From Candidatus Woesearchaeota archaeon (GTDB lineage Archaea > Nanobdellota > Nanobdellia > Woesearchaeales > GW2011-AR9), in assembly GCA_023265685.1 (NCBI GenBank), contig JAHFSP010000001.1, positions 54,975 to 118,974 on the forward strand: a DNA stretch of 64,000 bases, read 5' to 3'. The notes under the pieces were generated by a model, which had not been told where the DNA came from, made no database searches, and saw nothing but the letters and a program-made list of their open reading frames with translations. A program made the position numbers and the translations under genes. Position 1 is the stretch's first letter, and each line of letters begins with the position of its first letter. Positions 1-64,000 of the stretch are shown here, piece by piece.

Positions 1-1082
1 GTGGCAAATTTATTGCCGAGTAATTCTAAAATGGCAAAGAGTTGTTGGAAATGAAGGCGTTGTTCTGACGCGACAACATACATCATTTCATCGAATTTAA
101 AATCAGTATAACGTTCTTGAGCAAGATACATATCTTGAGTGATATAAATACTTGTGCCATCACCGCGTAATACAACTTTGTCTGGCACATTAAATTTTTT
201 TTCAAGAGGAGCGACAATGCCGCCTTTCTCATCTTTGGTGAAAAGTCCTCGTTTGAGGCCATCGAAGGCCACGTCTTTACCTTTTTCATAAATTTGAGAT
301 TCAAAATATTCTTTTTCAAATGAGACCCCAAAGCGTTTGTAGGTTTGTGCAAAACCATCAAGTACCCACTGATTCATTTTTTTCCAGATGGCACGAACGG
401 TAGGATCTCCTTTTTCCCAAGCAACAAGCATATGTTGTGCTTGTTCATCAAGGGAGGGATCGTCTTTACATTTTTGAGCAAAGAGAACATAATAATCGCC
501 GACGTAGTGATCACTTTTTTTAGTAGGTGGTTGATCGTGTCCCCATTTCTGGTAGGCAAGCATGGATTTACAAATGTGGACACCACGATCATTGATAATG
601 TTCACAGGATGAATAGTATTGCCTTGGAATTGGAGCAGTTTGCACATAGCGCTTCCTAATGCCATGTTACGTAGATGTCCAATATGAAGTGGTTTGTTGG
701 TATTAGGACCACAGTATTCAATGACGATACCTTTGTTTTTATGACCGAGGCCGTAACTTTTATTTTGATGAAGAATCGTGGTTAACGTTTGGTGAGCGAG
801 AAGTTCGTCGTTGAGATAGAAGTTAAGGTAGCCGCCTTTGACTTGTGTTCTACTCACAGACGAAGGGAGGGTGATTTTTTCTTGTAGATTTTGGGCAGCT
901 TGCATTGGATTACCGCCTAATTTGAAACAGGGAAAAGCAAAGTCGCCCATAGTGAAGTCGGAGGGGACCATGAGCATGGTGTCGATCTGCTCTGAGGGAA
1001 GGGACGTGGCGGAGGCGATGCTGGAGATTATTTGAGTACGGAAATTTATCGTAGTGGTTGAATGAGACGTAGAGGCAGCCAT
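1..1082 (-). CDS. argS: Arginyl-tRNA synthetase, N-terminal part (3' end runs off window start)
   Basis: Minus-strand translation from the ATG at 1080-1082 gives MAASTSHS... with a class I HIGH motif (PNTNKPLHIGHLRN) and an ArgRS-like GDGTSIYITQDM segment. The frame stays open to position 1. Absent from the ORF track because it is incomplete. Confidence 0.65.
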   Translation of the reverse strand, partial: MAASTSHSTTTINFRTQIISSIASATSLPSEQIDTMLMVPSDFTMGDFAFPCFKLGGNPMQAAQNLQEKITLPSSVSRTQVKGGYLNFYLNDELLAHQTLTTILHQNKSYGLGHKNKGIVIEYCGPNTNKPLHIGHLRNMALGSAMCKLLQFQGNTIHPVNIINDRGVHICKSMLAYQKWGHDQPPTKKSDHYVGDYYVLFAQKCKDDPSLDEQAQHMLVAWEKGDPTVRAIWKKMNQWVLDGFAQTYKRFGVSFEKEYFESQIYEKGKDVAFDGLKRGLFTKDEKGGIVAPLEKKFNVPDKVVLRGDGTSIYITQDMYLAQERYTDFKFDEMMYVVASEQRLHFQQLFAILELLGNKFA

Positions 1083-1246
1083 ATTTGACAGAGTGGGGAG
1101 TTACATTCTTTATATAGATTCTGTTCGAAATTGGACAGGCGAAGGGAGATAATTCTTCAATTGTTGGAGAAATAGAAAATAACGTTACGCACTACGTGCG
1201 AGATTTCTGAGACTGTTATTTTTTGATAGGCTTTGTCTATGGTGCT

Positions 1247-1921
1247 CTACTGAGCACGAGAAGACATGACTCGAGTAAAGGAACCGCCGCTGTCATTCCA
1301 GCCACCAATGAGGTTCGAGTCGCCATGACTCTTCACGAAGAGCGCCCTCGTTTCGCCAACGGGAAGATTGGGAACAAGATGCGTATTCATTGCTGTGTAA
1401 TTTGAACTTTGTCCTTCCCACTGGCGTTCAACGTATTGATCAAGTGTATTTCTTCCTGCAAATTGCCAGACTGGGTGGGCTTTTGCTTGAGCTTTTGTGA
1501 GGAGAGTGTTATATAACCCATCTGCCCCATTGAATTCTTGGACATTAATACCATCAGCAACGAGGGAATCGTACTCCACAATAATTAATGATGGACGTGC
1601 CCTTTCGTGTATGTGTAGTAACGCGTCAGAGATGAGGGAGATCTTGAAGAGACCGTTTGGTCCGTAGGTGATTGAGGAACAGCTGTCGTCCCATCTTGTG
1701 CCGAGGTCCCAGTTGTTGAGACGGGCGAGCATGATTTCTTCGACAGTGAGGGGACGATAGATCGCTTCACCGTCAAGAACGTGAGTAGGATGGAGAACGG
1801 ATAGTCCTGCTTGTTGGTCTTGGTAGCAAGCGGCTTGGAGAGAGTGGTAGCCTTGGGCCCAGGTTCTTGTTTGAGGCATGAGTTCGACTGATTTTCCAGT
1901 AAGATTTTCGAGAAGTGACAT
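1247..1921 (-). CDS. Paralog-family protein copy 1 (unknown function, 224 aa, no signal peptide)
   Basis: 224-aa ORF highly similar to the ORFs at 27520..28197 and 33230..33910. Shared motifs include WAQGYH, ITYGPNGLFKISL and AHPVWQFAG. The C-terminal ~30 aa are hypervariable. Confidence 0.8.
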   Translation of the reverse strand: MSLLENLTGKSVELMPQTRTWAQGYHSLQAACYQDQQAGLSVLHPTHVLDGEAIYRPLTVEEIMLARLNNWDLGTRWDDSCSSITYGPNGLFKISLISDALLHIHERARPSLIIVEYDSLVADGINVQEFNGADGLYNTLLTKAQAKAHPVWQFAGRNTLDQYVERQWEGQSSNYTAMNTHLVPNLPVGETRALFVKSHGDSNLIGGWNDSGGSFTRVMSSRAQ

Positions 1922-1947
1922 TTTACGAATATGTTTAGGGTGGAACT

Positions 1948-1957
1948 TTTTTATAAA
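1948..1957 (-). promoter_or_regulatory. TATA box (TTTTATAAA) ~27-36 nt upstream of the copy-1 start codon; conserved with copies 2 and 3
   Basis: The block tttataaa...tttgttgt...agttat recurs upstream of all three paralogs at the same spacing. The short distance to the start codon suggests a leaderless mRNA. Confidence 0.45.
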
Positions 1958-2155
1958 CTTTGTTGTCTTGTAGTTATTATTTATTTCTGGAATTTAGGAT
2001 ATAATCTTTGAATTATACCAGTTAAACAGTTATTGTGACAAGAAAAATGAGTAGCATAAAGGCTACGCTAAAGTTAGAGAATAACAGAATTATAAACACA
2101 GCTAGGTTCTAGAGAAACGCAATCTTTTTATAGAAGAATCTAAGAAACAGTATTT

Positions 2156-3661
2156 TTGATGAGCCTTTTGAACATATCTATTCTGAAAACAGATATTCTT
2201 TCGATGCGCGATTTTTCTCGTGAAGAGGTCGAAGAGATTATTCACAAAGCATTAGAATTAAAACGAACTAAAAAAACAAACACGCAAGACCTGAATTCTC
2301 TTAGTCATAATAAAATTCTTGCGTCATTATTTTTTGAGAATTCTACTCGTACACGAGAGAGTCATGAACTTGCGGCTACAAAGTTAGGTATGAACATTAT
2401 AGGGTTTGCGGGAACAGAAGGAACTTCTGTTAAGAAAGGCGAACCTTTGGCAGATACTGCACGTATGTATGCTGGTTTCGAGGCAGATGTGGTGGTCATG
2501 CGACATAATCTTGATGGGGCAGCACGCTTTGTTGCAGATGTGGTGAATGTTCCGGTGATTAACGCAGGTGATGGTGCGAATGCTCATCCAACTCAGACGC
2601 TGCTTGATCTGATGACGATTTTTGAGAAATTTGGGACGATTGATAATTTGAAAATTGCGATGGTGGGGGATCTCAAATATGGCCGCACAGTGCACTCTTT
2701 GTTGCAGGGATTGGCATTGTTTCGCAACGTAGAAATATGGGCTGTCGCACCCCCTGGTTTAGAAATGCCGGCTCATTGTATTGCTGAGTTTGAAGAGCGT
2801 ACTGGTACCAAAATTTTCTATACTCCTCATCTTCAAGAGGTATTGGATAAAGCCCAAGTGTTGTATATGACCAGAATTCAACGCGAACGTTTTCCAACTA
2901 GCGTAGAAGGAGAACATGAATTTAAGAAGGTGAGTGGGATGTATGAATTAACTTCTCAGGTACTCACACGAGCAAATCCTTCATTGTGTGTGATGCATCC
3001 ATTGCCACGCGTTAAACATAAACTTGAGATTAGTCTTGATGTTGATGCATCACCACGTGCATTATATTTTGAACAGGCTCGTAATGGAGTATTTATTCGA
3101 CAAATTTTGATTTCACACCTACTTGGAGTGCAGAAGACTAAAATTGAAAATAAAGAAGAAAATGGATTATGGCGGGAGCGATTTGTGAATGGACAAGATA
3201 AAAAAGAGAGTTATTTGTATCGGCTCGATAACGGCACGTTGATTGATCATCTTGAACCGGGAAAAGGCCCTCTCGTCCACTCTTTATTAGGATTAGAAAG
3301 ACTTCAAACTACAGTTGTTCAAGCTCTTAACATTGCAAGTACAAAATATGGGCGCAAAGATGTGTTAGCAATTCATAATATGCGCCTCACGCCACGTCAA
3401 TTATGGAAAATCGCTTTGGTAAGTGAACGTGCCTCAGTAAATTTTATTGAAGACAAACGAGTGGTTCAGAAGGGAACAGTGATATTGCCACGCGTACTTG
3501 AAAGACTGTTACTGTGCCAAAATGTAAATTGTGTGACTCGACCAGAACATTTTGAACATGCGCCAAGTAAATTTATTGTAGAACAAGATAAACCACTACG
3601 TTTGCGATGTTATTATTGTGAGCGGACATGTGGCCAGGAAGACGTGGAGTTGTTAAAGTAA
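2156..3661 (+). CDS. pyrBI: Aspartate carbamoyltransferase catalytic chain fused to regulatory chain (PyrB-PyrI fusion)
   Basis: The N-terminal ~300 aa carry ATCase motifs (STRTR, HPTQ, HPLP). The C-terminal ~160 aa carry a PyrI-like zinc domain (CxxxxC...CYYCERTC). The true start may be the internal Met at about 2204 (MRDFSREEVEEI). Confidence 0.85.
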   Translation: MMSLLNISILKTDILSMRDFSREEVEEIIHKALELKRTKKTNTQDLNSLSHNKILASLFFENSTRTRESHELAATKLGMNIIGFAGTEGTSVKKGEPLADTARMYAGFEADVVVMRHNLDGAARFVADVVNVPVINAGDGANAHPTQTLLDLMTIFEKFGTIDNLKIAMVGDLKYGRTVHSLLQGLALFRNVEIWAVAPPGLEMPAHCIAEFEERTGTKIFYTPHLQEVLDKAQVLYMTRIQRERFPTSVEGEHEFKKVSGMYELTSQVLTRANPSLCVMHPLPRVKHKLEISLDVDASPRALYFEQARNGVFIRQILISHLLGVQKTKIENKEENGLWRERFVNGQDKKESYLYRLDNGTLIDHLEPGKGPLVHSLLGLERLQTTVVQALNIASTKYGRKDVLAIHNMRLTPRQLWKIALVSERASVNFIEDKRVVQKGTVILPRVLERLLLCQNVNCVTRPEHFEHAPSKFIVEQDKPLRLRCYYCERTCGQEDVELLK

Positions 3662-3735
3662 AATAATTGAATTTGAAAGAAAGATATTATTCAATTATTG
3701 AGGAAATTTTATTTTAAATGAAGATTCTGGGGTTT

Positions 3736-4443
3736 CTATAGTCTTATTTTTGGTGTTGTTTTACTTACTATTGCTGAACTATATTGTCCCCCACAGAATT
3801 CTATGAGGAGATCTTCAATTTGACGAAGAAGAACACGTAGTTGTGGTGTTGTAACAGGAGCAAGAACCGGAATCTGGATAAGAATGGAAGTGGAATGGGC
3901 ATTAGGAAGAGTTTTTTTATTTTTCCAGAAATCAAGATGAGTTCCAAGAATATTTTTTTGATCACGATGATAGAGCGTTCCTTTGGCAAGAGTGAGAAGA
4001 AGACGAACTCGTTCTGTTCCGTTAGCAAGATCGTAGGTAATAGGTCCATGGATTTTTGATAGGTCATCTACGCTCATTGGAATGAGAGATTGAAGGCTTT
4101 GATATCGAACCAATTCGGTTGCGGTATCATTAGCACAAATGGAATGATGTTGCAAAACATGAGCAATGAGATTTTCAACTGCGGTTTGGTAATGGTGAGC
4201 ACGGGAACCAAATTCTTGCTGTGCAATAACCCAAGGGGCAATAAGGTCATGCGTTTTGATATTGTCGTTATGAAACGTGCGTTTAATGTAAAGACTTATT
4301 TCTCCAAGTAAATGGTGAGCTTGTTGAAGGTGTTCACGGTTATTAATCATCGTTGCTTTAAGAATAGCGATACGTAGAGTGGGATAGCGCTTGAAGACAT
4401 CAGGTTGAACGCGGATGTCTATTTGTTTTATTTTTGATACCAT
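3736..4443 (-). CDS. Conserved hypothetical protein, possibly a solo B3/4 (PheT-like) domain protein
   Basis: 235-aa ORF. Weak resemblance to stand-alone B3/4 domain proteins (IRVQPDVFKRYPTLRIAIL). Low certainty. Confidence 0.3.
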   Translation of the reverse strand: MVSKIKQIDIRVQPDVFKRYPTLRIAILKATMINNREHLQQAHHLLGEISLYIKRTFHNDNIKTHDLIAPWVIAQQEFGSRAHHYQTAVENLIAHVLQHHSICANDTATELVRYQSLQSLIPMSVDDLSKIHGPITYDLANGTERVRLLLTLAKGTLYHRDQKNILGTHLDFWKNKKTLPNAHSTSILIQIPVLAPVTTPQLRVLLRQIEDLLIEFCGGQYSSAIVSKTTPKIRL

Positions 4444-4452
4444 GGTTAGATT

Positions 4453-4803
4453 CTATTTTTTGTTGTATTTAGTAGTCTTCAAATTAGATTGTTTAGATAT
4501 TCTCCCAATCTGTTGTTGATAACGGTAATTACGTACACGTTGAACGAAACGACGAAACAATCCCATGCGTTGCTGTGATGAAGGTACACCAAAATGGCTA
4601 TTAAGATGTTCAAGGTTGTATCGGATATCTTCCAGAACGCGGGTGCGTTTATGATCAAAGTAGATTCGACTTAGAGTGAGAATAACATAAAGACCAAAAA
4701 TTCCCCCCACTAACACACTAATTTTACCAATGAGTGGACCAGTAATAGAGCTAAGAGGAATATTGGTTACTGAATTGAGAATTTCAGATTCGTTACCGAT
4801 CAT
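4453..4803 (-). CDS. Hypothetical membrane protein (one TM segment)
   Basis: 116-aa ORF with a hydrophobic stretch ITGPLIGKISVLVGGIFGLYVILTL. Confidence 0.4.
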   Translation of the reverse strand: MIGNESEILNSVTNIPLSSITGPLIGKISVLVGGIFGLYVILTLSRIYFDHKRTRVLEDIRYNLEHLNSHFGVPSSQQRMGLFRRFVQRVRNYRYQQQIGRISKQSNLKTTKYNKK

Positions 4804-4842
4804 AACTCATAGAGGTGAAAAAGACTATTTATATATTTCGTC

Positions 4843-6141
4843 ATGGGTGTTGGAATAGTTATTACGCGGGTTTATATAGTCAAAAATATTGACTGTAGAA
4901 AGAAAAGAGAAAGTAAGATGGTATCAGCATTACTCACGATTATTATTGCATTAACATTATCCTACATATTAGGCGAAATATCAAAAAAGATAGGATTACC
5001 GCGCATCGTAGGTAGTTTAGTTACAGGAATTCTTCTTACAATAGGGTATGTTAAACAAGTAGTACTCATTCCGGAAAATCAGGATTTCCTCTCATTACTT
5101 GCAGACTTAGGTGTTATTTTGCTCTTTTATTATATCGGTTTAGAGGCTAAATTTGAAGCCTTTGGCAAGAACGTTAAACGTTCTGTGATGATTTCGTTGT
5201 TTAACAGTCTTATTCCGTTTGCCATGGGATTCTTTGTCTGCCATTATCTGTTTGGATTCGATTTGGTTACAACGTTAGTTGTGAGTGTTGCTCTCTCAGT
5301 AAGTTCTCAAGCAGTGGCAATTGATATTTTGGATGAACTTAATTTCTTAAAATCAAAAATTGCCAATATGATCTTGTTTACGGTTGCCGTTGATGATATT
5401 ATTGAGATGGTCTTGATCACAGGGATGCTTTCTTTTTTGCACATTGCGATTACCAAAATGACATTATCAAGGTTGTGTATAGAGGTACTTATTTTTGTAG
5501 GGATCATGTTACTAATCCGATTTTGGATTTTACCGTGGGTACTAAAATTTTTCGAGAAAGAAAAATCAAGCACTGGTCGGTTTACGATCTCATTAATTGT
5601 TGTGTTAATCATTGCAAGTCTTGCAGAATATTTCTCAGTAGGGTATTTAATCGGCGCACTGATTGCAGGAATTATCACCAAACAAACTATCTATAAAGAT
5701 CCGAAAATTGCAAACTGGAAAGAACATGACGTGGCGCGGTCGATTCACATCATCGCGTTTGGATTCTTAATCCCTCTTTTCTTTGTCTGGGTGGGGAGCA
5801 ATATCGATCTAAGCATGGTGGGAGAGCATGTTGGATTTATTTTGATATTTACTCTAATTGCGACCGTAGGAACGGTTTTGGGAACAGCTTTAGCGGTGTA
5901 TCTTACCTCGGGAACATTTCATGAAGGATTAATTTTAGGATGGGGATTAAACGCCAAAGGAGATCTAGAGTTAGTTATTGCAAGCCTTTCTCTGAAAGCA
6001 TCATTAATTGAGCCATATATTTTTAGCGGAATTGTCATGATGTCATTATTAACAACCATTATTTCTCCGATTGTTTTTGCTCACATGATTAAGAGGAAGA
6101 TGGGTGTGGAACCAAAAGTTGTTGTAAAGAGGAAAGCGTAG
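4843..6141 (+). CDS. Monovalent cation:proton antiporter (CPA2/KefB-like Na+/H+ exchanger family)
   Basis: 432-aa polytopic membrane protein with CPA-type architecture. Probable true start is the Met at 4918 (MVSALLTIII). Confidence 0.7.
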   Translation: MGVGIVITRVYIVKNIDCRKKRESKMVSALLTIIIALTLSYILGEISKKIGLPRIVGSLVTGILLTIGYVKQVVLIPENQDFLSLLADLGVILLFYYIGLEAKFEAFGKNVKRSVMISLFNSLIPFAMGFFVCHYLFGFDLVTTLVVSVALSVSSQAVAIDILDELNFLKSKIANMILFTVAVDDIIEMVLITGMLSFLHIAITKMTLSRLCIEVLIFVGIMLLIRFWILPWVLKFFEKEKSSTGRFTISLIVVLIIASLAEYFSVGYLIGALIAGIITKQTIYKDPKIANWKEHDVARSIHIIAFGFLIPLFFVWVGSNIDLSMVGEHVGFILIFTLIATVGTVLGTALAVYLTSGTFHEGLILGWGLNAKGDLELVIASLSLKASLIEPYIFSGIVMMSLLTTIISPIVFAHMIKRKMGVEPKVVVKRKA

Positions 6142-6319
6142 ATTTTAGAGAGACTTATTTTGGATAGCAACTACATTTTCTACTGAACCTTATGCATGTA
6201 CATTTCCTTGAGGAGTGTGGTTGGAAAGAGTTTAGCAAGTTGGTGATTCTGCCATTAAATAAATTTTTTAATACATTCAGAGCAGATGGAACATTCTTAA
6301 ATATTGAGAAAGAAAAAGT

Positions 6320-6525
6320 AGCCCCGCGCGGACAGTCGAGCTTCGCTCTCGTTGGTTTCGTGAGCGAAACTATTCGAACCGCGGTCAAAGCCTCTCCTCA
6401 CTCTCTGTTCGGGATTTTCCTTACAGAAAGCTCCAAAGGGCTCTATGCTAGTCCACTACACTCCGCGAAGCTTTCAGGGCTTCTCCACGGGGCTGTGAAC
6501 TTGCACACAGCAGGGCTAATTTTCT
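6320..6525 (+). ncRNA. Candidate structured ncRNA (GC-rich island with terminal helix UAGCCC...GGGCUA); identity unresolved
   Basis: About 205 nt, markedly GC-rich in AT-rich intergenic DNA. 5' and 3' ends are complementary (tagccc/gggcta). Internal long-range complementarity exists (cgagcttcgc vs gcgaagcttt). The overlapping ORFs (6192..6533+, 6155..6388-) look non-protein-like. Strand is uncertain. Confidence 0.25.
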
Positions 6526-6608
6526 TTTTCTAGAGCTTGTTTATAAATATTTTGGACGCGCAGGGTTCATCTAGGAAATTAATGAGGGGCTAATTTTTTC
6601 TTACAAAA

Positions 6609-7205
6609 CTATTCGCACTTTTCTTCATAACTTGCAAGAGAAACGGTGAATTTTACTCGCTTCACAGTAGGATGGGTAATGATACTACTAGTTTCACCTT
6701 GTATTAGAGTAATAAGCGTTTCTTCGAGAATTTTACCTGCGTTTTTCTTGAGCAAAAGTAAAGGTACTCGCGGTTTAACTCCTTGACAATATCCGCCAAA
6801 CGTGTTGAGTTTCCATTCTAAAGCACCAGCAGCAGTATATGTCCCTTGACCTGGAGTAAGAGAATAGGTTTCATCATCACTGGTATGAAACGTTGTTTTG
6901 GTAAGGCGACATAGTTTAGCACAATTTGTTACATTGTTGACATCAGAAAGATGACGACACGACCCATCAATACATAATTTACTATCTTGACATTCACTAT
7001 TACGTTGACAAGCTACTAGGACAGGAGGTGCTATTTCAACTGCTTGGATAGTAGGGATAGGCGGGGTTACATTTTCTACTTGAATAGAGGGAGAAGTATC
7101 TGTAGTGGCTGAGGGCGCAGAGGACGAACGAGGTTTCGTGCAGGAGATAAGAAAGATACTTAGGGCAATGATAATAATAAGAGGTAGGTACTGTTTTGGT
7201 TTCAT
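6609..7205 (-). CDS. Secreted/lipoprotein-like Cys-rich protein
   Basis: N-terminal signal peptide followed by Cys (MKPKQYLPLIIIIALSIFLISC). Multiple cysteines, no recognisable domain. Confidence 0.5.
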   Translation of the reverse strand: MKPKQYLPLIIIIALSIFLISCTKPRSSSAPSATTDTSPSIQVENVTPPIPTIQAVEIAPPVLVACQRNSECQDSKLCIDGSCRHLSDVNNVTNCAKLCRLTKTTFHTSDDETYSLTPGQGTYTAAGALEWKLNTFGGYCQGVKPRVPLLLLKKNAGKILEETLITLIQGETSSIITHPTVKRVKFTVSLASYEEKCE

Positions 7206-7279
7206 ATGGGGAAATGAATAGACAATACTTTTCTTTCTTTGTAATAACTCTTATGTAGTAAAAATGAAAATTTTATAAA

Positions 7280-8764
7280 GTGCCCCATTATAAAAACGCC
7301 ATGGTAGTGGATCTTGCATCATTGGTTGTTCCTGGAACTGTGTATCAAGTGGCACTTTCGTATGATACTAATTTACAATTAAGCATTAGAGGAGGCCCTC
7401 AGCTTCTCCAAACCACTTTTTTTGAACCAACCTTAATACAAGGTTATTTGGCAGCGGAATTGGTCTCAAAGGCAATCGCAAAAGAAGCAGGCAAACCTAC
7501 TGCACCCGTAAATATTGAAACATTGAATAATTATGTTCGTATTGTTGGAGAATGGTATCAAAGTTGCGTTATAGATAAAAAATTTTTTAGAACCATTAAT
7601 CAAGGTCAATATGGTATCTATTTTCCGCAAGGAATTGAGATTTCACAAGAAATTGAAGATATTTTAGAACAAACAGCTTTGGATGCTGTTAATTCCATTC
7701 TTACATTAACTGCTCAATATCAAGTCCCTTTTTCTTCTGAAGAGATATTGTGTTTTCTTGGTGAGAACACGACTGAGGGACCGAGATTGTTGTTGGCAGG
7801 ATCACTCATTTGGGGAAGCAAGCCCTCTTTTGACGCGTTGCGATATGTTAGTGAACATACTGATGTTAAAACAATTCTAAGTGTTGCTAGTAATAGATAT
7901 GGGAACACGCTTGCCGAGCGTCTAAAAAATCAGGAATATGTAGCAGGTGTTGAGTCGAGTCTTAGTGAATTATTACAAGTAGCCGGAAATTTGGAAATTA
8001 TTACTCCAGAAGAAACTAAGACTACACTTGTGGTACGTTCTATAAATTTATTTATTAAAAGCAAAGTAAAACAAACTCTTCCTGAGGGTGCGATTGAACT
8101 ATTGGAGAAGATTTTCTTATCTACAGAACGGAACACCACAAATTTGAACCTGAAACAGTATTGCGCTCTTTTGAGAACGAATCTTACTGCGGGATTAATG
8201 TATTATTGTTTAATGAATCATGGAGATCCGGACCATAGTACGCAACATCGTCCATATTCTCTACGGCAACTCCAATTCGAGCTAGGTATGAAACATAGCG
8301 AAGTTTCAAGATTGAGTTTAGAGAGAAAACAATTACCTCTTCTCCCTATACCTCTTTCTTCGTCCCCCATTGTACCTCAAGTAGCCCCTCCTGTTGTGTC
8401 AGCACTTACGAAAGAAGTTGTGAGTCCACCAAATATGCCTCCTGAAACAAATACAACGCCTAAATGGGGCGTAGTTCGCTCACGTCGAGAATCAGTTGCG
8501 CCTCCTGAGTTGGCACCTCCAACAATATCATTTTTTGAATCAGAACGAGATGATGCGTTAAGAGGATTACTTCAGGGTTTTTTAGAAGAGGATTTAGGTG
8601 ATAATTTACCAAGAGATGGAACCGGAAATGATGGAACGGGAAATAATTCACCAAAAAATCTAGCAGAGACTCTAATACAGGGAAGATTAGAACCTAAAGC
8701 TAAACCAATATCTTCGCCACCAATTCCCGGTTTGGCAATATTCAAAAGAAAAAAAGATAAGTAA
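7280..8764 (+). CDS. Hypothetical protein with Pro-rich C-terminal region
   Basis: 494-aa ORF with a low-complexity P/S-rich tail (PIPLSSSPIVPQVAPPVV...). No known motifs recognised. Confidence 0.5.
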   Translation: MPHYKNAMVVDLASLVVPGTVYQVALSYDTNLQLSIRGGPQLLQTTFFEPTLIQGYLAAELVSKAIAKEAGKPTAPVNIETLNNYVRIVGEWYQSCVIDKKFFRTINQGQYGIYFPQGIEISQEIEDILEQTALDAVNSILTLTAQYQVPFSSEEILCFLGENTTEGPRLLLAGSLIWGSKPSFDALRYVSEHTDVKTILSVASNRYGNTLAERLKNQEYVAGVESSLSELLQVAGNLEIITPEETKTTLVVRSINLFIKSKVKQTLPEGAIELLEKIFLSTERNTTNLNLKQYCALLRTNLTAGLMYYCLMNHGDPDHSTQHRPYSLRQLQFELGMKHSEVSRLSLERKQLPLLPIPLSSSPIVPQVAPPVVSALTKEVVSPPNMPPETNTTPKWGVVRSRRESVAPPELAPPTISFFESERDDALRGLLQGFLEEDLGDNLPRDGTGNDGTGNNSPKNLAETLIQGRLEPKAKPISSPPIPGLAIFKRKKDK

Positions 8765-8829
8765 GTCGAGATAAGGTCAAGATAGAAATCAGCTAAATAT
8801 TTATAAAAGAGAATTCAGCTCTTCTCTAA

Positions 8830-11724
8830 ATGACACTAGATTGGAAACGTCTGCATGGGACATGGCAGCAGGAGTGGAGAGAAGATCGAGTTTTTCAAGT
8901 TGATGTTGAGGATTATTCTAAGAAAAAATACTTTATAACCACCCCATACCCATACATGAGTGGATTGTTGCATCTTGGTCATTTATTTACGTACATGGCT
9001 CCCGAGGCAACTGCGCGATTTAAACGAATGCAGGGGCATAACGTGTTGTTTAAGTTTGCATTTCACTGTACCGGAACGCCCATTGTTGCTGCAGCGCAGA
9101 GAGTTAAAGAGGGCGAACCAACACAAATTGCAACATTACATAAGATGGGGATCGCTCAAAGTGAAATACCAAAATTTTCTAACCCGGAATATTGGTGCGA
9201 GTATTTCCCAAAAGAAAATCTTAAAGATTTGCATAACCTGGGTTTTGTTATCGATGATCAATACACATTCAAAACAACGTATCTTGATCCAACATATGAT
9301 AAGTTTGTGACCTGGCAGTTTAATAAGTTACATCAACTTGGATATGTTACAAAAGGAAAACATCCCGTAATGTGGTGTCCCAAAGATAATGTTCCCGTAG
9401 GAGATCATGATCGTGCTGAGGGAGAAGGCGAGACACCGAAAGATTTTATTTGGATTAAATACCGCCTAAAACATTCCGATTTGATTTTAATGACGGGAAC
9501 AACACGCCCTGATGCCCTATTAGGCCAAACTAATTTATGGATTGATCCTCATGGAAAGTATAAAGTTGTTGAGATTCATAGTGTAAATGACCAAACTGAA
9601 AAATGGGTTGTAGGAGAAGCGGTTATTCAAAAGATTTGCGATCAATGTGATCCCAAAGTCAAAATTCTACGGGATATTGATGTTCACGAACTAATTGGAA
9701 AATGGGTACAGGGACCAGTTGTTGGTGGTGCAAGAGAGGAATTATATACCTTGCCTGCAGGATTTATTGATTCCAAAGTAGGGTCTGGGCTAGTTTATTC
9801 TGCTTTGGAAGATCCCGTAGATTTATTCGAGTTACGTAAAATTCAAAGTGATAAAAAATTATTAGATTCGTTCCATCTTGACCATGCAACTGTTACAAAA
9901 TTAAAACCGATTCCGATTATTAGTGTTGAAGAGATGGGCGAGGATTTAGGAGATTCTATCGGAAAAGAGTTCAATATTACTTCTGCAGATCAAAAAGAAA
10001 AATTAGAAGAAGCAAAAGGCGAACTTAATCGTCGAGTCTATCGTAAAGGAATAATGCGCGAGAGTTGCGGTAAATATGGTGGCATGAACATTCCTACATG
10101 TCAAGAGGCAATCAAAAAAGACCTATTACAAGAAGGGGATGCAGTCATGTTTTGGGAACCTACAGGAAAAGTTGTGTGTCGTTGTTTAACACCATGTATC
10201 GTAAAGGTTGTGAGTAATCAATGGTTCTTAGAATATGATAATCCTGAATGGAAAAAAATTACACATGAATGTTTGGATATGTTAACCCTTTATCCAGAAA
10301 AAATACGTAAGCAATTTGATTATGTTTTAGATTGGTTACAGCATTGGGCGTGTACACGTGAGTTTGGTCTAGGAACGAAATTACCCTGGGATCATGAATG
10401 GGTGATTGAATCATTGAGTGATTCGACGTTACAAATGGCCTATTGTACAATTGCCAAGTACCTTGAGCATCCTAAAGAATATGGATTGCATGTAGAACAT
10501 CTTAATGATGCGTTTTTTGATTATGTCTTTTTAGGGCAAGGATCAGTTGCTGAGGTAGAAAAATCAACGAAAATTACACGAGTGATGGTTGAGAAGATGC
10601 GACATGATTTTGAGTATTGGTATCCCGTTGATTTTCGAAATTCAGCGAAAGATTTGTTGCAAAATCACCTTGCGTTTTGTCTGTTTAATCATACTGCATT
10701 GTTTCCTAAAAAGCATTGGCCGAAAGCGTATGTGTTAAATGGGCGAATCATGGTTAATAATGAGAAGATGTCGAAATCGAAAGGTAACTTTTTTACAATT
10801 CGAGAATTGTATGAGAAATATACTGCAGACATCATTCGTTTGACGGCAGCGAATGCTGGTGAGGGAGTTGAGGATGCAAATTATGATCTGACATTTTTAG
10901 AAACGGCTCGAAACAAACTCGAAGATGTGTATGAATTTGCATGTGGGCATTATAACAAAGGACGTAGTGGAGCTGAGATGCTGAGTATTGATGTCTGGTT
11001 TGAGAATATGATTAATACCTGTGTTGAGGCCGCGACACAAAGTATGGAGAATATGTTGTTTAAATCAGCAGTACAAGCTGGATTTATGAATATGCAACGA
11101 CATTTGAAGTGGTATACGCGTCGTACTCATGGGAATTATAACAAGAAAGTCATTAATCATTTTATTGAAACACAACTAAAATTACTGGTTCCGTTTACAC
11201 CTCATTTCTGTGAAGAAACTTGGCATACTATTGGGAAAAAAACATATATCTCCAACGAGAGTTGGCCCGTTGCAGGACATATTGATTCTAGGGCAATGCT
11301 GACTGAAGAACTTTTGGAACAGACGATGAGCGATATTAGTGAAGTGTTGAAGTTGGCGAAAACGGAAAAGGTTGAGACGGTAACATTATTTGTTGCAGAT
11401 ACCTGGAAATATGATGCGTTTAAGAAAATTGGAGAAGAGTTAGAGAGAACCCGCGAGTTCAAAGAGATTATGGGCTCGATGATGAAAGAAGAAGAGTTCA
11501 AGAAATATTCTGGGGAACTGACGAAGTTGATTCCAAAATTCGTTAAAGTAGGATCCGTAGGAACTGCAACTTCCCAACCATTCGAATTGAAAGTGTTATA
11601 TGATGCTGTCACGTTCTTAGAAAGAGAATTTTCCTGTTCTATTGTAGTGGTACGTGGAGAAGACAATACTCATGCGAAAGCTCGAGGAGCAATGCCGGGA
11701 AAAGTAGGAATTTTGGTAGAGTAG
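8830..11724 (+). CDS. leuS: Leucyl-tRNA synthetase, archaeal/eukaryal type
   Basis: 964 aa with a class I HIGH-type motif (MSGLLHLGHLFTY) and a KMSKS motif (NNEKMSKSKGN). Length and architecture match LeuRS. Confidence 0.9.
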   Translation: MTLDWKRLHGTWQQEWREDRVFQVDVEDYSKKKYFITTPYPYMSGLLHLGHLFTYMAPEATARFKRMQGHNVLFKFAFHCTGTPIVAAAQRVKEGEPTQIATLHKMGIAQSEIPKFSNPEYWCEYFPKENLKDLHNLGFVIDDQYTFKTTYLDPTYDKFVTWQFNKLHQLGYVTKGKHPVMWCPKDNVPVGDHDRAEGEGETPKDFIWIKYRLKHSDLILMTGTTRPDALLGQTNLWIDPHGKYKVVEIHSVNDQTEKWVVGEAVIQKICDQCDPKVKILRDIDVHELIGKWVQGPVVGGAREELYTLPAGFIDSKVGSGLVYSALEDPVDLFELRKIQSDKKLLDSFHLDHATVTKLKPIPIISVEEMGEDLGDSIGKEFNITSADQKEKLEEAKGELNRRVYRKGIMRESCGKYGGMNIPTCQEAIKKDLLQEGDAVMFWEPTGKVVCRCLTPCIVKVVSNQWFLEYDNPEWKKITHECLDMLTLYPEKIRKQFDYVLDWLQHWACTREFGLGTKLPWDHEWVIESLSDSTLQMAYCTIAKYLEHPKEYGLHVEHLNDAFFDYVFLGQGSVAEVEKSTKITRVMVEKMRHDFEYWYPVDFRNSAKDLLQNHLAFCLFNHTALFPKKHWPKAYVLNGRIMVNNEKMSKSKGNFFTIRELYEKYTADIIRLTAANAGEGVEDANYDLTFLETARNKLEDVYEFACGHYNKGRSGAEMLSIDVWFENMINTCVEAATQSMENMLFKSAVQAGFMNMQRHLKWYTRRTHGNYNKKVINHFIETQLKLLVPFTPHFCEETWHTIGKKTYISNESWPVAGHIDSRAMLTEELLEQTMSDISEVLKLAKTEKVETVTLFVADTWKYDAFKKIGEELERTREFKEIMGSMMKEEEFKKYSGELTKLIPKFVKVGSVGTATSQPFELKVLYDAVTFLEREFSCSIVVVRGEDNTHAKARGAMPGKVGILVE

Positions 11725-11791
11725 AATTCTTTTAGATGGTTGTGTGAGAAGAGAGTAGGAGGGAGACAGAGAGAGAAATTAACTGACGAGA

Positions 11792-12907
11792 CTAAATCTT
11801 TCGAGCCCACTCACACATTAATTTTGGGACGGCGAAGCGATCGGAAGATACACGAGATAAACCATAATAAACTATTGATTCCACATCACGACTGGTGTGA
11901 TAAATTAATGGCCAAATCGGCGATTGCTCGATTTGAGTCATGACTCGTTCTGGTAAATCAGAAGCGTTTTGGTTATAAGTTATTAAATCCTGGAAATGAT
12001 AATTGCAATTAAATGGATGATGCCCAATAATAGTTTCTGCTAGGATTATTGTTGACGCATAGATGTTTCCTGTTGGATCAAAACCACCACTAGCCTGTTG
12101 AAGAGACATATATACGGGAGTTCCAAAGATAATAGGTATATCGGAGATAGTACCTGCTTTAAGACGAGCATGAAGATCATTTATTCTAAAATATTCTGGG
12201 AGATGAGTACCAAGATCGATGCCTAATGAACAACCAGCGTCAACGACTGAAAGACTATTTTCTGTAATGATTATGTTTGATGGTTTAATGTCTCCGTGCT
12301 CAATATTATTTTTTACAAGATATTTTGATACGACGCCTAATCCGTAGGCTACTCTTTGAATGAGATTATGACGCAGATCATTGCGCAATTGATATTGGGG
12401 TGATTTTAATCTTGTTAGGATATATTCTAGCGTTTTACCTTTTATTTCTTGCATTTCTAGATAGGCTACAAGATTTCCTGTTTCGCTTAACGCAAGACCA
12501 TGATCATATAAATGAGGAAAATAGCGTGAACCAGTTATTCCCTCACTCTGGTCTTGAGAGATTTTTGCTAAAACTGCAATTTCGTTCGCAGCACCATGTA
12601 CTCTGATCCGAGTGGGAGAATCTAATTGGTACATCTCGTCCCCTACAAATACAATGCCCTCTCTGCTATCAATGTCAGATTCTGTATAGACCACGTTCAG
12701 AAATGGATTAGTGTTATCTGGTGTGAGTTTTCCAAGAGACCATATTTTGATTATTCGGTCTGGTCGAGCAGGGTCAATAACACGAGCAATACTTCCCTGC
12801 GTTCCACCTAAATTAGTGGGTTTAATTTGTAGTAAAATCTCTAAAGTGGGAGGACCAATAATCGTTGGTTCAAAAGGATCGAAAGGAGATTGAGTTTGAG
12901 TGGTCAT
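11792..12907 (-). CDS. Eukaryotic-like Ser/Thr protein kinase-like protein (DFG replaced by DAG; possibly a pseudokinase)
   Basis: Catalytic-loop motif HGDIKPSNII, VAIK-like RIIKIW, and APE-like GTPVYMS. DAG sits where DFG is expected. Confidence 0.6.
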   Translation of the reverse strand: MTTQTQSPFDPFEPTIIGPPTLEILLQIKPTNLGGTQGSIARVIDPARPDRIIKIWSLGKLTPDNTNPFLNVVYTESDIDSREGIVFVGDEMYQLDSPTRIRVHGAANEIAVLAKISQDQSEGITGSRYFPHLYDHGLALSETGNLVAYLEMQEIKGKTLEYILTRLKSPQYQLRNDLRHNLIQRVAYGLGVVSKYLVKNNIEHGDIKPSNIIITENSLSVVDAGCSLGIDLGTHLPEYFRINDLHARLKAGTISDIPIIFGTPVYMSLQQASGGFDPTGNIYASTIILAETIIGHHPFNCNYHFQDLITYNQNASDLPERVMTQIEQSPIWPLIYHTSRDVESIVYYGLSRVSSDRFAVPKLMCEWARKI

Positions 12908-12989
12908 GTTTAAATATTAATATTTTTAGATTGATTTTAATCGATAATTATTTTGATCTACATTTGAACCACTTTATTTTTTAGAGAAA

Positions 12990-14228
12990 TTATTTTTGCA
13001 AATCCATTCTCAAGTACATACCTACATCCACTACTAATCTGGAAGGAACAGGAGAACTGATAGGTGAATAGTTTCTAGGTGTGGGCGATGCTTCCATTGA
13101 AGTGAGTCCTCGACGAGCAGAAGTAAGCTGAGAACAGTACATATCTGGCACTTGTTGTAATCTTTCCGATAGGCCCATAATAACATTGTACAAATTATCT
13201 GGTAAACAACGTCGAGAAGGTTCTTTTACTAATGCACTCTGAAGAGGTTCTATGGCCGGACTGATGATCTGTTTTGCAACCGCTTGGTCTAATCCATACA
13301 CTTGAGCGCTTACTACAGGGAGTTCACGCACGAGCCGGTTCATCATAGGGTTGTTATAAAAAGCTAGTGCTTCGGATACTCTTTCACTTTCATTATAGGC
13401 TGTTTGGTTGGGTAATCGTCCGGCATCTCTGGCGAATGCTCTATTAAAATCAGTTTTTGTTAAAAGTCCATACACAATGGTCGCCATGCTATATACATCA
13501 CTTGCAGGACCAACGAGACGCGGATTATGAATCTGTTCTGGAGAAGCGTTCCCTATCGATCCTGTTGCTACATCGAGTAATGCACGTCGTTTGAAAAACT
13601 CCTCAACTGTGGGATCATACGTTCTAATTATTCCAAGAAGAGATGAACTTTGACCAGATGAACCTTGACCAATCAGAGCTAGTCCGAAATCACCAACAAC
13701 GGCACCGTTTTCATCAATGAAAATGTTTGGTTTCTTAAGATCACGATGTGTTACACCTGCGGTTGCAAGATACGGCAATACGCAAGCAGCTTGGGCAAGA
13801 TAGGTCATTGCTTGTTGCAGAGAAATTTCTCCCATCTTAAATTGGTTGTGGAGATTTTCTCCATGATATGGAAACTGGACTGCGAGAGCGGGACTTTCTC
13901 CTATGGCTATTTCTTCTATACCTTTTACTTTCACAATGCGAGGATGACCTAATGCTTGTCCTAAAACAGCCTCTGCTTTGAGTATAATATGATTAGAAGC
14001 CACTCTACCTACGGGAGGATTTTGAATTTTCACAACAAAACCATCTGATCCTTGGCGATACACTTGCCCTTCTCCTCCATACGCCAAGATATCTTGGGGG
14101 GTGTACTCTCTACCAAACGCAGTAAATGATACTCCCTGGGGCACTTGGGCATAGGGGTTGGATTGGCTAGGCAAACTCATTTTATTATAAAGTATATACT
14201 TAATACTTAAAATGCGGGGCGAGACCAT
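12990..14228 (-). CDS. Hanks-type Ser/Thr protein kinase
   Basis: Motifs YGGEGQVY (Gly loop), VVK, HRDLKKPN, DFG and DVYSMATIVYGLL. Confidence 0.8.
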   Translation of the reverse strand: MVSPRILSIKYILYNKMSLPSQSNPYAQVPQGVSFTAFGREYTPQDILAYGGEGQVYRQGSDGFVVKIQNPPVGRVASNHIILKAEAVLGQALGHPRIVKVKGIEEIAIGESPALAVQFPYHGENLHNQFKMGEISLQQAMTYLAQAACVLPYLATAGVTHRDLKKPNIFIDENGAVVGDFGLALIGQGSSGQSSSLLGIIRTYDPTVEEFFKRRALLDVATGSIGNASPEQIHNPRLVGPASDVYSMATIVYGLLTKTDFNRAFARDAGRLPNQTAYNESERVSEALAFYNNPMMNRLVRELPVVSAQVYGLDQAVAKQIISPAIEPLQSALVKEPSRRCLPDNLYNVIMGLSERLQQVPDMYCSQLTSARRGLTSMEASPTPRNYSPISSPVPSRLVVDVGMYLRMDLQK

Positions 14229-14307
14229 TTCTTATAAAGCTTTTGTAAAAAACAAGATATTTTGTCTTTAGATAGTAGTTAAAATTTGAGAATTAGCAGG
14301 GGTTTTC

Positions 14308-14904
14308 TTGTTAGTTCTAACCTCCATCTTTATTAATTACTATACATTTAATTCAAGTATGTTTACAAAAAAGACGTTTCTCACAGTGGCAATTGCATTA
14401 CTTTTTGCACTCTTTATTGGGTATGGTATTGAAGTGTTTCACAAAGCTCCTGATTTTGATGCATGCTATCGAACACAGCCAGAATACCCCATTAACGAAA
14501 CTGATTGTAAAGCGATGAATGGGACGTGGATGATGCCTACCGTACCTGCTGATCAAGAAATGGCTAAAGAAAAGGTTCCAACACCAATAGGATACTGTAA
14601 TTATGTTGATCCCTGTTCAACTAAACTACAAGGACAACAAGAAAAACATGATCGGATCGTCTTCATCGTTTCGTTGATCTTTGGAGTACTTGCTTTAGTG
14701 ACGATGCTACTACTTAAAATGGAGATTATTAGTACGGGGATAAGTGCGGGAGGAATCTTGTTGTTGTTATACGGCACCGTTCGTTACTGGCAATATGCAC
14801 ATGATGTGTTACGTTTTACACTCATTGGTATTGCGTTGGCAATTCTGATCTATGTTGCGTACACTAAATTGGATACTGCTCGAGATGAGCGAAAGCGACG
14901 ATGA
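14308..14904 (+). CDS. Hypothetical membrane protein
   Basis: Three or so TM segments. Probable start at the internal Met around 14359. Stop overlaps the next gene start (ATGA). Confidence 0.5.
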   Translation: MLVLTSIFINYYTFNSSMFTKKTFLTVAIALLFALFIGYGIEVFHKAPDFDACYRTQPEYPINETDCKAMNGTWMMPTVPADQEMAKEKVPTPIGYCNYVDPCSTKLQGQQEKHDRIVFIVSLIFGVLALVTMLLLKMEIISTGISAGGILLLLYGTVRYWQYAHDVLRFTLIGIALAILIYVAYTKLDTARDERKRR

Positions 14905-15359
14905 AAGTCACAACGATCAGTCCTAAAGATGCACTGCAATTGTTGGAAAGGTATACCCTGGAATTGGGCAAAAAAGAAATTGTTCAACGTCGAGAGGAAG
15001 AAAAAAGAGTCGTGGTGCTCATTAACAGAGTCACGGCGTTTTTTCTTATTGATGAAGTTGCTTTTCCAACACTGCGGTTTTTAATGACTCATCCGACATT
15101 ACTTAAGAAGATAACGGTAGATATGGGTGCAGTGAAATTTATTATTAATGGTGCTGATGTGATGCGACCTGGAATACATCACATTGAAGAGGGAATTGTG
15201 GCAGGAAGTCCGATTGCGATTGTTGATCAAACTCATGGTAAATTTCTTGCTGTAGGAATTACGTTGTTAGGAAGTGAAGAAATGCGTAATGCCTCATCGG
15301 GAAAAGTCATTAAAAATCTCCATTATGTTGGTGATGAATTGTGGAAGGAAGAAGCTTGA
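14901..15359 (+). CDS. PUA-domain-like protein
   Basis: 152 aa. C-terminal region resembles a PUA fold (GKFLAVGITLLGSEEM...VIKNLHYVGDELW). Confidence 0.4.
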   Translation: MKVTTISPKDALQLLERYTLELGKKEIVQRREEEKRVVVLINRVTAFFLIDEVAFPTLRFLMTHPTLLKKITVDMGAVKFIINGADVMRPGIHHIEEGIVAGSPIAIVDQTHGKFLAVGITLLGSEEMRNASSGKVIKNLHYVGDELWKEEA

Positions 15360-15389
15360 TTTTGGTAGGGAAAAAGTAGAAGGTGAGTT

Positions 15390-15722
15390 ATGATCTATAA
15401 TCTGACACGACAAAGTGTGATTTGTGAGAAAGAGAAGTATGCTATGTCGTTGTGGAATTGTATGCGGGGGTTGATGTTTCGTCGTTGTCAGAATTTAGTG
15501 ATGGTGTTTTCTGGTGATAAGAAAGTGTCATTACATATGTGGTTTGTGTTCTTTCCCATTGATGTGTTGATTGTTGATAGAGATCATCGAATTGTTGAAA
15601 TTGCGAGAGACTTTAGGCCGTGGAGAATGTGGCAGAGTTCTGTTCAAGGGAAATATGTTATTGAGTTGGGAATAAAGAAAGGAAAGTATGAAGTGGGAGA
15701 TGTGGTAGAGTTTCGAGAGTAG
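15390..15722 (+). CDS. DUF192-family protein (COG1430-like)
   Basis: 110 aa with a motif pattern typical of DUF192 (FPIDVLIVDRDHRIV...VIELG). Confidence 0.45.
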   Translation: MIYNLTRQSVICEKEKYAMSLWNCMRGLMFRRCQNLVMVFSGDKKVSLHMWFVFFPIDVLIVDRDHRIVEIARDFRPWRMWQSSVQGKYVIELGIKKGKYEVGDVVEFRE

Positions 15723-15769
15723 GTTTTTGGAGAAGAATCTTTTTAAAGAAAAGATTGAATTAAAAGACA

Positions 15770-16066
15770 ATGACCCCATATAATGTTGAAATTACTGGAG
15801 CAGGAATAGTAGATAAGTATACCCATTATGAAGCGTACCCGTTTATTGGTCCAGAAAGAGTTACCGTCATTATAAGAGGAGATATAGCAACACAATTTCG
15901 AAAAAAATATGGCTTTGAGATTATAAAAGCTGATAGGCTTGATGTTAGTGTTGATCTGGGAAGAAATGACCAACGGATTAGAGAGTGCCAAGATTCATTC
16001 CGTCCCGCATCACATCTTATGGGTGCCGTTGATTCTTTAGAAGATATAGTATACATAAGACGGTAA
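15770..16066 (+). CDS. Hypothetical protein
   Basis: 98-aa ORF with protein-like composition. No motif recognised. Confidence 0.35.
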   Translation: MTPYNVEITGAGIVDKYTHYEAYPFIGPERVTVIIRGDIATQFRKKYGFEIIKADRLDVSVDLGRNDQRIRECQDSFRPASHLMGAVDSLEDIVYIRR

Positions 16067-16204
16067 GATGCTCGCCCGCTTTCTGTTATTTCTAATTGAA
16101 AGTTTAGCTATTGTGAATAACAAAAGTGAATAACGAAAATTGGGCTGAATAATGAGTATAGGCTTGTTGACTCTGTCGTAAGGATTATATACTCTAAGAA
16201 GATA

Positions 16205-16414
16205 ATGAGATACATGGTTGTAGGAAAGAAAAAAACAGCGGTAAGTGTGCATTGCGAGTCTAAGCATCCTGTTAGCCCGTGGGTTATTTTTGTGGGATTA
16301 GTGGTTATTAGCATAGGTATTAGTCTTATTTGGGAACAGCAAATCATTACAACGTTAGTTGGTGCGGGCGTAGGGTTAATTATTGTATTTTTGTTGACGC
16401 ATAAGAAGAAGTGA
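16205..16414 (+). CDS. Small membrane protein
   Basis: 69 aa with two hydrophobic helices. Confidence 0.35.
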   Translation: MRYMVVGKKKTAVSVHCESKHPVSPWVIFVGLVVISIGISLIWEQQIITTLVGAGVGLIIVFLLTHKKK

Positions 16415-16566
16415 TTCTAGGGATTAAATTCAAAGATGAGGTTATAGAATAGCAGATAAACCAATAGTAGAAGCATGAGTAAGAAACAGAAACTAAAAGG
16501 AGTAACAAAGAATAATGTGAAAGATAATGTAAAAAAATAGAAACAAGTAAAAAATCAAAAACAAGT

Positions 16567-18762
16567 CTATGATCCTAATTCTCCGCTCTTGAGACCTTTA
16601 CGTTGGATGATTTGGTTACGAATCTTATCTTGTAATTCCAGAGGTAGTTTCTCGTACATCTGATCGACAAGAGACGATACACCGCGTCCAGCTGTAGCAC
16701 TACGTAGGTCGTTAGACCAACCAAGCATTTCTCCTACTGGCATTTTAGCAATGACAGCAGTTTGGTCACCTTCTTGGTTCATCTCAAGGAGTTGGCCACG
16801 TTTGGAAGAAACAAGTTTGGAAATCTCTCCTACGTATTCGTGAGGAACTTCGATACGGGTAATCTGTAATGGTTCAAACATCATCGGTCCTGCTTGCATC
16901 ATGGCGCCACGAATACCTTCACGAATGGCAGGATACATTTGGGCTGGACCACGATGGATTGCATCCTCGTGCAAAGAACAGTCAGTAAGGCTAACCATAA
17001 CATTCACACAAGGTTCTTTTGCCAAAGGACCGTTTTTCATAACGTCTTCAAACATATCTAAGACAAGTTCCATGATTTCGTTAATGTACACAATACCACG
17101 AGTTTGATCCATGAACACGTTGCCTTCAAAGATGGCTTTGACTTGACCTGCGGTTTTAGCATCCCAGCCACATTCTTCACGTAAGAACGCGATAGTCTGT
17201 TCATCTTTACGACGGAAACGACCACTTGGAAGACGGCCTTCACGAACGCCTTTTGCAATTACTGGGTCAAGAGGTTCAACTTTGAAGTAGAGTTTGTTGT
17301 GTTTGTTTGGTGATTTTCCTTCTACTTCTGCTGAAGGTTTGGTGATCGTTTCACGATATACAACAATGGGTGGTGAGGTTTTAACTTCAACGCCTTTTTC
17401 TGTGAGAATCCTGTTTTCAATAATTTCAAGATGGAGTTCTCCCATACCACTCATTAAGTTTTGACCTGTTTCTTCGTTAATTTCAATTTTAATGGAAGGG
17501 TCTTCACGACTTACTTTACGCAAGACTTCAATTAATTTTGGAAGGTCGCCAGGTTTTTTGGCTTCAATGGCTTTGGTGATAACGGGGTCGAAGATGTGTT
17601 TGAGTTCTTCAAATGGTTGTTCTGGTTCAAAGGTGACAGTTTCACCAGCAAAGCCCACAACACCTGAAATTGCTAAAACGTTTCCTGCAGGAATGGAGTC
17701 GATAATTTCAGGTTTAACTCCATTATAAATATAGACGTTTTGAATACGTTGTTTTTGTTTGGCGTTGTTAAGCCAGACTTCTTGACCACTTTTAATAACG
17801 CCACTAAAGAGACGACCAGCAGAGATATCTTTTCCTGAACGTGGATCAATGACGATACGCGTGATAACAAACGCAATTTTTCCTTCTGGATTACAAGTGA
17901 TAAGATCTTTTCCAAACTGTGATTCAGGATCGCCGTGCCACATTTTAGGAATACGATATCCTTGTGCTTCTAATGGCGTTGGATGGTGTTTGATAACCAT
18001 ATCAAGAATAACTTCGTGTAATGGTGCGTTTTTCCAAACCCAGTCTTTACGTTCTTCGCCTTCAAGTTGGTAGATATGAAGGATGTCGGAGAATTTGATG
18101 CTTTTTTTCTGCATGTAGGGAAATGAGAGAGCCCAGTTTTCACGAGCTGATCCAAAGGCAACACTACCATCTTGAACACTGACTTTCCATTTATGTTTGT
18201 ATTGGGGTTCAGCGATATTTTCAATCATGTTGTTGAATTGAACTACGAGAGCTTGGATACGAGCAGCAATTTGTTCTGGACTGAGTTTAAGTTCTTTGAC
18301 TAAGCGATCAACTTTGTTGATGAAGAGAACTGGTTTTACACGTTCGCGGAGAGCTTGGCGTACAACGGTTTCTGTTTGTGGCATAACTCCTTCAACACCA
18401 CAAATAAGAACGACTGTTCCATCAATTGCACGCATGGCGCGTGTAACGTTTCCACCAAAGTCAACGTGACCCGGAGTGTCGATTAAGTTAATGAGATATT
18501 CTTTGCCTTGGAAGTCGTGAACCATGGATACGTTCGCAGCATCAACGGTCATGAGACGTTCTTGCTCGTCTGCGTGACCCCAGGTGGCCATACCGGCTTC
18601 GAGATCTCCTGCGGCTTTGGCAGACATCATTCCTGCGGCAGCAAGTAAGTTATCAGTAAATGCGGTTTTACCGTGATGAATGTGTGCAGATGTACAGATA
18701 TTACGAATTTGTGAAGGTGATTGCGTGATACGCATGACCTTATCGACCATTTTTTCTCCCAT
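16567..18762 (-). CDS. fusA: Translation elongation factor 2 (aEF-2)
   Basis: 731 aa. G1 motif AHIHHGKT, DTPGH, NKVDR, and the diphthamide-region motif (HRGPAQMYPA...H...). The sequence is divergent in places. Confidence 0.9.
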   Translation of the reverse strand: MGEKMVDKVMRITQSPSQIRNICTSAHIHHGKTAFTDNLLAAAGMMSAKAAGDLEAGMATWGHADEQERLMTVDAANVSMVHDFQGKEYLINLIDTPGHVDFGGNVTRAMRAIDGTVVLICGVEGVMPQTETVVRQALRERVKPVLFINKVDRLVKELKLSPEQIAARIQALVVQFNNMIENIAEPQYKHKWKVSVQDGSVAFGSARENWALSFPYMQKKSIKFSDILHIYQLEGEERKDWVWKNAPLHEVILDMVIKHHPTPLEAQGYRIPKMWHGDPESQFGKDLITCNPEGKIAFVITRIVIDPRSGKDISAGRLFSGVIKSGQEVWLNNAKQKQRIQNVYIYNGVKPEIIDSIPAGNVLAISGVVGFAGETVTFEPEQPFEELKHIFDPVITKAIEAKKPGDLPKLIEVLRKVSREDPSIKIEINEETGQNLMSGMGELHLEIIENRILTEKGVEVKTSPPIVVYRETITKPSAEVEGKSPNKHNKLYFKVEPLDPVIAKGVREGRLPSGRFRRKDEQTIAFLREECGWDAKTAGQVKAIFEGNVFMDQTRGIVYINEIMELVLDMFEDVMKNGPLAKEPCVNVMVSLTDCSLHEDAIHRGPAQMYPAIREGIRGAMMQAGPMMFEPLQITRIEVPHEYVGEISKLVSSKRGQLLEMNQEGDQTAVIAKMPVGEMLGWSNDLRSATAGRGVSSLVDQMYEKLPLELQDKIRNQIIQRKGLKSGELGS

Positions 18763-18952
18763 TGTTAAGTACCTCGTTAGTGTGATTAGATTATAGGCAG
18801 TTTGGCGCGGGGTCTGTTTAAAAAGGTTTTGGCAGGGATTTGAGAAGAGGATTTAGGATGGGTCATACTTTTAGATACGGTTAGATAAGTTTTTAGATAA
18901 CTTGTTATACTTGTTAGAAAAGTTTAAATAGTTCATTCTGTTTACAGATAAT

Positions 18953-19201
18953 ATGGATGTCTGCATAAAAGGAATTGATGAACAGAAATGGAAGAGATTT
19001 AAATCACAATCTGCCCGAGAAGGAGTAAATATGGGGGAATTTTTTTCAAAATTAGTTGAAGAATACGAAAAAAATAAACCGAAATCTAACTGGAATGCTA
19101 TTCTTAGCAGACCTAAGACTCTTAAAGGAATAATTTCTCGAGAAGAACTAGATACGATCAGATCAGACTTTCGAGAGCACTTTAAAATGCGAGGAAAATA
19201 A
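18953..19201 (+). CDS. vapB: VapB-type antitoxin (ribbon-helix-helix-like)
   Basis: 82-aa ORF directly abutting the PIN gene (stop 19199-19201, next ATG 19202). IKGIDEQKWKRFKSQSAREGVNMGEFFSKLVEEY resembles RHH antitoxins. Confidence 0.55.
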   Translation: MDVCIKGIDEQKWKRFKSQSAREGVNMGEFFSKLVEEYEKNKPKSNWNAILSRPKTLKGIISREELDTIRSDFREHFKMRGK

Positions 19202-19585
19202 ATGGGATACGTTCTTGACACGAGTGTTCTTATTGAGATAGAAAACGATAATAAAGCAGTTCTCGCATGGCTTTCCTCTTTAGATGAAGATGAGGCGTTT
19301 ATTACTTTTTTTAGTTACTGTGAATTTTTTTACGGATTTATGAATAAGAGTGAAATAAATCAGAAAAAAGCACAAGAACAACTTGCAAAATATCATCTTT
19401 TACTCCCAACACAAAAAACAGCACATATCTTTTGTCAATTGATCCATAATTCTAAGAAGAAAGGTATTGCTCTTGCGGAGTTTGATGGATTTATCGCTGC
19501 ACAATGTCTTGAACATAAACATATTTTACTGACGCTTGATAAGAATTTTCAAAAGATTACTGAATTGAAGGTTCAGAGTAGGTAG
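19202..19585 (+). CDS. vapC: VapC PIN-domain toxin
   Basis: YVLDTSVLIE at the N-terminus, then FDGFIAAQ and LLTLDKNF, matching the PIN acidic residues. Confidence 0.75.
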   Translation: MGYVLDTSVLIEIENDNKAVLAWLSSLDEDEAFITFFSYCEFFYGFMNKSEINQKKAQEQLAKYHLLLPTQKTAHIFCQLIHNSKKKGIALAEFDGFIAAQCLEHKHILLTLDKNFQKITELKVQSR

Positions 19586-19680
19586 GGATAAGGGTAGTAT
19601 GCGAGATAGAGAGTAGATTGAGAAAGTAATTTTGGTTTGAAAAGGTTATGAAAGAAAATTATAAAAAACTAAATCAAAAT

Positions 19681-20163
19681 CTAAAACACATGCATTTCAT
19701 GCACGGTCTTATAGGTAAACAATTCTGAGGGTCCAAACCATAATGCAACTTCAACTTTAGATTCTTCTAGAGTTCCTGAAGCATGAATTATGTTCTTAAT
19801 CGAGCGACCTTCTTTATCCGTTGCAGCGTAGGAGTGGTGAGCAAAATCGCCACGAATCGTTCCAGGAGCTGCGGATTTTGGTTCAGTTGCGCCAACCATT
19901 TTGCGTACTAGTTCGACAGCGTGAAGGCCTTCAAGAACCATGGCAATGACCGGACCTTCGGTGATCATCTTTTCAAGACCAGGGTAGAATGGTTTGCTGA
20001 CAAGAGCAGCATAATGGGTTTTTGAAAATGATGCATCGATCCATTTCATTTTCATGCCAACGATTTTAAGACCGACGTCTTCGAAGCGTTGGATGACACG
20101 ACCGCTTAGTCCACGTTGAACGCCATCGGGTTTGATGAGCACGAGGGTGCGTTCAAGCATCAT
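19681..20163 (-). CDS. ndk: Nucleoside diphosphate kinase
   Basis: ERTLVLIKPDGVQRGL and an NIIHASG-type histidine motif (NIIHASGTLEE). 160 aa. Confidence 0.9.
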   Translation of the reverse strand: MMLERTLVLIKPDGVQRGLSGRVIQRFEDVGLKIVGMKMKWIDASFSKTHYAALVSKPFYPGLEKMITEGPVIAMVLEGLHAVELVRKMVGATEPKSAAPGTIRGDFAHHSYAATDKEGRSIKNIIHASGTLEESKVEVALWFGPSELFTYKTVHEMHVF

Positions 20164-20399
20164 TATTGTTCACCTTTTTTGGCAGCTGCTGCACTTTTGG
20201 TCGTTGCAGTTTTTCGTTTCTCTGCGGCAAATGAATTTGTCCAGCGAGTAGTACGAGGGTTGCGACCAAGTTTAATATAATTTTTTTTGGCTTTGGAGTC
20301 TTTGAAATACACGACACGGCCGTCTGCAAAAACATACATAAGGCCAGTACCGGGTTTGATTTCCTCTCCCGAAAATGTGCATTTGGGCATAGTAATCAC
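20163..20399 (-). CDS. rpl24e: Ribosomal protein L24e
   Basis: MPKCTFSGEEIKPGTGLMYVFADGRVVYFKDSKAKK is a typical L24e zinc-ribbon N-terminus. Overlaps ndk by 1 nt. Confidence 0.85.
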   Translation of the reverse strand: MITMPKCTFSGEEIKPGTGLMYVFADGRVVYFKDSKAKKNYIKLGRNPRTTRWTNSFAAEKRKTATTKSAAAAKKGEQ

Positions 20400-20411
20400 C
20401 TATAATTTTGT

Positions 20412-20756
20412 TTATTTACGGCCGCTACTACTGCCGCTACTACCACTATTGCTATTTCCGCCACGTCGTCCACCACCAAGGCGTTGAGCTTCAATCTCAG
20501 TTTCAAGAAGCATTAAAATATCTCCCACTTGAACTGGACCTTTAACATTACGTCGAATAGCTTTGTTTTTATCACGGCCATCAAGAATTTGGCACATGAC
20601 TTGAGTCAGTTCACCGCGACTTCCCGCTCGAGCAACAATCTCTTTAACTTCGGAGGGAATACCATCAGTAAATTTTATTTCACCTTCACTTTTCTGTTCA
20701 GCGGCTTGTTGTTCGCCACCAGCAGGTGAGGCTGATCTTTTTTGAGGAGCTGCCAT
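20412..20756 (-). CDS. rps28e: Ribosomal protein S28e, with N-terminal extension and Gly/Ser/Arg-rich C-terminal tail
   Basis: Core [45 protein letters not shown] matches S28e. The tail [21 protein letters not shown] is atypical. Confidence 0.8.
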
Positions 20757-20767
20757 GGGTTCTTCAC

Positions 20768-21085
20768 CTATGCACGAGCAAGAGCTTCAATTGCGGCTTT
20801 TGCTTCGCCTTCTTTGACAATAGCAACAGCAGTTGTTCCAACAGCAAGTCCAGCAGCTGCACCAAGATCTTCTTTTCTACTTACTTGAATACAGGTAATG
20901 CGTTTTTCTTTGCAAAGAAGAGGAAGATGCATCACAACTTCTTTAGGACTAACATCGCCAGCATAAACAACAAGTTTCGCTTCGCCTTTCTCGATAGCTT
21001 TTGTTACTTCGTTTGCTCCCTTACGGATTTTTCCGGATGTACGAGCAACTTCAATAGTTTCTAAGACTTTAGCTTCATTGGTCAT
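20768..21085 (-). CDS. rpl7ae: Ribosomal protein L7Ae (K-turn binding)
   Basis: [48 protein letters not shown] is the canonical L7Ae motif. Confidence 0.85.
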
Positions 21086-21201
21086 GATAATCTACCTCGG
21101 TTGGTTTAATTTTTTTATTTAGTTATACAGGCAAGAAGAATCTTACCTCATTGGCCTTTTCCTTGCCAATTCACTGGTATTTTGTTAAATCAAGAGGTGT
21201 T

Positions 21202-21675
21202 TTATAAAGCTTTGTGCGGTTTATGTAGTAAGAATTGATCGATGATTGAATTTTGGTTAAACGCGAGTGGGGTGTGTTCTAGTTCTTGTTTTGTCACCCA
21301 TTTCCATTCTGATACGTAACGAGGATCCATAACAGGTGTGCCTTTGATTGTTCCATGAAAATAGAAGACAAGAGAAGGAACGCGAATTGTTTCATATTGG
21401 TAACACAAAAAAGTAGGTTCAAATTGACATTTAATGTCAGCAACTACTTCTTCTTTAACTGCTTGGATGGGGTCTGGTGTTTTTTTAAATGCACCACATC
21501 CACCGATGAACGCCCACTCTTCTTTAAATGGTTCTCGACCTCGCCGAATGAGGAGAAATTTATCTTCATGCGTGATGATGGCAACAGTAACTAAACGTGG
21601 TTGATCCATAAACAGAAGATAGTGAGCGAGTTTTAATAATTTATGTGGCTCAGAGAAGAGAGAGGTAATTACCAA
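21202..21675 (-). CDS. Nudix hydrolase
   Basis: Nudix-box-like segment LLIRRGREPFKEEWAFIGGCGAFKKTPDPIQAVKEEV. Probable internal start near 21609. Confidence 0.55.
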   Translation of the reverse strand: MVITSLFSEPHKLLKLAHYLLFMDQPRLVTVAIITHEDKFLLIRRGREPFKEEWAFIGGCGAFKKTPDPIQAVKEEVVADIKCQFEPTFLCYQYETIRVPSLVFYFHGTIKGTPVMDPRYVSEWKWVTKQELEHTPLAFNQNSIIDQFLLHKPHKAL

Positions 21676-21746
21676 GATCTAAAATTACCGAAACCTAAAA
21701 TTAAAAAATGAGGGAAAAGAAAAATTAAAAAAAAACAGTCAAAAAT

Positions 21747-22148
21747 CTAACTGCACCAAGCATACGGATGAACAATACCATCAGGTTGATTACACTTAGT
21801 AGGGCAGGTTACGTCATACAAATCAAGGAATGTTCCTCGAATGTGTTTGGAGCGTCCCCACCATGAATGAGTTACAGAACAACCGCCCTCTTGAAGAATT
21901 TTGGTATTAAGACATTTATCACCATAGGTAAACATCTTGCCATTCACGGTAGTCCCTTTTACGAAGCCAGAGATTGTTGATTGTTTTACTACGTCTCCTT
22001 GAGCGTCGGTGGTTTGCACATCACTGTCCTGACAGACTCTTGCGCCACTATGCAACGGATGTATAAACGTTGTTGCTGGAAGGGGAGCTGCTAGAACAAG
22101 TGAACTAACTATTACTACTATTACTATTGCTATAAAAATATGTTTCAT
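21747..22148 (-). CDS. Small secreted Cys-rich protein (paralog A of a tandem pair, ends ...AWCS)
   Basis: Signal peptide MKHIFIAIVIVVIVSSLVLA and 8 Cys. Shares GFVKG...KC...C...C...AWCS with the ORF at 22332..22730. ORF-track start 22208 is probably too far upstream. Confidence 0.6.
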   Translation of the reverse strand: MKHIFIAIVIVVIVSSLVLAAPLPATTFIHPLHSGARVCQDSDVQTTDAQGDVVKQSTISGFVKGTTVNGKMFTYGDKCLNTKILQEGGCSVTHSWWGRSKHIRGTFLDLYDVTCPTKCNQPDGIVHPYAWCS

Positions 22149-22331
22149 TGTATCTTCCTCCTTTATGTTTAGAAAAAGGTAGTTAGTTATAAAGATAATT
22201 ATTCTCAAGAAGACTCAAGAAGAAGTTTTAGCTGTGATCTGAAGAAGGATGAGGGAAAGAGGGGTAAGAAGAATGGTGAGAGAAAACAGCTTACAAAATG
22301 AAAAAAGAGAAGAAGAAAAAGTAATCAAAAT

Positions 22332-22730
22332 TTAACTGCACCAGGCTGAAAAATGCGTTGCGTCAGCAGCATTACAGCTATGGGTACAAGACACTCGATA
22401 AATTTGAACGAAGTTGCCAATATGTGTTCCTGCGCCGCTTGCACAAACTCCTTCTTCAAGGACTTTGCCACCAACACATTTGTCATCATATTGAAATGGA
22501 CGACCAATCATATCTTTTCCTTTAACAAAACCGGGAACCATGGCTTGTTGTCCGATATCCCCTCTAAATTGGCGTTGTTCAATACCAGATCTAGTTTTCA
22601 CTTGTAGAAAATCTTTATTTTCACAACTTTTCACTGCAGTGTGAGTTTTGCGGGTCCATGAAACGGCCATTGCACTTGATGTGATGATCGCAAGAACCAA
22701 CATGAACACAATTATTTTTTTTAGAATCAT
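22332..22730 (-). CDS. Small secreted Cys-rich protein (paralog B)
   Basis: Signal peptide MILKKIIVFMLVLAIITSSAMA. Conserved Cys framework and C-terminal SAWCS shared with 21747..22148. Confidence 0.6.
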   Translation of the reverse strand: MILKKIIVFMLVLAIITSSAMAVSWTRKTHTAVKSCENKDFLQVKTRSGIEQRQFRGDIGQQAMVPGFVKGKDMIGRPFQYDDKCVGGKVLEEGVCASGAGTHIGNFVQIYRVSCTHSCNAADATHFSAWCS

Positions 22731-22788
22731 TGTTTCACCTCATTTTTAGTTGATTTAAGAAAGATCTTTTTCCTATTTAAACTTTTGT

Positions 22789-23460
22789 TTGGTAGAAATT
22801 GGTTGTTTGGGAGATCATCGATCCAAAGATTTATGTAGATTTAGAGATCCTATGTTATCGATGGCAAAAGATAAAGTGTTGTTTATTGATCTGTCTGAGA
22901 AGAAAACAAAATCTATTGCAGAAGCGATTACCTCTGAAACATCTCGTAAAGTGATGGATCATTTGGCACAGGGTTCAGATACAGAGCAAAAAATTTCCGG
23001 ATCGCTGAACTTACCGATTTCTACGGTTCATTACCATTTACAGAAATTAATGGACGTTGGGTTAGTGAAAACAAATGAATTTCATTATTCTGCCAAAGGT
23101 CGAGAGGTGAACCATTACACCCTTGCAAGCCAATATATTATCATTGCACCATCTCGGGATACTAACTTTAAAGATAAGTTGAAAGCATTGTTGCCGGTTT
23201 GTGGTGTGGTGGTAGGAGTTGCGGCGATATTAAAAATCATTGAGATTTCTTCTTCATCAGCTTTAGAGGTTGCAACAAAAATGACGGGCGTAACTCAAAA
23301 TGTAATGTTGGCCGATGCACCTCAATTGATGGCAGAAACTGCGCCAGTTATCCTAGCCCCAAGTATTGATTTCTCATTGTGGTTTTTGTTAGGTGGAATT
23401 TGTGCGATTTTGGTGTATCTTTTTGTGGTTTTTGTACAGGAGAAAATCAAGAAAAAATAA
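22789..23460 (+). CDS. ArsR-like winged-HTH transcriptional regulator with C-terminal TM segments
   Basis: HTH region ISGSLNLPISTVHYHLQKLMDVGLV. Hydrophobic C-terminus. Start is probably an internal Met (~22852). Confidence 0.5.
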   Translation: MVEIGCLGDHRSKDLCRFRDPMLSMAKDKVLFIDLSEKKTKSIAEAITSETSRKVMDHLAQGSDTEQKISGSLNLPISTVHYHLQKLMDVGLVKTNEFHYSAKGREVNHYTLASQYIIIAPSRDTNFKDKLKALLPVCGVVVGVAAILKIIEISSSSALEVATKMTGVTQNVMLADAPQLMAETAPVILAPSIDFSLWFLLGGICAILVYLFVVFVQEKIKKK

Positions 23461-23521
23461 CTTTGAATGAAATTGAAGCTTACTTGAGAATATATAAACC
23501 AGTGGGTCTTTACAAAAAGAG

Positions 23522-24304
23522 GTGATCAACATGAATGATAAAATAGTAGGCTTAATTGGTATTGGTATTTGTGCCATTCTTTTATTTGGTGTGTTTATGG
23601 CAGTCAATAAGCAACCGGCTCTTTCGGGAGTTAATTCTGCTCCTGGAGGAGAACAACGACTTAATACTGTTAGTGTAACCGGAAGTGCAGAAGAAAAGGT
23701 AGCACCCGATCAGGCAGTGTTACGGTTGAGTGTCATGAGCGAAAATCCCACGGCAAAGAATGCAGAAGAAATTAATTCACGAGCAATTGATACAGTGATG
23801 AAGGCTCTTAAAGAGAAAGGTATAAGCGAGAAAAATATTGTGACTGAGTATTACAATTTGTATCCCTATCAAGATTATAACCCCAAAATGGGAACGATGG
23901 AAAACAAAGGTTTTCGTGCCCAACATACTTTGCGAGTCACTGTCCATGATGTTGCAAAAGCAGGAGAAATATTGGATGCGGCAATTAATGCTGGCGTAAC
24001 CAATGTTGATTCGGTTTCGTTTAGTTTGTCTGATGATAAAGAGAAAGTACTTCGTGAACAACTTGTTGGACAGGCAGCCGCGAAAGCACGTGAACGAGCA
24101 ACGTTGCTGGTTGAAGCACTGGGAGAAAAAGTAGGTAAAGTCGTGAGTGTGAACGAAGCGGGATATGCCTCTCCCATTTACTACGCACGTGACACGATGG
24201 CTCTGAAAGCTGAGGCTGCTGGCGCACCTAATGCGATTCCTGATCTTAATCCTGATGATGTGACGGTATCAGTGCAGATTAATGTCGAATTCGCGATTGA
24301 GTAG
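23522..24304 (+). CDS. SIMPL/DUF541 family protein (periplasmic immunogenic protein-like)
   Basis: N-terminal TM/signal followed by a SIMPL-like core (VTGSAEEKVAPDQAVLRLSV...). 260 aa. Confidence 0.5.
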   Translation: MINMNDKIVGLIGIGICAILLFGVFMAVNKQPALSGVNSAPGGEQRLNTVSVTGSAEEKVAPDQAVLRLSVMSENPTAKNAEEINSRAIDTVMKALKEKGISEKNIVTEYYNLYPYQDYNPKMGTMENKGFRAQHTLRVTVHDVAKAGEILDAAINAGVTNVDSVSFSLSDDKEKVLREQLVGQAAAKARERATLLVEALGEKVGKVVSVNEAGYASPIYYARDTMALKAEAAGAPNAIPDLNPDDVTVSVQINVEFAIE

Positions 24305-24349
24305 GTTTGAAGAGAATTACTGTTTGAAGAAGGTTATTTTTATTCCCTT

Positions 24350-24905
24350 TGTGGGTCTAATACCCCGCAGCTTGCTGCGGTATCTTTAAAGCTCCCCACT
24401 CATTTTTTCTTTTATGCAAGTCCGTCACGCTAGTCATTGTACTTATCGTATTCGCTATCACATTGTTCTCGTCATAAAATATAGAAAGAATCTTCTCACT
24501 TCAGAAGTCTTTGACTTTCTGAAGTTCATTTGTAGAGGTATAGAACAACGGTATTACCTTTACTTTGATGCCATCGGAAGCGATGGCGATCATCTTCATA
24601 TAGTTGTTGAAGGAGCACCCCGTTATGCTCCTTCACGAATACTCCAAATTTGTAAAAGTATTCTTGCCATTCAAATTTTCAAGCAATTTCCAGAATTAAA
24701 AGAGGAACTCTGGGGTGGCGAATTCTGGAGTGATGGTGGACACATTGACACAGTTGGAGACGGGCATGGTTTAGAAGCAGTGAAAAAATATGTGAAGAAT
24801 CAGGGAGGAGATCCAGCTCAACTATCTCTTTATCAATTTGCCGAGGCGTAATACCCCGCAGCTTGCTGCGAAGCGACCGTAGGAAGCGGTGGGATAGCCT
24901 CGGCC
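24350..24905 (+). mobile_element. IS200/IS605-family insertion sequence (TnpA only) with subterminal hairpins
   Basis: A Y1/HUH transposase ORF is flanked by near-identical palindromic motifs taataccccgcagcttgctgcg at 24355-24376 and 24849-24870. A larger right-end stem (gccgaggcg...cgcctcggc, 24841-24901) is also present. Confidence 0.7.
24414..24851 (+). CDS. tnpA: IS200-type transposase TnpA (HUH Y1 transposase)
   Basis: YRIRYHIVLVIKYRKNLL, HUH motif DHLHIVVE, and C-terminal WGGEFWSDGGHIDTVG, all matching IS200 TnpA. Confidence 0.85.
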   Translation: MQVRHASHCTYRIRYHIVLVIKYRKNLLTSEVFDFLKFICRGIEQRYYLYFDAIGSDGDHLHIVVEGAPRYAPSRILQICKSILAIQIFKQFPELKEELWGGEFWSDGGHIDTVGDGHGLEAVKKYVKNQGGDPAQLSLYQFAEA

Positions 24906-24949
24906 AAGAATAGGTTTATTTTTTACGTTTTTCTAAAATTATCTAGATT

Positions 24950-25636
24950 CTATTTTTTTCCTAGATTTATATCTGGGGTAAGGGGGGTCGTGACTGTGTA
25001 GATAACATCAGGGTTGTCGAAACGTAAGCAGACCAATTCACCTGTGCAAGTGTTTCGATCTTCAGACCTTAATTTTCCATTATCAATAAAGTCAATATTT
25101 TCAACTTTTTCTGAGGAATCGAATGTAGTAATATTGCCAGATACTATTACCTCTTCATTATCGATGTTTCCTGATGTTAATGTTTTTTTAGCTCCATCTC
25201 CTGATAGGTAAAAATCTAATCTGATCTCAGATGCTCTTTCGTCGGAATAAGATATTTTTCTCTTTTCACGTATGGAATTATTGGGATTGTAAGTGGTGGT
25301 GGTTACATCCTTGCTTTTATCTTTTTGGTCTGAGAAAAAAGTTGTTCTTTTAATCTCTCTTTTAAGATCATCGTATTCGATATTAATTATATAAGGGCGA
25401 CCCCCTGCATTTGAGCAATAATTACCAATCTCAGTTTCAATCTGAGAACGAATTGTTCTTCCATCTAAAACACTATCTTTTCTTTTTTTAATACACCGAT
25501 GACGCAATTCTTCTCCCCCATCGTAATGTTCTTGTACACGAGTTTCTAATACGGGAGTTACGACAGTAGGTTTAACTTGTGATGCAGTCGTGCAACTTGT
25601 TACATACAATAATCCCAGTAGAGGTAAGTATCTCAT
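24950..25636 (-). CDS. Lipoprotein-like secreted protein
   Basis: MRYLPLLGLLYVTSC signal/lipobox-like N-terminus. No domain recognised. Confidence 0.5.
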   Translation of the reverse strand: MRYLPLLGLLYVTSCTTASQVKPTVVTPVLETRVQEHYDGGEELRHRCIKKRKDSVLDGRTIRSQIETEIGNYCSNAGGRPYIINIEYDDLKREIKRTTFFSDQKDKSKDVTTTTYNPNNSIREKRKISYSDERASEIRLDFYLSGDGAKKTLTSGNIDNEEVIVSGNITTFDSSEKVENIDFIDNGKLRSEDRNTCTGELVCLRFDNPDVIYTVTTPLTPDINLGKK

Positions 25637-25762
25637 AGTAAAGCTAAATTAGAGAGATCTATTTAAATCTTTCTTATGTTGTCACTATTAAGTTACTAAC
25701 TTATCGTAAGTTTTATAAATAGGGTTGTATTTTAAGCTCTATCTGAAAGGAGGATAATAACA

Positions 25763-26089
25763 ATGACTCAAGAATTTTCAACTCGAAACAAAGTAGCAGT
25801 ATCATTTTCCCGTGCAAAGGATGACATGGTTAATCTCTATGATCATGTCAAGTTTTTGTATCAACAAATCGCTCTCTTACAAAAAGAGTGTGACCGCTTA
25901 CGTTTTATGGTAGGCCATACTAAAGCACCTGCCGACAAGATTCTCGTTGCTTCAGCAAGAGGTAAACGAGTTCACGTTTCTACTTGTCCGTTTATGAAAA
26001 ATGTCAAACGTTCAAGCCGGGTAGTGTTTGTGAGCCTTGATCAAGCTAATTTGAAGGGGTATAAGAATTGCTCGTGTGTGAAAGGATAG
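25763..26089 (+). CDS. Hypothetical small protein with C-terminal Cys cluster
   Basis: 108 aa. C-terminal segment VHVSTCPFMK...KNCSCVKG. Unknown function. Confidence 0.4.
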   Translation: MTQEFSTRNKVAVSFSRAKDDMVNLYDHVKFLYQQIALLQKECDRLRFMVGHTKAPADKILVASARGKRVHVSTCPFMKNVKRSSRVVFVSLDQANLKGYKNCSCVKG

Positions 26090-26093
26090 AAGA

Positions 26094-26717
26094 ATGAACT
26101 TTAATCTAGCTCAATTTTTAGAAACACCTAAATTAAAATATGAATTTCTCCGTCTTGCTCTTGATGGAAGTAGTAGAGATAGAATTTGTTTACAAAATGA
26201 TTTTGACAACTCTTTCGTTTGCTATAATCCTGAAAATGCATGTGCAGCAGATAGAATAATCATGAGTTCTTATCCACTTTTTCATTATCCTTTTGCTTTT
26301 ATGCACACACCACGCTGTGCTGAAACTGATTTTAATGTTGCTGATTTTTTAAATCTTACAAGTTATGAGGAAGATACTCAAGAAAATCTTGGTTTTAAGT
26401 TTGCTCCTTTAGGAGTTGTAGTACGAGAGGCAAGAGATGTGAAAGTTGGAATGAAAGATCACTTACCATTGTTAGTTATTTCATTATATCGTTCTTCAAG
26501 AGACAATCCACTTGATCCAGAACTGATTTGCGATTTACTTCAGGATAAGATTAATGTTCCACCTTCTTATGTTCTGAAGTCGTTGACGCGAGTACACGTT
26601 GTATATGATTTAATTACAAAACGTTTCTCGGGTAATGCTTTTTACACTCCTGCTGGGGCACATAGCAGTGTTCAGTATCCAGCAACGTTTAGAGATGTTT
26701 GTGAGAGAATGAAGTAG
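26094..26717 (+). CDS. Hypothetical protein; its 3' end is duplicated downstream of the TA cassette
   Basis: 207-aa ORF. The last ~80 nt plus ~35 nt of 3' flank recur at 27240..27365. Confidence 0.5.
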   Translation: MNFNLAQFLETPKLKYEFLRLALDGSSRDRICLQNDFDNSFVCYNPENACAADRIIMSSYPLFHYPFAFMHTPRCAETDFNVADFLNLTSYEEDTQENLGFKFAPLGVVVREARDVKVGMKDHLPLLVISLYRSSRDNPLDPELICDLLQDKINVPPSYVLKSLTRVHVVYDLITKRFSGNAFYTPAGAHSSVQYPATFRDVCERMK

Positions 26718-26750
26718 AGGGAGATTAATTTTTTTGAGGTTTGATGAGTT
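26636..26750 (+). repeat. Direct repeat, left copy (3' end of gene 26094..26717 plus flank)
   Basis: About 80% identical to 27240..27365. The two copies bracket the RelE/antitoxin pair. Confidence 0.65.
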
Positions 26751-26777
26751 TTAGTTACAAGATAAGATATAATTTTG

Positions 26778-27032
26778 CTAATAGACTCTTTCTCTGTTAT
26801 CAACTTTTACAACAACAATTCTTTTTTCTTCATGATTAACTCTGTAAAGAGCCCGATAATCGCCTATTCTAATCCTAAATGTTGGTTCACTATAACCCTG
26901 AACTCTCTTTGAATCATGTGGAACCGGATTAAGAGCTAATTCCCCTAGTTTGTTAACAATCCTATCAAAAAGAATCTTTTCACATTTCTTAAGAAACTTA
27001 TCGGCCTGTTTATCAAGCGTTACTTCGAACAT
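26778..27032 (-). CDS. relE: RelE/ParE-superfamily toxin (mRNA interferase)
   Basis: C-terminal RIRIGDYRALYRVNHEEKRIVVVKVDNRERVY is a classic RelE motif. 84 aa. Overlaps the upstream antitoxin ORF by 20 nt. Confidence 0.8.
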   Translation of the reverse strand: MFEVTLDKQADKFLKKCEKILFDRIVNKLGELALNPVPHDSKRVQGYSEPTFRIRIGDYRALYRVNHEEKRIVVVKVDNRERVY

Positions 27033-27213
27033 TCTTAAGTTCCTCTAAAGAAATCAGTTTTCCAGCTTTCTCGTTTACAATACTCTCATCAATAAGTTTT
27101 TTTTCTTCTGCTGTGAGGATCGTATCTACATCTATCATGTGGGCTTTAATGTAATGAAGTTCATCCTTGATGTTCTTGAGTTCATCCATGATTAGTTCAG
27201 TTTCTGTTGCCAT
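27013..27213 (-). CDS. Putative antitoxin of the RelE pair
   Basis: 66-aa acidic helical protein immediately upstream of and overlapping relE. Confidence 0.5.
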   Translation of the reverse strand: MATETELIMDELKNIKDELHYIKAHMIDVDTILTAEEKKLIDESIVNEKAGKLISLEELKNVRSNA

Positions 27214-27239
27214 ATTTCACTGTAAGTAGAGGTAATTTA

Positions 27240-27365
27240 TATGGTTTTTGGCTATTTTCTCCTGCTGGAGCACATAGTAATATTCAATATCCAGCGACAT
27301 TTAGAAATGTTTGTGAAAGAGTAAAGTAGAAAAGAGGGTGAGTTATTTCTGAGGTTTTGAGTTGT
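27240..27365 (+). repeat. Direct repeat, right copy (degenerate copy of 26636..26750)
   Basis: Contains ...tcctgctggagcacatagtaatattcaatatccagcgacatttagaaatgtttgtgaaagagtaaagtag, matching the C-terminal coding sequence and stop of gene 26094..26717. Confidence 0.65.
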
Positions 27366-27519
27366 TATGATTGCTCACTGTTTTCACAGCGTCTCAAGGT
27401 AGTTGTAGAATAATGGAAGAGGATAAATTATTTTTTGAGTATTGGAAAGTAGGGGAAAATGTTGCGCGCGAGAATCTGAAGAGTTGTCCACTTTTTTGAC
27501 AGGCTTCGCCTGTGGCGCT

Positions 27520-28197
27520 CTACTCAGCGCGGATAGACACGACCCGAGCAAAGGAACCGCAGTCGTAGAGGTCGTAATTACCACCGAGGCTCGAATCGTA
27601 TTGATCGTTCACGAAGAGCGCCCTCATTTCACCAACTTGAGGATTGGAAACAAGATGCGTATTCATTGCGGTGTAATTTGAATTTTGTCCTTCCCACTGG
27701 CGATCAACGTAGGGATCAAGTGCATTTCCTCCTGCAAATTGCCAGACTGGGTGGGCTTTTGCTTGAGACTTTGTGAGTGGAGTGTCGTATATCCCGTCTG
27801 CTCTGTTGAATTCTCTGACGTTGACATCGTCAGCGATGAGAGAATCATACTCCATACGAGTGGATGTTTGATTGAATTCTTGTGGTAGGCGTAGTAACGC
27901 ATCGGAGACAAGAGAGATTTTGAAGAGGCCGTTTGGCCCATAGGTGATTGCAGAACAGCTGTCATTCCATTTTTGACCGAGGTCCCAGTTGCCGATACGG
28001 GCGAGCATGTTTTCTTCGACGGTGAGAGGACGGTAGATTGTTTTGCCGTCAAGAACATGAGTAGGGTGTTGTACAGTTCTTCCTGCTTGTTCGTCGGCTT
28101 TGCAGACGTCTTGGAGAGCGTGATAGCCTTGGGCCCAGGTTTTGGTTTGTGGCATGAGCTGAACGGTTTGTCCAGTAAGTTTTTCGAGGAATGACAT
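27520..28197 (-). CDS. Paralog-family protein copy 2 (225 aa)
   Basis: Same family as 1247..1921 and 33230..33910. The 5' ~235 nt are near-identical to copy 3. Confidence 0.8.
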   Translation of the reverse strand: MSFLEKLTGQTVQLMPQTKTWAQGYHALQDVCKADEQAGRTVQHPTHVLDGKTIYRPLTVEENMLARIGNWDLGQKWNDSCSAITYGPNGLFKISLVSDALLRLPQEFNQTSTRMEYDSLIADDVNVREFNRADGIYDTPLTKSQAKAHPVWQFAGGNALDPYVDRQWEGQNSNYTAMNTHLVSNPQVGEMRALFVNDQYDSSLGGNYDLYDCGSFARVVSIRAE

Positions 28198-28221
28198 GTA
28201 GAGGGTTGTAACCGGAAAGTG

Positions 28222-28229
28222 TTTATAAA
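28222..28229 (-). promoter_or_regulatory. TATA box ~25 nt upstream of the copy-2 start
   Basis: tttataaa, with the same downstream tttgttgttactttaaagttat block as at copy 3. Confidence 0.45.
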
Positions 28230-28481
28230 TTTTATCTTTTTGTTGTTACTTTAAAGTTATTATTGTTATCTTGATTTGGTAGTCCCACTATTTGACCAAT
28301 ACAATATTGAATATTTGCCTTACATGACCCATCAGTAAAACTTTCTCACTATTTTCCATACCATCTTTGTTTTGTCACAGTTCTTACAAAAAGAAAACAA
28401 AATTTCTGAACGTCTCGTTTCTCACTAGCCACTGGTCAAGTCCGCAAAACTCTTTTAAAGCGTTCTTTCTATAATAGAGGG

Positions 28482-30722
28482 ATGCTGCAGAACTTTTCAC
28501 CTCGATTGTATCAGCAAACTATCCTTGCAAGTGCTGCAACGAAAAATACCTTGGTGGTTTTGCCTACAGGAATGGGAAAGACCGGTATTGCGTTGTTGCT
28601 GGCGGCTCAGCGATTGATTCAATATCCTCAATCTAAGATTCTTTTACTTGCACCAACCAAACCGCTTTGTGAACAACATGTGGAAACGTTTCGTAAACAT
28701 TTGACTGTAGATGCTGAGAAGATCGTGTTGTTTACTGGGAGTGTTACACCGGTTAAACGGGCGGCGTTATGGAAGACAGCAACGGTAATTGTAAGTACGC
28801 CCCAAGGTCTGGAGAATGATATTATTAATAGGCGTATTGACCTTAAAGAAGTAAGTGGATTGATTATTGATGAGGCACATCATGCGACGGGTGATTATCC
28901 TTACGTATGGTTAGCGGGACAGTATGAGAAAAATGCGCAATATGCTCGTATTTTGGCTTTAACGGCGTCTCCAGGAACTGATTTAGAAAGTATAAAAGAG
29001 CTGTGTAAAAATTTGTTTATTGAGAAGATTGAAGTACGTACACAAGAAGATCACGACGTTGCTCAATACGTTCAAGAAGTAGACATGAATTGGATAAGTG
29101 TGGAGTTTCCACCACAGCTCAAAGAAATTCAAACTCAATTGAATCTGTGTAAAACATCGAAACTAAGTGCAATTATGCAATTAGGATTGAGCAAGAGTTC
29201 TAAACTAGGCAAAGGAGAATTATTGGGATTACAACAAGAATTGCAAAGTAAGTTAGCGCAAGAAGGTACTGATTTTAACGTTTTTAAAGCGTTGTCATTG
29301 CTTGCTGAGGCACTTAAAATTGATCATGCGATAGAGTTATTAGAAACGCAAGGAGCGAGCCAAACGTGTAGGTATCTTGAGAAATTACAATCAGAAGCAC
29401 GAATCTCAAATACCAAAGCGGTGAAAAACCTTGTTGTTGATGAACATTTCAAAGCAGCATTATATCTAGCACAACAGCAAGTGGTTGAGGGAGTTCAACA
29501 TCCTAAAATGGTGAAATTGTTGGAGTTGTTGACTCAGACTATTGCAAAAGATATCACTGCAAAAGCAATTGTATTCACTCAGTTTCGTGATACAGGTGAG
29601 TTGATCGTTAAAGAATTGGAGAAAAACTCTATCTCAGGGCACATTTTCGTTGGACAGGCAAAGAAAAATGGGGTGGGTTTTTCTCAAAAAAAGCAAAAAG
29701 AAATTCTCGAGAAATTTAGGGATGGTGTTTTTTCTGTCTTGGTTGCGACGTCGGTTGCTGAAGAAGGACTTGATATTCCAAAAGTGGATGGGGTTATATT
29801 CTACGAGCCAATCCCAAGTGCGATTCGTTCCATTCAGCGTCGAGGACGTACCGGCCGTCTGGAAAAAGGAGAAGTCACGATTCTCATGACAAAGGGTACA
29901 CGAGATGAGGTGTATCGTTGGGCAGCACATCACAAAGAGAAACGGATGTATCGACATCTTGATGAATTACGTAAAAATATCGGGTTGATTTTACCAGAGA
30001 TAATTCTACCAAAGAAAGAAGCAAAAAATATTGAGAAACCATTAATGTCGTATACTACACCTGCTCTGAATGTAATACCTAAAGTGGTAATTCTGGCTGA
30101 TCATCGTGAAAAGAGTAATCGAGTAGTGAAAGAGTTGATCGACCTTAACGTTCATGTGACTCTTGAACAGCTCGATCATGCTGATTATCTACTTTCAGGT
30201 CGCGTGGCAGTTGAATTAAAACAAGTTCCTGATTTTGTTGCATCACTCATCGATGGACGAATCTTAGATCAGTTACGTGATTTAAAAAGATTGTTTGAGC
30301 GTGCAGTATTAATTATTGAGGGCGATGAAGATATTTATAGCGTGCGTAACGTTCACCCAAATGCGTTAAGAGGATTACTTGCAACCATTGTCTTGGATTA
30401 TGGTATCCCCATTTTATATACACGAAGTGCAAAAGAAACTGCGGCATTACTCGCAGTGATGGCAAAACGAGAACAAGAAAAGGATACTGATTTTTCTGTG
30501 CATTCTTTAAAGCCAAAAACTCTTTCTCAACAGCAGGAATATGTCGTAGCGGCATTGCCAGGAATTGGAATTCAGACCGCACGCGTGTTGTTGTTACATT
30601 TTAGATCTGTGGAAAGAGTAATGAGTGCAACGAAGAAAGAGTTGATGGAAGTGGAAGGCGTTGGTGTGAAAATCGCGGAGAGGATCAAAGAATTAGTTGA
30701 GAAAAAGTATGATGCCAAATAA
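28482..30722 (+). CDS. hef: Hef helicase-nuclease (FANCM/XPF-like: SF2 helicase + ERCC4 nuclease + HhH2)
   Basis: PTGMGKTGIA, DEAHHATG, helicase C motifs (QRRGRTGR), a C-terminal ERCC4 nuclease (ILADHREKSN...), and a terminal HhH. 746 aa. Confidence 0.85.
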   Translation: MLQNFSPRLYQQTILASAATKNTLVVLPTGMGKTGIALLLAAQRLIQYPQSKILLLAPTKPLCEQHVETFRKHLTVDAEKIVLFTGSVTPVKRAALWKTATVIVSTPQGLENDIINRRIDLKEVSGLIIDEAHHATGDYPYVWLAGQYEKNAQYARILALTASPGTDLESIKELCKNLFIEKIEVRTQEDHDVAQYVQEVDMNWISVEFPPQLKEIQTQLNLCKTSKLSAIMQLGLSKSSKLGKGELLGLQQELQSKLAQEGTDFNVFKALSLLAEALKIDHAIELLETQGASQTCRYLEKLQSEARISNTKAVKNLVVDEHFKAALYLAQQQVVEGVQHPKMVKLLELLTQTIAKDITAKAIVFTQFRDTGELIVKELEKNSISGHIFVGQAKKNGVGFSQKKQKEILEKFRDGVFSVLVATSVAEEGLDIPKVDGVIFYEPIPSAIRSIQRRGRTGRLEKGEVTILMTKGTRDEVYRWAAHHKEKRMYRHLDELRKNIGLILPEIILPKKEAKNIEKPLMSYTTPALNVIPKVVILADHREKSNRVVKELIDLNVHVTLEQLDHADYLLSGRVAVELKQVPDFVASLIDGRILDQLRDLKRLFERAVLIIEGDEDIYSVRNVHPNALRGLLATIVLDYGIPILYTRSAKETAALLAVMAKREQEKDTDFSVHSLKPKTLSQQQEYVVAALPGIGIQTARVLLLHFRSVERVMSATKKELMEVEGVGVKIAERIKELVEKKYDAK

Positions 30723-30798
30723 TTTTGGAGGGCATTAGTTTTTAGTAGTAACTTGTTAGGAGTAAATTTTATAAAAGAGGGATGATTTTAGACTTCTT

Positions 30799-31320
30799 GT
30801 GGAAACTACTCAGATTATCTATAAAAAAGCACCAACAGTTCAAGGGTTAATTACAGATTTACGTCCCCATCTTACAGATGCTATTGGATCTATTGCGAGA
30901 GGTGAATCGCTTGAAATAACTCTCGCATTTGAACCTGAATCTTGGGAAGAATTTTTGAGAACAAGTGATTATGCTTATGAAAGACGTGCGAGATTAGGTG
31001 ACTCTCATCTTGGTAGAGAAGGTCAAGAGATGTTAGAGGCTGCAATTAAATATAGTCTCCTACTAGATAGCAGAAATCTTAGAGTTGAAATTCAACTATT
31101 TTATCCCCAAAGCATTGCACAATTACAAACATGTGGCCCTGCTATCTACCAGAATGCCGTTGCTCAAACAGGTCAACTACCTTTTCCATTTTTTGATGAG
31201 ATTGATTTTAGTGAGCTTATACGGGAAGAGAAACTGGGTAAAAAAGAACATCGCGAGATACATGTTACATTTAGTAAAGCAGAATCAATGGATACGGTTA
31301 ATCGCTATTATCAAGATTAA
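30799..31320 (+). CDS. Hypothetical protein
   Basis: 173-aa ORF, no motif recognised. Confidence 0.4.
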   Translation: METTQIIYKKAPTVQGLITDLRPHLTDAIGSIARGESLEITLAFEPESWEEFLRTSDYAYERRARLGDSHLGREGQEMLEAAIKYSLLLDSRNLRVEIQLFYPQSIAQLQTCGPAIYQNAVAQTGQLPFPFFDEIDFSELIREEKLGKKEHREIHVTFSKAESMDTVNRYYQD

Positions 31321-31343
31321 TGTAGATTAATGTATAACTCATT

Positions 31344-32084
31344 TCATTTCTTAGACATCTTTCCAGTCTGCCAGTCACGCAGAATAAGTCTACTGGTTGA
31401 TTCGAGATCGGGTTGGCCACCTTTTTGGAGACGTTTGATTTTATAGCCAACCTGTTCGAGTATGTCTTGACTATTTTTGCCGCTGACTTGGTAATAGTCA
31501 CAGATTAATTGCTTTTTCTCTTTGATGAGACCGATGGCGGCGGCTTCAGGGTCTTTGATTTTGGCATAATCGATTGCACCAGTTTTACCGTGTTTAATGT
31601 CAGCATTGCCTTTTTCTTTGAGAGGAAAGACACCAGGAGTATCGAGAAGAACAATTTTTCTATCAACACGAATTTTTTGTAAGCCTTTGGTGAACCCACT
31701 CTCAGAAGACGTTCTTGCCGCACCGCGTCCTGCTAGTGCATTGATTAATGATGATTTTCCTACGTTAGGATATCCCACGATTCCTACCACAACATTTTCT
31801 CCATGCGAAAGTGCGAGAATTTTTTTCTTAAGCAGAGTTGTTCCAAGGTGTTCACGACTTGAAATGAAGATAGATGGTCGTAAATCCTTGCGGTCTTTTT
31901 TAAGCTGATCAATTTCCACTAAGTCACACTTTGTGATGACATAGAGAAGTTTTTTCCCTGATTGAAGAACTTTTCGTTCGATTTCCGGATGTCGAGTATC
32001 TTCAATGGAACGCGCATCAAGCACTTCGATGATAATATCAGATTGTTCCAAGACGCGATTGACATGTCGCCAGAATGAGGGCAT
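31344..32084 (-). CDS. Circularly permuted GTPase (YlqF/YawG family, ribosome-biogenesis type)
   Basis: G4 (TKCDL) precedes G1 (GYPNVGKSS) and G3 (DTPG), the hallmark permuted order. Confidence 0.7.
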   Translation of the reverse strand: MPSFWRHVNRVLEQSDIIIEVLDARSIEDTRHPEIERKVLQSGKKLLYVITKCDLVEIDQLKKDRKDLRPSIFISSREHLGTTLLKKKILALSHGENVVVGIVGYPNVGKSSLINALAGRGAARTSSESGFTKGLQKIRVDRKIVLLDTPGVFPLKEKGNADIKHGKTGAIDYAKIKDPEAAAIGLIKEKKQLICDYYQVSGKNSQDILEQVGYKIKRLQKGGQPDLESTSRLILRDWQTGKMSKK

Positions 32085-32151
32085 GGGAAGAGATGGGTGA
32101 GCGGTGTTTATAAAAGTCGCTGAAGAGAAGTTAAAAATTATGCATTTAAAA

Positions 32152-32538
32152 TCACGCTGCCAACGCTTCTTGGTTTTTAATCTCTTGTTCTACTGATTTG
32201 TATAATTCATGAATCTTACGGATAATTTCTGGTTTCTGTTTTTTCTGAGATAGGCCAATATAGGCTTTGAGTAATTTGATTTCTTGGAGTTCGCGTTGCA
32301 TGATTTCGAGAAATTTTTTCTTTCTTTCTGCAGAAAGATTTCGTGCAATAACATTTTCTGCCAAAACACTTTTTTCCAGACGACTTAGATATTCGTTAAT
32401 GCTATTTGCTAATTTGATTGTGTCCTTATCTTTTTCTCCTACTTCGTTGAGAACAAACAGCAAGTCTTCAATTTGTGTGGCAATAACAGCATACACTTTC
32501 CTGATTTTTTCCACGTATAATTGTACTGCTTCTGCCAT
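32152..32538 (-). CDS. Hypothetical coiled-coil protein
   Basis: 128 aa, heptad-rich, no known motif. Confidence 0.35.
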   Translation of the reverse strand: MAEAVQLYVEKIRKVYAVIATQIEDLLFVLNEVGEKDKDTIKLANSINEYLSRLEKSVLAENVIARNLSAERKKKFLEIMQRELQEIKLLKAYIGLSQKKQKPEIIRKIHELYKSVEQEIKNQEALAA

Positions 32539-32539
32539 T

Positions 32540-33133
32540 TTATTTCTCTTTACCTAAGATGTCAGCAGTACTTGCACCTAAGACTGCGAGAAGTTCATTT
32601 GTTGCAATAAGACGATATATCTGTGGAAGAGGAGTGGTAAAGTCTATGAAGCCAAAGACAAAGAGAGTTACTACGATGACTCCTGTTGAAATCAGGAAAA
32701 TGGTAGCAACTCGCAAAGGGATAAACCGGAATATTTTGATTTCTTTGACTTTGCGAAATCCTGAATAATACATGAAGAAGAATGCGACCACTAACGAGAG
32801 AACATAGAGGGTTGTGGCACGATTAACAGATACCCTGTCAGCGATCTCAACGCCATAAAAAAATGCGAAGTGACCAACTGTCCCGATTAATGCACCAATG
32901 GTACTTCGGGTGATGTCGGAACGAGTGATTTTCGTTAATGGATGACTGCTTTTCTCATTTTCAATTTCTTTTTTTATGGTCTCGAGTTCTTGGATTTCTT
33001 GAAGCTGGAGTCGTTCGACGTTTTCTTCTTCTATGAGGAGATCTTTTGGGGTTGGTCTTATTGAAGACAGTCTCGATTTTGGGAATTTAGAACTAGATGA
33101 TTGGGTCTTGGATGGTTTGCGTTTCTTTGCCAC
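32540..33133 (-). CDS. Hypothetical membrane protein
   Basis: 197 aa. Basic N-terminus, acidic coiled region, and several C-terminal TM helices. Confidence 0.45.
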   Translation of the reverse strand: MAKKRKPSKTQSSSSKFPKSRLSSIRPTPKDLLIEEENVERLQLQEIQELETIKKEIENEKSSHPLTKITRSDITRSTIGALIGTVGHFAFFYGVEIADRVSVNRATTLYVLSLVVAFFFMYYSGFRKVKEIKIFRFIPLRVATIFLISTGVIVVTLFVFGFIDFTTPLPQIYRLIATNELLAVLGASTADILGKEK

Positions 33134-33229
33134 GAAGGTAACGAAAGAAAAAGAGAATATAAGTCTTTCGAGTTGAGTGATTATTATGTTATTTTTAGAG
33201 TCTTAGAGAGAAGTCAAGCTTGTGAGATA

Positions 33230-33910
33230 CTAGCGAGCGCGGATGGGCACGACCCGAGCAAAGGAACCGTTGACGTAGGGGTCATAATTCTTACAACCAA
33301 AGTTCGAGCTGTTATGATTGCCCACGCAGAGCGCTCTCGTTTCACCAACTTGAGGATTGGAAAAAAGACATGTGCCCATTGCTGCGTAATCTGAATTTTT
33401 TCCTTGCCACTGGCGTTCAACGTATTGATCAAGTGCATTTCCTGCTGCGAATTGCCAGACTGGATGGGCTTTTGCTTGGGACTTTGTGAGTGGAGTGTCG
33501 TATATCCCGTCTGCTCTGTTGAATTCTCTGACATTGACACCATCAGCGACGAGAGAATCATACCCTATATTGAGAGATAGTTTATTGAAGTCTCGGGGTA
33601 GACGCAGAAGAGCATCAGAGATGAGAGAGATTTTGATACGACCGTTGGGTCCATAGGTGATTGCAGAACAGCTGTCATTCCATTTTTGACCGAGGTCCCA
33701 GTTGCCGATACGGGCGAGCATGTTTTCTTCGACGGTGAGAGGACGGTAGATTGTTTTGCCGTCAAGAACATGAGTAGGGTGTTGTACAGTTCTTCCTGCT
33801 TGTTCGTCGGCTTTGCAGACGTCTTGGAGAGCGTGATAGCCTTGGGCCCAGGTTTTGGTTTGTGGCATGAGCTGAACGGTTTGTCGAGTAAGTGTTTCGA
33901 GAAGTGACAT
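33230..33910 (-). CDS. Paralog-family protein copy 3 (226 aa)
   Basis: Same family as copies 1 and 2. N-terminal half is near-identical to copy 2 at the nucleotide level. Confidence 0.8.
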   Translation of the reverse strand: MSLLETLTRQTVQLMPQTKTWAQGYHALQDVCKADEQAGRTVQHPTHVLDGKTIYRPLTVEENMLARIGNWDLGQKWNDSCSAITYGPNGRIKISLISDALLRLPRDFNKLSLNIGYDSLVADGVNVREFNRADGIYDTPLTKSQAKAHPVWQFAAGNALDQYVERQWQGKNSDYAAMGTCLFSNPQVGETRALCVGNHNSSNFGCKNYDPYVNGSFARVVPIRAR

Positions 33911-33935
33911 GTTGGGCTACTATGATTAAAGTGCA

Positions 33936-33944
33936 TTTATAAAT
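33936..33944 (-). promoter_or_regulatory. TATA box ~26 nt upstream of the copy-3 start
   Basis: tttataaat followed by gtttcttttgttgttacttttaagttat, conserved with copy 2. Confidence 0.45.
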
Positions 33945-33970
33945 GTTTCTTTTGTTGTTACTTTTAAGTT

Positions 33971-34330
33971 ATGATCTATTCGGACCACTGTTTACATAAT
34001 CTTTTTATAAGTATTAAGTCTAGGATACCTATGGCATTCTCAAAACCGTTTCCAAAGCAGGTTCCAGGGAGTAATTATCCTCTTTGGGAGGAAGTGACGC
34101 TTGATGACCAAGAGGAGTATGAGGTAGAGGAGATTTGTCGTAGGGAGAATATGCGACTGATGGATCAGGCATTAAGCGATGCTAAAGTTTTGGCGATTAA
34201 GCATGGTATTAATGAGGATGGGATTCGTGCAACACTTGCGGTTTCTCTTTTTGAAAAACTAGCATCTCATGTGGTGTTTTGGAAAGAGCATCGTACCAAA
34301 GAGAGATGGGATGAGAAGAATCAGCGGTAG
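33971..34330 (+). CDS. Hypothetical protein
   Basis: 119-aa ORF. Likely start at the internal Met (MAFSKPFPK). Confidence 0.35.
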   Translation: MIYSDHCLHNLFISIKSRIPMAFSKPFPKQVPGSNYPLWEEVTLDDQEEYEVEEICRRENMRLMDQALSDAKVLAIKHGINEDGIRATLAVSLFEKLASHVVFWKEHRTKERWDEKNQR

Positions 34331-34342
34331 AATTTAATGGAC

Positions 34343-34828
34343 TTATTTCTTTTTCTTGACGTCTAGTGTCTTAACACCTAGGGCTTTCTCAACGTGGCGA
34401 GCATCTTCTTTGGTGTTGAAGAATAACAAATGTTTGACGCCTTCTTTAGTGAGAATATAACCACCGAGAAGATAATGGTCAAAGCGATGTTTGATGATGT
34501 TTTTTAAAAGAATTTTTACTTTTTGTTGTTTACGTCTTGAGCTATGTTCGATTAGTAGTTGTTGGGCATTGACAACGTAGTGTTTTTGCAATTTGCGACA
34601 TTCCAGAACAATAGTATAGGCTAAAGCATACACAGCAAGAAAAAGGGCAGTGAGAAGTAAACCATCGAAAACTTTGCCAAACATGCCTACGGTTGAAATG
34701 AAGATGACTCCTGCAAGTAATCCCACAAAATAGCGTTCGATTCTTAGTGAGAAGGCATGGCTAACGATAACACTCCAGCTATATCCAGTTCTGGTCTTTG
34801 ATGCTTTTTGGGTTGATTTTTTTGCCAT
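34343..34828 (-). CDS. Hypothetical membrane protein
   Basis: 161 aa with two or three TM helices. Confidence 0.4.
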   Translation of the reverse strand: MAKKSTQKASKTRTGYSWSVIVSHAFSLRIERYFVGLLAGVIFISTVGMFGKVFDGLLLTALFLAVYALAYTIVLECRKLQKHYVVNAQQLLIEHSSRRKQQKVKILLKNIIKHRFDHYLLGGYILTKEGVKHLLFFNTKEDARHVEKALGVKTLDVKKKK

Positions 34829-34849
34829 GGTTTTTTAGTTAGATTGAGT

Positions 34850-35110
34850 TTATTCGACAATTGGTGCTTTGGTCATGCTGATCATAGAAGCAATAAACAT
34901 CAAAATGAAGAGAAACATGAATGCAATGCCGTAGTTAGTACTTTTGGGAAGGATAAGGTATGCGCTAGTGAAAAAACCGACAATGGCGAGTACCATAAAG
35001 CTACCTTTGAGCGGTGCATATCTCCATTCTTTGGGTGATTTATGCGTTGCTGTCTTGGTCTTTTGATGTACTGCGTGTGATTTGTGGAGAGGTTTTTTGA
35101 TACGTGCCAT
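34850..35110 (-). CDS. Small membrane protein
   Basis: 86 aa with two TM helices. Confidence 0.35.
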   Translation of the reverse strand: MARIKKPLHKSHAVHQKTKTATHKSPKEWRYAPLKGSFMVLAIVGFFTSAYLILPKSTNYGIAFMFLFILMFIASMISMTKAPIVE

Positions 35111-35219
35111 GCTTCACCTTTTTAATCAGAGAACGTATTGTAGATATTTAAATCTATAGGTTGGTGTGGGGGCGTGAATCTAGACGTTAGAAGTTGATCT
35201 GCAAGTTAGACTTGGAGGT

Positions 35220-36419
35220 TTAGTTTCCGGTTTCTTTCAAGAATTTGGTTACTATTTTTTGTGCTTGAGAACGTTTTTTGTGGTGTTTTTCTAAAAACGT
35301 CGACACTTTGTCGATACAGTACTTTTTTAATTCTCCACTGAGCATTTTGCCAGACTTATAGTCTTGATAGATTTGAGCTAATTTATCGTCATCCGGTTCA
35401 AGACCATACAATAGCATTTGAAATGCAACATCTACTTCTGGGTTGCCCCCTAAACGGCGATGCTCTTCAACGGTTGCTTGGCCTCCTGAGAAAGCATATT
35501 TGTTAATTTTTTTAGCTGCTTCTTGTGGAGTCTCTGTAAGGGCAATATGAGTTGTTGGATCAGAAGAAGACATTTTTCCACCACCTAACCCTGGACAGAA
35601 TTTGTTGTAGGTTGAACTAATTTGTTCCATAGGGACAGCTTTGAAGCGCTGAATCATATCGCGGGCTAATCGAACATGTGGATCTTGATCTATACCAACA
35701 GGAATGACCACGGGCATTGGACCCTCGAATTCGGGCATCTGTGCATGACACATATCGGATGCTTGAAGTAAAGATGAAGACATTTTTGCAGGGGTGATTT
35801 CACCATATACTGCTTGAAATTCGTTGAATGTTGCATGGCGAGAAAGCATAGATGCAAGTCGATAATAGGCACTGGCTTTACGTCCATCTAAAGATCGGTT
35901 TGATTGAAAATAGAAATCACATTGAGAAAGATCGAGACCTAATGCGACATAATTAAGCAAGTACTCGTTAATTGCCGTATCACGTAATTGAGCAGTATCT
36001 GTGTTACGAGTATTGTAGGCTTCGACATCAGCAACACAAATATAGACTTTTGCTCCTAATTTCTGATAAAAAATCATCTGTTCTGCGATCATTTTATGGC
36101 CAAAATGGAATTTACCTGAGGGCATTAAACCTGTTATCATTACAAAAGGTTTTTTCTTTTTGATAGCTTCGAGAATTTTTTCAAAATCACGTTGAGCATA
36201 GATTAAGTTGCGGCGAAACAATACATTCTCCATAAATGCAGGAGGGAGTTTAGGCATAGGTTTTACCCCAAACTCTCTAATCAACTTATCATAATCGATG
36301 TTGCCTTTGACTTCCCAGGGAGTGACAGTGGCCATGAGTTGATTAAATAAAAACGAGTATATAAAATCTGTGGCATGATTGGGATATGCTTGAAACAGGG
36401 CGTGTGTAAAAAGATGCAA
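35220..36419 (-). CDS. trpS: Tryptophanyl-tRNA synthetase (archaeal/eukaryal type)
   Basis: Class Ic motifs: HIGH-like GKFHFGH and KMSKS as KMSSSD. True start is probably the Met at ~36335 (MATVTPWEV). Confidence 0.85.
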   Translation of the reverse strand: MHLFTHALFQAYPNHATDFIYSFLFNQLMATVTPWEVKGNIDYDKLIREFGVKPMPKLPPAFMENVLFRRNLIYAQRDFEKILEAIKKKKPFVMITGLMPSGKFHFGHKMIAEQMIFYQKLGAKVYICVADVEAYNTRNTDTAQLRDTAINEYLLNYVALGLDLSQCDFYFQSNRSLDGRKASAYYRLASMLSRHATFNEFQAVYGEITPAKMSSSLLQASDMCHAQMPEFEGPMPVVIPVGIDQDPHVRLARDMIQRFKAVPMEQISSTYNKFCPGLGGGKMSSSDPTTHIALTETPQEAAKKINKYAFSGGQATVEEHRRLGGNPEVDVAFQMLLYGLEPDDDKLAQIYQDYKSGKMLSGELKKYCIDKVSTFLEKHHKKRSQAQKIVTKFLKETGN

Positions 36420-36506
36420 GAAAGATACTAGAAAAAAGATATGAAAAAATCAAAGAATAGACTTAATCAAGAATGTTGAAATTGTCGCTTGATTACTGCT
36501 GCTTAA

Positions 36507-36842
36507 TTACCGTTTATTTTCAAATGCGCCGGGAAACTTTTTCTTTAGCTCGTCACTGGTCATTCGAGGCGTGTTGGTAACACGTTTGGCCACGTTAGTC
36601 TCTTCTTTACGTAAGCGATCCTGTGTTGTTGGTCGCAGAACAGTAGGGGCATTACGAACACCGGAACGTTTCTCTTCCATAACTGCTTTAGGATGAGGCA
36701 TTACTTTTTGTGTGGTTGGACTGTGTCCCGCTGCTGTTGGGTTAATTTCTACCCATTCTTTGTTTTCGCGTCCTTCGGCTTTGGAGTCGCCTCCTTGTAA
36801 CCAGGCACGGACAGAGCCTAAAAACGATTTTTTTTCACCCAT
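36507..36842 (-). CDS. Hypothetical basic protein
   Basis: 111-aa ORF, no motif recognised. Confidence 0.3.
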   Translation of the reverse strand: MGEKKSFLGSVRAWLQGGDSKAEGRENKEWVEINPTAAGHSPTTQKVMPHPKAVMEEKRSGVRNAPTVLRPTTQDRLRKEETNVAKRVTNTPRMTSDELKKKFPGAFENKR

Positions 36843-36899
36843 TTTAATCTTACCCTCTCTTTTTCTACCCCCCTGCTCTTTTGGAGATAGTTCCTCTTT

Positions 36900-37664
36900 T
36901 TAGACTTTTTGTTTTTCAATACTAGAAGAGGAAAGCACCCCTTGTAGGACCATGGTTTTTTGTTTGTAAACATACTCCATAACTCCTTTGAGATTTTCGA
37001 TGTCTTCAGCATTATACGCAAGTAAGAGGTCAAGATATTCTTTGTCGCCACTGGCATGAAAGGCTTTCCAGAGATCGATGGGATTTCCATAAAGGTGAGG
37101 AGGTCGTTTGAGGTTGAGAATTCGTTCTACTTCTTTGAGACCACCATTAAGATCAAGTTGTGCACATAAAGGTTTGAGGTCAATGTGAGGCATGGCAATT
37201 TGAAGATGATATTCTTTACGCAAAATAGGTAGATCAAATGAAGCTCCGTTAAATGTGACCAGAAGGTTGTATTTGGCAAGTTCTTTTCGAAGCACCTGAC
37301 TAGAGAGATTTATTCCTCGTACGAATTGGTTAGTTTGATAGTAATTAGAAATACCTACTACTGTGACCAAACTTTTCGAATCCGTTTCAATATCAAGAAA
37401 ACAGACTTGATCTCTGAACTCATCATAGAGCCGCCAACTGTGAATGGAAGGGAGTTTGTTATTGAAGTATTCACTGTTGCCTTGCTGGAGAGCTTGATCT
37501 GCTTGCTGGAGTAGTGTGTCATAGAGAATTTTACGAGTAGGGTTGATGCCCTTGATTTTTGTGCTGTGTCGAAATGTTGACCAGTCTTTGATCCCTGCTG
37601 CCCAGAATTTTTGCTCGCGTAATGGTGTGCAACCGGGAAGGAAGATGAAAGATTGGCGGATCAT
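36900..37664 (-). CDS. Predicted 3'-5' exonuclease, RNase H-like/DEDD superfamily (YprB-like)
   Basis: Exo I-like FLDIETD, a central NGASFDLPIL, and a C-terminal YNAEDIENL. Confidence 0.5.
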   Translation of the reverse strand: MIRQSFIFLPGCTPLREQKFWAAGIKDWSTFRHSTKIKGINPTRKILYDTLLQQADQALQQGNSEYFNNKLPSIHSWRLYDEFRDQVCFLDIETDSKSLVTVVGISNYYQTNQFVRGINLSSQVLRKELAKYNLLVTFNGASFDLPILRKEYHLQIAMPHIDLKPLCAQLDLNGGLKEVERILNLKRPPHLYGNPIDLWKAFHASGDKEYLDLLLAYNAEDIENLKGVMEYVYKQKTMVLQGVLSSSSIEKQKV

Positions 37665-37718
37665 GGGGGGGGTTTAGGCAAGACAAGAGTTTTATAATAG
37701 TTCTTATTTGATCTTGTT

Positions 37719-38414
37719 ATGTCAATTCAATCTCTTAAATCAGATTTGCAAGCTCTTGCTAACCCAACAAAAGCTGCGTTTTTTCCTTCATTTTTCAAAA
37801 CCGGCCCAGGACAGTATGGTGAGGGGGATGTATTTATTGGGGTGACGGTTCCAGAGCAGCGAGTGGTGGCAAAGAAGTATGAAAGTCTTTCTCTAGGCGA
37901 TGTTGAAACACTTTTGGAGTCGCCTATACATGAACATCGACTCACGGCATTGTTGATTTTAGTGTTGAAGTATCAGAAAACAAGAGATACTAAGATAGTT
38001 GATTTTTATCTTGCACATACAAAACAGGTTAATAACTGGGATTTGGTGGACAGTTCTGCTGATAAGATCTTGGGACATTCTTTATTAGATGTTAAGCACG
38101 ATATTTTGTATACGTTGGTAAAGTCTTCTGTTTTATGGGAGAGACGCATTGCGATTGTGGCAACGTGGGCATTTATTCGTAAGAATGAGTTTGAAGATAC
38201 GTTTCGACTTAGCGAGATGCTGCTTTCTGACAAACATGATTTGATGCATAAAGCGGTGGGGTGGATGTTACGTGAAGTAGGTAAGAGAGATGAGAAAGCG
38301 TTATGTGATTTTCTGGATATACACTGCACACAGATGCCAAGGACAGCGTTGAGGTATGCGATTGAACGATTTGAAGAGAAAAAAAGAAAAGGGTATCTAA
38401 CGAGAAAATTATAA
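37719..38414 (+). CDS. DNA alkylation repair protein (AlkD/AlkC-like HEAT-repeat glycosylase family)
   Basis: 231 aa. Motifs LANPTKAAFFPSFFKTG..., NNWDLVDSSA, and VGWMLREVGKRD are typical of the family. Confidence 0.6.
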   Translation: MSIQSLKSDLQALANPTKAAFFPSFFKTGPGQYGEGDVFIGVTVPEQRVVAKKYESLSLGDVETLLESPIHEHRLTALLILVLKYQKTRDTKIVDFYLAHTKQVNNWDLVDSSADKILGHSLLDVKHDILYTLVKSSVLWERRIAIVATWAFIRKNEFEDTFRLSEMLLSDKHDLMHKAVGWMLREVGKRDEKALCDFLDIHCTQMPRTALRYAIERFEEKKRKGYLTRKL

Positions 38415-39494
38415 TTCAATCACAATCGTTTTCTTTTTCAAATCAATGCTTTTGATTTTCTTTTCTTTGCGTAGTTCTTTTTCAATGTTAGTCCAGCTTT
38501 GGGTCTTGCGTAACTCTTGAACGATGTCGCGGAGTTTTTGAAGTGAGGCGTAGTGTTGGTATAATACATCCCCTTTAGTGATGTTAAGTTTGATCGCGTC
38601 TTCTTGTTTGTTAATACTTTCTTGTTGATCATAAATCATTTTTTCCAGTGATTTTATTTTTTGTTCATAGGGTGAACTTTTGACAAATGGAGCGAGCTGA
38701 TCAAGCATTTCACTATAAGTGGCAGCTTTTTTGATTATTTCTCGTCCATGTAGTTCAATGGGGGCAATGTCATCAACATACCCAAAACCATGAGGGTGTT
38801 GAAGTTCTTGGAGTAGGAGATCGCGTTGTTCGATTAATGCGCGAATGTCTTTCTCTTGGACCTGTGATGGAAGAGTATCTTTCGCGATGCCTGCACGTTT
38901 ACAGAGCTCTTCTGCGTAGACTCCTCCTAGACCAAGTTCTGTGGCCATGGCGGTTGCGAGATTACGTTTTTCACTTTTTTCGATAAGTGCACTTAATTCT
39001 TTTTGTTTGACGGATTTCCAACTGGTTTGTGAACTTGGGAAGACATATTCTTGTTTTGCTTTGACGGTACGTTCTTTCCAGAGTTGTTGTTCTAGAGTTC
39101 CTAAAATCTGCCATTTATCATCAGTAAGAACGACGTTACCTTTAGAGAATAATTCAACGATAATGAAGAATTTTTCTTTTTTCTCAAATTCGAAGACGAT
39201 GATACGTTCAGCATCTTTTTGAGTTAATCCGATAAGTGTAGCATTATCAATATGTTTTCGTAACTGCATGCAAAAACTAGTAGGGTGGACGGCAGTTTGT
39301 GTTTTGGAGGTGAGGCAGAGATATTTTCCAACGACGATTTTGACATGCTGTTTACCATGAGCCGAACTATGAAATTGAAACAATAATTCTTTTTGTTCTT
39401 GGTGATAGATATGGGATAGCTTACTACGTAGGAGAAATTGGAGTTCTTGGACAATGGCTGCAAAGTCGACTGAGGAGATGGATTTTTTTTGCAT
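38409..39494 (-). CDS. NFACT-family protein (RqcH/NEMF/FbpA-like N-terminal region)
   Basis: NFACT-N-like start plus an HhH motif LATAMATELGLGGVYAEELCKRAGI. Only 361 aa, shorter than full-length homologs. Confidence 0.5.
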   Translation of the reverse strand: MQKKSISSVDFAAIVQELQFLLRSKLSHIYHQEQKELLFQFHSSAHGKQHVKIVVGKYLCLTSKTQTAVHPTSFCMQLRKHIDNATLIGLTQKDAERIIVFEFEKKEKFFIIVELFSKGNVVLTDDKWQILGTLEQQLWKERTVKAKQEYVFPSSQTSWKSVKQKELSALIEKSEKRNLATAMATELGLGGVYAEELCKRAGIAKDTLPSQVQEKDIRALIEQRDLLLQELQHPHGFGYVDDIAPIELHGREIIKKAATYSEMLDQLAPFVKSSPYEQKIKSLEKMIYDQQESINKQEDAIKLNITKGDVLYQHYASLQKLRDIVQELRKTQSWTNIEKELRKEKKIKSIDLKKKTIVIEL

Positions 39495-39515
39495 GGTAGG
39501 GAAAGGTATTTCGTA

Positions 39516-40442
39516 CTATTTATTTCTTTGGAGTATTTTTGGGAGTTGTTTAAACTGATGAATGGCTTCTTCAAGAGCGATTATATGAGCTTGGATGCGT
39601 CTTTCGAGTTCCCAACAGGTTGGTGTTTCAAATGTGAGAGCAACGTCTGCTCCTTGTTGGTAAAAGAAATTTTCAAGAGTTCTTTCGTCTAGATCAGCGC
39701 TAAAGACACAACCGTGTAAGGCAGTTTCACCATAAATACTTGATTGATTGGAAACAGGAAAGGTTTCGCCAACTTTTTTAGTAATATGTGGTCCAAGAAT
39801 TAGTCCGCTCGCAGTTCGTTCATAGAGGTAGAACGCAGTGGGTGGTTTGAACTCTCCATCGTTTTTATGTACAACATCTTCATGAAAGTCGATAGACAAA
39901 CAAGCTCGAATCATTTTTTCTTTGATGTATCCAGTGATAAGTTTTGCCTCTTGTGAATGAGAATCAGAAACAAAATGACGGTTGATATCTATCTCATCAC
40001 CATTTTCCCTCCGAAAAAATGTAGACCCCCATGGGTTGACTCTTGGTATAAGAAGAAATTCATAATCTTGTTGATAGGCACTCATTTTTTGAGCGGTGAA
40101 GAGTTGGAGCGCTTCAACTCCGGCAATTTCATCACCATGAACACCAGCGGTAAGAACAATAACTGGTTTTAGGGGAATACTTTTCCACGTGTAATACGCA
40201 AAAAGGGAGAAGGTTGCAATTTGGGAGGTTTCTTCAGAAGAGGTTCGGGCTTCATATTGAACGTTTCCAATTAGTTCACCGGTAAGAAAATGGAGATCTT
40301 TGAAATGTTCTGGGGGTACAGATTGAGAACGATGAACCATAGTGTTTTTTCCTCTTAGAAAGATTGAAAAGAGAGCACCCGGAGGGACGTTCGTGCGCAG
40401 AGCACATCTCGAACCCTCGAATATTCGCTGTCTTCTTGTCAT
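39516..40442 (-). CDS. Succinylglutamate desuccinylase/aspartoacylase (AstE/AspA) family zinc hydrolase
   Basis: VIVLTAGVHGDEIAG zinc-binding motif. The first ~35 codons of the ORF overlap a GC-rich island and are probably not translated. Likely start is the Met at ~40337. Confidence 0.6.
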   Translation of the reverse strand: MTRRQRIFEGSRCALRTNVPPGALFSIFLRGKNTMVHRSQSVPPEHFKDLHFLTGELIGNVQYEARTSSEETSQIATFSLFAYYTWKSIPLKPVIVLTAGVHGDEIAGVEALQLFTAQKMSAYQQDYEFLLIPRVNPWGSTFFRRENGDEIDINRHFVSDSHSQEAKLITGYIKEKMIRACLSIDFHEDVVHKNDGEFKPPTAFYLYERTASGLILGPHITKKVGETFPVSNQSSIYGETALHGCVFSADLDERTLENFFYQQGADVALTFETPTCWELERRIQAHIIALEEAIHQFKQLPKILQRNK

Positions 40443-40520
40443 CGCTTCGTGAGAAGCTCATCCTAGCGGATCTGCAGGCGAGTGCCTTGGCCGCTTGGCA
40501 ACGGGTGCTTGGTAAGGCTT
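40370..40520 (-). ncRNA. Candidate structured ncRNA (GC-rich island with an upstream TATA-like box on the minus strand)
   Basis: GC-rich segment between the TFS-like and AstE genes. Minus-strand ttatataaa at 40534-40542. Predicted nested helices (gaggguucg...cgaacgucccuc enclosing gugcucugcgcac). A U-run follows the 3' end. Identity not established. Confidence 0.3.
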
Positions 40521-40595
40521 TCTTCGAAGATGCTTTATATAATTTTCGAGGAATTTGAAGCTAGATTTAGAATAATCTTAGGCACTTCTTAGATA

Positions 40596-40919
40596 CTACA
40601 TTACTTTTCCATCGAGTTGTTTCACTTTACCGCAATTGCCGCATTTCATGCGAATGACGTTGTCTTCATCTGAATAGAAAGGCATGATTTCGAGTAATTC
40701 GGCTTTACCATATCCGCATTTTTCGCAGATATGATCGTGGACAGCTAAGAAGTTTTTGGAGTCTCCAACGACGACTTTTTCCATTGGTTGATTAGGAGTT
40801 ATTTGGAGGGTTGCTTTTTGTTGCATTTCAGGTTGGCTGTGGCCGTTTGGGCAGGCCATCCATTTCCCATAGGAGGTTTTTTTGGGAAGAAGTAGGGTGC
40901 CACAGGTTTTACAGAACAT
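40596..40919 (-). CDS. tfs: Transcription factor S / RNA polymerase subunit M-like zinc-ribbon protein
   Basis: N-terminal Cys pair (CKTCG...CPNGH). C-terminal ribbon CEKCG...FYSDEDNVIRMKCGNCG with the acidic SDED loop where SADE is expected. Confidence 0.55.
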   Translation of the reverse strand: MFCKTCGTLLLPKKTSYGKWMACPNGHSQPEMQQKATLQITPNQPMEKVVVGDSKNFLAVHDHICEKCGYGKAELLEIMPFYSDEDNVIRMKCGNCGKVKQLDGKVM

Positions 40920-40991
40920 GAGAGAGTGGTTGCTGGAATGTATTAAAAATTCTACTGTTTGGTATTGAAAACTGTTTAATTATTGAAAAAA

Positions 40992-41103
40992 GCGGATCCG
41001 ATGGGATTTGAACCCACGATCTACAGCTATCGTCGTGAGATGAACTCTACAGCTCTGATCTCAGGTAGAAGGCTGTCGCGCTATCCAGGCTACGCTACGG
41101 ATC
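40992..41103 (-). tRNA. tRNA-Arg (anticodon UCU) with a 37-nt intron at the canonical 37/38 position
   Basis: Hand-folded. Acceptor ggatccg/cggatcc, U8A9, D-arm gcgt-agccuggaua-gcgc, anticodon stem acagc/gctgt, loop cuUCUa, T-arm gtggg-TTCAAAT-cccat. No encoded CCA. T-run follows the 3' end. Confidence 0.8.
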
Positions 41104-41158
41104 CACAAAAGCTTCTTCGTCAGATAACTTTTAAATATTTCGTCTATAAAAATGGTGT

Positions 41159-41791
41159 ATGGATGAACCAATCTTTTTTATGGCGAGAGATTTCAAAGCA
41201 AAAGGCCATGAACGGGGAAGTAAACCGAATACAGAAAAGATCAAATCCATGATGTATGAAGAAGATTATGCAAATTTAGAATCATTCCGCCCTTCTTTTT
41301 CTCTTCCTATTGTTACTAATCCCACTCTCTTTTATCCGGGGAGTGGTTGTGATATTCTTACCCCTTTACTTTATATTGAAAAGCTTTTTGCCACAACCAA
41401 AGAGTCCACATTCGTTTTCATTGATACTGAGCCGTTTCTTGCCCTAATCAAAACAATTTTGGATGATGTGGAGATTCCTTTCACAAATACCAAAGAGGGA
41501 ATTATCTTTTATTGGAAAGATCAAAAAATAACTCTTCACTTTCAAACCAAAGATGTTTTCTCTGCTCTTGCTACGTTGGAGCCATTTGATATTTATTTCG
41601 AAAAAGCTTTTCGGATTATGAAAGAAGAATGCATGAACATTGAAGAATATGAACATATGATCTTTGAGAAACTTAATCATGGAGGAGTTGTGATTAGTGA
41701 TAGTGGGTTTAGGGGATTGGATTTAGAGTATTTTCCGATTTCGCAGGAGTTGAGCAGTTATAATGAGATGGTGTTGGGAAGTAAGAATTGA
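41159..41791 (+). CDS. Hypothetical protein
   Basis: 210-aa ORF. The 5' portion overlaps the tRNA flank, so the true start is probably an internal Met. Weak FYPGSGCD motif. Confidence 0.35.
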   Translation: MDEPIFFMARDFKAKGHERGSKPNTEKIKSMMYEEDYANLESFRPSFSLPIVTNPTLFYPGSGCDILTPLLYIEKLFATTKESTFVFIDTEPFLALIKTILDDVEIPFTNTKEGIIFYWKDQKITLHFQTKDVFSALATLEPFDIYFEKAFRIMKEECMNIEEYEHMIFEKLNHGGVVISDSGFRGLDLEYFPISQELSSYNEMVLGSKN

Positions 41792-41800
41792 CTAGTGTAA

Positions 41801-42196
41801 TTGATTTCACATAAACTTATAAACCTTTTTTGGATATTACTTATTATGAATATTGAATACCGAGAACCGAGAGTTCTTCCTGCTCAAATGGGTTTGGGAT
41901 ACCAACCTACTACCCAATTTCCAGTTTTATATTTAGGGACTAGACCTATTGAAGGAGCATTTGCAAATACAACTGGAGGATTATTTTTATTTCCCAATAT
42001 GGCCAATTATACTCTTATCGATGGCGTTAATCCTGGAAATACAGAGATTGCAGATTTGGTTGGACCTCTTGTTAAAGTATTAAATGGTAATACACGAGTT
42101 ATAAAAGACCGAACCGTTTTTGTTGCAGTTAACCCAGGACAAGAAACACTTTGGGATCCTGTGGTAGAAGCATTGCAACGACATTATCGTAAATAA
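41801..42196 (+). CDS. Hypothetical protein
   Basis: 131-aa ORF, no motif recognised. Confidence 0.3.
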   Translation: MISHKLINLFWILLIMNIEYREPRVLPAQMGLGYQPTTQFPVLYLGTRPIEGAFANTTGGLFLFPNMANYTLIDGVNPGNTEIADLVGPLVKVLNGNTRVIKDRTVFVAVNPGQETLWDPVVEALQRHYRK

Positions 42197-42244
42197 ATCA
42201 AAATATTGTACACAAATGTATTCTAAAAAAAATAGAAGAAACAT

Positions 42245-43489
42245 CTAATCCAAGAATGTCTTATTCTTAATTTTCTCTGGTAAGTATTTCTCGGAGATGA
42301 ACGAAATTCCTTTGGATGAGAGAGCCTGAATTTCTACTTTGTTACCGAATTCTTTCATCATTTTGAACTGACGTTGCCATTCTTTGTTTTTCTCAAACCA
42401 TTCGTAACTTTGCATTTGTTTAAGTCGAGCAATGTCTTGGTCTGTCAATTTAATGAAATGGCGTTTGAGGTCGTACTCAATAACGTCGTCACAGGTGATT
42501 CCAATGAATTTTACGTTAGGAATAGCCATTTCTGCAGCCATGTGAGCAAGACTAATCGAGCCAAATTTGATAACGGAATAAATATACCATCCCCAAGGGT
42601 CGTTGTCTGCAAGGACGTAGATGGGGAGTTTATGTTCAACGCTAAGGCGTTGTAATAAACGCCGAATACCACGAGTGGTTTGACCTTGTGAAGACATGAT
42701 CAAACAGCTTTGTTTTTCCCAGAAGCGGTCTTCGTGGAGACGTTCCCAAACAGCTGCCTTTTCCATATACAAGATATATTTGGCATCGACTTTTTTGAAT
42801 TTGATATTTTCAACGTTACTAGGAATAGACCAACCGCCGGACCCTAATCTTGACCAATCAATGGTATCTCCGGAATCTTCAACGATAACTTTACCGGCAA
42901 CCGAACCCATTTTGTTGGCGTTGACGTGAAGCTGTTCACGTGAAAAACTGGTAATAATTTCGAGATCTTCAATGGACTTGTCCGACTCAGTTTGCTCATC
43001 AACAACGTTGATTTTGGTATTAGGAATAGTACGCTTTGCCATGTAAAAGACGTCCCGTAGACTGGCGTGTTTGCCAACATCGAGCAGATTTTTACAAATT
43101 GAGGCAACTTCAATAGTCTGAAGGAATTTTTTGGTGTGACTTGCATTAAAGAAGAAACGTTGAGCTTTTTTGTCTCCGAGAGTTAACGTTTTGGCGTCCT
43201 TATCATAGACTACGTTAGAAAGACCACGTACAGACATTTCGATTTTAGGATTTTCACCTTTTCGAATGTCAGTAACAATTGCTTTTCCTAGATTAACAAG
43301 TTCTTTACCAGCTTCACTTTTAGGAGCAATGAACGCAGCAGCATGGTGATCATCAGATTGAGCGGAGGCTTTAGCGGAGGTAGTGGAAGCTTTCATGGAG
43401 CTCGTGGTGTTTTGAGAGAGAGTTTTTTGTGTTCCTTCTTTTTTGACTTGGTTCTCTGGAACTTTGGTTGGGTTTTTTGCAGCAGCCAT
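42245..43489 (-). CDS. top6A: DNA topoisomerase VI subunit A (Spo11-like)
   Basis: 414 aa with a winged-helix/5Y-CAP and Toprim architecture. Positioned immediately downstream of top6B as in the usual operon. Confidence 0.8.
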   Translation of the reverse strand: MAAAKNPTKVPENQVKKEGTQKTLSQNTTSSMKASTTSAKASAQSDDHHAAAFIAPKSEAGKELVNLGKAIVTDIRKGENPKIEMSVRGLSNVVYDKDAKTLTLGDKKAQRFFFNASHTKKFLQTIEVASICKNLLDVGKHASLRDVFYMAKRTIPNTKINVVDEQTESDKSIEDLEIITSFSREQLHVNANKMGSVAGKVIVEDSGDTIDWSRLGSGGWSIPSNVENIKFKKVDAKYILYMEKAAVWERLHEDRFWEKQSCLIMSSQGQTTRGIRRLLQRLSVEHKLPIYVLADNDPWGWYIYSVIKFGSISLAHMAAEMAIPNVKFIGITCDDVIEYDLKRHFIKLTDQDIARLKQMQSYEWFEKNKEWQRQFKMMKEFGNKVEIQALSSKGISFISEKYLPEKIKNKTFLD

Positions 43490-45145
43490 CTACATATCCT
43501 CCTCTTCACTTTCATTTCGGCGTCGAGGTAATTCTTCTCCTTCATCAATTTCTCCTTTAAGAGATTCCATTTGTTCCATTTTGGAGGTAAGTGTTTCTTT
43601 TTGTACCATCTCTTCAAGTTGATCTATTAAATCGTTTTTATTAGCACCTGTAAGACGAGAAAGGGCGTCAGCAACTTCAGGAATGAAATTTTCGAACATA
43701 CTGGCTCTCTCGATTTGCCCTTGGATTTTTTGTTTTTTATGGACGTAGGATTGTAATTTTCTTCCAACGTCTTGAAGTGCTAGCTTGATCTCTTTGATAA
43801 TTTCTGGATAATGAGCCAATGCTTCTTTTGATTCTGAGGTAAATGGTACCCACACTGAGGCAATATGAAGAAGAACAGTGAGAGGTCCCGTTGGGAGTGC
43901 TCCTTGACTTTGTAAAAGGCCATAGGGTTTCCAGGCAGTCGTTACGACTGCTTTGGTAAGGGCACAGGCTCCTTGTTGATACAGAAGAGGAACTTTGTTG
44001 GCGTAACGTAGAACCGTCGCGAGCTCATCTTTAGGTTGTGTTCCCCCATATGCAACTCCAATTTCTATCTGAAATGGATTTCCACGGTAGACAAAAATAG
44101 GACGGGTAATAGCACAATAAAATTCGGCATTAATTTCTTTCTTAAGACTTTTTTCAAGTAACTCTTGACCAATAGGACTTAAACAATCGGTGGGTGGGGA
44201 TTGAATTTTTGTATTTTGAATTCCTTTGTACAATGTTTCGGCCATTTCTCGATTGATAATCTCAGGTTTTGTAGAGGGAAGTAACGCACTGTTTTCACAA
44301 ATTTCTTTAGCAGTTTGATCACTTACCTTAGAGAATTCAGTGGTCAAAAACTCTTTGAGAGTTTTAGAATTACTTAGCTCAAGCATTTTAATCAACCGAC
44401 CTAATTCTACTCCATACGGATGAGGTTTGATTTCTTTGGCTTCAGAAGGAAGTTGATCAGTTACACGAGAAAAAATAGTTTGTTGAGCTTCAGGATTAGT
44501 ATAAATGATCGTACAATGAGGATTAACGATTGCGGTTTGTTTGAGATATTCATCAACTGACTGACGGCCTTTCATATAACTAGCATCCATATCCATTTCG
44601 ATTCGAATACCATGTTCTTTTTCAGGCCATTCGAGATCTCCTTCCTCGACGATTTGAGGTTCGTTGGTTTGAGTATCAATTTTTAATTTGACATAAAATG
44701 CTTTTTTGGTTGACGCAATTTTAGATTTAATGGTAGTGGGTTTTCCTGAGGTGAGTTGAGCGTAGAGTACTGCTGCTGAGATACCAATACCTTGTTGTCC
44801 TCTTGTTTGAGAGATTTTATGAAATTTTGAGCCGTAGAGAAGTTTTCCAAAGATACGAGCAAGTTGTTTTTGAATGATACCTGGGCCGTTATCTTCGACG
44901 ATAACTCGAAAGCGAGTTTCTTCGAGTTGAATGAGTTCGACATTAATCTCAGGAAGAATACGTGCTTCTTCACAGGCATCAAGAGCGTTGTCAACAGCTT
45001 CACGAATCGTGGTGAGGAGCGATTTACGAGGGTTATCAAAACCTAGTAAATGACGGTTTTTTTCAAAGAATTCCGCGATGGAAATTTCACGTTGTTTCTT
45101 TGCTAACTCTTCAGCGCTCTTTTGAACCATATTTTCTAAAGCCAA
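43490..45145 (-). CDS. top6B: DNA topoisomerase VI subunit B (GHKL ATPase)
   Basis: Bergerat-fold motifs ([25 protein letters not shown]). 551 aa. Confidence 0.85.
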
Positions 45146-45252
45146 GCTGGAGGTATATAAAAATTGTGGTTTGGGTGTGTTGGTCTTTTGTCGTCGGGTA
45201 TTTTTTGTTGTTTCGTCTGAAATTGATTTTGTACTAACTACTAAACTAGATT

Positions 45253-45825
45253 CTAATGAAAAGTTTGCTCTGGTTTACTTGTTTTTTCCCGTTCAAGAAG
45301 AGTTAAGATAGCTCCATCTCTGCGTGCAGTTCTATGAGCTTCGTATCCTGCTCCAAAACAAACAGCGCCAATGATCCCAAAGAAAAACATTAAACCATAG
45401 AGGTTTCCTCCATTGCTCCAAGAGTAGGAATCTAGCTCTTGATGGAAATAATTTGCGAGAGATTTTCTCGTGTTGAGATCCTCGGTTCTTAGTTGTGTTC
45501 CGAGGTTAATCTCAAATGGGTTTAAATGATCTCCCGTAGCGTTTTTTGCTGCAATAACACCTTCATAGAGAATTTTTACATCGTCAATTGAGCCACGATT
45601 GTAGCTTATTCGAGAATACGCTTCTTGGGCCGGTTGGATTTGTGTTGGTTGAGGAGGTTTTTGTTTTAATTCATACGCAATATCTCCTGCCATTCCTGCA
45701 AATACAAGTCCGCATACAGGAAATGCCCATCGTACAACCCGAGTCACATCAAATTCTTCTTCTAGTTTCTGGGGAGTTGTTCCTAAAGATTGAATGAGAT
45801 CGGCAATACTTGTTTCTTCTGGCAT
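45253..45825 (-). CDS. Hypothetical membrane protein
   Basis: 190 aa with two TM segments. Confidence 0.4.
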
Positions 45826-45929
45826 AGAATTTAGAAAGATTATGGGTATAAATAAATATGGTTTTAGAAGAGGGAGTTATAAATTTGTGATATAGGGAGG
45901 ATTGTTGAGGATTTTAATTTTCGAGAAAT

Positions 45930-46466
45930 TTATTGCGTAGAATACAGATCTTTGCGTTTTTTCTCTAAGAAGGAGAAGACGCTTTTGTGCATTGAACCAT
46001 TAAGTAACATAGCAACGGCATCGCGACTAGCCATAACGTTGGCAACCTCACCAATAATACCAATGGTTTTTCCGTAAATAACAATATGGGTATCAGTGAG
46101 GCGTTCGATCTCTTCACGAGATTTGCCTTCTTTACCGATTACACGACCTTTGAGACGTTCCATGGTATTTTTATTTTTACCAGCAACATCTTTCATGTCG
46201 ATGAGTTCGAGAGTGTAATCAGTTTTGAGGAGTTCTAATGCGACTTTGGGATTAAAGCCGCGAGCAATAGCATGAACGATTTCTCTAGTGGTGTAGAGAA
46301 TGAGTCCGTCGTTGCCTTTGATTTCAACGTCGCCTTCTTTAGAGATTTGTAATTCACAGCCGGTTGATTCTTCGATCTCTTTCTTGGTTTTCCCTTCAGT
46401 CCCAATGAGTACGGCAACTCGTTCTTCAGGGATCTTGAGTTCATAAGAAAATTCATCTTCAGCCAT
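45930..46466 (-). CDS. KH-domain RNA-binding protein (archaeal Dim2/Pno1-like)
   Basis: Two KH-like units (VAVLIGTEGKTKKEIEE; VIGKEGKSREEIERLT). Adjacent to the RIO kinase, a common arrangement. Confidence 0.65.
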   Translation of the reverse strand: MAEDEFSYELKIPEERVAVLIGTEGKTKKEIEESTGCELQISKEGDVEIKGNDGLILYTTREIVHAIARGFNPKVALELLKTDYTLELIDMKDVAGKNKNTMERLKGRVIGKEGKSREEIERLTDTHIVIYGKTIGIIGEVANVMASRDAVAMLLNGSMHKSVFSFLEKKRKDLYSTQ

Positions 46467-46542
46467 AGTTCCTACTTGTCAGCAACAACCTTTTAAATGT
46501 TTGCTCTTAAGTTGAAAGAATTGAAGAGGAGTTGTTCATTAG

Positions 46543-47274
46543 TTATTCTTTATTTTTTTTAGGAGCACTGGCAATAATTTTTTGAAGTAATTCTTCAGTT
46601 TGGCATTTGACTCCCAATTTGATGAAATAATTGGTAATGTTTTTGATGTCACGTATGAGAAGCTCTTGGGCGTTGGGAGTTTTGGTGAGAGTGGATTGGG
46701 AGAAATCGATAATGACAGGTTTTTCATTATGGTTTAGGATGTTAAATGATGAAAGATCTCCATGTACTAATCCGCCAGCATACATTTTCTGCACTTGAAT
46801 GATAAGATCTTCAAAGAATTTGTTGGGATTTTGAGGAGGACAATCTTTTAGTGGGGGAGCGGCAATATCACCATCGCCAATAAACTCTTCAACAAGAATA
46901 TGATTTCGCCAAGCGAGTGGCGCAGGGACTCTGGTGCCACTCTTTTGAGCCCGTAGAATATTTTTATATTCTCGTTGAGTCCAAGCCATAATAACTTGGC
47001 GTCGATGTTGTTTAAGAAAATTGTAGCGAGGATCTTGTTTAATATACCCAAACATGCGTAAGAAATCACAATTTTGCATCCGGTAAATTTTAATGATGAT
47101 GTTTTTACCCTCATGTTTGGCGACAAAGACATTGCTTTCTTTGCCGACTTTGAGAGGAATATTGACTTCATCAAACATCCCTTTGCTTTGGAGTTCAAAG
47201 AGGGTTCGTTTGGTGAATTCATCGAAAACACCTTTATCTGTTTTGAACCGTTCTTGATACTTGAGAGTGACCAT
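46543..47274 (-). CDS. rio1: RIO-type serine protein kinase (Rio1-like)
   Basis: 243 aa. VFVAKHEGKNIIIKIYR (ATP-binding Lys), LVHGDLSSFNIL catalytic loop, and IIDFSQS. Confidence 0.8.
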   Translation of the reverse strand: MVTLKYQERFKTDKGVFDEFTKRTLFELQSKGMFDEVNIPLKVGKESNVFVAKHEGKNIIIKIYRMQNCDFLRMFGYIKQDPRYNFLKQHRRQVIMAWTQREYKNILRAQKSGTRVPAPLAWRNHILVEEFIGDGDIAAPPLKDCPPQNPNKFFEDLIIQVQKMYAGGLVHGDLSSFNILNHNEKPVIIDFSQSTLTKTPNAQELLIRDIKNITNYFIKLGVKCQTEELLQKIIASAPKKNKE

Positions 47275-47981
47275 ACAGTGGGAATGAAAGAAGACGAGTT
47301 TTTATGTGTTTACTAATAAGAATCAATCGCTACATCATGGACATTAAACGGCATACACTATTTTAACCACTATCAAGTTACACTCTAACCATAAAATTTA
47401 TATATTAGTGCCACTTACAAGTAGTATTAACACCTCAAACCACCTCTTTCCTCAGCGAGCCAGCAATGGTTTGCTGGGGTTTATTTTCTTAAAAGAAACT
47501 TGTTTTTAGCTTAGTTTTTCAATTTAAACAAAAATTAAGCCCTATTCTTATTTACCTACCGAAGCATTTATATACCACCACCGCTTCGAAGCATTTGCCC
47601 GACACGAGAGTACCTGTGGGAGCATACGGCCTGTCCAAGCCATGAACATGGGGGTTAGTGTTGCGGGCTTCATTTTCAACAATATGTTGAAAAGTGGAAT
47701 TAATCATAATTAACGTGCGTACTTTACATGGGTAAGGGAAGTAATCATCAACGAACCAAGAAGGGATGGGGCATAGTTCCCTTCGGCGCTTACATAATAG
47801 ATATTCACATTCGTTTCATCCTCACTATTTTAGAGGTATATCATCATACTCCCGAGTATTAGGAGAACATTTGTGGGTCCTATTCTGCAGTGCCATTCCC
47901 CCATAGAACAATCCTCTACCATTCCTTCAGGCCTTGATTGGTAATTGAAACGTTCTTCGCACATATACGGAGGAAACAAAA

Positions 47982-49346
47982 ATGGCAAAAATTAGCCCAG
48001 TAGCGGCAAAATATATTATTCATTCAACGATTACTATTGATGGCGTTGTTGATCGCCCAGACGTGATTGGAGCAATTTTCGGGCAAACCGAAGGATTGTT
48101 AGGAAACGACTTAGAATTACGTGAATTGCAACGTAGTGGACGTATCGGACGCATTGAAGTAAATATGAACACCACGTCTGGAAAGACGAAAGGCGAAATT
48201 ATCATTCCGAGTTCTCTTGATAAGACCGAAACAGCAATTGTTGCTGCAGCTTTGGAAATTATTCAACGTATTGGTCCTTGTAACGCCAAAATTGAAGTTG
48301 GTAAAATTGAAGATGTCCGTACTAGTAAACGTCAATTTGTTATTGAAAGAGCAAAAGAACTCTTGCGTGAACTTACTGATAGCACCCTTCCGGATTCACA
48401 GGAAATTTCCGATGAAGTTGCACAGTCCGTACGTATGATGGAAGTTGGTGAATATGGTAAAGATCGTCTTGCAGCTGGACCTGCTATTGAAGAAAGTGAG
48501 GAGATTATCATTGTAGAAGGTCGTGCTGATGTTCTTAACTTGCTTAAACATGGGTTCAAGAATGCGATTGCTATGAATGGTTCATCTTGTCCTGCGACAA
48601 TTAAAGAGTTAGCACGTCGCAAAACTGTTACAGCATTCGTTGACGGGGACCGTGGCGGAGATCTTAATGTACGAGAGCTGTTAAGTGTTACGGAGATTGA
48701 TTTCGTTTGTAAAGCTCCTGATGGTAAAGAAGTTGAAGAACTTACCAAAAAAGAACTCCACAAATGCTTACGTGGCCGAATTACTGCTGAACAAGCAAAA
48801 ATGGATCTTGGTATTGATGATGATGGTGGACTTAAAATGGATGAAGTCACTCTACGTCAACAGCCTTTTGCTCGACAGCCAAAACCACAACAAAACAATG
48901 GAGCACCACAACGTCGTCCTGAAAATGGACCACGCGAAGGTGGGCGTGAACATTCACAACCTGCTCCTCGTTTTAGTACCAATCAACGTGGACCTGCTCC
49001 CCCACGCGTTGTAGCTCAAGAAGCTGCTCGTGAGGAAGGAAGTGCACGTGCTACAACTGCTGATGAAAAGAAGAAACTTAAATCAACCATGGAAGATCTT
49101 TTCGGCACCCGTGGTGCATGCATCTTTGATTCTAAACTTAACATTCTGGGCAAAGTTCCATTAAGCGAAGTTAGCACCACCATTAAAAGTTTGAATGGCG
49201 GCGTGTATGCTCTTGCAGTTGATGGCGCAATTGATCTTGATTTAGTTAAAGTTGCTGAGAAGGTTGGTGTTGCTGTGCTTGTAGGTACTGGTAACAAAGT
49301 TAAAGAATCTTCAAAAGTAACGATTTTGACTGACGATCAACTTTAG
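47982..49346 (+). CDS. dnaG: Archaeal DnaG-type primase (Toprim domain)
   Basis: IIVEGRADVLNLLKHGFKNAIAMNG Toprim motif, conserved N-terminus, and a low-complexity Q/P-rich insert. 454 aa. Confidence 0.85.
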   Translation: MAKISPVAAKYIIHSTITIDGVVDRPDVIGAIFGQTEGLLGNDLELRELQRSGRIGRIEVNMNTTSGKTKGEIIIPSSLDKTETAIVAAALEIIQRIGPCNAKIEVGKIEDVRTSKRQFVIERAKELLRELTDSTLPDSQEISDEVAQSVRMMEVGEYGKDRLAAGPAIEESEEIIIVEGRADVLNLLKHGFKNAIAMNGSSCPATIKELARRKTVTAFVDGDRGGDLNVRELLSVTEIDFVCKAPDGKEVEELTKKELHKCLRGRITAEQAKMDLGIDDDGGLKMDEVTLRQQPFARQPKPQQNNGAPQRRPENGPREGGREHSQPAPRFSTNQRGPAPPRVVAQEAAREEGSARATTADEKKKLKSTMEDLFGTRGACIFDSKLNILGKVPLSEVSTTIKSLNGGVYALAVDGAIDLDLVKVAEKVGVAVLVGTGNKVKESSKVTILTDDQL

Positions 49347-49427
49347 GATTGAGTTTTTAATTTTATTTTTTCTGTTTTCTTTTTATCAATTAAGTTAGAT
49401 TGTTTGCTGAACATTGGTTTTATATAA

Positions 49428-50327
49428 TTGCTCTTTTCTTTTTTAATTATGAACTTAAACCCCTCCGTGTCCATTATCATTGCGACGATTATTTGGGGTC
49501 TTTCGGGTGTTTTTGTTAAATCGATTGCACTGCCTAGTACAGTGGTTGCTGCGTTTAGATTGGGAATTCCAGCATTTGTACTAGGGGGATACCTTCTCTA
49601 TAAGCGCTATCCAATTATTGAGAATTTTTCACGCTTTTTAGTGATAGTATCATTACTTAATGCAATACGTTTATTTTTATTTCTAAAAGGACTAGAATAT
49701 ACAACAATTACTCTCTCAGTGTTAATGAACTATACTTCCCCGGTATTTGTATTGTTGTTCTCAGTTTTATTATTACGTGAGAAGATTACATTGCGCCTCA
49801 TTTTAGTATTGTTAAGTATTTTTGTGGGGATAGGAATCTTATTTTTAGGGCACGAATTCTTTGCAACATCAGGAAATTTGGTTGGTTGCCTTTTGATGTT
49901 AGGAGGATCTATTATCTATGCATTTTCCATCGTTCTGCTTAAGAAACATAGCAAAGGATATGGTTATCTTGAACTTCTCTTTTATCAAAATATCCTGGGT
50001 GCGTTAATTTACTTGCCGTTTCTTTTGATGGCAGTACCGATGATTCCTGGGCCCACATTTGGCCTCTCCATTGTATATGGCCTAACTATTGGATTAATCG
50101 GATTTATGTTCTATTTTTACGGCTTTAATCGAATGAATGTGAGCGTATCATCTTTACTCACTTACTTTGAAGTTGTTACAGGTATTCTCTTTGGCGTACT
50201 CCTTTTCCATGAGACTATTACTTGGAGAATTGTTGTAGGAGCAATTTTTATTATTGCACCTTTATTCTTTGTTCATGAGAGAAAACCAATTGCAATCCAG
50301 AAGGCTGGGTCGTTGAAAATAAGATAG
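49428..50327 (+). CDS. EamA/DMT-superfamily transporter
   Basis: About 10 TM helices with duplicated EamA-like halves. 299 aa. Confidence 0.6.
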   Translation: MLFSFLIMNLNPSVSIIIATIIWGLSGVFVKSIALPSTVVAAFRLGIPAFVLGGYLLYKRYPIIENFSRFLVIVSLLNAIRLFLFLKGLEYTTITLSVLMNYTSPVFVLLFSVLLLREKITLRLILVLLSIFVGIGILFLGHEFFATSGNLVGCLLMLGGSIIYAFSIVLLKKHSKGYGYLELLFYQNILGALIYLPFLLMAVPMIPGPTFGLSIVYGLTIGLIGFMFYFYGFNRMNVSVSSLLTYFEVVTGILFGVLLFHETITWRIVVGAIFIIAPLFFVHERKPIAIQKAGSLKIR

Positions 50328-50376
50328 ATTTGTAGGAACAACTGCCCTATTTTTTGACTGTGAACAAGCTGAGATT

Positions 50377-51192
50377 TTACCCGGATTTGATGGGCATTTC
50401 CTTTCCTAAATACTTGAGCACATTCTCTTTGTATTTAGGGTGGTTGGGAAATTGTTCGCAGAGTTTTTCGTATTCGTAGCGTATTGCAGGAAGAGCAACT
50501 TTCGGTTTTCCTTTGAGAACTTGAAAAATGGCCGGATTAGTTGTGGCAGCACGAGCGACCATAATTTCATTAATCCCTAATTTTTGGAAATGTTTTATGT
50601 CTTCTATTTTGGTGATATCACCGTTGGCAATGATTTTTTTACCTGTTTTGAGGATATCTTCAAAGACGCTCCAATCAGCAGGATCCATAGATTTTTCTCG
50701 GGCATGACGTGCATGAACAATAAAAGCATCGGCATCCACATCTTTAATGAGGTTGAGATAAACTTTGTGTTCTTTTTCGTAGGCATTGAGTCCTAAGCGC
50801 ATTTTGATAGTTACAGGAAGACCGAGTTGTTGGAGAATTTTGACAAGCTCTTGGACACGCGCGACGCGTTTAATGAGAGCAGCGCCACTGCCTTCACGAA
50901 TGACGTCAGGACTAGGACAGCCAAGATTAAGATTAAACCCGACAGGTTTGATGTTGTATAAATGGAAGACGTCAACAAATTTTTGGAGTGTTGTGGGTTT
51001 GGTGGTGAGAAGTTGGATGATAGTGGGCGTGTCGTTTTTGAGATCAAGCATCGCAAGCGTCGATTTGTTGCCTCGTACGAGAGCATCGACACGAATCATC
51101 TCGGTATAAGTAACATCAGCACCATAATTGTAACACAGCGTACGAAATGCGCAATCAGAGACGCCTTCGAGGGGAGCAAGATGGATGATCAT
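50377..51192 (-). CDS. dus: tRNA-dihydrouridine synthase
   Basis: MIIHLAPLEGVSDCAFRTLCYNYGADVTYTEMI. TIM-barrel Dus motifs including the catalytic Cys region (NLGCP). Confidence 0.8.
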   Translation of the reverse strand: MIIHLAPLEGVSDCAFRTLCYNYGADVTYTEMIRVDALVRGNKSTLAMLDLKNDTPTIIQLLTTKPTTLQKFVDVFHLYNIKPVGFNLNLGCPSPDVIREGSGAALIKRVARVQELVKILQQLGLPVTIKMRLGLNAYEKEHKVYLNLIKDVDADAFIVHARHAREKSMDPADWSVFEDILKTGKKIIANGDITKIEDIKHFQKLGINEIMVARAATTNPAIFQVLKGKPKVALPAIRYEYEKLCEQFPNHPKYKENVLKYLGKEMPIKSG

Positions 51193-51239
51193 TTAGATTC
51201 TAGAATAAGGGTTTATTATAAAGTATTGTCTTAAAACTA

Positions 51240-53054
51240 GTGTTTACAAAAGAGATAATAGTTATTTTAAAGAATCGCTCAAATAAGACTACTATGAATC
51301 AATTCCTTCCTGTCTCTCTTTTTGAGGGCAAACAGCACTACTCTGATTTCACGCAGTTTGATGTCGTGTTTGTGACAGGTGATCCTTATTATGATCATCC
51401 GCTTAGTGGGATGTCGATTATTGCTCGGCTATTAGATGCGAAAGGGTACAAAGTAGGTATTATCCAGCAGCCAGAAACGGATGAAGAATTTATGAAATGT
51501 GGGCAGCCAAAATATTTCTTTTGTATTACGAGCGGTCTTCTGGATTCGATGCTGGCTAATTATACTCCGATGTTGCATAAGCGGGAAAATGTACTTGTTC
51601 CTGAGAGGGCATTAATTACGTATACACAAAAAATTAAAACGCTCTTTAAAGGTTCGATTACGGTTTTGGGAGGTGTGGAAGCTACGATTCGTCGGTTTAC
51701 TCATTTTGATTACAAAGAGAACGGATTGCGTCGAGGAATATTACATGATAGCAAAGCAGACTTGATAATTTTTGCAAACGCTGAACGGGCAATTTTGACG
51801 TTATTAGAAAGAATGAACACAGAAATAAGAAAAGTTAATGGAGAGAGAAGAGAGTTCTCACAGATTCGGTCCGGGCTAGATCTTTTTTCCATCGATGGAG
51901 TGTCGTTTCGGATTAAGAAAGATGAAATTAAACCAGATATTCGTATTTTACCTAGTTTTGAGCAGTGTGTCGAGAACAAAGAAGAATTTAGTTTGCTTAC
52001 TCGATTGCATTATTTACTTCCGGATGCGCCATTTATTGAACCAACTGGTGCTGGTTTTATCCGACATAATCGTCCTGAACATACTCTCACCCAAGAAGAG
52101 ATGGATCTGATTTATGAATTGCCGTTTGTGCGTGAGATTCATCCAGCAGCTAAGAACCGTGATTTTAACGTGCAGATGGTTGAGAAGCTTGCCGCGTCGG
52201 TGATTATTGGCCGAGGATGCTGGGGAAGTTGTAATTTTTGTGTGATTCCGTTGGTACAAGGTAAAGAAGTTGCCAAACGCAGTAAAGAAGGAATAGTTCG
52301 AGAGATTGAATCACTTTATGCTAAAGGGGTGCGTAAGGTCAATGATCTTACCCTACCAACACTTAATATGTATGGATCATATTGTGATCTCTATAAACAC
52401 CCTAAAGAAATTTATTCGCCTGTAATTAGGAAGATGATAACAGTGTACAACAAGAAAGAGTATTGTAACCAAGAGTGCGTTGGTTGTTCTCATCGTCAGA
52501 TTAGTGATGATTTAATGCCAATTTTAGAAGCTGTGGAGAAGCTTAACATGAAGTATCAGGGAACTACGATGGAGTTGCGTTCTGCCCTACGACATGATAT
52601 TATCTTGGATCAGAAGAAACTTTTTCGTAAAATTATGCAGTTTACGACTCGTCTTAAAATTGCTCCTGAACATATTTCGGATAAAGTGTTGGCATCGATG
52701 AACAAAGCAACACGTAAAGAGTTTGAATTATTTTTGGAAGAGTTTGAGAAAGTGAACAAGGAACAGGGTACGCGGAAAAGATTGGTACCTTATTTTGTCG
52801 CAGCACATCCTGGCTCGACGCAAGAAGACATGGATGAGTTGAAACGGTTTTGTGAGGATAAGAAACTGTTTGTGAATTTAACTCAAGTCTTTACGCCTAC
52901 ACCTGGCACGGCTTCAACTGCAACATATTATACTGGAATTGAGACACGAAATAAAAAAAATGTGTACGTTCCTCGAGCGTTTCGTGAGAAGAAAGATCAA
53001 AAATATACATTAATGAGGAAGGAAGAGCAGGATGTAAGTGATGAGAGTGGATGA
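51240..53054 (+). CDS. Radical SAM protein, YgiQ/UPF0313 family
   Basis: CWGSCNFC (C-x3-C-x2-C) in a YgiQ-like context. 604 aa. Likely start at the internal Met (~51294). Confidence 0.7.
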   Translation: MFTKEIIVILKNRSNKTTMNQFLPVSLFEGKQHYSDFTQFDVVFVTGDPYYDHPLSGMSIIARLLDAKGYKVGIIQQPETDEEFMKCGQPKYFFCITSGLLDSMLANYTPMLHKRENVLVPERALITYTQKIKTLFKGSITVLGGVEATIRRFTHFDYKENGLRRGILHDSKADLIIFANAERAILTLLERMNTEIRKVNGERREFSQIRSGLDLFSIDGVSFRIKKDEIKPDIRILPSFEQCVENKEEFSLLTRLHYLLPDAPFIEPTGAGFIRHNRPEHTLTQEEMDLIYELPFVREIHPAAKNRDFNVQMVEKLAASVIIGRGCWGSCNFCVIPLVQGKEVAKRSKEGIVREIESLYAKGVRKVNDLTLPTLNMYGSYCDLYKHPKEIYSPVIRKMITVYNKKEYCNQECVGCSHRQISDDLMPILEAVEKLNMKYQGTTMELRSALRHDIILDQKKLFRKIMQFTTRLKIAPEHISDKVLASMNKATRKEFELFLEEFEKVNKEQGTRKRLVPYFVAAHPGSTQEDMDELKRFCEDKKLFVNLTQVFTPTPGTASTATYYTGIETRNKKNVYVPRAFREKKDQKYTLMRKEEQDVSDESG

Positions 53055-53264
53055 GTATCTTGTTTTTATATATTACTCACTGGGTTTAGTAAACGAAGGG
53101 TTTGTTTTCCCTTCAGTACAGAAAACGAATAGATTTTAGCTTTCATGTACTCTGTAGCTCTGCGCAGAAATGAGTTCATTTCATGCACCAGTAGTGATCT
53201 GCATTCATTGACTCTCCGTCGTATTTCTTGTGTTGTGGTTTCTTACTTCTTCAAACAATTCTTT

Positions 53265-53663
53265 CTACTCATACGTCTCAGGATCAAACGATGAAATCAA
53301 AAAAATAGTAAATCCTAGTTGAAATAGTGCTGAAACAATACTTATTATCGTAATAATAAAAACCATCTGTGCAGTCATCATATTAAGAATTCCCAACGTG
53401 ATCCCCAAAATAAAAAAAAGCAAACTACTAATAACGCCATACACCGGCAACACAAACAAAACTCGCGGTGCTTGCCACTTCACATAAAAGATAAACGTTA
53501 CCAAATGGTAAAAGAAAAAGAACAGCAATGCTCCTGCCGCAACACTTGCAAGTAAACTTACCCGCTTTCCCAACAACAATAAAATATCATTACTCAGACT
53601 CAAAAGAACAAACCCGATCATCAATAGAATGTACATCTGAAGGTAACCACGATTAAGAGCCAT
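53265..53663 (-). CDS. Hypothetical membrane protein
   Basis: 132 aa with four TM helices. Confidence 0.4.
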   Translation of the reverse strand: MALNRGYLQMYILLMIGFVLLSLSNDILLLLGKRVSLLASVAAGALLFFFFYHLVTFIFYVKWQAPRVLFVLPVYGVISSLLFFILGITLGILNMMTAQMVFIITIISIVSALFQLGFTIFLISSFDPETYE

Positions 53664-53826
53664 ACCAGTAGAATAGTTGTTTTGTTATATATTGTTTACG
53701 GATTCGTCGGTTTATTTACCCATCTACAACCCCAATCTACAACCCTAAAAACGTTCTCAGAACCTCCAAGCAGACCTCTCAATTGGCTAGAAATCTTTAT
53801 AAATAACCTCTTTTTCAAGCTTTTGT

Positions 53827-54357
53827 ATGGTACGCTTACGTAAATTTTCCGCATATCAAAACCTAGAACGCCCGTATACTCGGATTAGTAAGTATACCAA
53901 GAAAAATTACGTTCGTGGTGGTTTCCCTAACCTTAAAATTACTAAATTTGATATGGGAAGTCCTTCAAGAACCTACGATACAACTATTCGTCTCTGCGTA
54001 ACACTGGACATGAACATCCGTCAAAACGCTCTTGAGGCAGCTCGTCAAACATCTAATCGGGTATTAGAAAAAGCTATCGGAAAAGATTATCACCTTCGTC
54101 TCAAACTCTATCCTTTTCATGTTCTTCGTGAAAACCCTCTTGCATCAGGTGCAGGAGCAGATCGTACTAGTACAGGTATGCAGAAAGCATATGGGAAACC
54201 TATTGGGTCTGCTGCACGTGTCCATGCTGGTCAAACTGTTTTTGAACTACGATTAGCAAAAGCAAATATTACTACTGGTCGCCTTGCTATGGAAAGAGCA
54301 TCAAAGAAACTTCCTTGCCACTGCAAAATTCAAGTCATTGAACCTGCAGTAGTATAA
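53827..54357 (+). CDS. rpl10e: Ribosomal protein L10e (uL16)
   Basis: MVRLRKFSAYQNLERPYTRISKYTKKNYVRGGFP is a classic L10e N-terminus. 176 aa. Confidence 0.9.
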   Translation: MVRLRKFSAYQNLERPYTRISKYTKKNYVRGGFPNLKITKFDMGSPSRTYDTTIRLCVTLDMNIRQNALEAARQTSNRVLEKAIGKDYHLRLKLYPFHVLRENPLASGAGADRTSTGMQKAYGKPIGSAARVHAGQTVFELRLAKANITTGRLAMERASKKLPCHCKIQVIEPAVV

Positions 54358-54508
54358 ATTCTGCTTTTTCTTACGTTATCATTCGTTCTCTTTGTGTAAA
54401 TTTCAGTTCCCTCTCTTCATTCTTATTCCTTCTTATACTTTCTTAACTCTATAAAAATCAAAAGAAATCAAAAACAAATCCATCACCATTAAAGATATAC
54501 TACTAAAA

Positions 54509-54901
54509 CTAATCCTTCGTACTATCTTGATTCTTAGAAAAATCTTCATGTTGTTGCTCCAACTCATAAATAGCTCGGCGCAATTGAAGTTGACGTACTG
54601 CAACCTGATCCGGCTCTTTACCAGAAGTTTGATCCTGCGCCGCATTCAAAAATTCACTAGCCTGTCGTCCATCAATATAATCAATATCTTCTTCATGCGT
54701 CTGATGAGAAAGAATATGCATCTTATGACGAACTAACTCTAATTCTTCTTCAAGTTGTTGGTAAACTGGTGCAGCAGGATTTATTTTTACTGGCACACTA
54801 ACCGTCACGTTCGGCTCAATCAAATCATCTCCTGATTCAGAATGCCTTCGTCGTTGTGCAAACCAGCGTTGTAAAAACATATTATCTCCTCTTTTTTCCA
54901 A
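54509..54901 (-). CDS. Hypothetical acidic protein
   Basis: 130-aa ORF, no motif. Confidence 0.3.
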   Translation of the reverse strand: MEKRGDNMFLQRWFAQRRRHSESGDDLIEPNVTVSVPVKINPAAPVYQQLEEELELVRHKMHILSHQTHEEDIDYIDGRQASEFLNAAQDQTSGKEPDQVAVRQLQLRRAIYELEQQHEDFSKNQDSTKD

Positions 54902-54943
54902 ACCTATTAACCTACTATTAACCTATTCTGGGTCAAACCTATC

Positions 54944-55975
54944 CTAATCTAAATCAATTTCTTCTTCGCGTGCTTCAGCGTCTTCTCTCTGCTTTTCCTC
55001 AAGCTTAAGTGCGGTCTGTTCAGCATAAAAAACAACGGCACGTGTTGCAATCTCTGCTTTAATCTCATCAAGTGTTTTATGTTTGGTAGCAAATCCCGCA
55101 AGCTGTTCCTGTGTAAGTATATCCTTCTTACTCACATACACAAAAATTGGTTTACGCATTCGCAACGTCTTAAACAAACGCTCTTGATTTTCAAAAGGAT
55201 AACCACAATACTCACTAATATCAAAAACATAAATGATTGCCTGCGCAACTTCTTCAAGCACCAATTGGGCCTGCAACTCAATCGTATTCATTTTATCTGG
55301 ACGTGCTAATGTTCCAGGAACATCCAACACTTGAATAATTGCACCATCTTGAGTATAAAATCCCGAATTAATCGTTTTAGTTGTAAACGCGTAGGCTGCG
55401 GTAAGTGCTTTACTAGGAGTCAGCTTATTAAGCAAAGTACTTTTACCAACGTTAGGAAAGCCGTAGATACATACTGTAAACATGTCTGTTTTAATATCAG
55501 GATACGTTCGAAATATTTTACGTGCACTATCTAAGAATAATAGGTGGGGTTCACTACGTTTAATCACTGATGCAATCCGACCATATGTTTCAGTAGAAAT
55601 TGTTTTCATTTCTTCTCGATTAGTGCACTTAAAAATCCGTCGAACTGCATCACGATGCAATTTTTGCATGATTCTGGTTGAATCCACAAGTCCTTTAAGC
55701 GAGCGCTTATATGCTGCCATATCAATTGTCAATTCCATTAATCGCTGGTAGAATGGAGGAAGTGTGTATTCTAAAGGGAAATCCCTGTTCACCCGCTCAA
55801 ATGGCGGCAACAAAGTATCTTTAACAACATCTAATTTAAGTGATTCTTTAATTCGAATTTTCTCAATCCAGCTACCTTGAAGATCTTTCTGTCGACCTTT
55901 CATACGAGCCTTTCGAAAAGAGTTATGAAGAATCTCTTTTACTTTTGGAACTTCTCCAATTTTTTGAAAATTCAT
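54944..55975 (-). CDS. NOG1-family GTPase (Obg/DRG-related ribosome biogenesis GTPase)
   Basis: GFPNVGKSTLLNKL (G1), DVPG (G3), a NOG1-like N-terminal helical region, and an acidic tail. 343 aa. Confidence 0.75.
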   Translation of the reverse strand: MNFQKIGEVPKVKEILHNSFRKARMKGRQKDLQGSWIEKIRIKESLKLDVVKDTLLPPFERVNRDFPLEYTLPPFYQRLMELTIDMAAYKRSLKGLVDSTRIMQKLHRDAVRRIFKCTNREEMKTISTETYGRIASVIKRSEPHLLFLDSARKIFRTYPDIKTDMFTVCIYGFPNVGKSTLLNKLTPSKALTAAYAFTTKTINSGFYTQDGAIIQVLDVPGTLARPDKMNTIELQAQLVLEEVAQAIIYVFDISEYCGYPFENQERLFKTLRMRKPIFVYVSKKDILTQEQLAGFATKHKTLDEIKAEIATRAVVFYAEQTALKLEEKQREDAEAREEEIDLD

Positions 55976-56081
55976 AGTAGCAAAGAAGCAAGGCGCTTAT
56001 ATTAAGGTTTGTGCCTCATTTAGATAAATTCAACAAAGCAAAATTAAACCTCAAAATTGAACGTAAAGAGGAAGTCTCCTT

Positions 56082-57122
56082 TCATTTCCACTGATTTCTG
56101 GTATCGTAACTAACCACTTGATCACGGTCAGATACACCAAATCTGCCCTGTTTTGCAGCATACATCGCAAGATCAGCCTCTTCAATCAAAGCAGCAACTT
56201 CTTTCTTTTTATCGTTCCCAAAATAAGTAGTCAAACCTATGCTAGCAGTTTGTTGATGTTTTGTGTCAATACCTTTCTCTGCTAATCGCGAAGCATAATC
56301 TACTTCACGCACTGCCTTTAAGCATCGCTGCGCAACAAGCATTGCTTCATTTTGATTTTTAAGAATAAAAGCAAACACTAACTCTTCACCACCATACCGC
56401 AACCCAATATCCTCTTCACGTAAAGATTTTCTCATTGCTTGTGCTGAATTAGTAAGAACATAATCTCCAAAATCATGCCCATATTTATCATTCGCAAGTT
56501 TGAAATGATCTAAATCAGCAAGCAAGATCCCAATTCCATTATCTGTTTTGGTTACAGCGCAGGTTTCCAATAAAATTTTTATTCTCTCCATACCAATTTC
56601 CCGTCGAAGAAGACCAGTAAGATCATCATGGCTTAATTCATCAATTTTTCGTACTATTGTTAAATTATCAGCAATAACCTTAGCCATAAAACGAATCGTA
56701 TCTCGTGATGGATTAGCCTGAGTTGTTGGTGTATAAACATGAAGTTCTCCCATAACTTTCCCTCCAGCACTAACCATGGTTTCATGACGATAAGAACTCT
56801 CTCCAGTTTGTTGAGGGGCAAGTCCTACTGGCGTAAAAAGTTTTTCTAATGGGAGCAATTGTTCTCTTTCTAATTCACAGACACGCTTCTTATCCTTTTT
56901 ATAATCATTTTTTGCAGATTTTTCCAATTCAATACGAACCTGAGAACCAGGAATTATCGCACTTAAAAATGATTCATATCTGGCGATAGCAGTTGATACG
57001 CCATCTGCCATTTCATACAACCCCGTTAACAGAGTGTACAAATCTCTTTCTCGTAGATTAGAAAATGATCCATTGGCTCGTTCTCGAGCGTATTCAATGT
57101 GTTCTTGCAGCCCCATTTTCAT
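56082..57122 (-). CDS. GGDEF-domain protein (diguanylate cyclase-like; GGEEL variant of the signature)
   Basis: DDLTGLLRRE, DLDHFKLANDKYGHDFGDYVL, RYGGEEL, TASIGL and ADLAMYAAKQGR match GGDEF motifs in order. About 170 aa of N-terminal sequence with unknown sensory function. Confidence 0.7.
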   Translation of the reverse strand: MKMGLQEHIEYARERANGSFSNLRERDLYTLLTGLYEMADGVSTAIARYESFLSAIIPGSQVRIELEKSAKNDYKKDKKRVCELEREQLLPLEKLFTPVGLAPQQTGESSYRHETMVSAGGKVMGELHVYTPTTQANPSRDTIRFMAKVIADNLTIVRKIDELSHDDLTGLLRREIGMERIKILLETCAVTKTDNGIGILLADLDHFKLANDKYGHDFGDYVLTNSAQAMRKSLREEDIGLRYGGEELVFAFILKNQNEAMLVAQRCLKAVREVDYASRLAEKGIDTKHQQTASIGLTTYFGNDKKKEVAALIEEADLAMYAAKQGRFGVSDRDQVVSYDTRNQWK

Positions 57123-57212
57123 TTTTAAAACTGATTACAATATAAACTTTTCTAGAATTATCCCTAAAAAGTAGTAAATAAAATCTAAAAATTCCTTTAC
57201 TCACCTCCGTCC

Positions 57213-58418
57213 ATGTTTTTCCCCATTTTTCTCTCATTAATTCTTGGCATCCTTAGCGGTATCATCACGGGTCTCTGCCCCGGCATTCACGTCAACCTTG
57301 TAACCGTCCTTCTACTCTCTTTCTCCCCCATCCTCTTAGAATTTACTTCACCAATTGTTCTAAGCGTCTACATTATCTCACTTGCTATCACTCACACCTT
57401 TCTAGACACCCTCCCAAGCATCTACCTAGGAGCTCCCGATGATTCAAAAGCCCTCGCGGCCCTTCCAGGTCATCGTCTACTACTCAAAGGTCAAGCCCAT
57501 AACGCTGTACTCTACACCATTCTCGGTTCATTTGGATCTTTACTATTAGGTACTGTTCTTGTTCCCCTCTTTCTCTACGGCATGCTCATCCTCGACCCCA
57601 TTCTTCAAGGCACTATCGGCTATCTTCTTATCATTATCATGACAATCATGATTTTACGTGAGCGCGGCAAACGACTCAAATGCCTCATTATTTTTCTACT
57701 CGCAGGAACACTTGGTGTTCTTGTCTTCACACTTAACAACCTCCACCAACCACTCTTTCACCTCCTCTCCGGACTCTTTGGTCTTTCCCTATTGCTAGTA
57801 AGTTTGTTTGAAACATCATTTCTACCTCAACAAGATTTCTCTATCTCACCAATCATTTCCCGTAAAGACACTATTCAATCCATTAGTGGTGCTACAATTA
57901 TGGGTTTTATTGCCGCTTTTCTTCCTGGATTTGGCTCATCACAAGCAGCCATCATGGCGAGTGCCGCAACTCCTAATATGAACGAAGAAGGATTCTTAAG
58001 TCTTGTAGGTGGCATCAACACTGCCAATATGCTTCTAAGTATCGTCGCCGCCTACACGATCCAAAAGGCGCGAAACGGTGCGATTGTCGGCGTCCAACAA
58101 CTCCTCTCTCAAGTAACCTTCTCCCACATGATTCTTTTTCTTGTTGTTGCGCTCATCAGCGGTGCCGCTGGCACACTCCTCACCATCAAATTCTCCCGTA
58201 TTTTCTCTCGCTACATCACAAAAATAAACTACTCTCTTCTAATAAAAATCATTATTATATTCATAATTTTTCTCTCCATCATCTTTGATGGCCCAATAGG
58301 CTTACTTATCTTAATCACCTCTACATCATTAGGGCTCCTTGCTCATCGTTGGGGCATTGCCAAAAATCACCTCATGGGCTGTCTAGTAATCCCTGTTATC
58401 CTCTATTTTGTACTCTAA
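57213..58418 (+). CDS. TctA-family (DUF112) membrane protein
   Basis: 401-aa polytopic membrane protein with the TctA-like LCPGIH motif near the N-terminus. Strong C-ending codon bias, unlike neighbouring genes. Confidence 0.55.
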   Translation: MFFPIFLSLILGILSGIITGLCPGIHVNLVTVLLLSFSPILLEFTSPIVLSVYIISLAITHTFLDTLPSIYLGAPDDSKALAALPGHRLLLKGQAHNAVLYTILGSFGSLLLGTVLVPLFLYGMLILDPILQGTIGYLLIIIMTIMILRERGKRLKCLIIFLLAGTLGVLVFTLNNLHQPLFHLLSGLFGLSLLLVSLFETSFLPQQDFSISPIISRKDTIQSISGATIMGFIAAFLPGFGSSQAAIMASAATPNMNEEGFLSLVGGINTANMLLSIVAAYTIQKARNGAIVGVQQLLSQVTFSHMILFLVVALISGAAGTLLTIKFSRIFSRYITKINYSLLIKIIIIFIIFLSIIFDGPIGLLILITSTSLGLLAHRWGIAKNHLMGCLVIPVILYFVL

Positions 58419-58633
58419 ATCAGATAAGCAAAAATCTCCCGGATTCTCATAACTCCTAATCTAAGAAAATTCAATCAAAAAATTCCCAACATAAAATGCC
58501 CAAACTCCACAATAAAATCCCTATTAAAAAAAGCAGAATCGACACGAGTACGACATTCAAAATCATTCTTCCACCCTAGTGCATAAATACTCTTGCGGCA
58601 GATCGACCAAATCGACTTCCATCCTACTTAAAA

Positions 58634-60295
58634 TTATCCAAACTTTCCCAAATTAAGCTGCCCTTTTCTTTTTGTGACCGGCACCTCAACAACCTCTTCA
58701 CCAACTTGCTTTTTCACATCAATCGCAATCGCTCTACCAATAATCTGTCCTAATGTAGTAATATCAACCTTCTTAACATCACCTATGTCTCGAATACCTG
58801 CTTGATATAACCGCCGTGCTCTAATTCGACCTATCCCTCTCAACCGTAACAACATCAAAATTTCTTCTCGTACTCCCTCTTCAACACGTATTCCCAAGAC
58901 ATGTAACGGTTTAACAACTTCCCGCAATCCCTCCAATTCACATAAATCTTTTGCAGCTTGTAACAACCAAACGGCAGAATCAACCTTCGCTCTGATTTCA
59001 CCCGGTCGAATATCAAATGTCTCAAGTAAATATTCTTCATCTTTCTCTTCAATCCAATTCTCCAAGAACAAAGCCGTCTTTGCCGCTTTCAAAAAATCAT
59101 CATACTCAAAGTCAAACTGTTTTGGTGAATCCACAAGAAGTGTTCCCTCACGTTTCCACATTTCTTCCTCAATTTTTTGTTGTTCACGTACTCGTATCGA
59201 AAGCAATGGCCTCATTTCTAAACTACTGCAAATAAGGAGTAAAAGTCCAAAAATAGTAGTCCCCCTACTCTTCTTTTCATCAGTCCTATTCTTCTCTAAC
59301 ACCAAACTATAATGAGAAAGACCAACGAGAAATTCATGTGCAGTTAAAGGATCAAGATAAAGCTCCGCTACCCGTCGACCTAATGGGGTTGCAATTAATT
59401 CTTCATTTTTATCTCTATCTACTTTAGACGCTACTCTCTTTTTTACAATCAGTTCACTTGCTGCAACAAAACCATGATACAAATCATTCTTAACATTATT
59501 ATCAATCTTACTCTCAACATCACGTTCAATATTAATAGGAGTAGTTGAAGAAACTGTCACAAATTTCCATTCCCGCAGAAGACAAAGCATTTTCTCAAGA
59601 ATCGACTCCAATTTTTGTAAATCCCCAAATTGGTGTGCCCAAAACGTCTGACCAAAAAAATCTTTCATCCCAGATCTATCTTGAATAATTCCCGTACTAA
59701 TTAAAGACAACAAATGTGTTCGTAGCACAGGCTCAACTGCTAATTTAGAATAAATGCTCTCCGGCTTTCCACAAACATATCGACTGTAGATATCATCTTG
59801 TTCACCTTCATCTTTTGCAATGCTAATCGCTTCTCCAAACGCTTCATACTCTGGACGACCTGCTCGACCAGCCATCTGCAAATACTCTAAAACCGGAATC
59901 CAATCCATTCCCCATTGACCAGAAAAACGTTTTAAACTCTTGATAATTACTCGAAATACAGGTAAAGATAAGCCTGCTGCGAGTGTTGGTGTTGCACAAA
60001 TAATTTTGATTGTTCCCACTCGAAACTGTTCTTCAATAAGATCTTTCTGAGAAGAAGTAAGGCCTGCATGATGAAACGCAACTCCTTTATGTACGCAACG
60101 TGCTAAGCGTCGACATTGGGTTGTTGGAGTAGCCAATGCATCTAGAATATTTTTCTCAAGCTCCGGCAATGAAAATGAGGTTAATTTAGCAATATCTTCT
60201 GCTGTCTTCTCAGCACTTACTCGATTCGCCACAAACACAATCGCCTGCTTATTCGCAGTTATTGTTTCCAGTGCCAAGCGTAACGTCTGATCCAT
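58634..60295 (-). CDS. Hel308/Ski2-like helicase lacking the N-terminal RecA1 domain (truncated gene or pseudogene remnant)
   Basis: Aligns with Hel308 from just before motif IV (IVFVANRVSAEKTAEDIAKL), through motif VI-like region QMAGRAGR (TPTLAAGLSLP is motif V), then WH, ratchet and C-terminal HhH (LRLRGIGRIRARRLYQAGI). There is no Walker A/DEAH. An in-frame stop lies 9 codons upstream of the Met. Confidence 0.65.
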   Translation of the reverse strand: MDQTLRLALETITANKQAIVFVANRVSAEKTAEDIAKLTSFSLPELEKNILDALATPTTQCRRLARCVHKGVAFHHAGLTSSQKDLIEEQFRVGTIKIICATPTLAAGLSLPVFRVIIKSLKRFSGQWGMDWIPVLEYLQMAGRAGRPEYEAFGEAISIAKDEGEQDDIYSRYVCGKPESIYSKLAVEPVLRTHLLSLISTGIIQDRSGMKDFFGQTFWAHQFGDLQKLESILEKMLCLLREWKFVTVSSTTPINIERDVESKIDNNVKNDLYHGFVAASELIVKKRVASKVDRDKNEELIATPLGRRVAELYLDPLTAHEFLVGLSHYSLVLEKNRTDEKKSRGTTIFGLLLLICSSLEMRPLLSIRVREQQKIEEEMWKREGTLLVDSPKQFDFEYDDFLKAAKTALFLENWIEEKDEEYLLETFDIRPGEIRAKVDSAVWLLQAAKDLCELEGLREVVKPLHVLGIRVEEGVREEILMLLRLRGIGRIRARRLYQAGIRDIGDVKKVDITTLGQIIGRAIAIDVKKQVGEEVVEVPVTKRKGQLNLGKFG

Positions 60296-60364
60296 ACCCT
60301 CGTAGAGAGTGTCCGAAATTTAAAGATATCCCTCTAATTGCGTTCAATAAAAAACCAGGCACTT

Positions 60365-61018
60365 TCACTTCACCAACCGATCCAAACCATCATACCCAAC
60401 ATCTCCTAAAAAAGAACTCAAAACATTATTTTCCAATATGGCTGGCTCAAAACTTATTCTATGTATCGTTGGTTTAGTTGTCGACATCTTCACACCAATC
60501 CAATCTTCATTTGGCGATTTCTTAGGTGTTTGTCCAATTTCACGATCAAGATGATAACTACCATCGCCTAATTCAAATTGTACTAATAATGATCTTCCTT
60601 CAGTTATCAAAATGTACGTTCCAGGTTTTTGCACCCCTCTACTTGGCAACCCTAATCCCGGCGAAAAAGTCAGAAAAATTTTACGAACGTAAATCTCCCC
60701 AGTAGTTCTCCTTTCTTGTTGTTCATAGGTAAGACCAAGTCCCACAATTCCATTATCCACAGCTGGTAACGTCTCTCGTCCTTGTCGATCTCGATAAGAA
60801 GTCGCTTCAGATTTCCAAACACTTGGTGTCCCACGTAAAAAACAAAGCCCAGGACCAGCAAAATGATACGTGCATCCAAACTCAGAATGTTTTGCACTCG
60901 TTGTTTGAAACGCATCACGCATTAACCTCTCCTGCTCTGTCACATCTTTAGCAACCAACGCAACAGTATATGGCGCAAGAATTTCACGTAATGTTGATTC
61001 GAATGTACCCATTGTCAA
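60365..61018 (-). CDS. Hypothetical protein immediately upstream of the truncated Hel308
   Basis: 217-aa ORF, co-oriented with Hel308 at a 69-nt spacing. No helicase motifs and no recognised domain. Confidence 0.4.
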   Translation of the reverse strand: MTMGTFESTLREILAPYTVALVAKDVTEQERLMRDAFQTTSAKHSEFGCTYHFAGPGLCFLRGTPSVWKSEATSYRDRQGRETLPAVDNGIVGLGLTYEQQERRTTGEIYVRKIFLTFSPGLGLPSRGVQKPGTYILITEGRSLLVQFELGDGSYHLDREIGQTPKKSPNEDWIGVKMSTTKPTIHRISFEPAILENNVLSSFLGDVGYDGLDRLVK

Positions 61019-61222
61019 TTCTGATTTTCCTCTAATTAAAAAACTACATTAAAAAAATAAAAATTTGTCTCTATTTATAATCAAAAAGCCAGAAAACTCC
61101 AAAATTTATTTTTGGAGATGAATGGCGTTTTCTAGCTTTTTGTTATCACAGAAATCTGGTATTAATGAAAGTGTCGGTCAAACCCCAGCATTTATGCTTG
61201 GGGTCGACACTTTCCCAGATTT

Positions 61223-63574
61223 CTATTGATGTTCAATCACATACACTTTAACCGTAAATGGTTCTTGAGCAACAACAGATAAAGGCTCAACAGGAGGTAC
61301 ATATTGGTCTTCAAGCACATCAACAATCCAAGTATATTCCATTTTATCTCGTCCATCATCAGCAGTTACGGTTACGGTCTTAACACCTGGAGATACAAAG
61401 ACTCTTTCAAGACTTTGTACACCTGCAACTTGAGGCTCATGGTACGTAAAACGCCAAGTATAAGTTAATAAATCATTATCAACATCCTGGGCTGCGGCAT
61501 AAAAAAGGACAGGCTCATTTAAATGAACGGTGATCCGTCGAGGTTGCGGCGAAGTCATATTAAACGTTGGAGCCTGGTTGACATTCTTAACAATCAGTTT
61601 GACCGGATGAGCCACGCTTGCAACAGTATCATTAGCGCTAAAATCAAGCCACAATACTTCTTTTTCAGAATTAAATTGCTTATTCAAAAAGCCGTCTCCA
61701 CTAACCAGATTATTCCACCAACTATCCGTCTTATTTACCACAACATTATAAGGTGCTTTCCAACTAAAACCTTGATCATTAAACACTGCACCAATGGGCA
61801 GATTTGAAAGCTTTACTGTGATCGGATCGCCATCTGGATCAGCTGCACTTACCGGAAAGAAAAATTCTTGACCTTCATTAACAGTAATATCATCATCATC
61901 ATCAATATTCAATGTTGGGGCGCGATTTTTCTTGGCAACAGTAAAAGTAACATTTGTATCAGTCACACGTTCACCATCACTGACCTGAATTGGAACAGTA
62001 TAATCTCCTTGACTATCGTACTTAGTTTTCCATATACCCTGCGAATCTAATGGGCTACCATAAGTATAATAAAGAATATCTCCATCTTGGTCAGAGGCAT
62101 CAGGTTTGACAATAATCATATCCGTTTCCTCAAAATGAAGATTTAAAATTGGTGTAACAACTGGAGCTCGATCAACATTATACACAAACAAATCAACAGA
62201 ACCTTCATTACATAATTCTTGACCGCATACTCGAATATGAATAGGTATTTTTCTCTCTCGAAGGAAATAATGTTCCAAACGAAGAGTATTAAGAACAGTA
62301 CTCCACCATCCTCCTCGTCGCGTAATAAAATCATAACTTGGATCCCAAGTAAGAGTTCTTGTTTTTTGATTAAGAACAGAACCATCAGGAGCATTCTCTA
62401 TAGTAATTGTTAATGCATCACTATCTGGATCCTGAGCATCAACCTGCCAAGTAAGATGCTCTCCTTCACGTACTTCTAGACGTGCTGGTAGGGTAAGACT
62501 AGGAGCACGATCTACATTAAGAACAGTAATCTGAACAGTAATCACTGCATCAACATATCCATCGTTTACTGTAATTTTAACCGTATGCTCCCCTGTTTCA
62601 TTATAGCCAGTTTGCCATTGTCCATTAACAAAAGGCTTTTCATAAGAATATGTAAGAAGATCTCCATCATCATCACGATCGGGAAAGTTCAAATTTACCA
62701 TTTCTCCTTCATAAACAGTAATCGGAGCATGAGAAATAACCGGTTTGCGATTAACATCCTCTACCTCAACAACCCATTCTCTATGAATCGTATTAATCCC
62801 ATCATCAACGTCTAAAGATAAAGTATGTTTACCCGAATTAGAAAAATTAAACATAATATCTTCTTTAGATAATGTAGAAATAGTAGTATTATCCCACTTC
62901 CAATTATAACTCAAGGGATCATTTTCCCCATCTGAAACCTCCACAAAGAAAGAAAATTTCTCTCCCTCTTGCGAAGATAAACTATCCTCATTAGAGAAAA
63001 TTGAAACAATAGTTGGTGGGCTATTAGTAGAGATAACTGTAACTTCCACCCTTCCATCAACGTTAAATTCACCATCACTCACAGTAAACTTTGCAATATA
63101 GACGCCTCGATCTCCATAGGTCGGTCGCCATTCTCCATTCTGATCAAAAGGATTCTCAAATGAAAATTCAAGAGGATCGCCATCAGGATCTTCCACCAAG
63201 TCACGCAAAGTAACAGTTTGTGTTTCTTTAATTGTAACTTTTTGTTCTTTGATAAACGGAGCTTGATTTTTTGTAGCTACAACCAACAAAACCTGTTCAA
63301 AACTTTGTTCTTTACCATCAGAAGCTGTAATATTAACGGTATACTCACCCGCATCTTCATACCTAGTCTGCCACTCCCCATGTTCATTAAGAGGTGAACC
63401 AAATGTAAACACAACAGTATCTTTATCTAAATCTACTGCAGAAGGAATTATTTTAATAAAATCAGTTTCATTTGCATAAAATGTACGAGGCGTTGACGCC
63501 ATAGCATTCGAAGCCATAAATGCGCTAAGAACAAGTACAAAAAACACAGTTATAATAGTTGTGATCGCTTTCAT
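61223..63574 (-). CDS. Large secreted surface protein with tandem cadherin-like/PKD-like repeats
   Basis: Signal peptide MKAITTIITVFFVLVLSAFMASNAMA. At least six ~100-aa repeats carrying DPDGD(P/I)L and NG(E/Q)W...YxV...SDGE motifs. 783 aa. Confidence 0.7.
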   Translation of the reverse strand: MKAITTIITVFFVLVLSAFMASNAMASTPRTFYANETDFIKIIPSAVDLDKDTVVFTFGSPLNEHGEWQTRYEDAGEYTVNITASDGKEQSFEQVLLVVATKNQAPFIKEQKVTIKETQTVTLRDLVEDPDGDPLEFSFENPFDQNGEWRPTYGDRGVYIAKFTVSDGEFNVDGRVEVTVISTNSPPTIVSIFSNEDSLSSQEGEKFSFFVEVSDGENDPLSYNWKWDNTTISTLSKEDIMFNFSNSGKHTLSLDVDDGINTIHREWVVEVEDVNRKPVISHAPITVYEGEMVNLNFPDRDDDGDLLTYSYEKPFVNGQWQTGYNETGEHTVKITVNDGYVDAVITVQITVLNVDRAPSLTLPARLEVREGEHLTWQVDAQDPDSDALTITIENAPDGSVLNQKTRTLTWDPSYDFITRRGGWWSTVLNTLRLEHYFLRERKIPIHIRVCGQELCNEGSVDLFVYNVDRAPVVTPILNLHFEETDMIIVKPDASDQDGDILYYTYGSPLDSQGIWKTKYDSQGDYTVPIQVSDGERVTDTNVTFTVAKKNRAPTLNIDDDDDITVNEGQEFFFPVSAADPDGDPITVKLSNLPIGAVFNDQGFSWKAPYNVVVNKTDSWWNNLVSGDGFLNKQFNSEKEVLWLDFSANDTVASVAHPVKLIVKNVNQAPTFNMTSPQPRRITVHLNEPVLFYAAAQDVDNDLLTYTWRFTYHEPQVAGVQSLERVFVSPGVKTVTVTADDGRDKMEYTWIVDVLEDQYVPPVEPLSVVAQEPFTVKVYVIEHQ

Positions 63575-63817
63575 TCTACACCAATATAATATTTAATATT
63601 AGGTCAATATAATTTAGGTATCATTTAGGGCATACTTGTTTTTACCTAAATTAACTACAACAACATCCACCAAGTTTTAATCTCACAACATCTCTTCTTT
63701 TTGACTTTTTTCAATTCTCTTTAATTTTTCAAGTTTAACATTTTCCAAAAAAAACAAAAAATGAAAGAAAACATTATCATTCGAAGCACTATTAAAAAGC
63801 TCAAACGGTTTGTATTT

Positions 63818-64000
63818 TTATCTCTTTTGAAGCGAAACATCAACAATTTCAGGAGCTTTGTTAATATCTTCAACAACAATACGTACTTTCTTAGTTACAG
63901 TATCCTTGCCATCCGCAGCAGTAACGGTAATGAAATATTCTCCATGGGTGGTAAAATCCGTTTTCCATTCCCCGTCGTTGCCGACAGGATCACTTATCGT
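63818..64000 (-). CDS. C-terminal fragment of a second repeat-domain surface protein (5' part beyond window end)
   Basis: Minus-strand frame gives ...ISDPVGNDGEWKTDFTTHGEYFITVTAADGKDTVTKKVRIVVEDINKAPEIVDVSLQKR*, the same repeat type as 61223..63574. Confidence 0.55.
   Translation of the reverse strand, partial: TISDPVGNDGEWKTDFTTHGEYFITVTAADGKDTVTKKVRIVVEDINKAPEIVDVSLQKR

Follow-up and report, generated by a model that had tools for sequence, protein, structure and literature searches.

The window analyzed here is a stretch of 64,000 nucleotides of DNA from an uncultured Woesearchaeota-like (DPANN) archaeon. Its gene content is archaeal and includes the genes for a Hef nuclease (28482-30722), topoisomerase VI and EF-2, together with an intron-containing tRNA that was detected by Rfam and missed by bacterial-mode ARAGORN. 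At 90% identity, the EF-2 clusters with a protein that bears the name Candidatus Woesearchaeota archaeon. Three dispersed paralogous genes lie within the window, all on the minus strand and all full-length, intact ORFs. Copies 2 and 3 are direct repeats 5.7 kb apart, which flank the Hef gene, a GTPase gene and three other ORFs, and the sequence outside these two genes is unrelated between the loci. The region upstream of the ATG is conserved across all three copies and contains a TATA-like box, TTTATAAA, in each. A 225-aa ORF located just outside the window on its right side does not add a fourth member to the set. The paralog proteins look cytoplasmic, with no evident signal peptide or surface localization. 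The genes and their TATA-like boxes are as follows.

1247-1921, minus strand: copy 1 gene (224 aa; 68% amino acid identity to copy 2; identical in three ENA contigs)
27520-28197, minus strand: copy 2 gene (225 aa; predicted C-type-lectin fold, AvpA-like)
33230-33910, minus strand: copy 3 gene (226 aa; 82% amino acid identity to copy 2)
1950-1957, minus strand: TATA-like box of copy 1, 28 nt upstream of the ATG
28222-28229, minus strand: TATA-like box of copy 2, TTTATAAA, 24 nt upstream of the ATG
33936-33943, minus strand: TATA-like box of copy 3, 25 nt upstream of the ATG

Copies 2 and 3 share an exact, uninterrupted run of 235 nucleotides in the 5′ part of their coding sequences. This confirms the original prediction, which had read an identity of about 235 nt between these two copies, had placed it in the 5′ coding part of the genes and had quoted strings from it correctly. 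The length that it gave holds; the positions, 27951-28184 and 33663-33896, were shifted by about 12-13 nt, and the offset of 5712 that they imply is in fact 5713. In copy 2 coordinates, the exact run is bounded by first mismatches at 27937 and 28173. All other exact runs shared by two of the copies are far shorter, the longest of them measuring 53, 38 and 29 nt.

27938-28172, minus strand: identical tract in copy 2 (235 nt; CDS nt 26-260, codons 9-87; delimited by exact-match extension)
33651-33885, minus strand: identical tract in copy 3 (235 nt; CDS nt 26-260; offset of 5713 from copy 2)
27767-27819 (= 33480-33532), minus strand: second-longest exact run between copies 2 and 3 (53 nt)

Beyond the tract, 80 of the 443 aligned sites differ between copies 2 and 3 (18%), so that the downstream halves of the two genes have indeed diverged, and copy 1 differs throughout, as had been claimed, with substitutions relative to both other copies at 49 of the 235 tract sites (21%). 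Pairwise alignment, part of the check that had been proposed, reveals a divergence that is not uniform along the genes (0/235 in the tract vs 80/443 elsewhere). On the 5′ side there are four mismatches between copies 2 and 3 in CDS nt 1-25, and the promoters are about 75% identical. The tract is therefore an internal patch, with diverged homologous sequence on both sides.

Several other data sets, from ENA (MEGAHIT, k=141) and from Logan (k=31), contain independent assemblies of the same organism, and these bear on whether the tract exists in the organism. One MEGAHIT contig (L010, recorded for 3 samples) corresponds to window positions 28032-33791 at 100% identity, and it starts and ends exactly 141 nt into the copy 2 and copy 3 tracts, respectively. 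Another MEGAHIT contig ends at 28078 (27938+140), and two more end at about 33745 (33885-140), a position deduced from their size and from the partial gene of 55 codons that they carry. Logan contigs built at k=31 end 30 nt into the 235-nt tract, the 53-nt run of copies 2 and 3 and the 38-nt run of copies 1 and 2; contig L011, for example, ends 30 nt into the 53-nt run (27767-27819). Because de Bruijn contigs stop k or k-1 nt inside both copies, the tract is real in the organism and not a product of assembly, and its boundaries are true exact-repeat boundaries. An artefact in which a similar segment was collapsed, or copied between loci of the MAG, would be easiest to imagine in a window such as this one, which comes from a metagenome-assembled contig (131,250 bp), since repeats exceeding the k-mer length are hard to assemble. 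It is nevertheless extremely improbable here, because both flanks recur at 100% identity when several samples are assembled independently by MEGAHIT and Logan, and because the sole Eulerian path through the repeat (X-R-Y-R-Z) would be that of the window itself.

Chance does not account for the identity. At 18% divergence, the probability of 235 straight identities is (1-0.18)^235, or about 5e-21. The 192 variable sites were also shuffled 100,000 times in the manner of GENECONV, and no shuffle gave a concordant run longer than 28 sites, compared with 49 observed (p<1e-5). Both the size of this probability and the failure of any permutation to reach the 49-site run exclude chance as an explanation. 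Synonymous divergence between copies 2 and 3, as estimated by the Nei-Gojobori method, collapses at the same place. It is 0.02 for codons 9-87, an interval that takes in two boundary mismatches, and zero inside the exact run, compared with 0.47 in codons 88-150, 0.24 from codon 151 to the end and 0.34 outside the tract overall. Within the tract, dS between copy 1 and copy 2 is 0.63. This means that the tract is neither a mutational cold spot nor an element constrained at the nucleotide level.

Further evidence comes from P0003, which is the only close relative, besides the paralogs themselves, among 5.8 billion proteins. P0003 comes from another sample, where its gene occupies the copy-2 position with Hef on one side and a ParE toxin pair on the other, and its neighbors (66-aa and 207-aa proteins) are 100% identical to those in the window. 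It represents the allele of a nearly identical strain that co-occurs with the one in the window. Comparison at the DNA level covers the 3′ 516 nt of this allele, taken from Logan contig L013. There are 111 differences from copy 2, all of them at alignment positions 31-472 of L013 (about 22% divergence), and none in the next 667 nt, which comprise the last 44 nt of the gene, a hairpin, a spacer and the following gene. The divergence has a sharp 3′ limit, which falls at the junction between the variable region (VR) and the β5 strand discussed below and precedes the end of the stop codon by 44 nt. In the 94 nt of the tract that are visible in this comparison, there are 12 differing sites, all in the last 64 nt. 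As a protein, P0003 shares 91-92% identity with copies 2 and 3 in its N-terminal half and 64-66% in the rest, and it differs from copy 3 by six amino acids in the tract region. In addition, the MEGAHIT contig that carries P0003 continues unbroken through the 5′ part of the gene. Given these six amino acid differences and the unbroken contig, the 235-nt homogenization is limited to the lineage represented by the window.

These data also bear on whether the tract could have been held identical by extreme purifying selection on its nucleotides, acting through an embedded RNA or DNA element or an overlapping gene. Such selection would fit the better conservation of the N-terminal half in protein (91-92% vs 64-66% for P0003), but it would have to tolerate the 49 of 235 tract nucleotides at which copy 1 differs, the associated dS of about 0.6 and the 12 differences of P0003 in 94 visible nucleotides. 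The antisense ORFs of 73 aa that overlap the tract are only its mirror images, and an Rfam scan finds no RNA family there. Selection of this kind is thus a highly implausible source of the identity.

Outside the tract, the copies form a mosaic. Informative sites alternate along the gene, with the 49-site block in which copies 2 and 3 agree (the tract) followed by a 13-site block of the same grouping at about CDS 385-440, and then by a segment in which the grouping changes.

27638-27753 (copy 1: 1362-1477), minus strand: copy 2 segment that groups with copy 1 (CDS ~445-560; 7-site run, p=0.0056)

In a comparison of four sequences, copy 3 groups with P0003 over CDS 445-560, and copy 2 groups with copy 1. 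This pattern, a short run of seven sites among four sequences, is suggestive of a second exchange, between copies 1 and 2, at about CDS 445-560. Transitions make up 60-66% of the differences of P0003 outside its tail, and adenines are not favored, which indicates old, ordinary divergence imported by recombination rather than hypermutation. Moreover, a segment of P0003 at alignment columns 241-280 is unlike all three window copies, so the allele needs a donor beyond the three copies of this genome.

None of the three proteins has a match in Pfam, NCBIfam or PHROG. A profile built from the four sequences reaches 228 distant representatives, in which the domain is usually found at the C-terminus of a longer protein and, in three cases, is fused to a protein kinase. 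An AlphaFold (AF2) model of copy 2, made from an alignment of 39 sequences of which 30 come from one subfamily, has a pLDDT of 88.5 and a pTM of 0.87; with only four close sequences, the pLDDT was 37. When 59 full-length sequences were aligned for a homolog search, kinases and other long proteins dominated the candidates and 7 proteins were returned; an alignment trimmed to the domain did better. In a Foldseek comparison of the model with the PDB, the sole significant match is 5ioo_A (AvpA; E 1.3e-7, probability 1.00, TM 0.61/0.65), and the BFVD viral structure library yields no significant match. AvpA is never recovered by profile searches of PDB sequences and was found by fold comparison only. 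AvpA (5ioo) is the C-type-lectin-fold variable protein of a diversity-generating retroelement (DGR) of Nanoarchaeota (PMC5006420). On the strength of the modeled fold, the three paralogs are predicted to belong to the AvpA-type C-type-lectin-fold family of DGR variable proteins. In the modeled structure, the N-terminal scaffold (β1, α1, β2-3, α2 and the next strand) falls inside the tract, and the binding-site end lies outside it.

Relatives of the family link the C-terminal tails of the paralogs to DGR variable regions. When the window proteins are compared by hhalign with a subfamily from Pacearchaeota (probability 98%, E 2.7e-13), their tails align to its VR. In this Pacearchaeota-type subfamily, 17 of 46 JGI metagenomic loci have a template repeat (TR) with adenine-only mismatches 430-1600 nt downstream. 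In a Woesearchaeota relative (L004), the VR and a downstream repeat have at least 10 mismatches, all at adenines of the repeat; an RT-like ORF at this locus has no Pfam match and looks degenerate. In two members of the subfamily to which the window proteins themselves belong (P0154 and P0125), a TR/VR pair that mismatches at adenines only is present about 330 nt downstream, and an RVT_1 reverse transcriptase (RT) gene comes next. The P0154 template encodes LRALFVNNSNNNSNANGNNNLNNRASFLR; residues 191-219 of the three paralogs align to this peptide (in copy 2, MRALFVNDQYDSSLGGNYDLYDCGSFAR). Because they align to relatives that bear TR/VR pairs, the “variable tails” of the original prediction are homologous to DGR variable regions. 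Their cores, and a hairpin next to copy 2, lie at the following positions.

1286-1333, minus strand: VR-like core of copy 1 (aa 197-212)
27559-27609, minus strand: VR-like core of copy 2 (aa 197-213, NDQYDSSLGGNYDLYDC, between RALFV and GSFARV)
33269-33322, minus strand: VR-like core of copy 3 (aa 197-214)
27499-27513, minus strand: hairpin ACAGGC-GAA-GCCTGT, 6 nt past the copy 2 stop (6-bp stem, GRA-type loop; weak, with a z-score of -1.6)

The variable codons of the tails are AAY-derived in type (AAC, GAT, TAC, AGC, GGC, TGC and others) and stand amid invariant TCG, CTC and GGT TCC TTT codons. The ratio dN/dS is about 1 from codon 151 to the end, compared with about 0.27 upstream. Both features are consistent with homology to DGR variable regions. 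Between the three tails there are also indels and C/T changes at third positions, differences that a single TR could not generate.

An adenine-tolerant scan of both strands found no template repeat for any of the tails in the 64-kb window and about 15 kb of flanking sequence taken from other assemblies. The matches that it returned are self-matches, paralogs or A-rich noise, such as the short stretches at 49349-49391 and 16520-16565. No reverse transcriptase was found in the window and about 15 kb of flanks among ORFs with a YxDD motif, in Pfam RVT_1 searches of the larger ORFs or in the gene tables of the flanks; the sole YxDD ORF in the window encodes an NFACT protein. At the level of assemblies, no VR heterogeneity at adenine-templated positions was seen: neither copy 1 nor the 3′ portion of copy 3 varies among several samples (100% identity), and the alleles at the copy-2 locus differ over the whole gene with ordinary substitution spectra. 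Since the TR and RT that define an active DGR are missing locally, the paralogs cannot be filed as active DGR targets. Their tails are most likely those of orphan or fossil targets, with service by a remote DGR elsewhere in the genome as the less likely option. Hairpins with GRA loops have been described in DGR targets of Nanoarchaeota (PMC4372165); the counterpart of the copy 2 hairpin is degenerate and does not fold in copy 1, and is absent from copy 3. Orphan or fossil targets are already on record for Nanoarchaeota and Woesearchaeota, and AvpA homologues without a DGR for Woesearchaeota (PMC5006420, PMC4372165).

The relationship of the tails to DGRs gives some color to a different history, in which copy 2 or copy 3 arose by recent duplication and the 3′ part was then driven apart rapidly by hypermutation, such as DGR mutagenesis. 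The original prediction had listed recent duplication as an option, and the alignment of the tails to DGR variable regions and the dN/dS of about 1 from codon 151 onward would both be expected under it. The rest of the evidence makes this history very unlikely. The tract is internal, with four mismatches already present in CDS nt 1-25 and a promoter that is only about 75% identical, and the sequence past the genes is unrelated. Divergence begins 330 nt upstream of the VR-like core, where dS has reached 0.47 (codons 88-150), whereas DGR mutagenesis alters only positions of TR adenines within about 100 nt. Finally, the differences between copies 2 and 3 on the 3′ side of the tract are 64% transitions, many of them synonymous, with no adenine bias. 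With unrelated flanks and 3′ differences that are old, ordinary substitutions (60-66% transitions, many synonymous), the duplication option finds no support.

The original prediction had favored recombination or gene conversion between dispersed paralogs as the source of the patchwork, and this reading is upheld by the internal position of the patch, the collapse of dS and the presence of segments with differing nearest relatives. We consider it highly probable that a recent ectopic gene conversion, within a mosaic family whose tails are orphan and DGR-target-like, is the whole explanation of the locus. The alignments document a recent event that overwrote codons 9-87 of copy 2 or of copy 3 with the sequence of the other copy, in either direction, replacing 235 bp or more and keeping the intervening 5.7 kb. 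This ectopic conversion would have proceeded by homologous recombination of the RecA/RadA type, resolved without crossover; the non-crossover outcome is inferred because a crossover between direct repeats would delete the 5.7-kb interval. The upper 95% bound on divergence within the tract is about 3/235, which puts the event at no more than about one-fourteenth of the age of the divergence between copies 2 and 3 elsewhere in the gene. Repeated exchanges of the same kind would have built the mosaic of the family, a step that is seen in part.

The tails would probably have been diversified first by adenine-specific mutagenic retrohoming, and, with no TR or RT nearby, may now evolve by point substitution and segmental recombination. 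It had also been suggested that the mechanism behind the patchwork could shuffle the variable tails. This is borne out insofar as recombination moves whole segments; it does not extend to the origin of tail variability, which probably lies in mutagenic retrohoming, because the tails align to the VRs of DGR target proteins. As the tract spans only the N-terminal scaffold of the predicted fold, conversion would appear to even out the scaffold, and the putative ligand-binding tails stay distinct.

The source of the converted sequence could in principle lie outside the genome. If both the tract and the P0003 allele had been imported by homologous recombination from other strains or species, with no intragenomic conversion, the occurrence at the copy-2 locus of alleles that diverge by about 22%, between flanks identical over 667 nt, would be readily understood, as would the P0003 segment at columns 241-280 that matches none of the three copies. 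Import is an unlikely but not negligible origin for the tract, since the genome itself offers a perfect donor at a distance of 5.7 kb, the simplest source to invoke, and an exact-pattern search of viral and JGI metagenome collections found no other sequence that carries the tract.

Intragenomic conversion of the tract, as preferred here, can be extended in two directions. It is conceivable, although rather improbable, that the paralogs are descendants of DGR targets whose retroelement is lost or remote, and that frequent conversion of segments, between paralogs and between alleles, now diversifies them. If this were true, conversion among paralogs and alleles would serve as a recombination-based stand-in for mutagenic retrohoming and would yield strongly divergent alleles at one locus in strains that are identical otherwise. 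More speculative still is the idea that the exchanges are RT-mediated “retro-conversions”, with the mRNA of a paralog as template and priming at the IMH-like end; it is raised by the sharp stop of allelic divergence at the VR/β5 junction.

The tract is a textbook footprint of ectopic conversion, and it provides a clean, independently corroborated example in DPANN archaea, a group with scarcely any record of recombination dynamics. More is gained in annotation, because three hypothetical genes without Pfam matches can be assigned, by predicted fold, to the AvpA-type lectin-fold family. The family comprises members accompanied by a TR, in two cases with an RT gene alongside, as well as members such as the three described here, near which both are lacking. 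The 22%-divergent allele and the mosaicism of the paralogs suggest that ligand-binding diversity in the family is kept up by more than one mechanism.

Ectopic gene conversion is well known in prokaryotic multigene families, where it underlies the concerted evolution of tuf or rRNA genes and the formation of mosaic surface-protein families. The paralogs of the window resemble these families in having a short, perfect, internal tract between otherwise diverged and dispersed genes, a non-crossover outcome (the 5.7 kb being intact) and a mosaic phylogenetic signal. They depart from the usual case in that the host is a DPANN archaeon and the family is related to DGR targets. Moreover, only part of the gene is homogenized and the ligand-binding end remains divergent, and a highly divergent allele coexists at one locus.

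In comparison with AvpA, the paralogs have a predicted fold that matches 5ioo, a C-terminal variable segment between a conserved “RA(L/W)xV” and the “(S/R)F” β5 strand and, in copy 2, a weak candidate hairpin with a GRA-type trinucleotide loop shortly after the stop codon. Unlike AvpA, they lack the 46-residue extension after the VR, and they have no match to AvpA at the level of sequence. There is also no TR or RT near them, and their tails vary by indels and non-adenine changes.

Segmental conversion also drives cassette-based antigenic and phase variation, as in Neisseria pilE/pilS, Borrelia vlsE and Treponema tprK. The likeness to such systems is that segments pass between paralogs and that alleles at one locus differ strongly in otherwise identical strains. 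In contrast, silent cassettes and a single expression site are absent here, and high-frequency switching is not in evidence. Variation of the cassette type is ruled out, as each copy is an intact ORF preceded by a TATA-like box of its own. Because ectopic conversion is well known and DGR-less AvpA homologues of Woesearchaeota have already been reported, the locus is filed under known kinds. What is modestly new is the combination of DGR-target-like, lectin-fold paralogs that exchange segments with a deeply divergent allele at one locus between identical flanks.

At the copy 2 locus (27520-28197), a co-occurring strain carries an alternative allele, and its protein (P0003, 227 aa) is 76% identical to copy 2 at the amino acid level. 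On the Logan contig that holds the 3′ 516 nt of this allele (L013, positions 1-1139), there are 111 nucleotide differences, none of which lie outside the gene, and the 667 nt that follow contain 0 differences. The neighboring 66-aa and 207-aa proteins are identical beside the two alleles. Directly downstream of copy 2 lies a gene pair, which adjoins the P0003 allele too:

26778-27213, minus strand: gene for an 84-aa ParE toxin, overlapped by a partner of 66 aa

Between this pair and copy 2 lies a hairpin, which has a counterpart 3′ of copy 1:

27499-27513, minus strand: copy 2 hairpin with a 6-bp stem and a GAA loop, 6 nt past the stop codon
1226-1240, minus strand: copy 1 counterpart, ATAGAC-AAA-GCCTAT

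Relative to copy 2, the copy 1 element has one compensatory change (C-G to T-A), but it also contains a mismatch and does not fold. At many of the sites where the two copies differ in this 3′ region, copy 2 has G and copy 1 has A.

Two further sets of genes in the window were noted, the second of which adjoins copy 1:

11792-14228, minus strand: two Ser/Thr protein kinase genes side by side
2156-3661, plus strand: fused pyrB and pyrI in a single 501-aa ORF

This ORF comprises the catalytic and regulatory subunits of aspartate carbamoyltransferase. In other genomes, three of the lectin-fold family's distant members are fused to a Pkinase domain, and these fusions hint that some family members may have an intracellular sensing role.

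At the scale of the window, GC skew is positive across the first ~52 kb and strongly negative beyond ~54 kb, with a cumulative maximum near 54 kb:

about 52000-56000: GC-skew sign change

A replication origin, a replication terminus or a change in the direction of the genes may account for it. At 24689-24829, two independent MEGAHIT contigs meet, one stopping at ~24829 and the other beginning at ~24689 (both positions calculated from the lengths of the contigs). Their 141-nt overlap points to a further graph branch point, either a repeat or a strain-variable junction. An Rfam tRNA match on the minus strand (40993-41104) covers 112 nt, whereas the model has 71 positions, and an intron presumably interrupts the gene. 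Run in bacterial mode, ARAGORN found zero tRNAs in the whole window, and together these results fit an archaeal origin.

The diversity-generating retroelement (DGR) of a Woesearchaeota relative (L004, 10360-12152) looks damaged. Compared with the template repeat (TR), its variable region lacks 1 nt, and this deletion truncates the target ORF ahead of the conserved C-terminal extension. An ORF of 408 aa lies downstream; it resembles a reverse transcriptase in its first ~90 residues only and has no Pfam match. P0125, a target protein from the window copies' own subfamily, is represented by two assemblies. In the NCBI MAG record (L094, 9620-11038), zero genes are called in the 1.4 kb past the target; in the Logan assembly that encodes this protein (L095, 3320-4369), the stretch past the target holds an RVT_1 reverse transcriptase. 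The TR is present in both.
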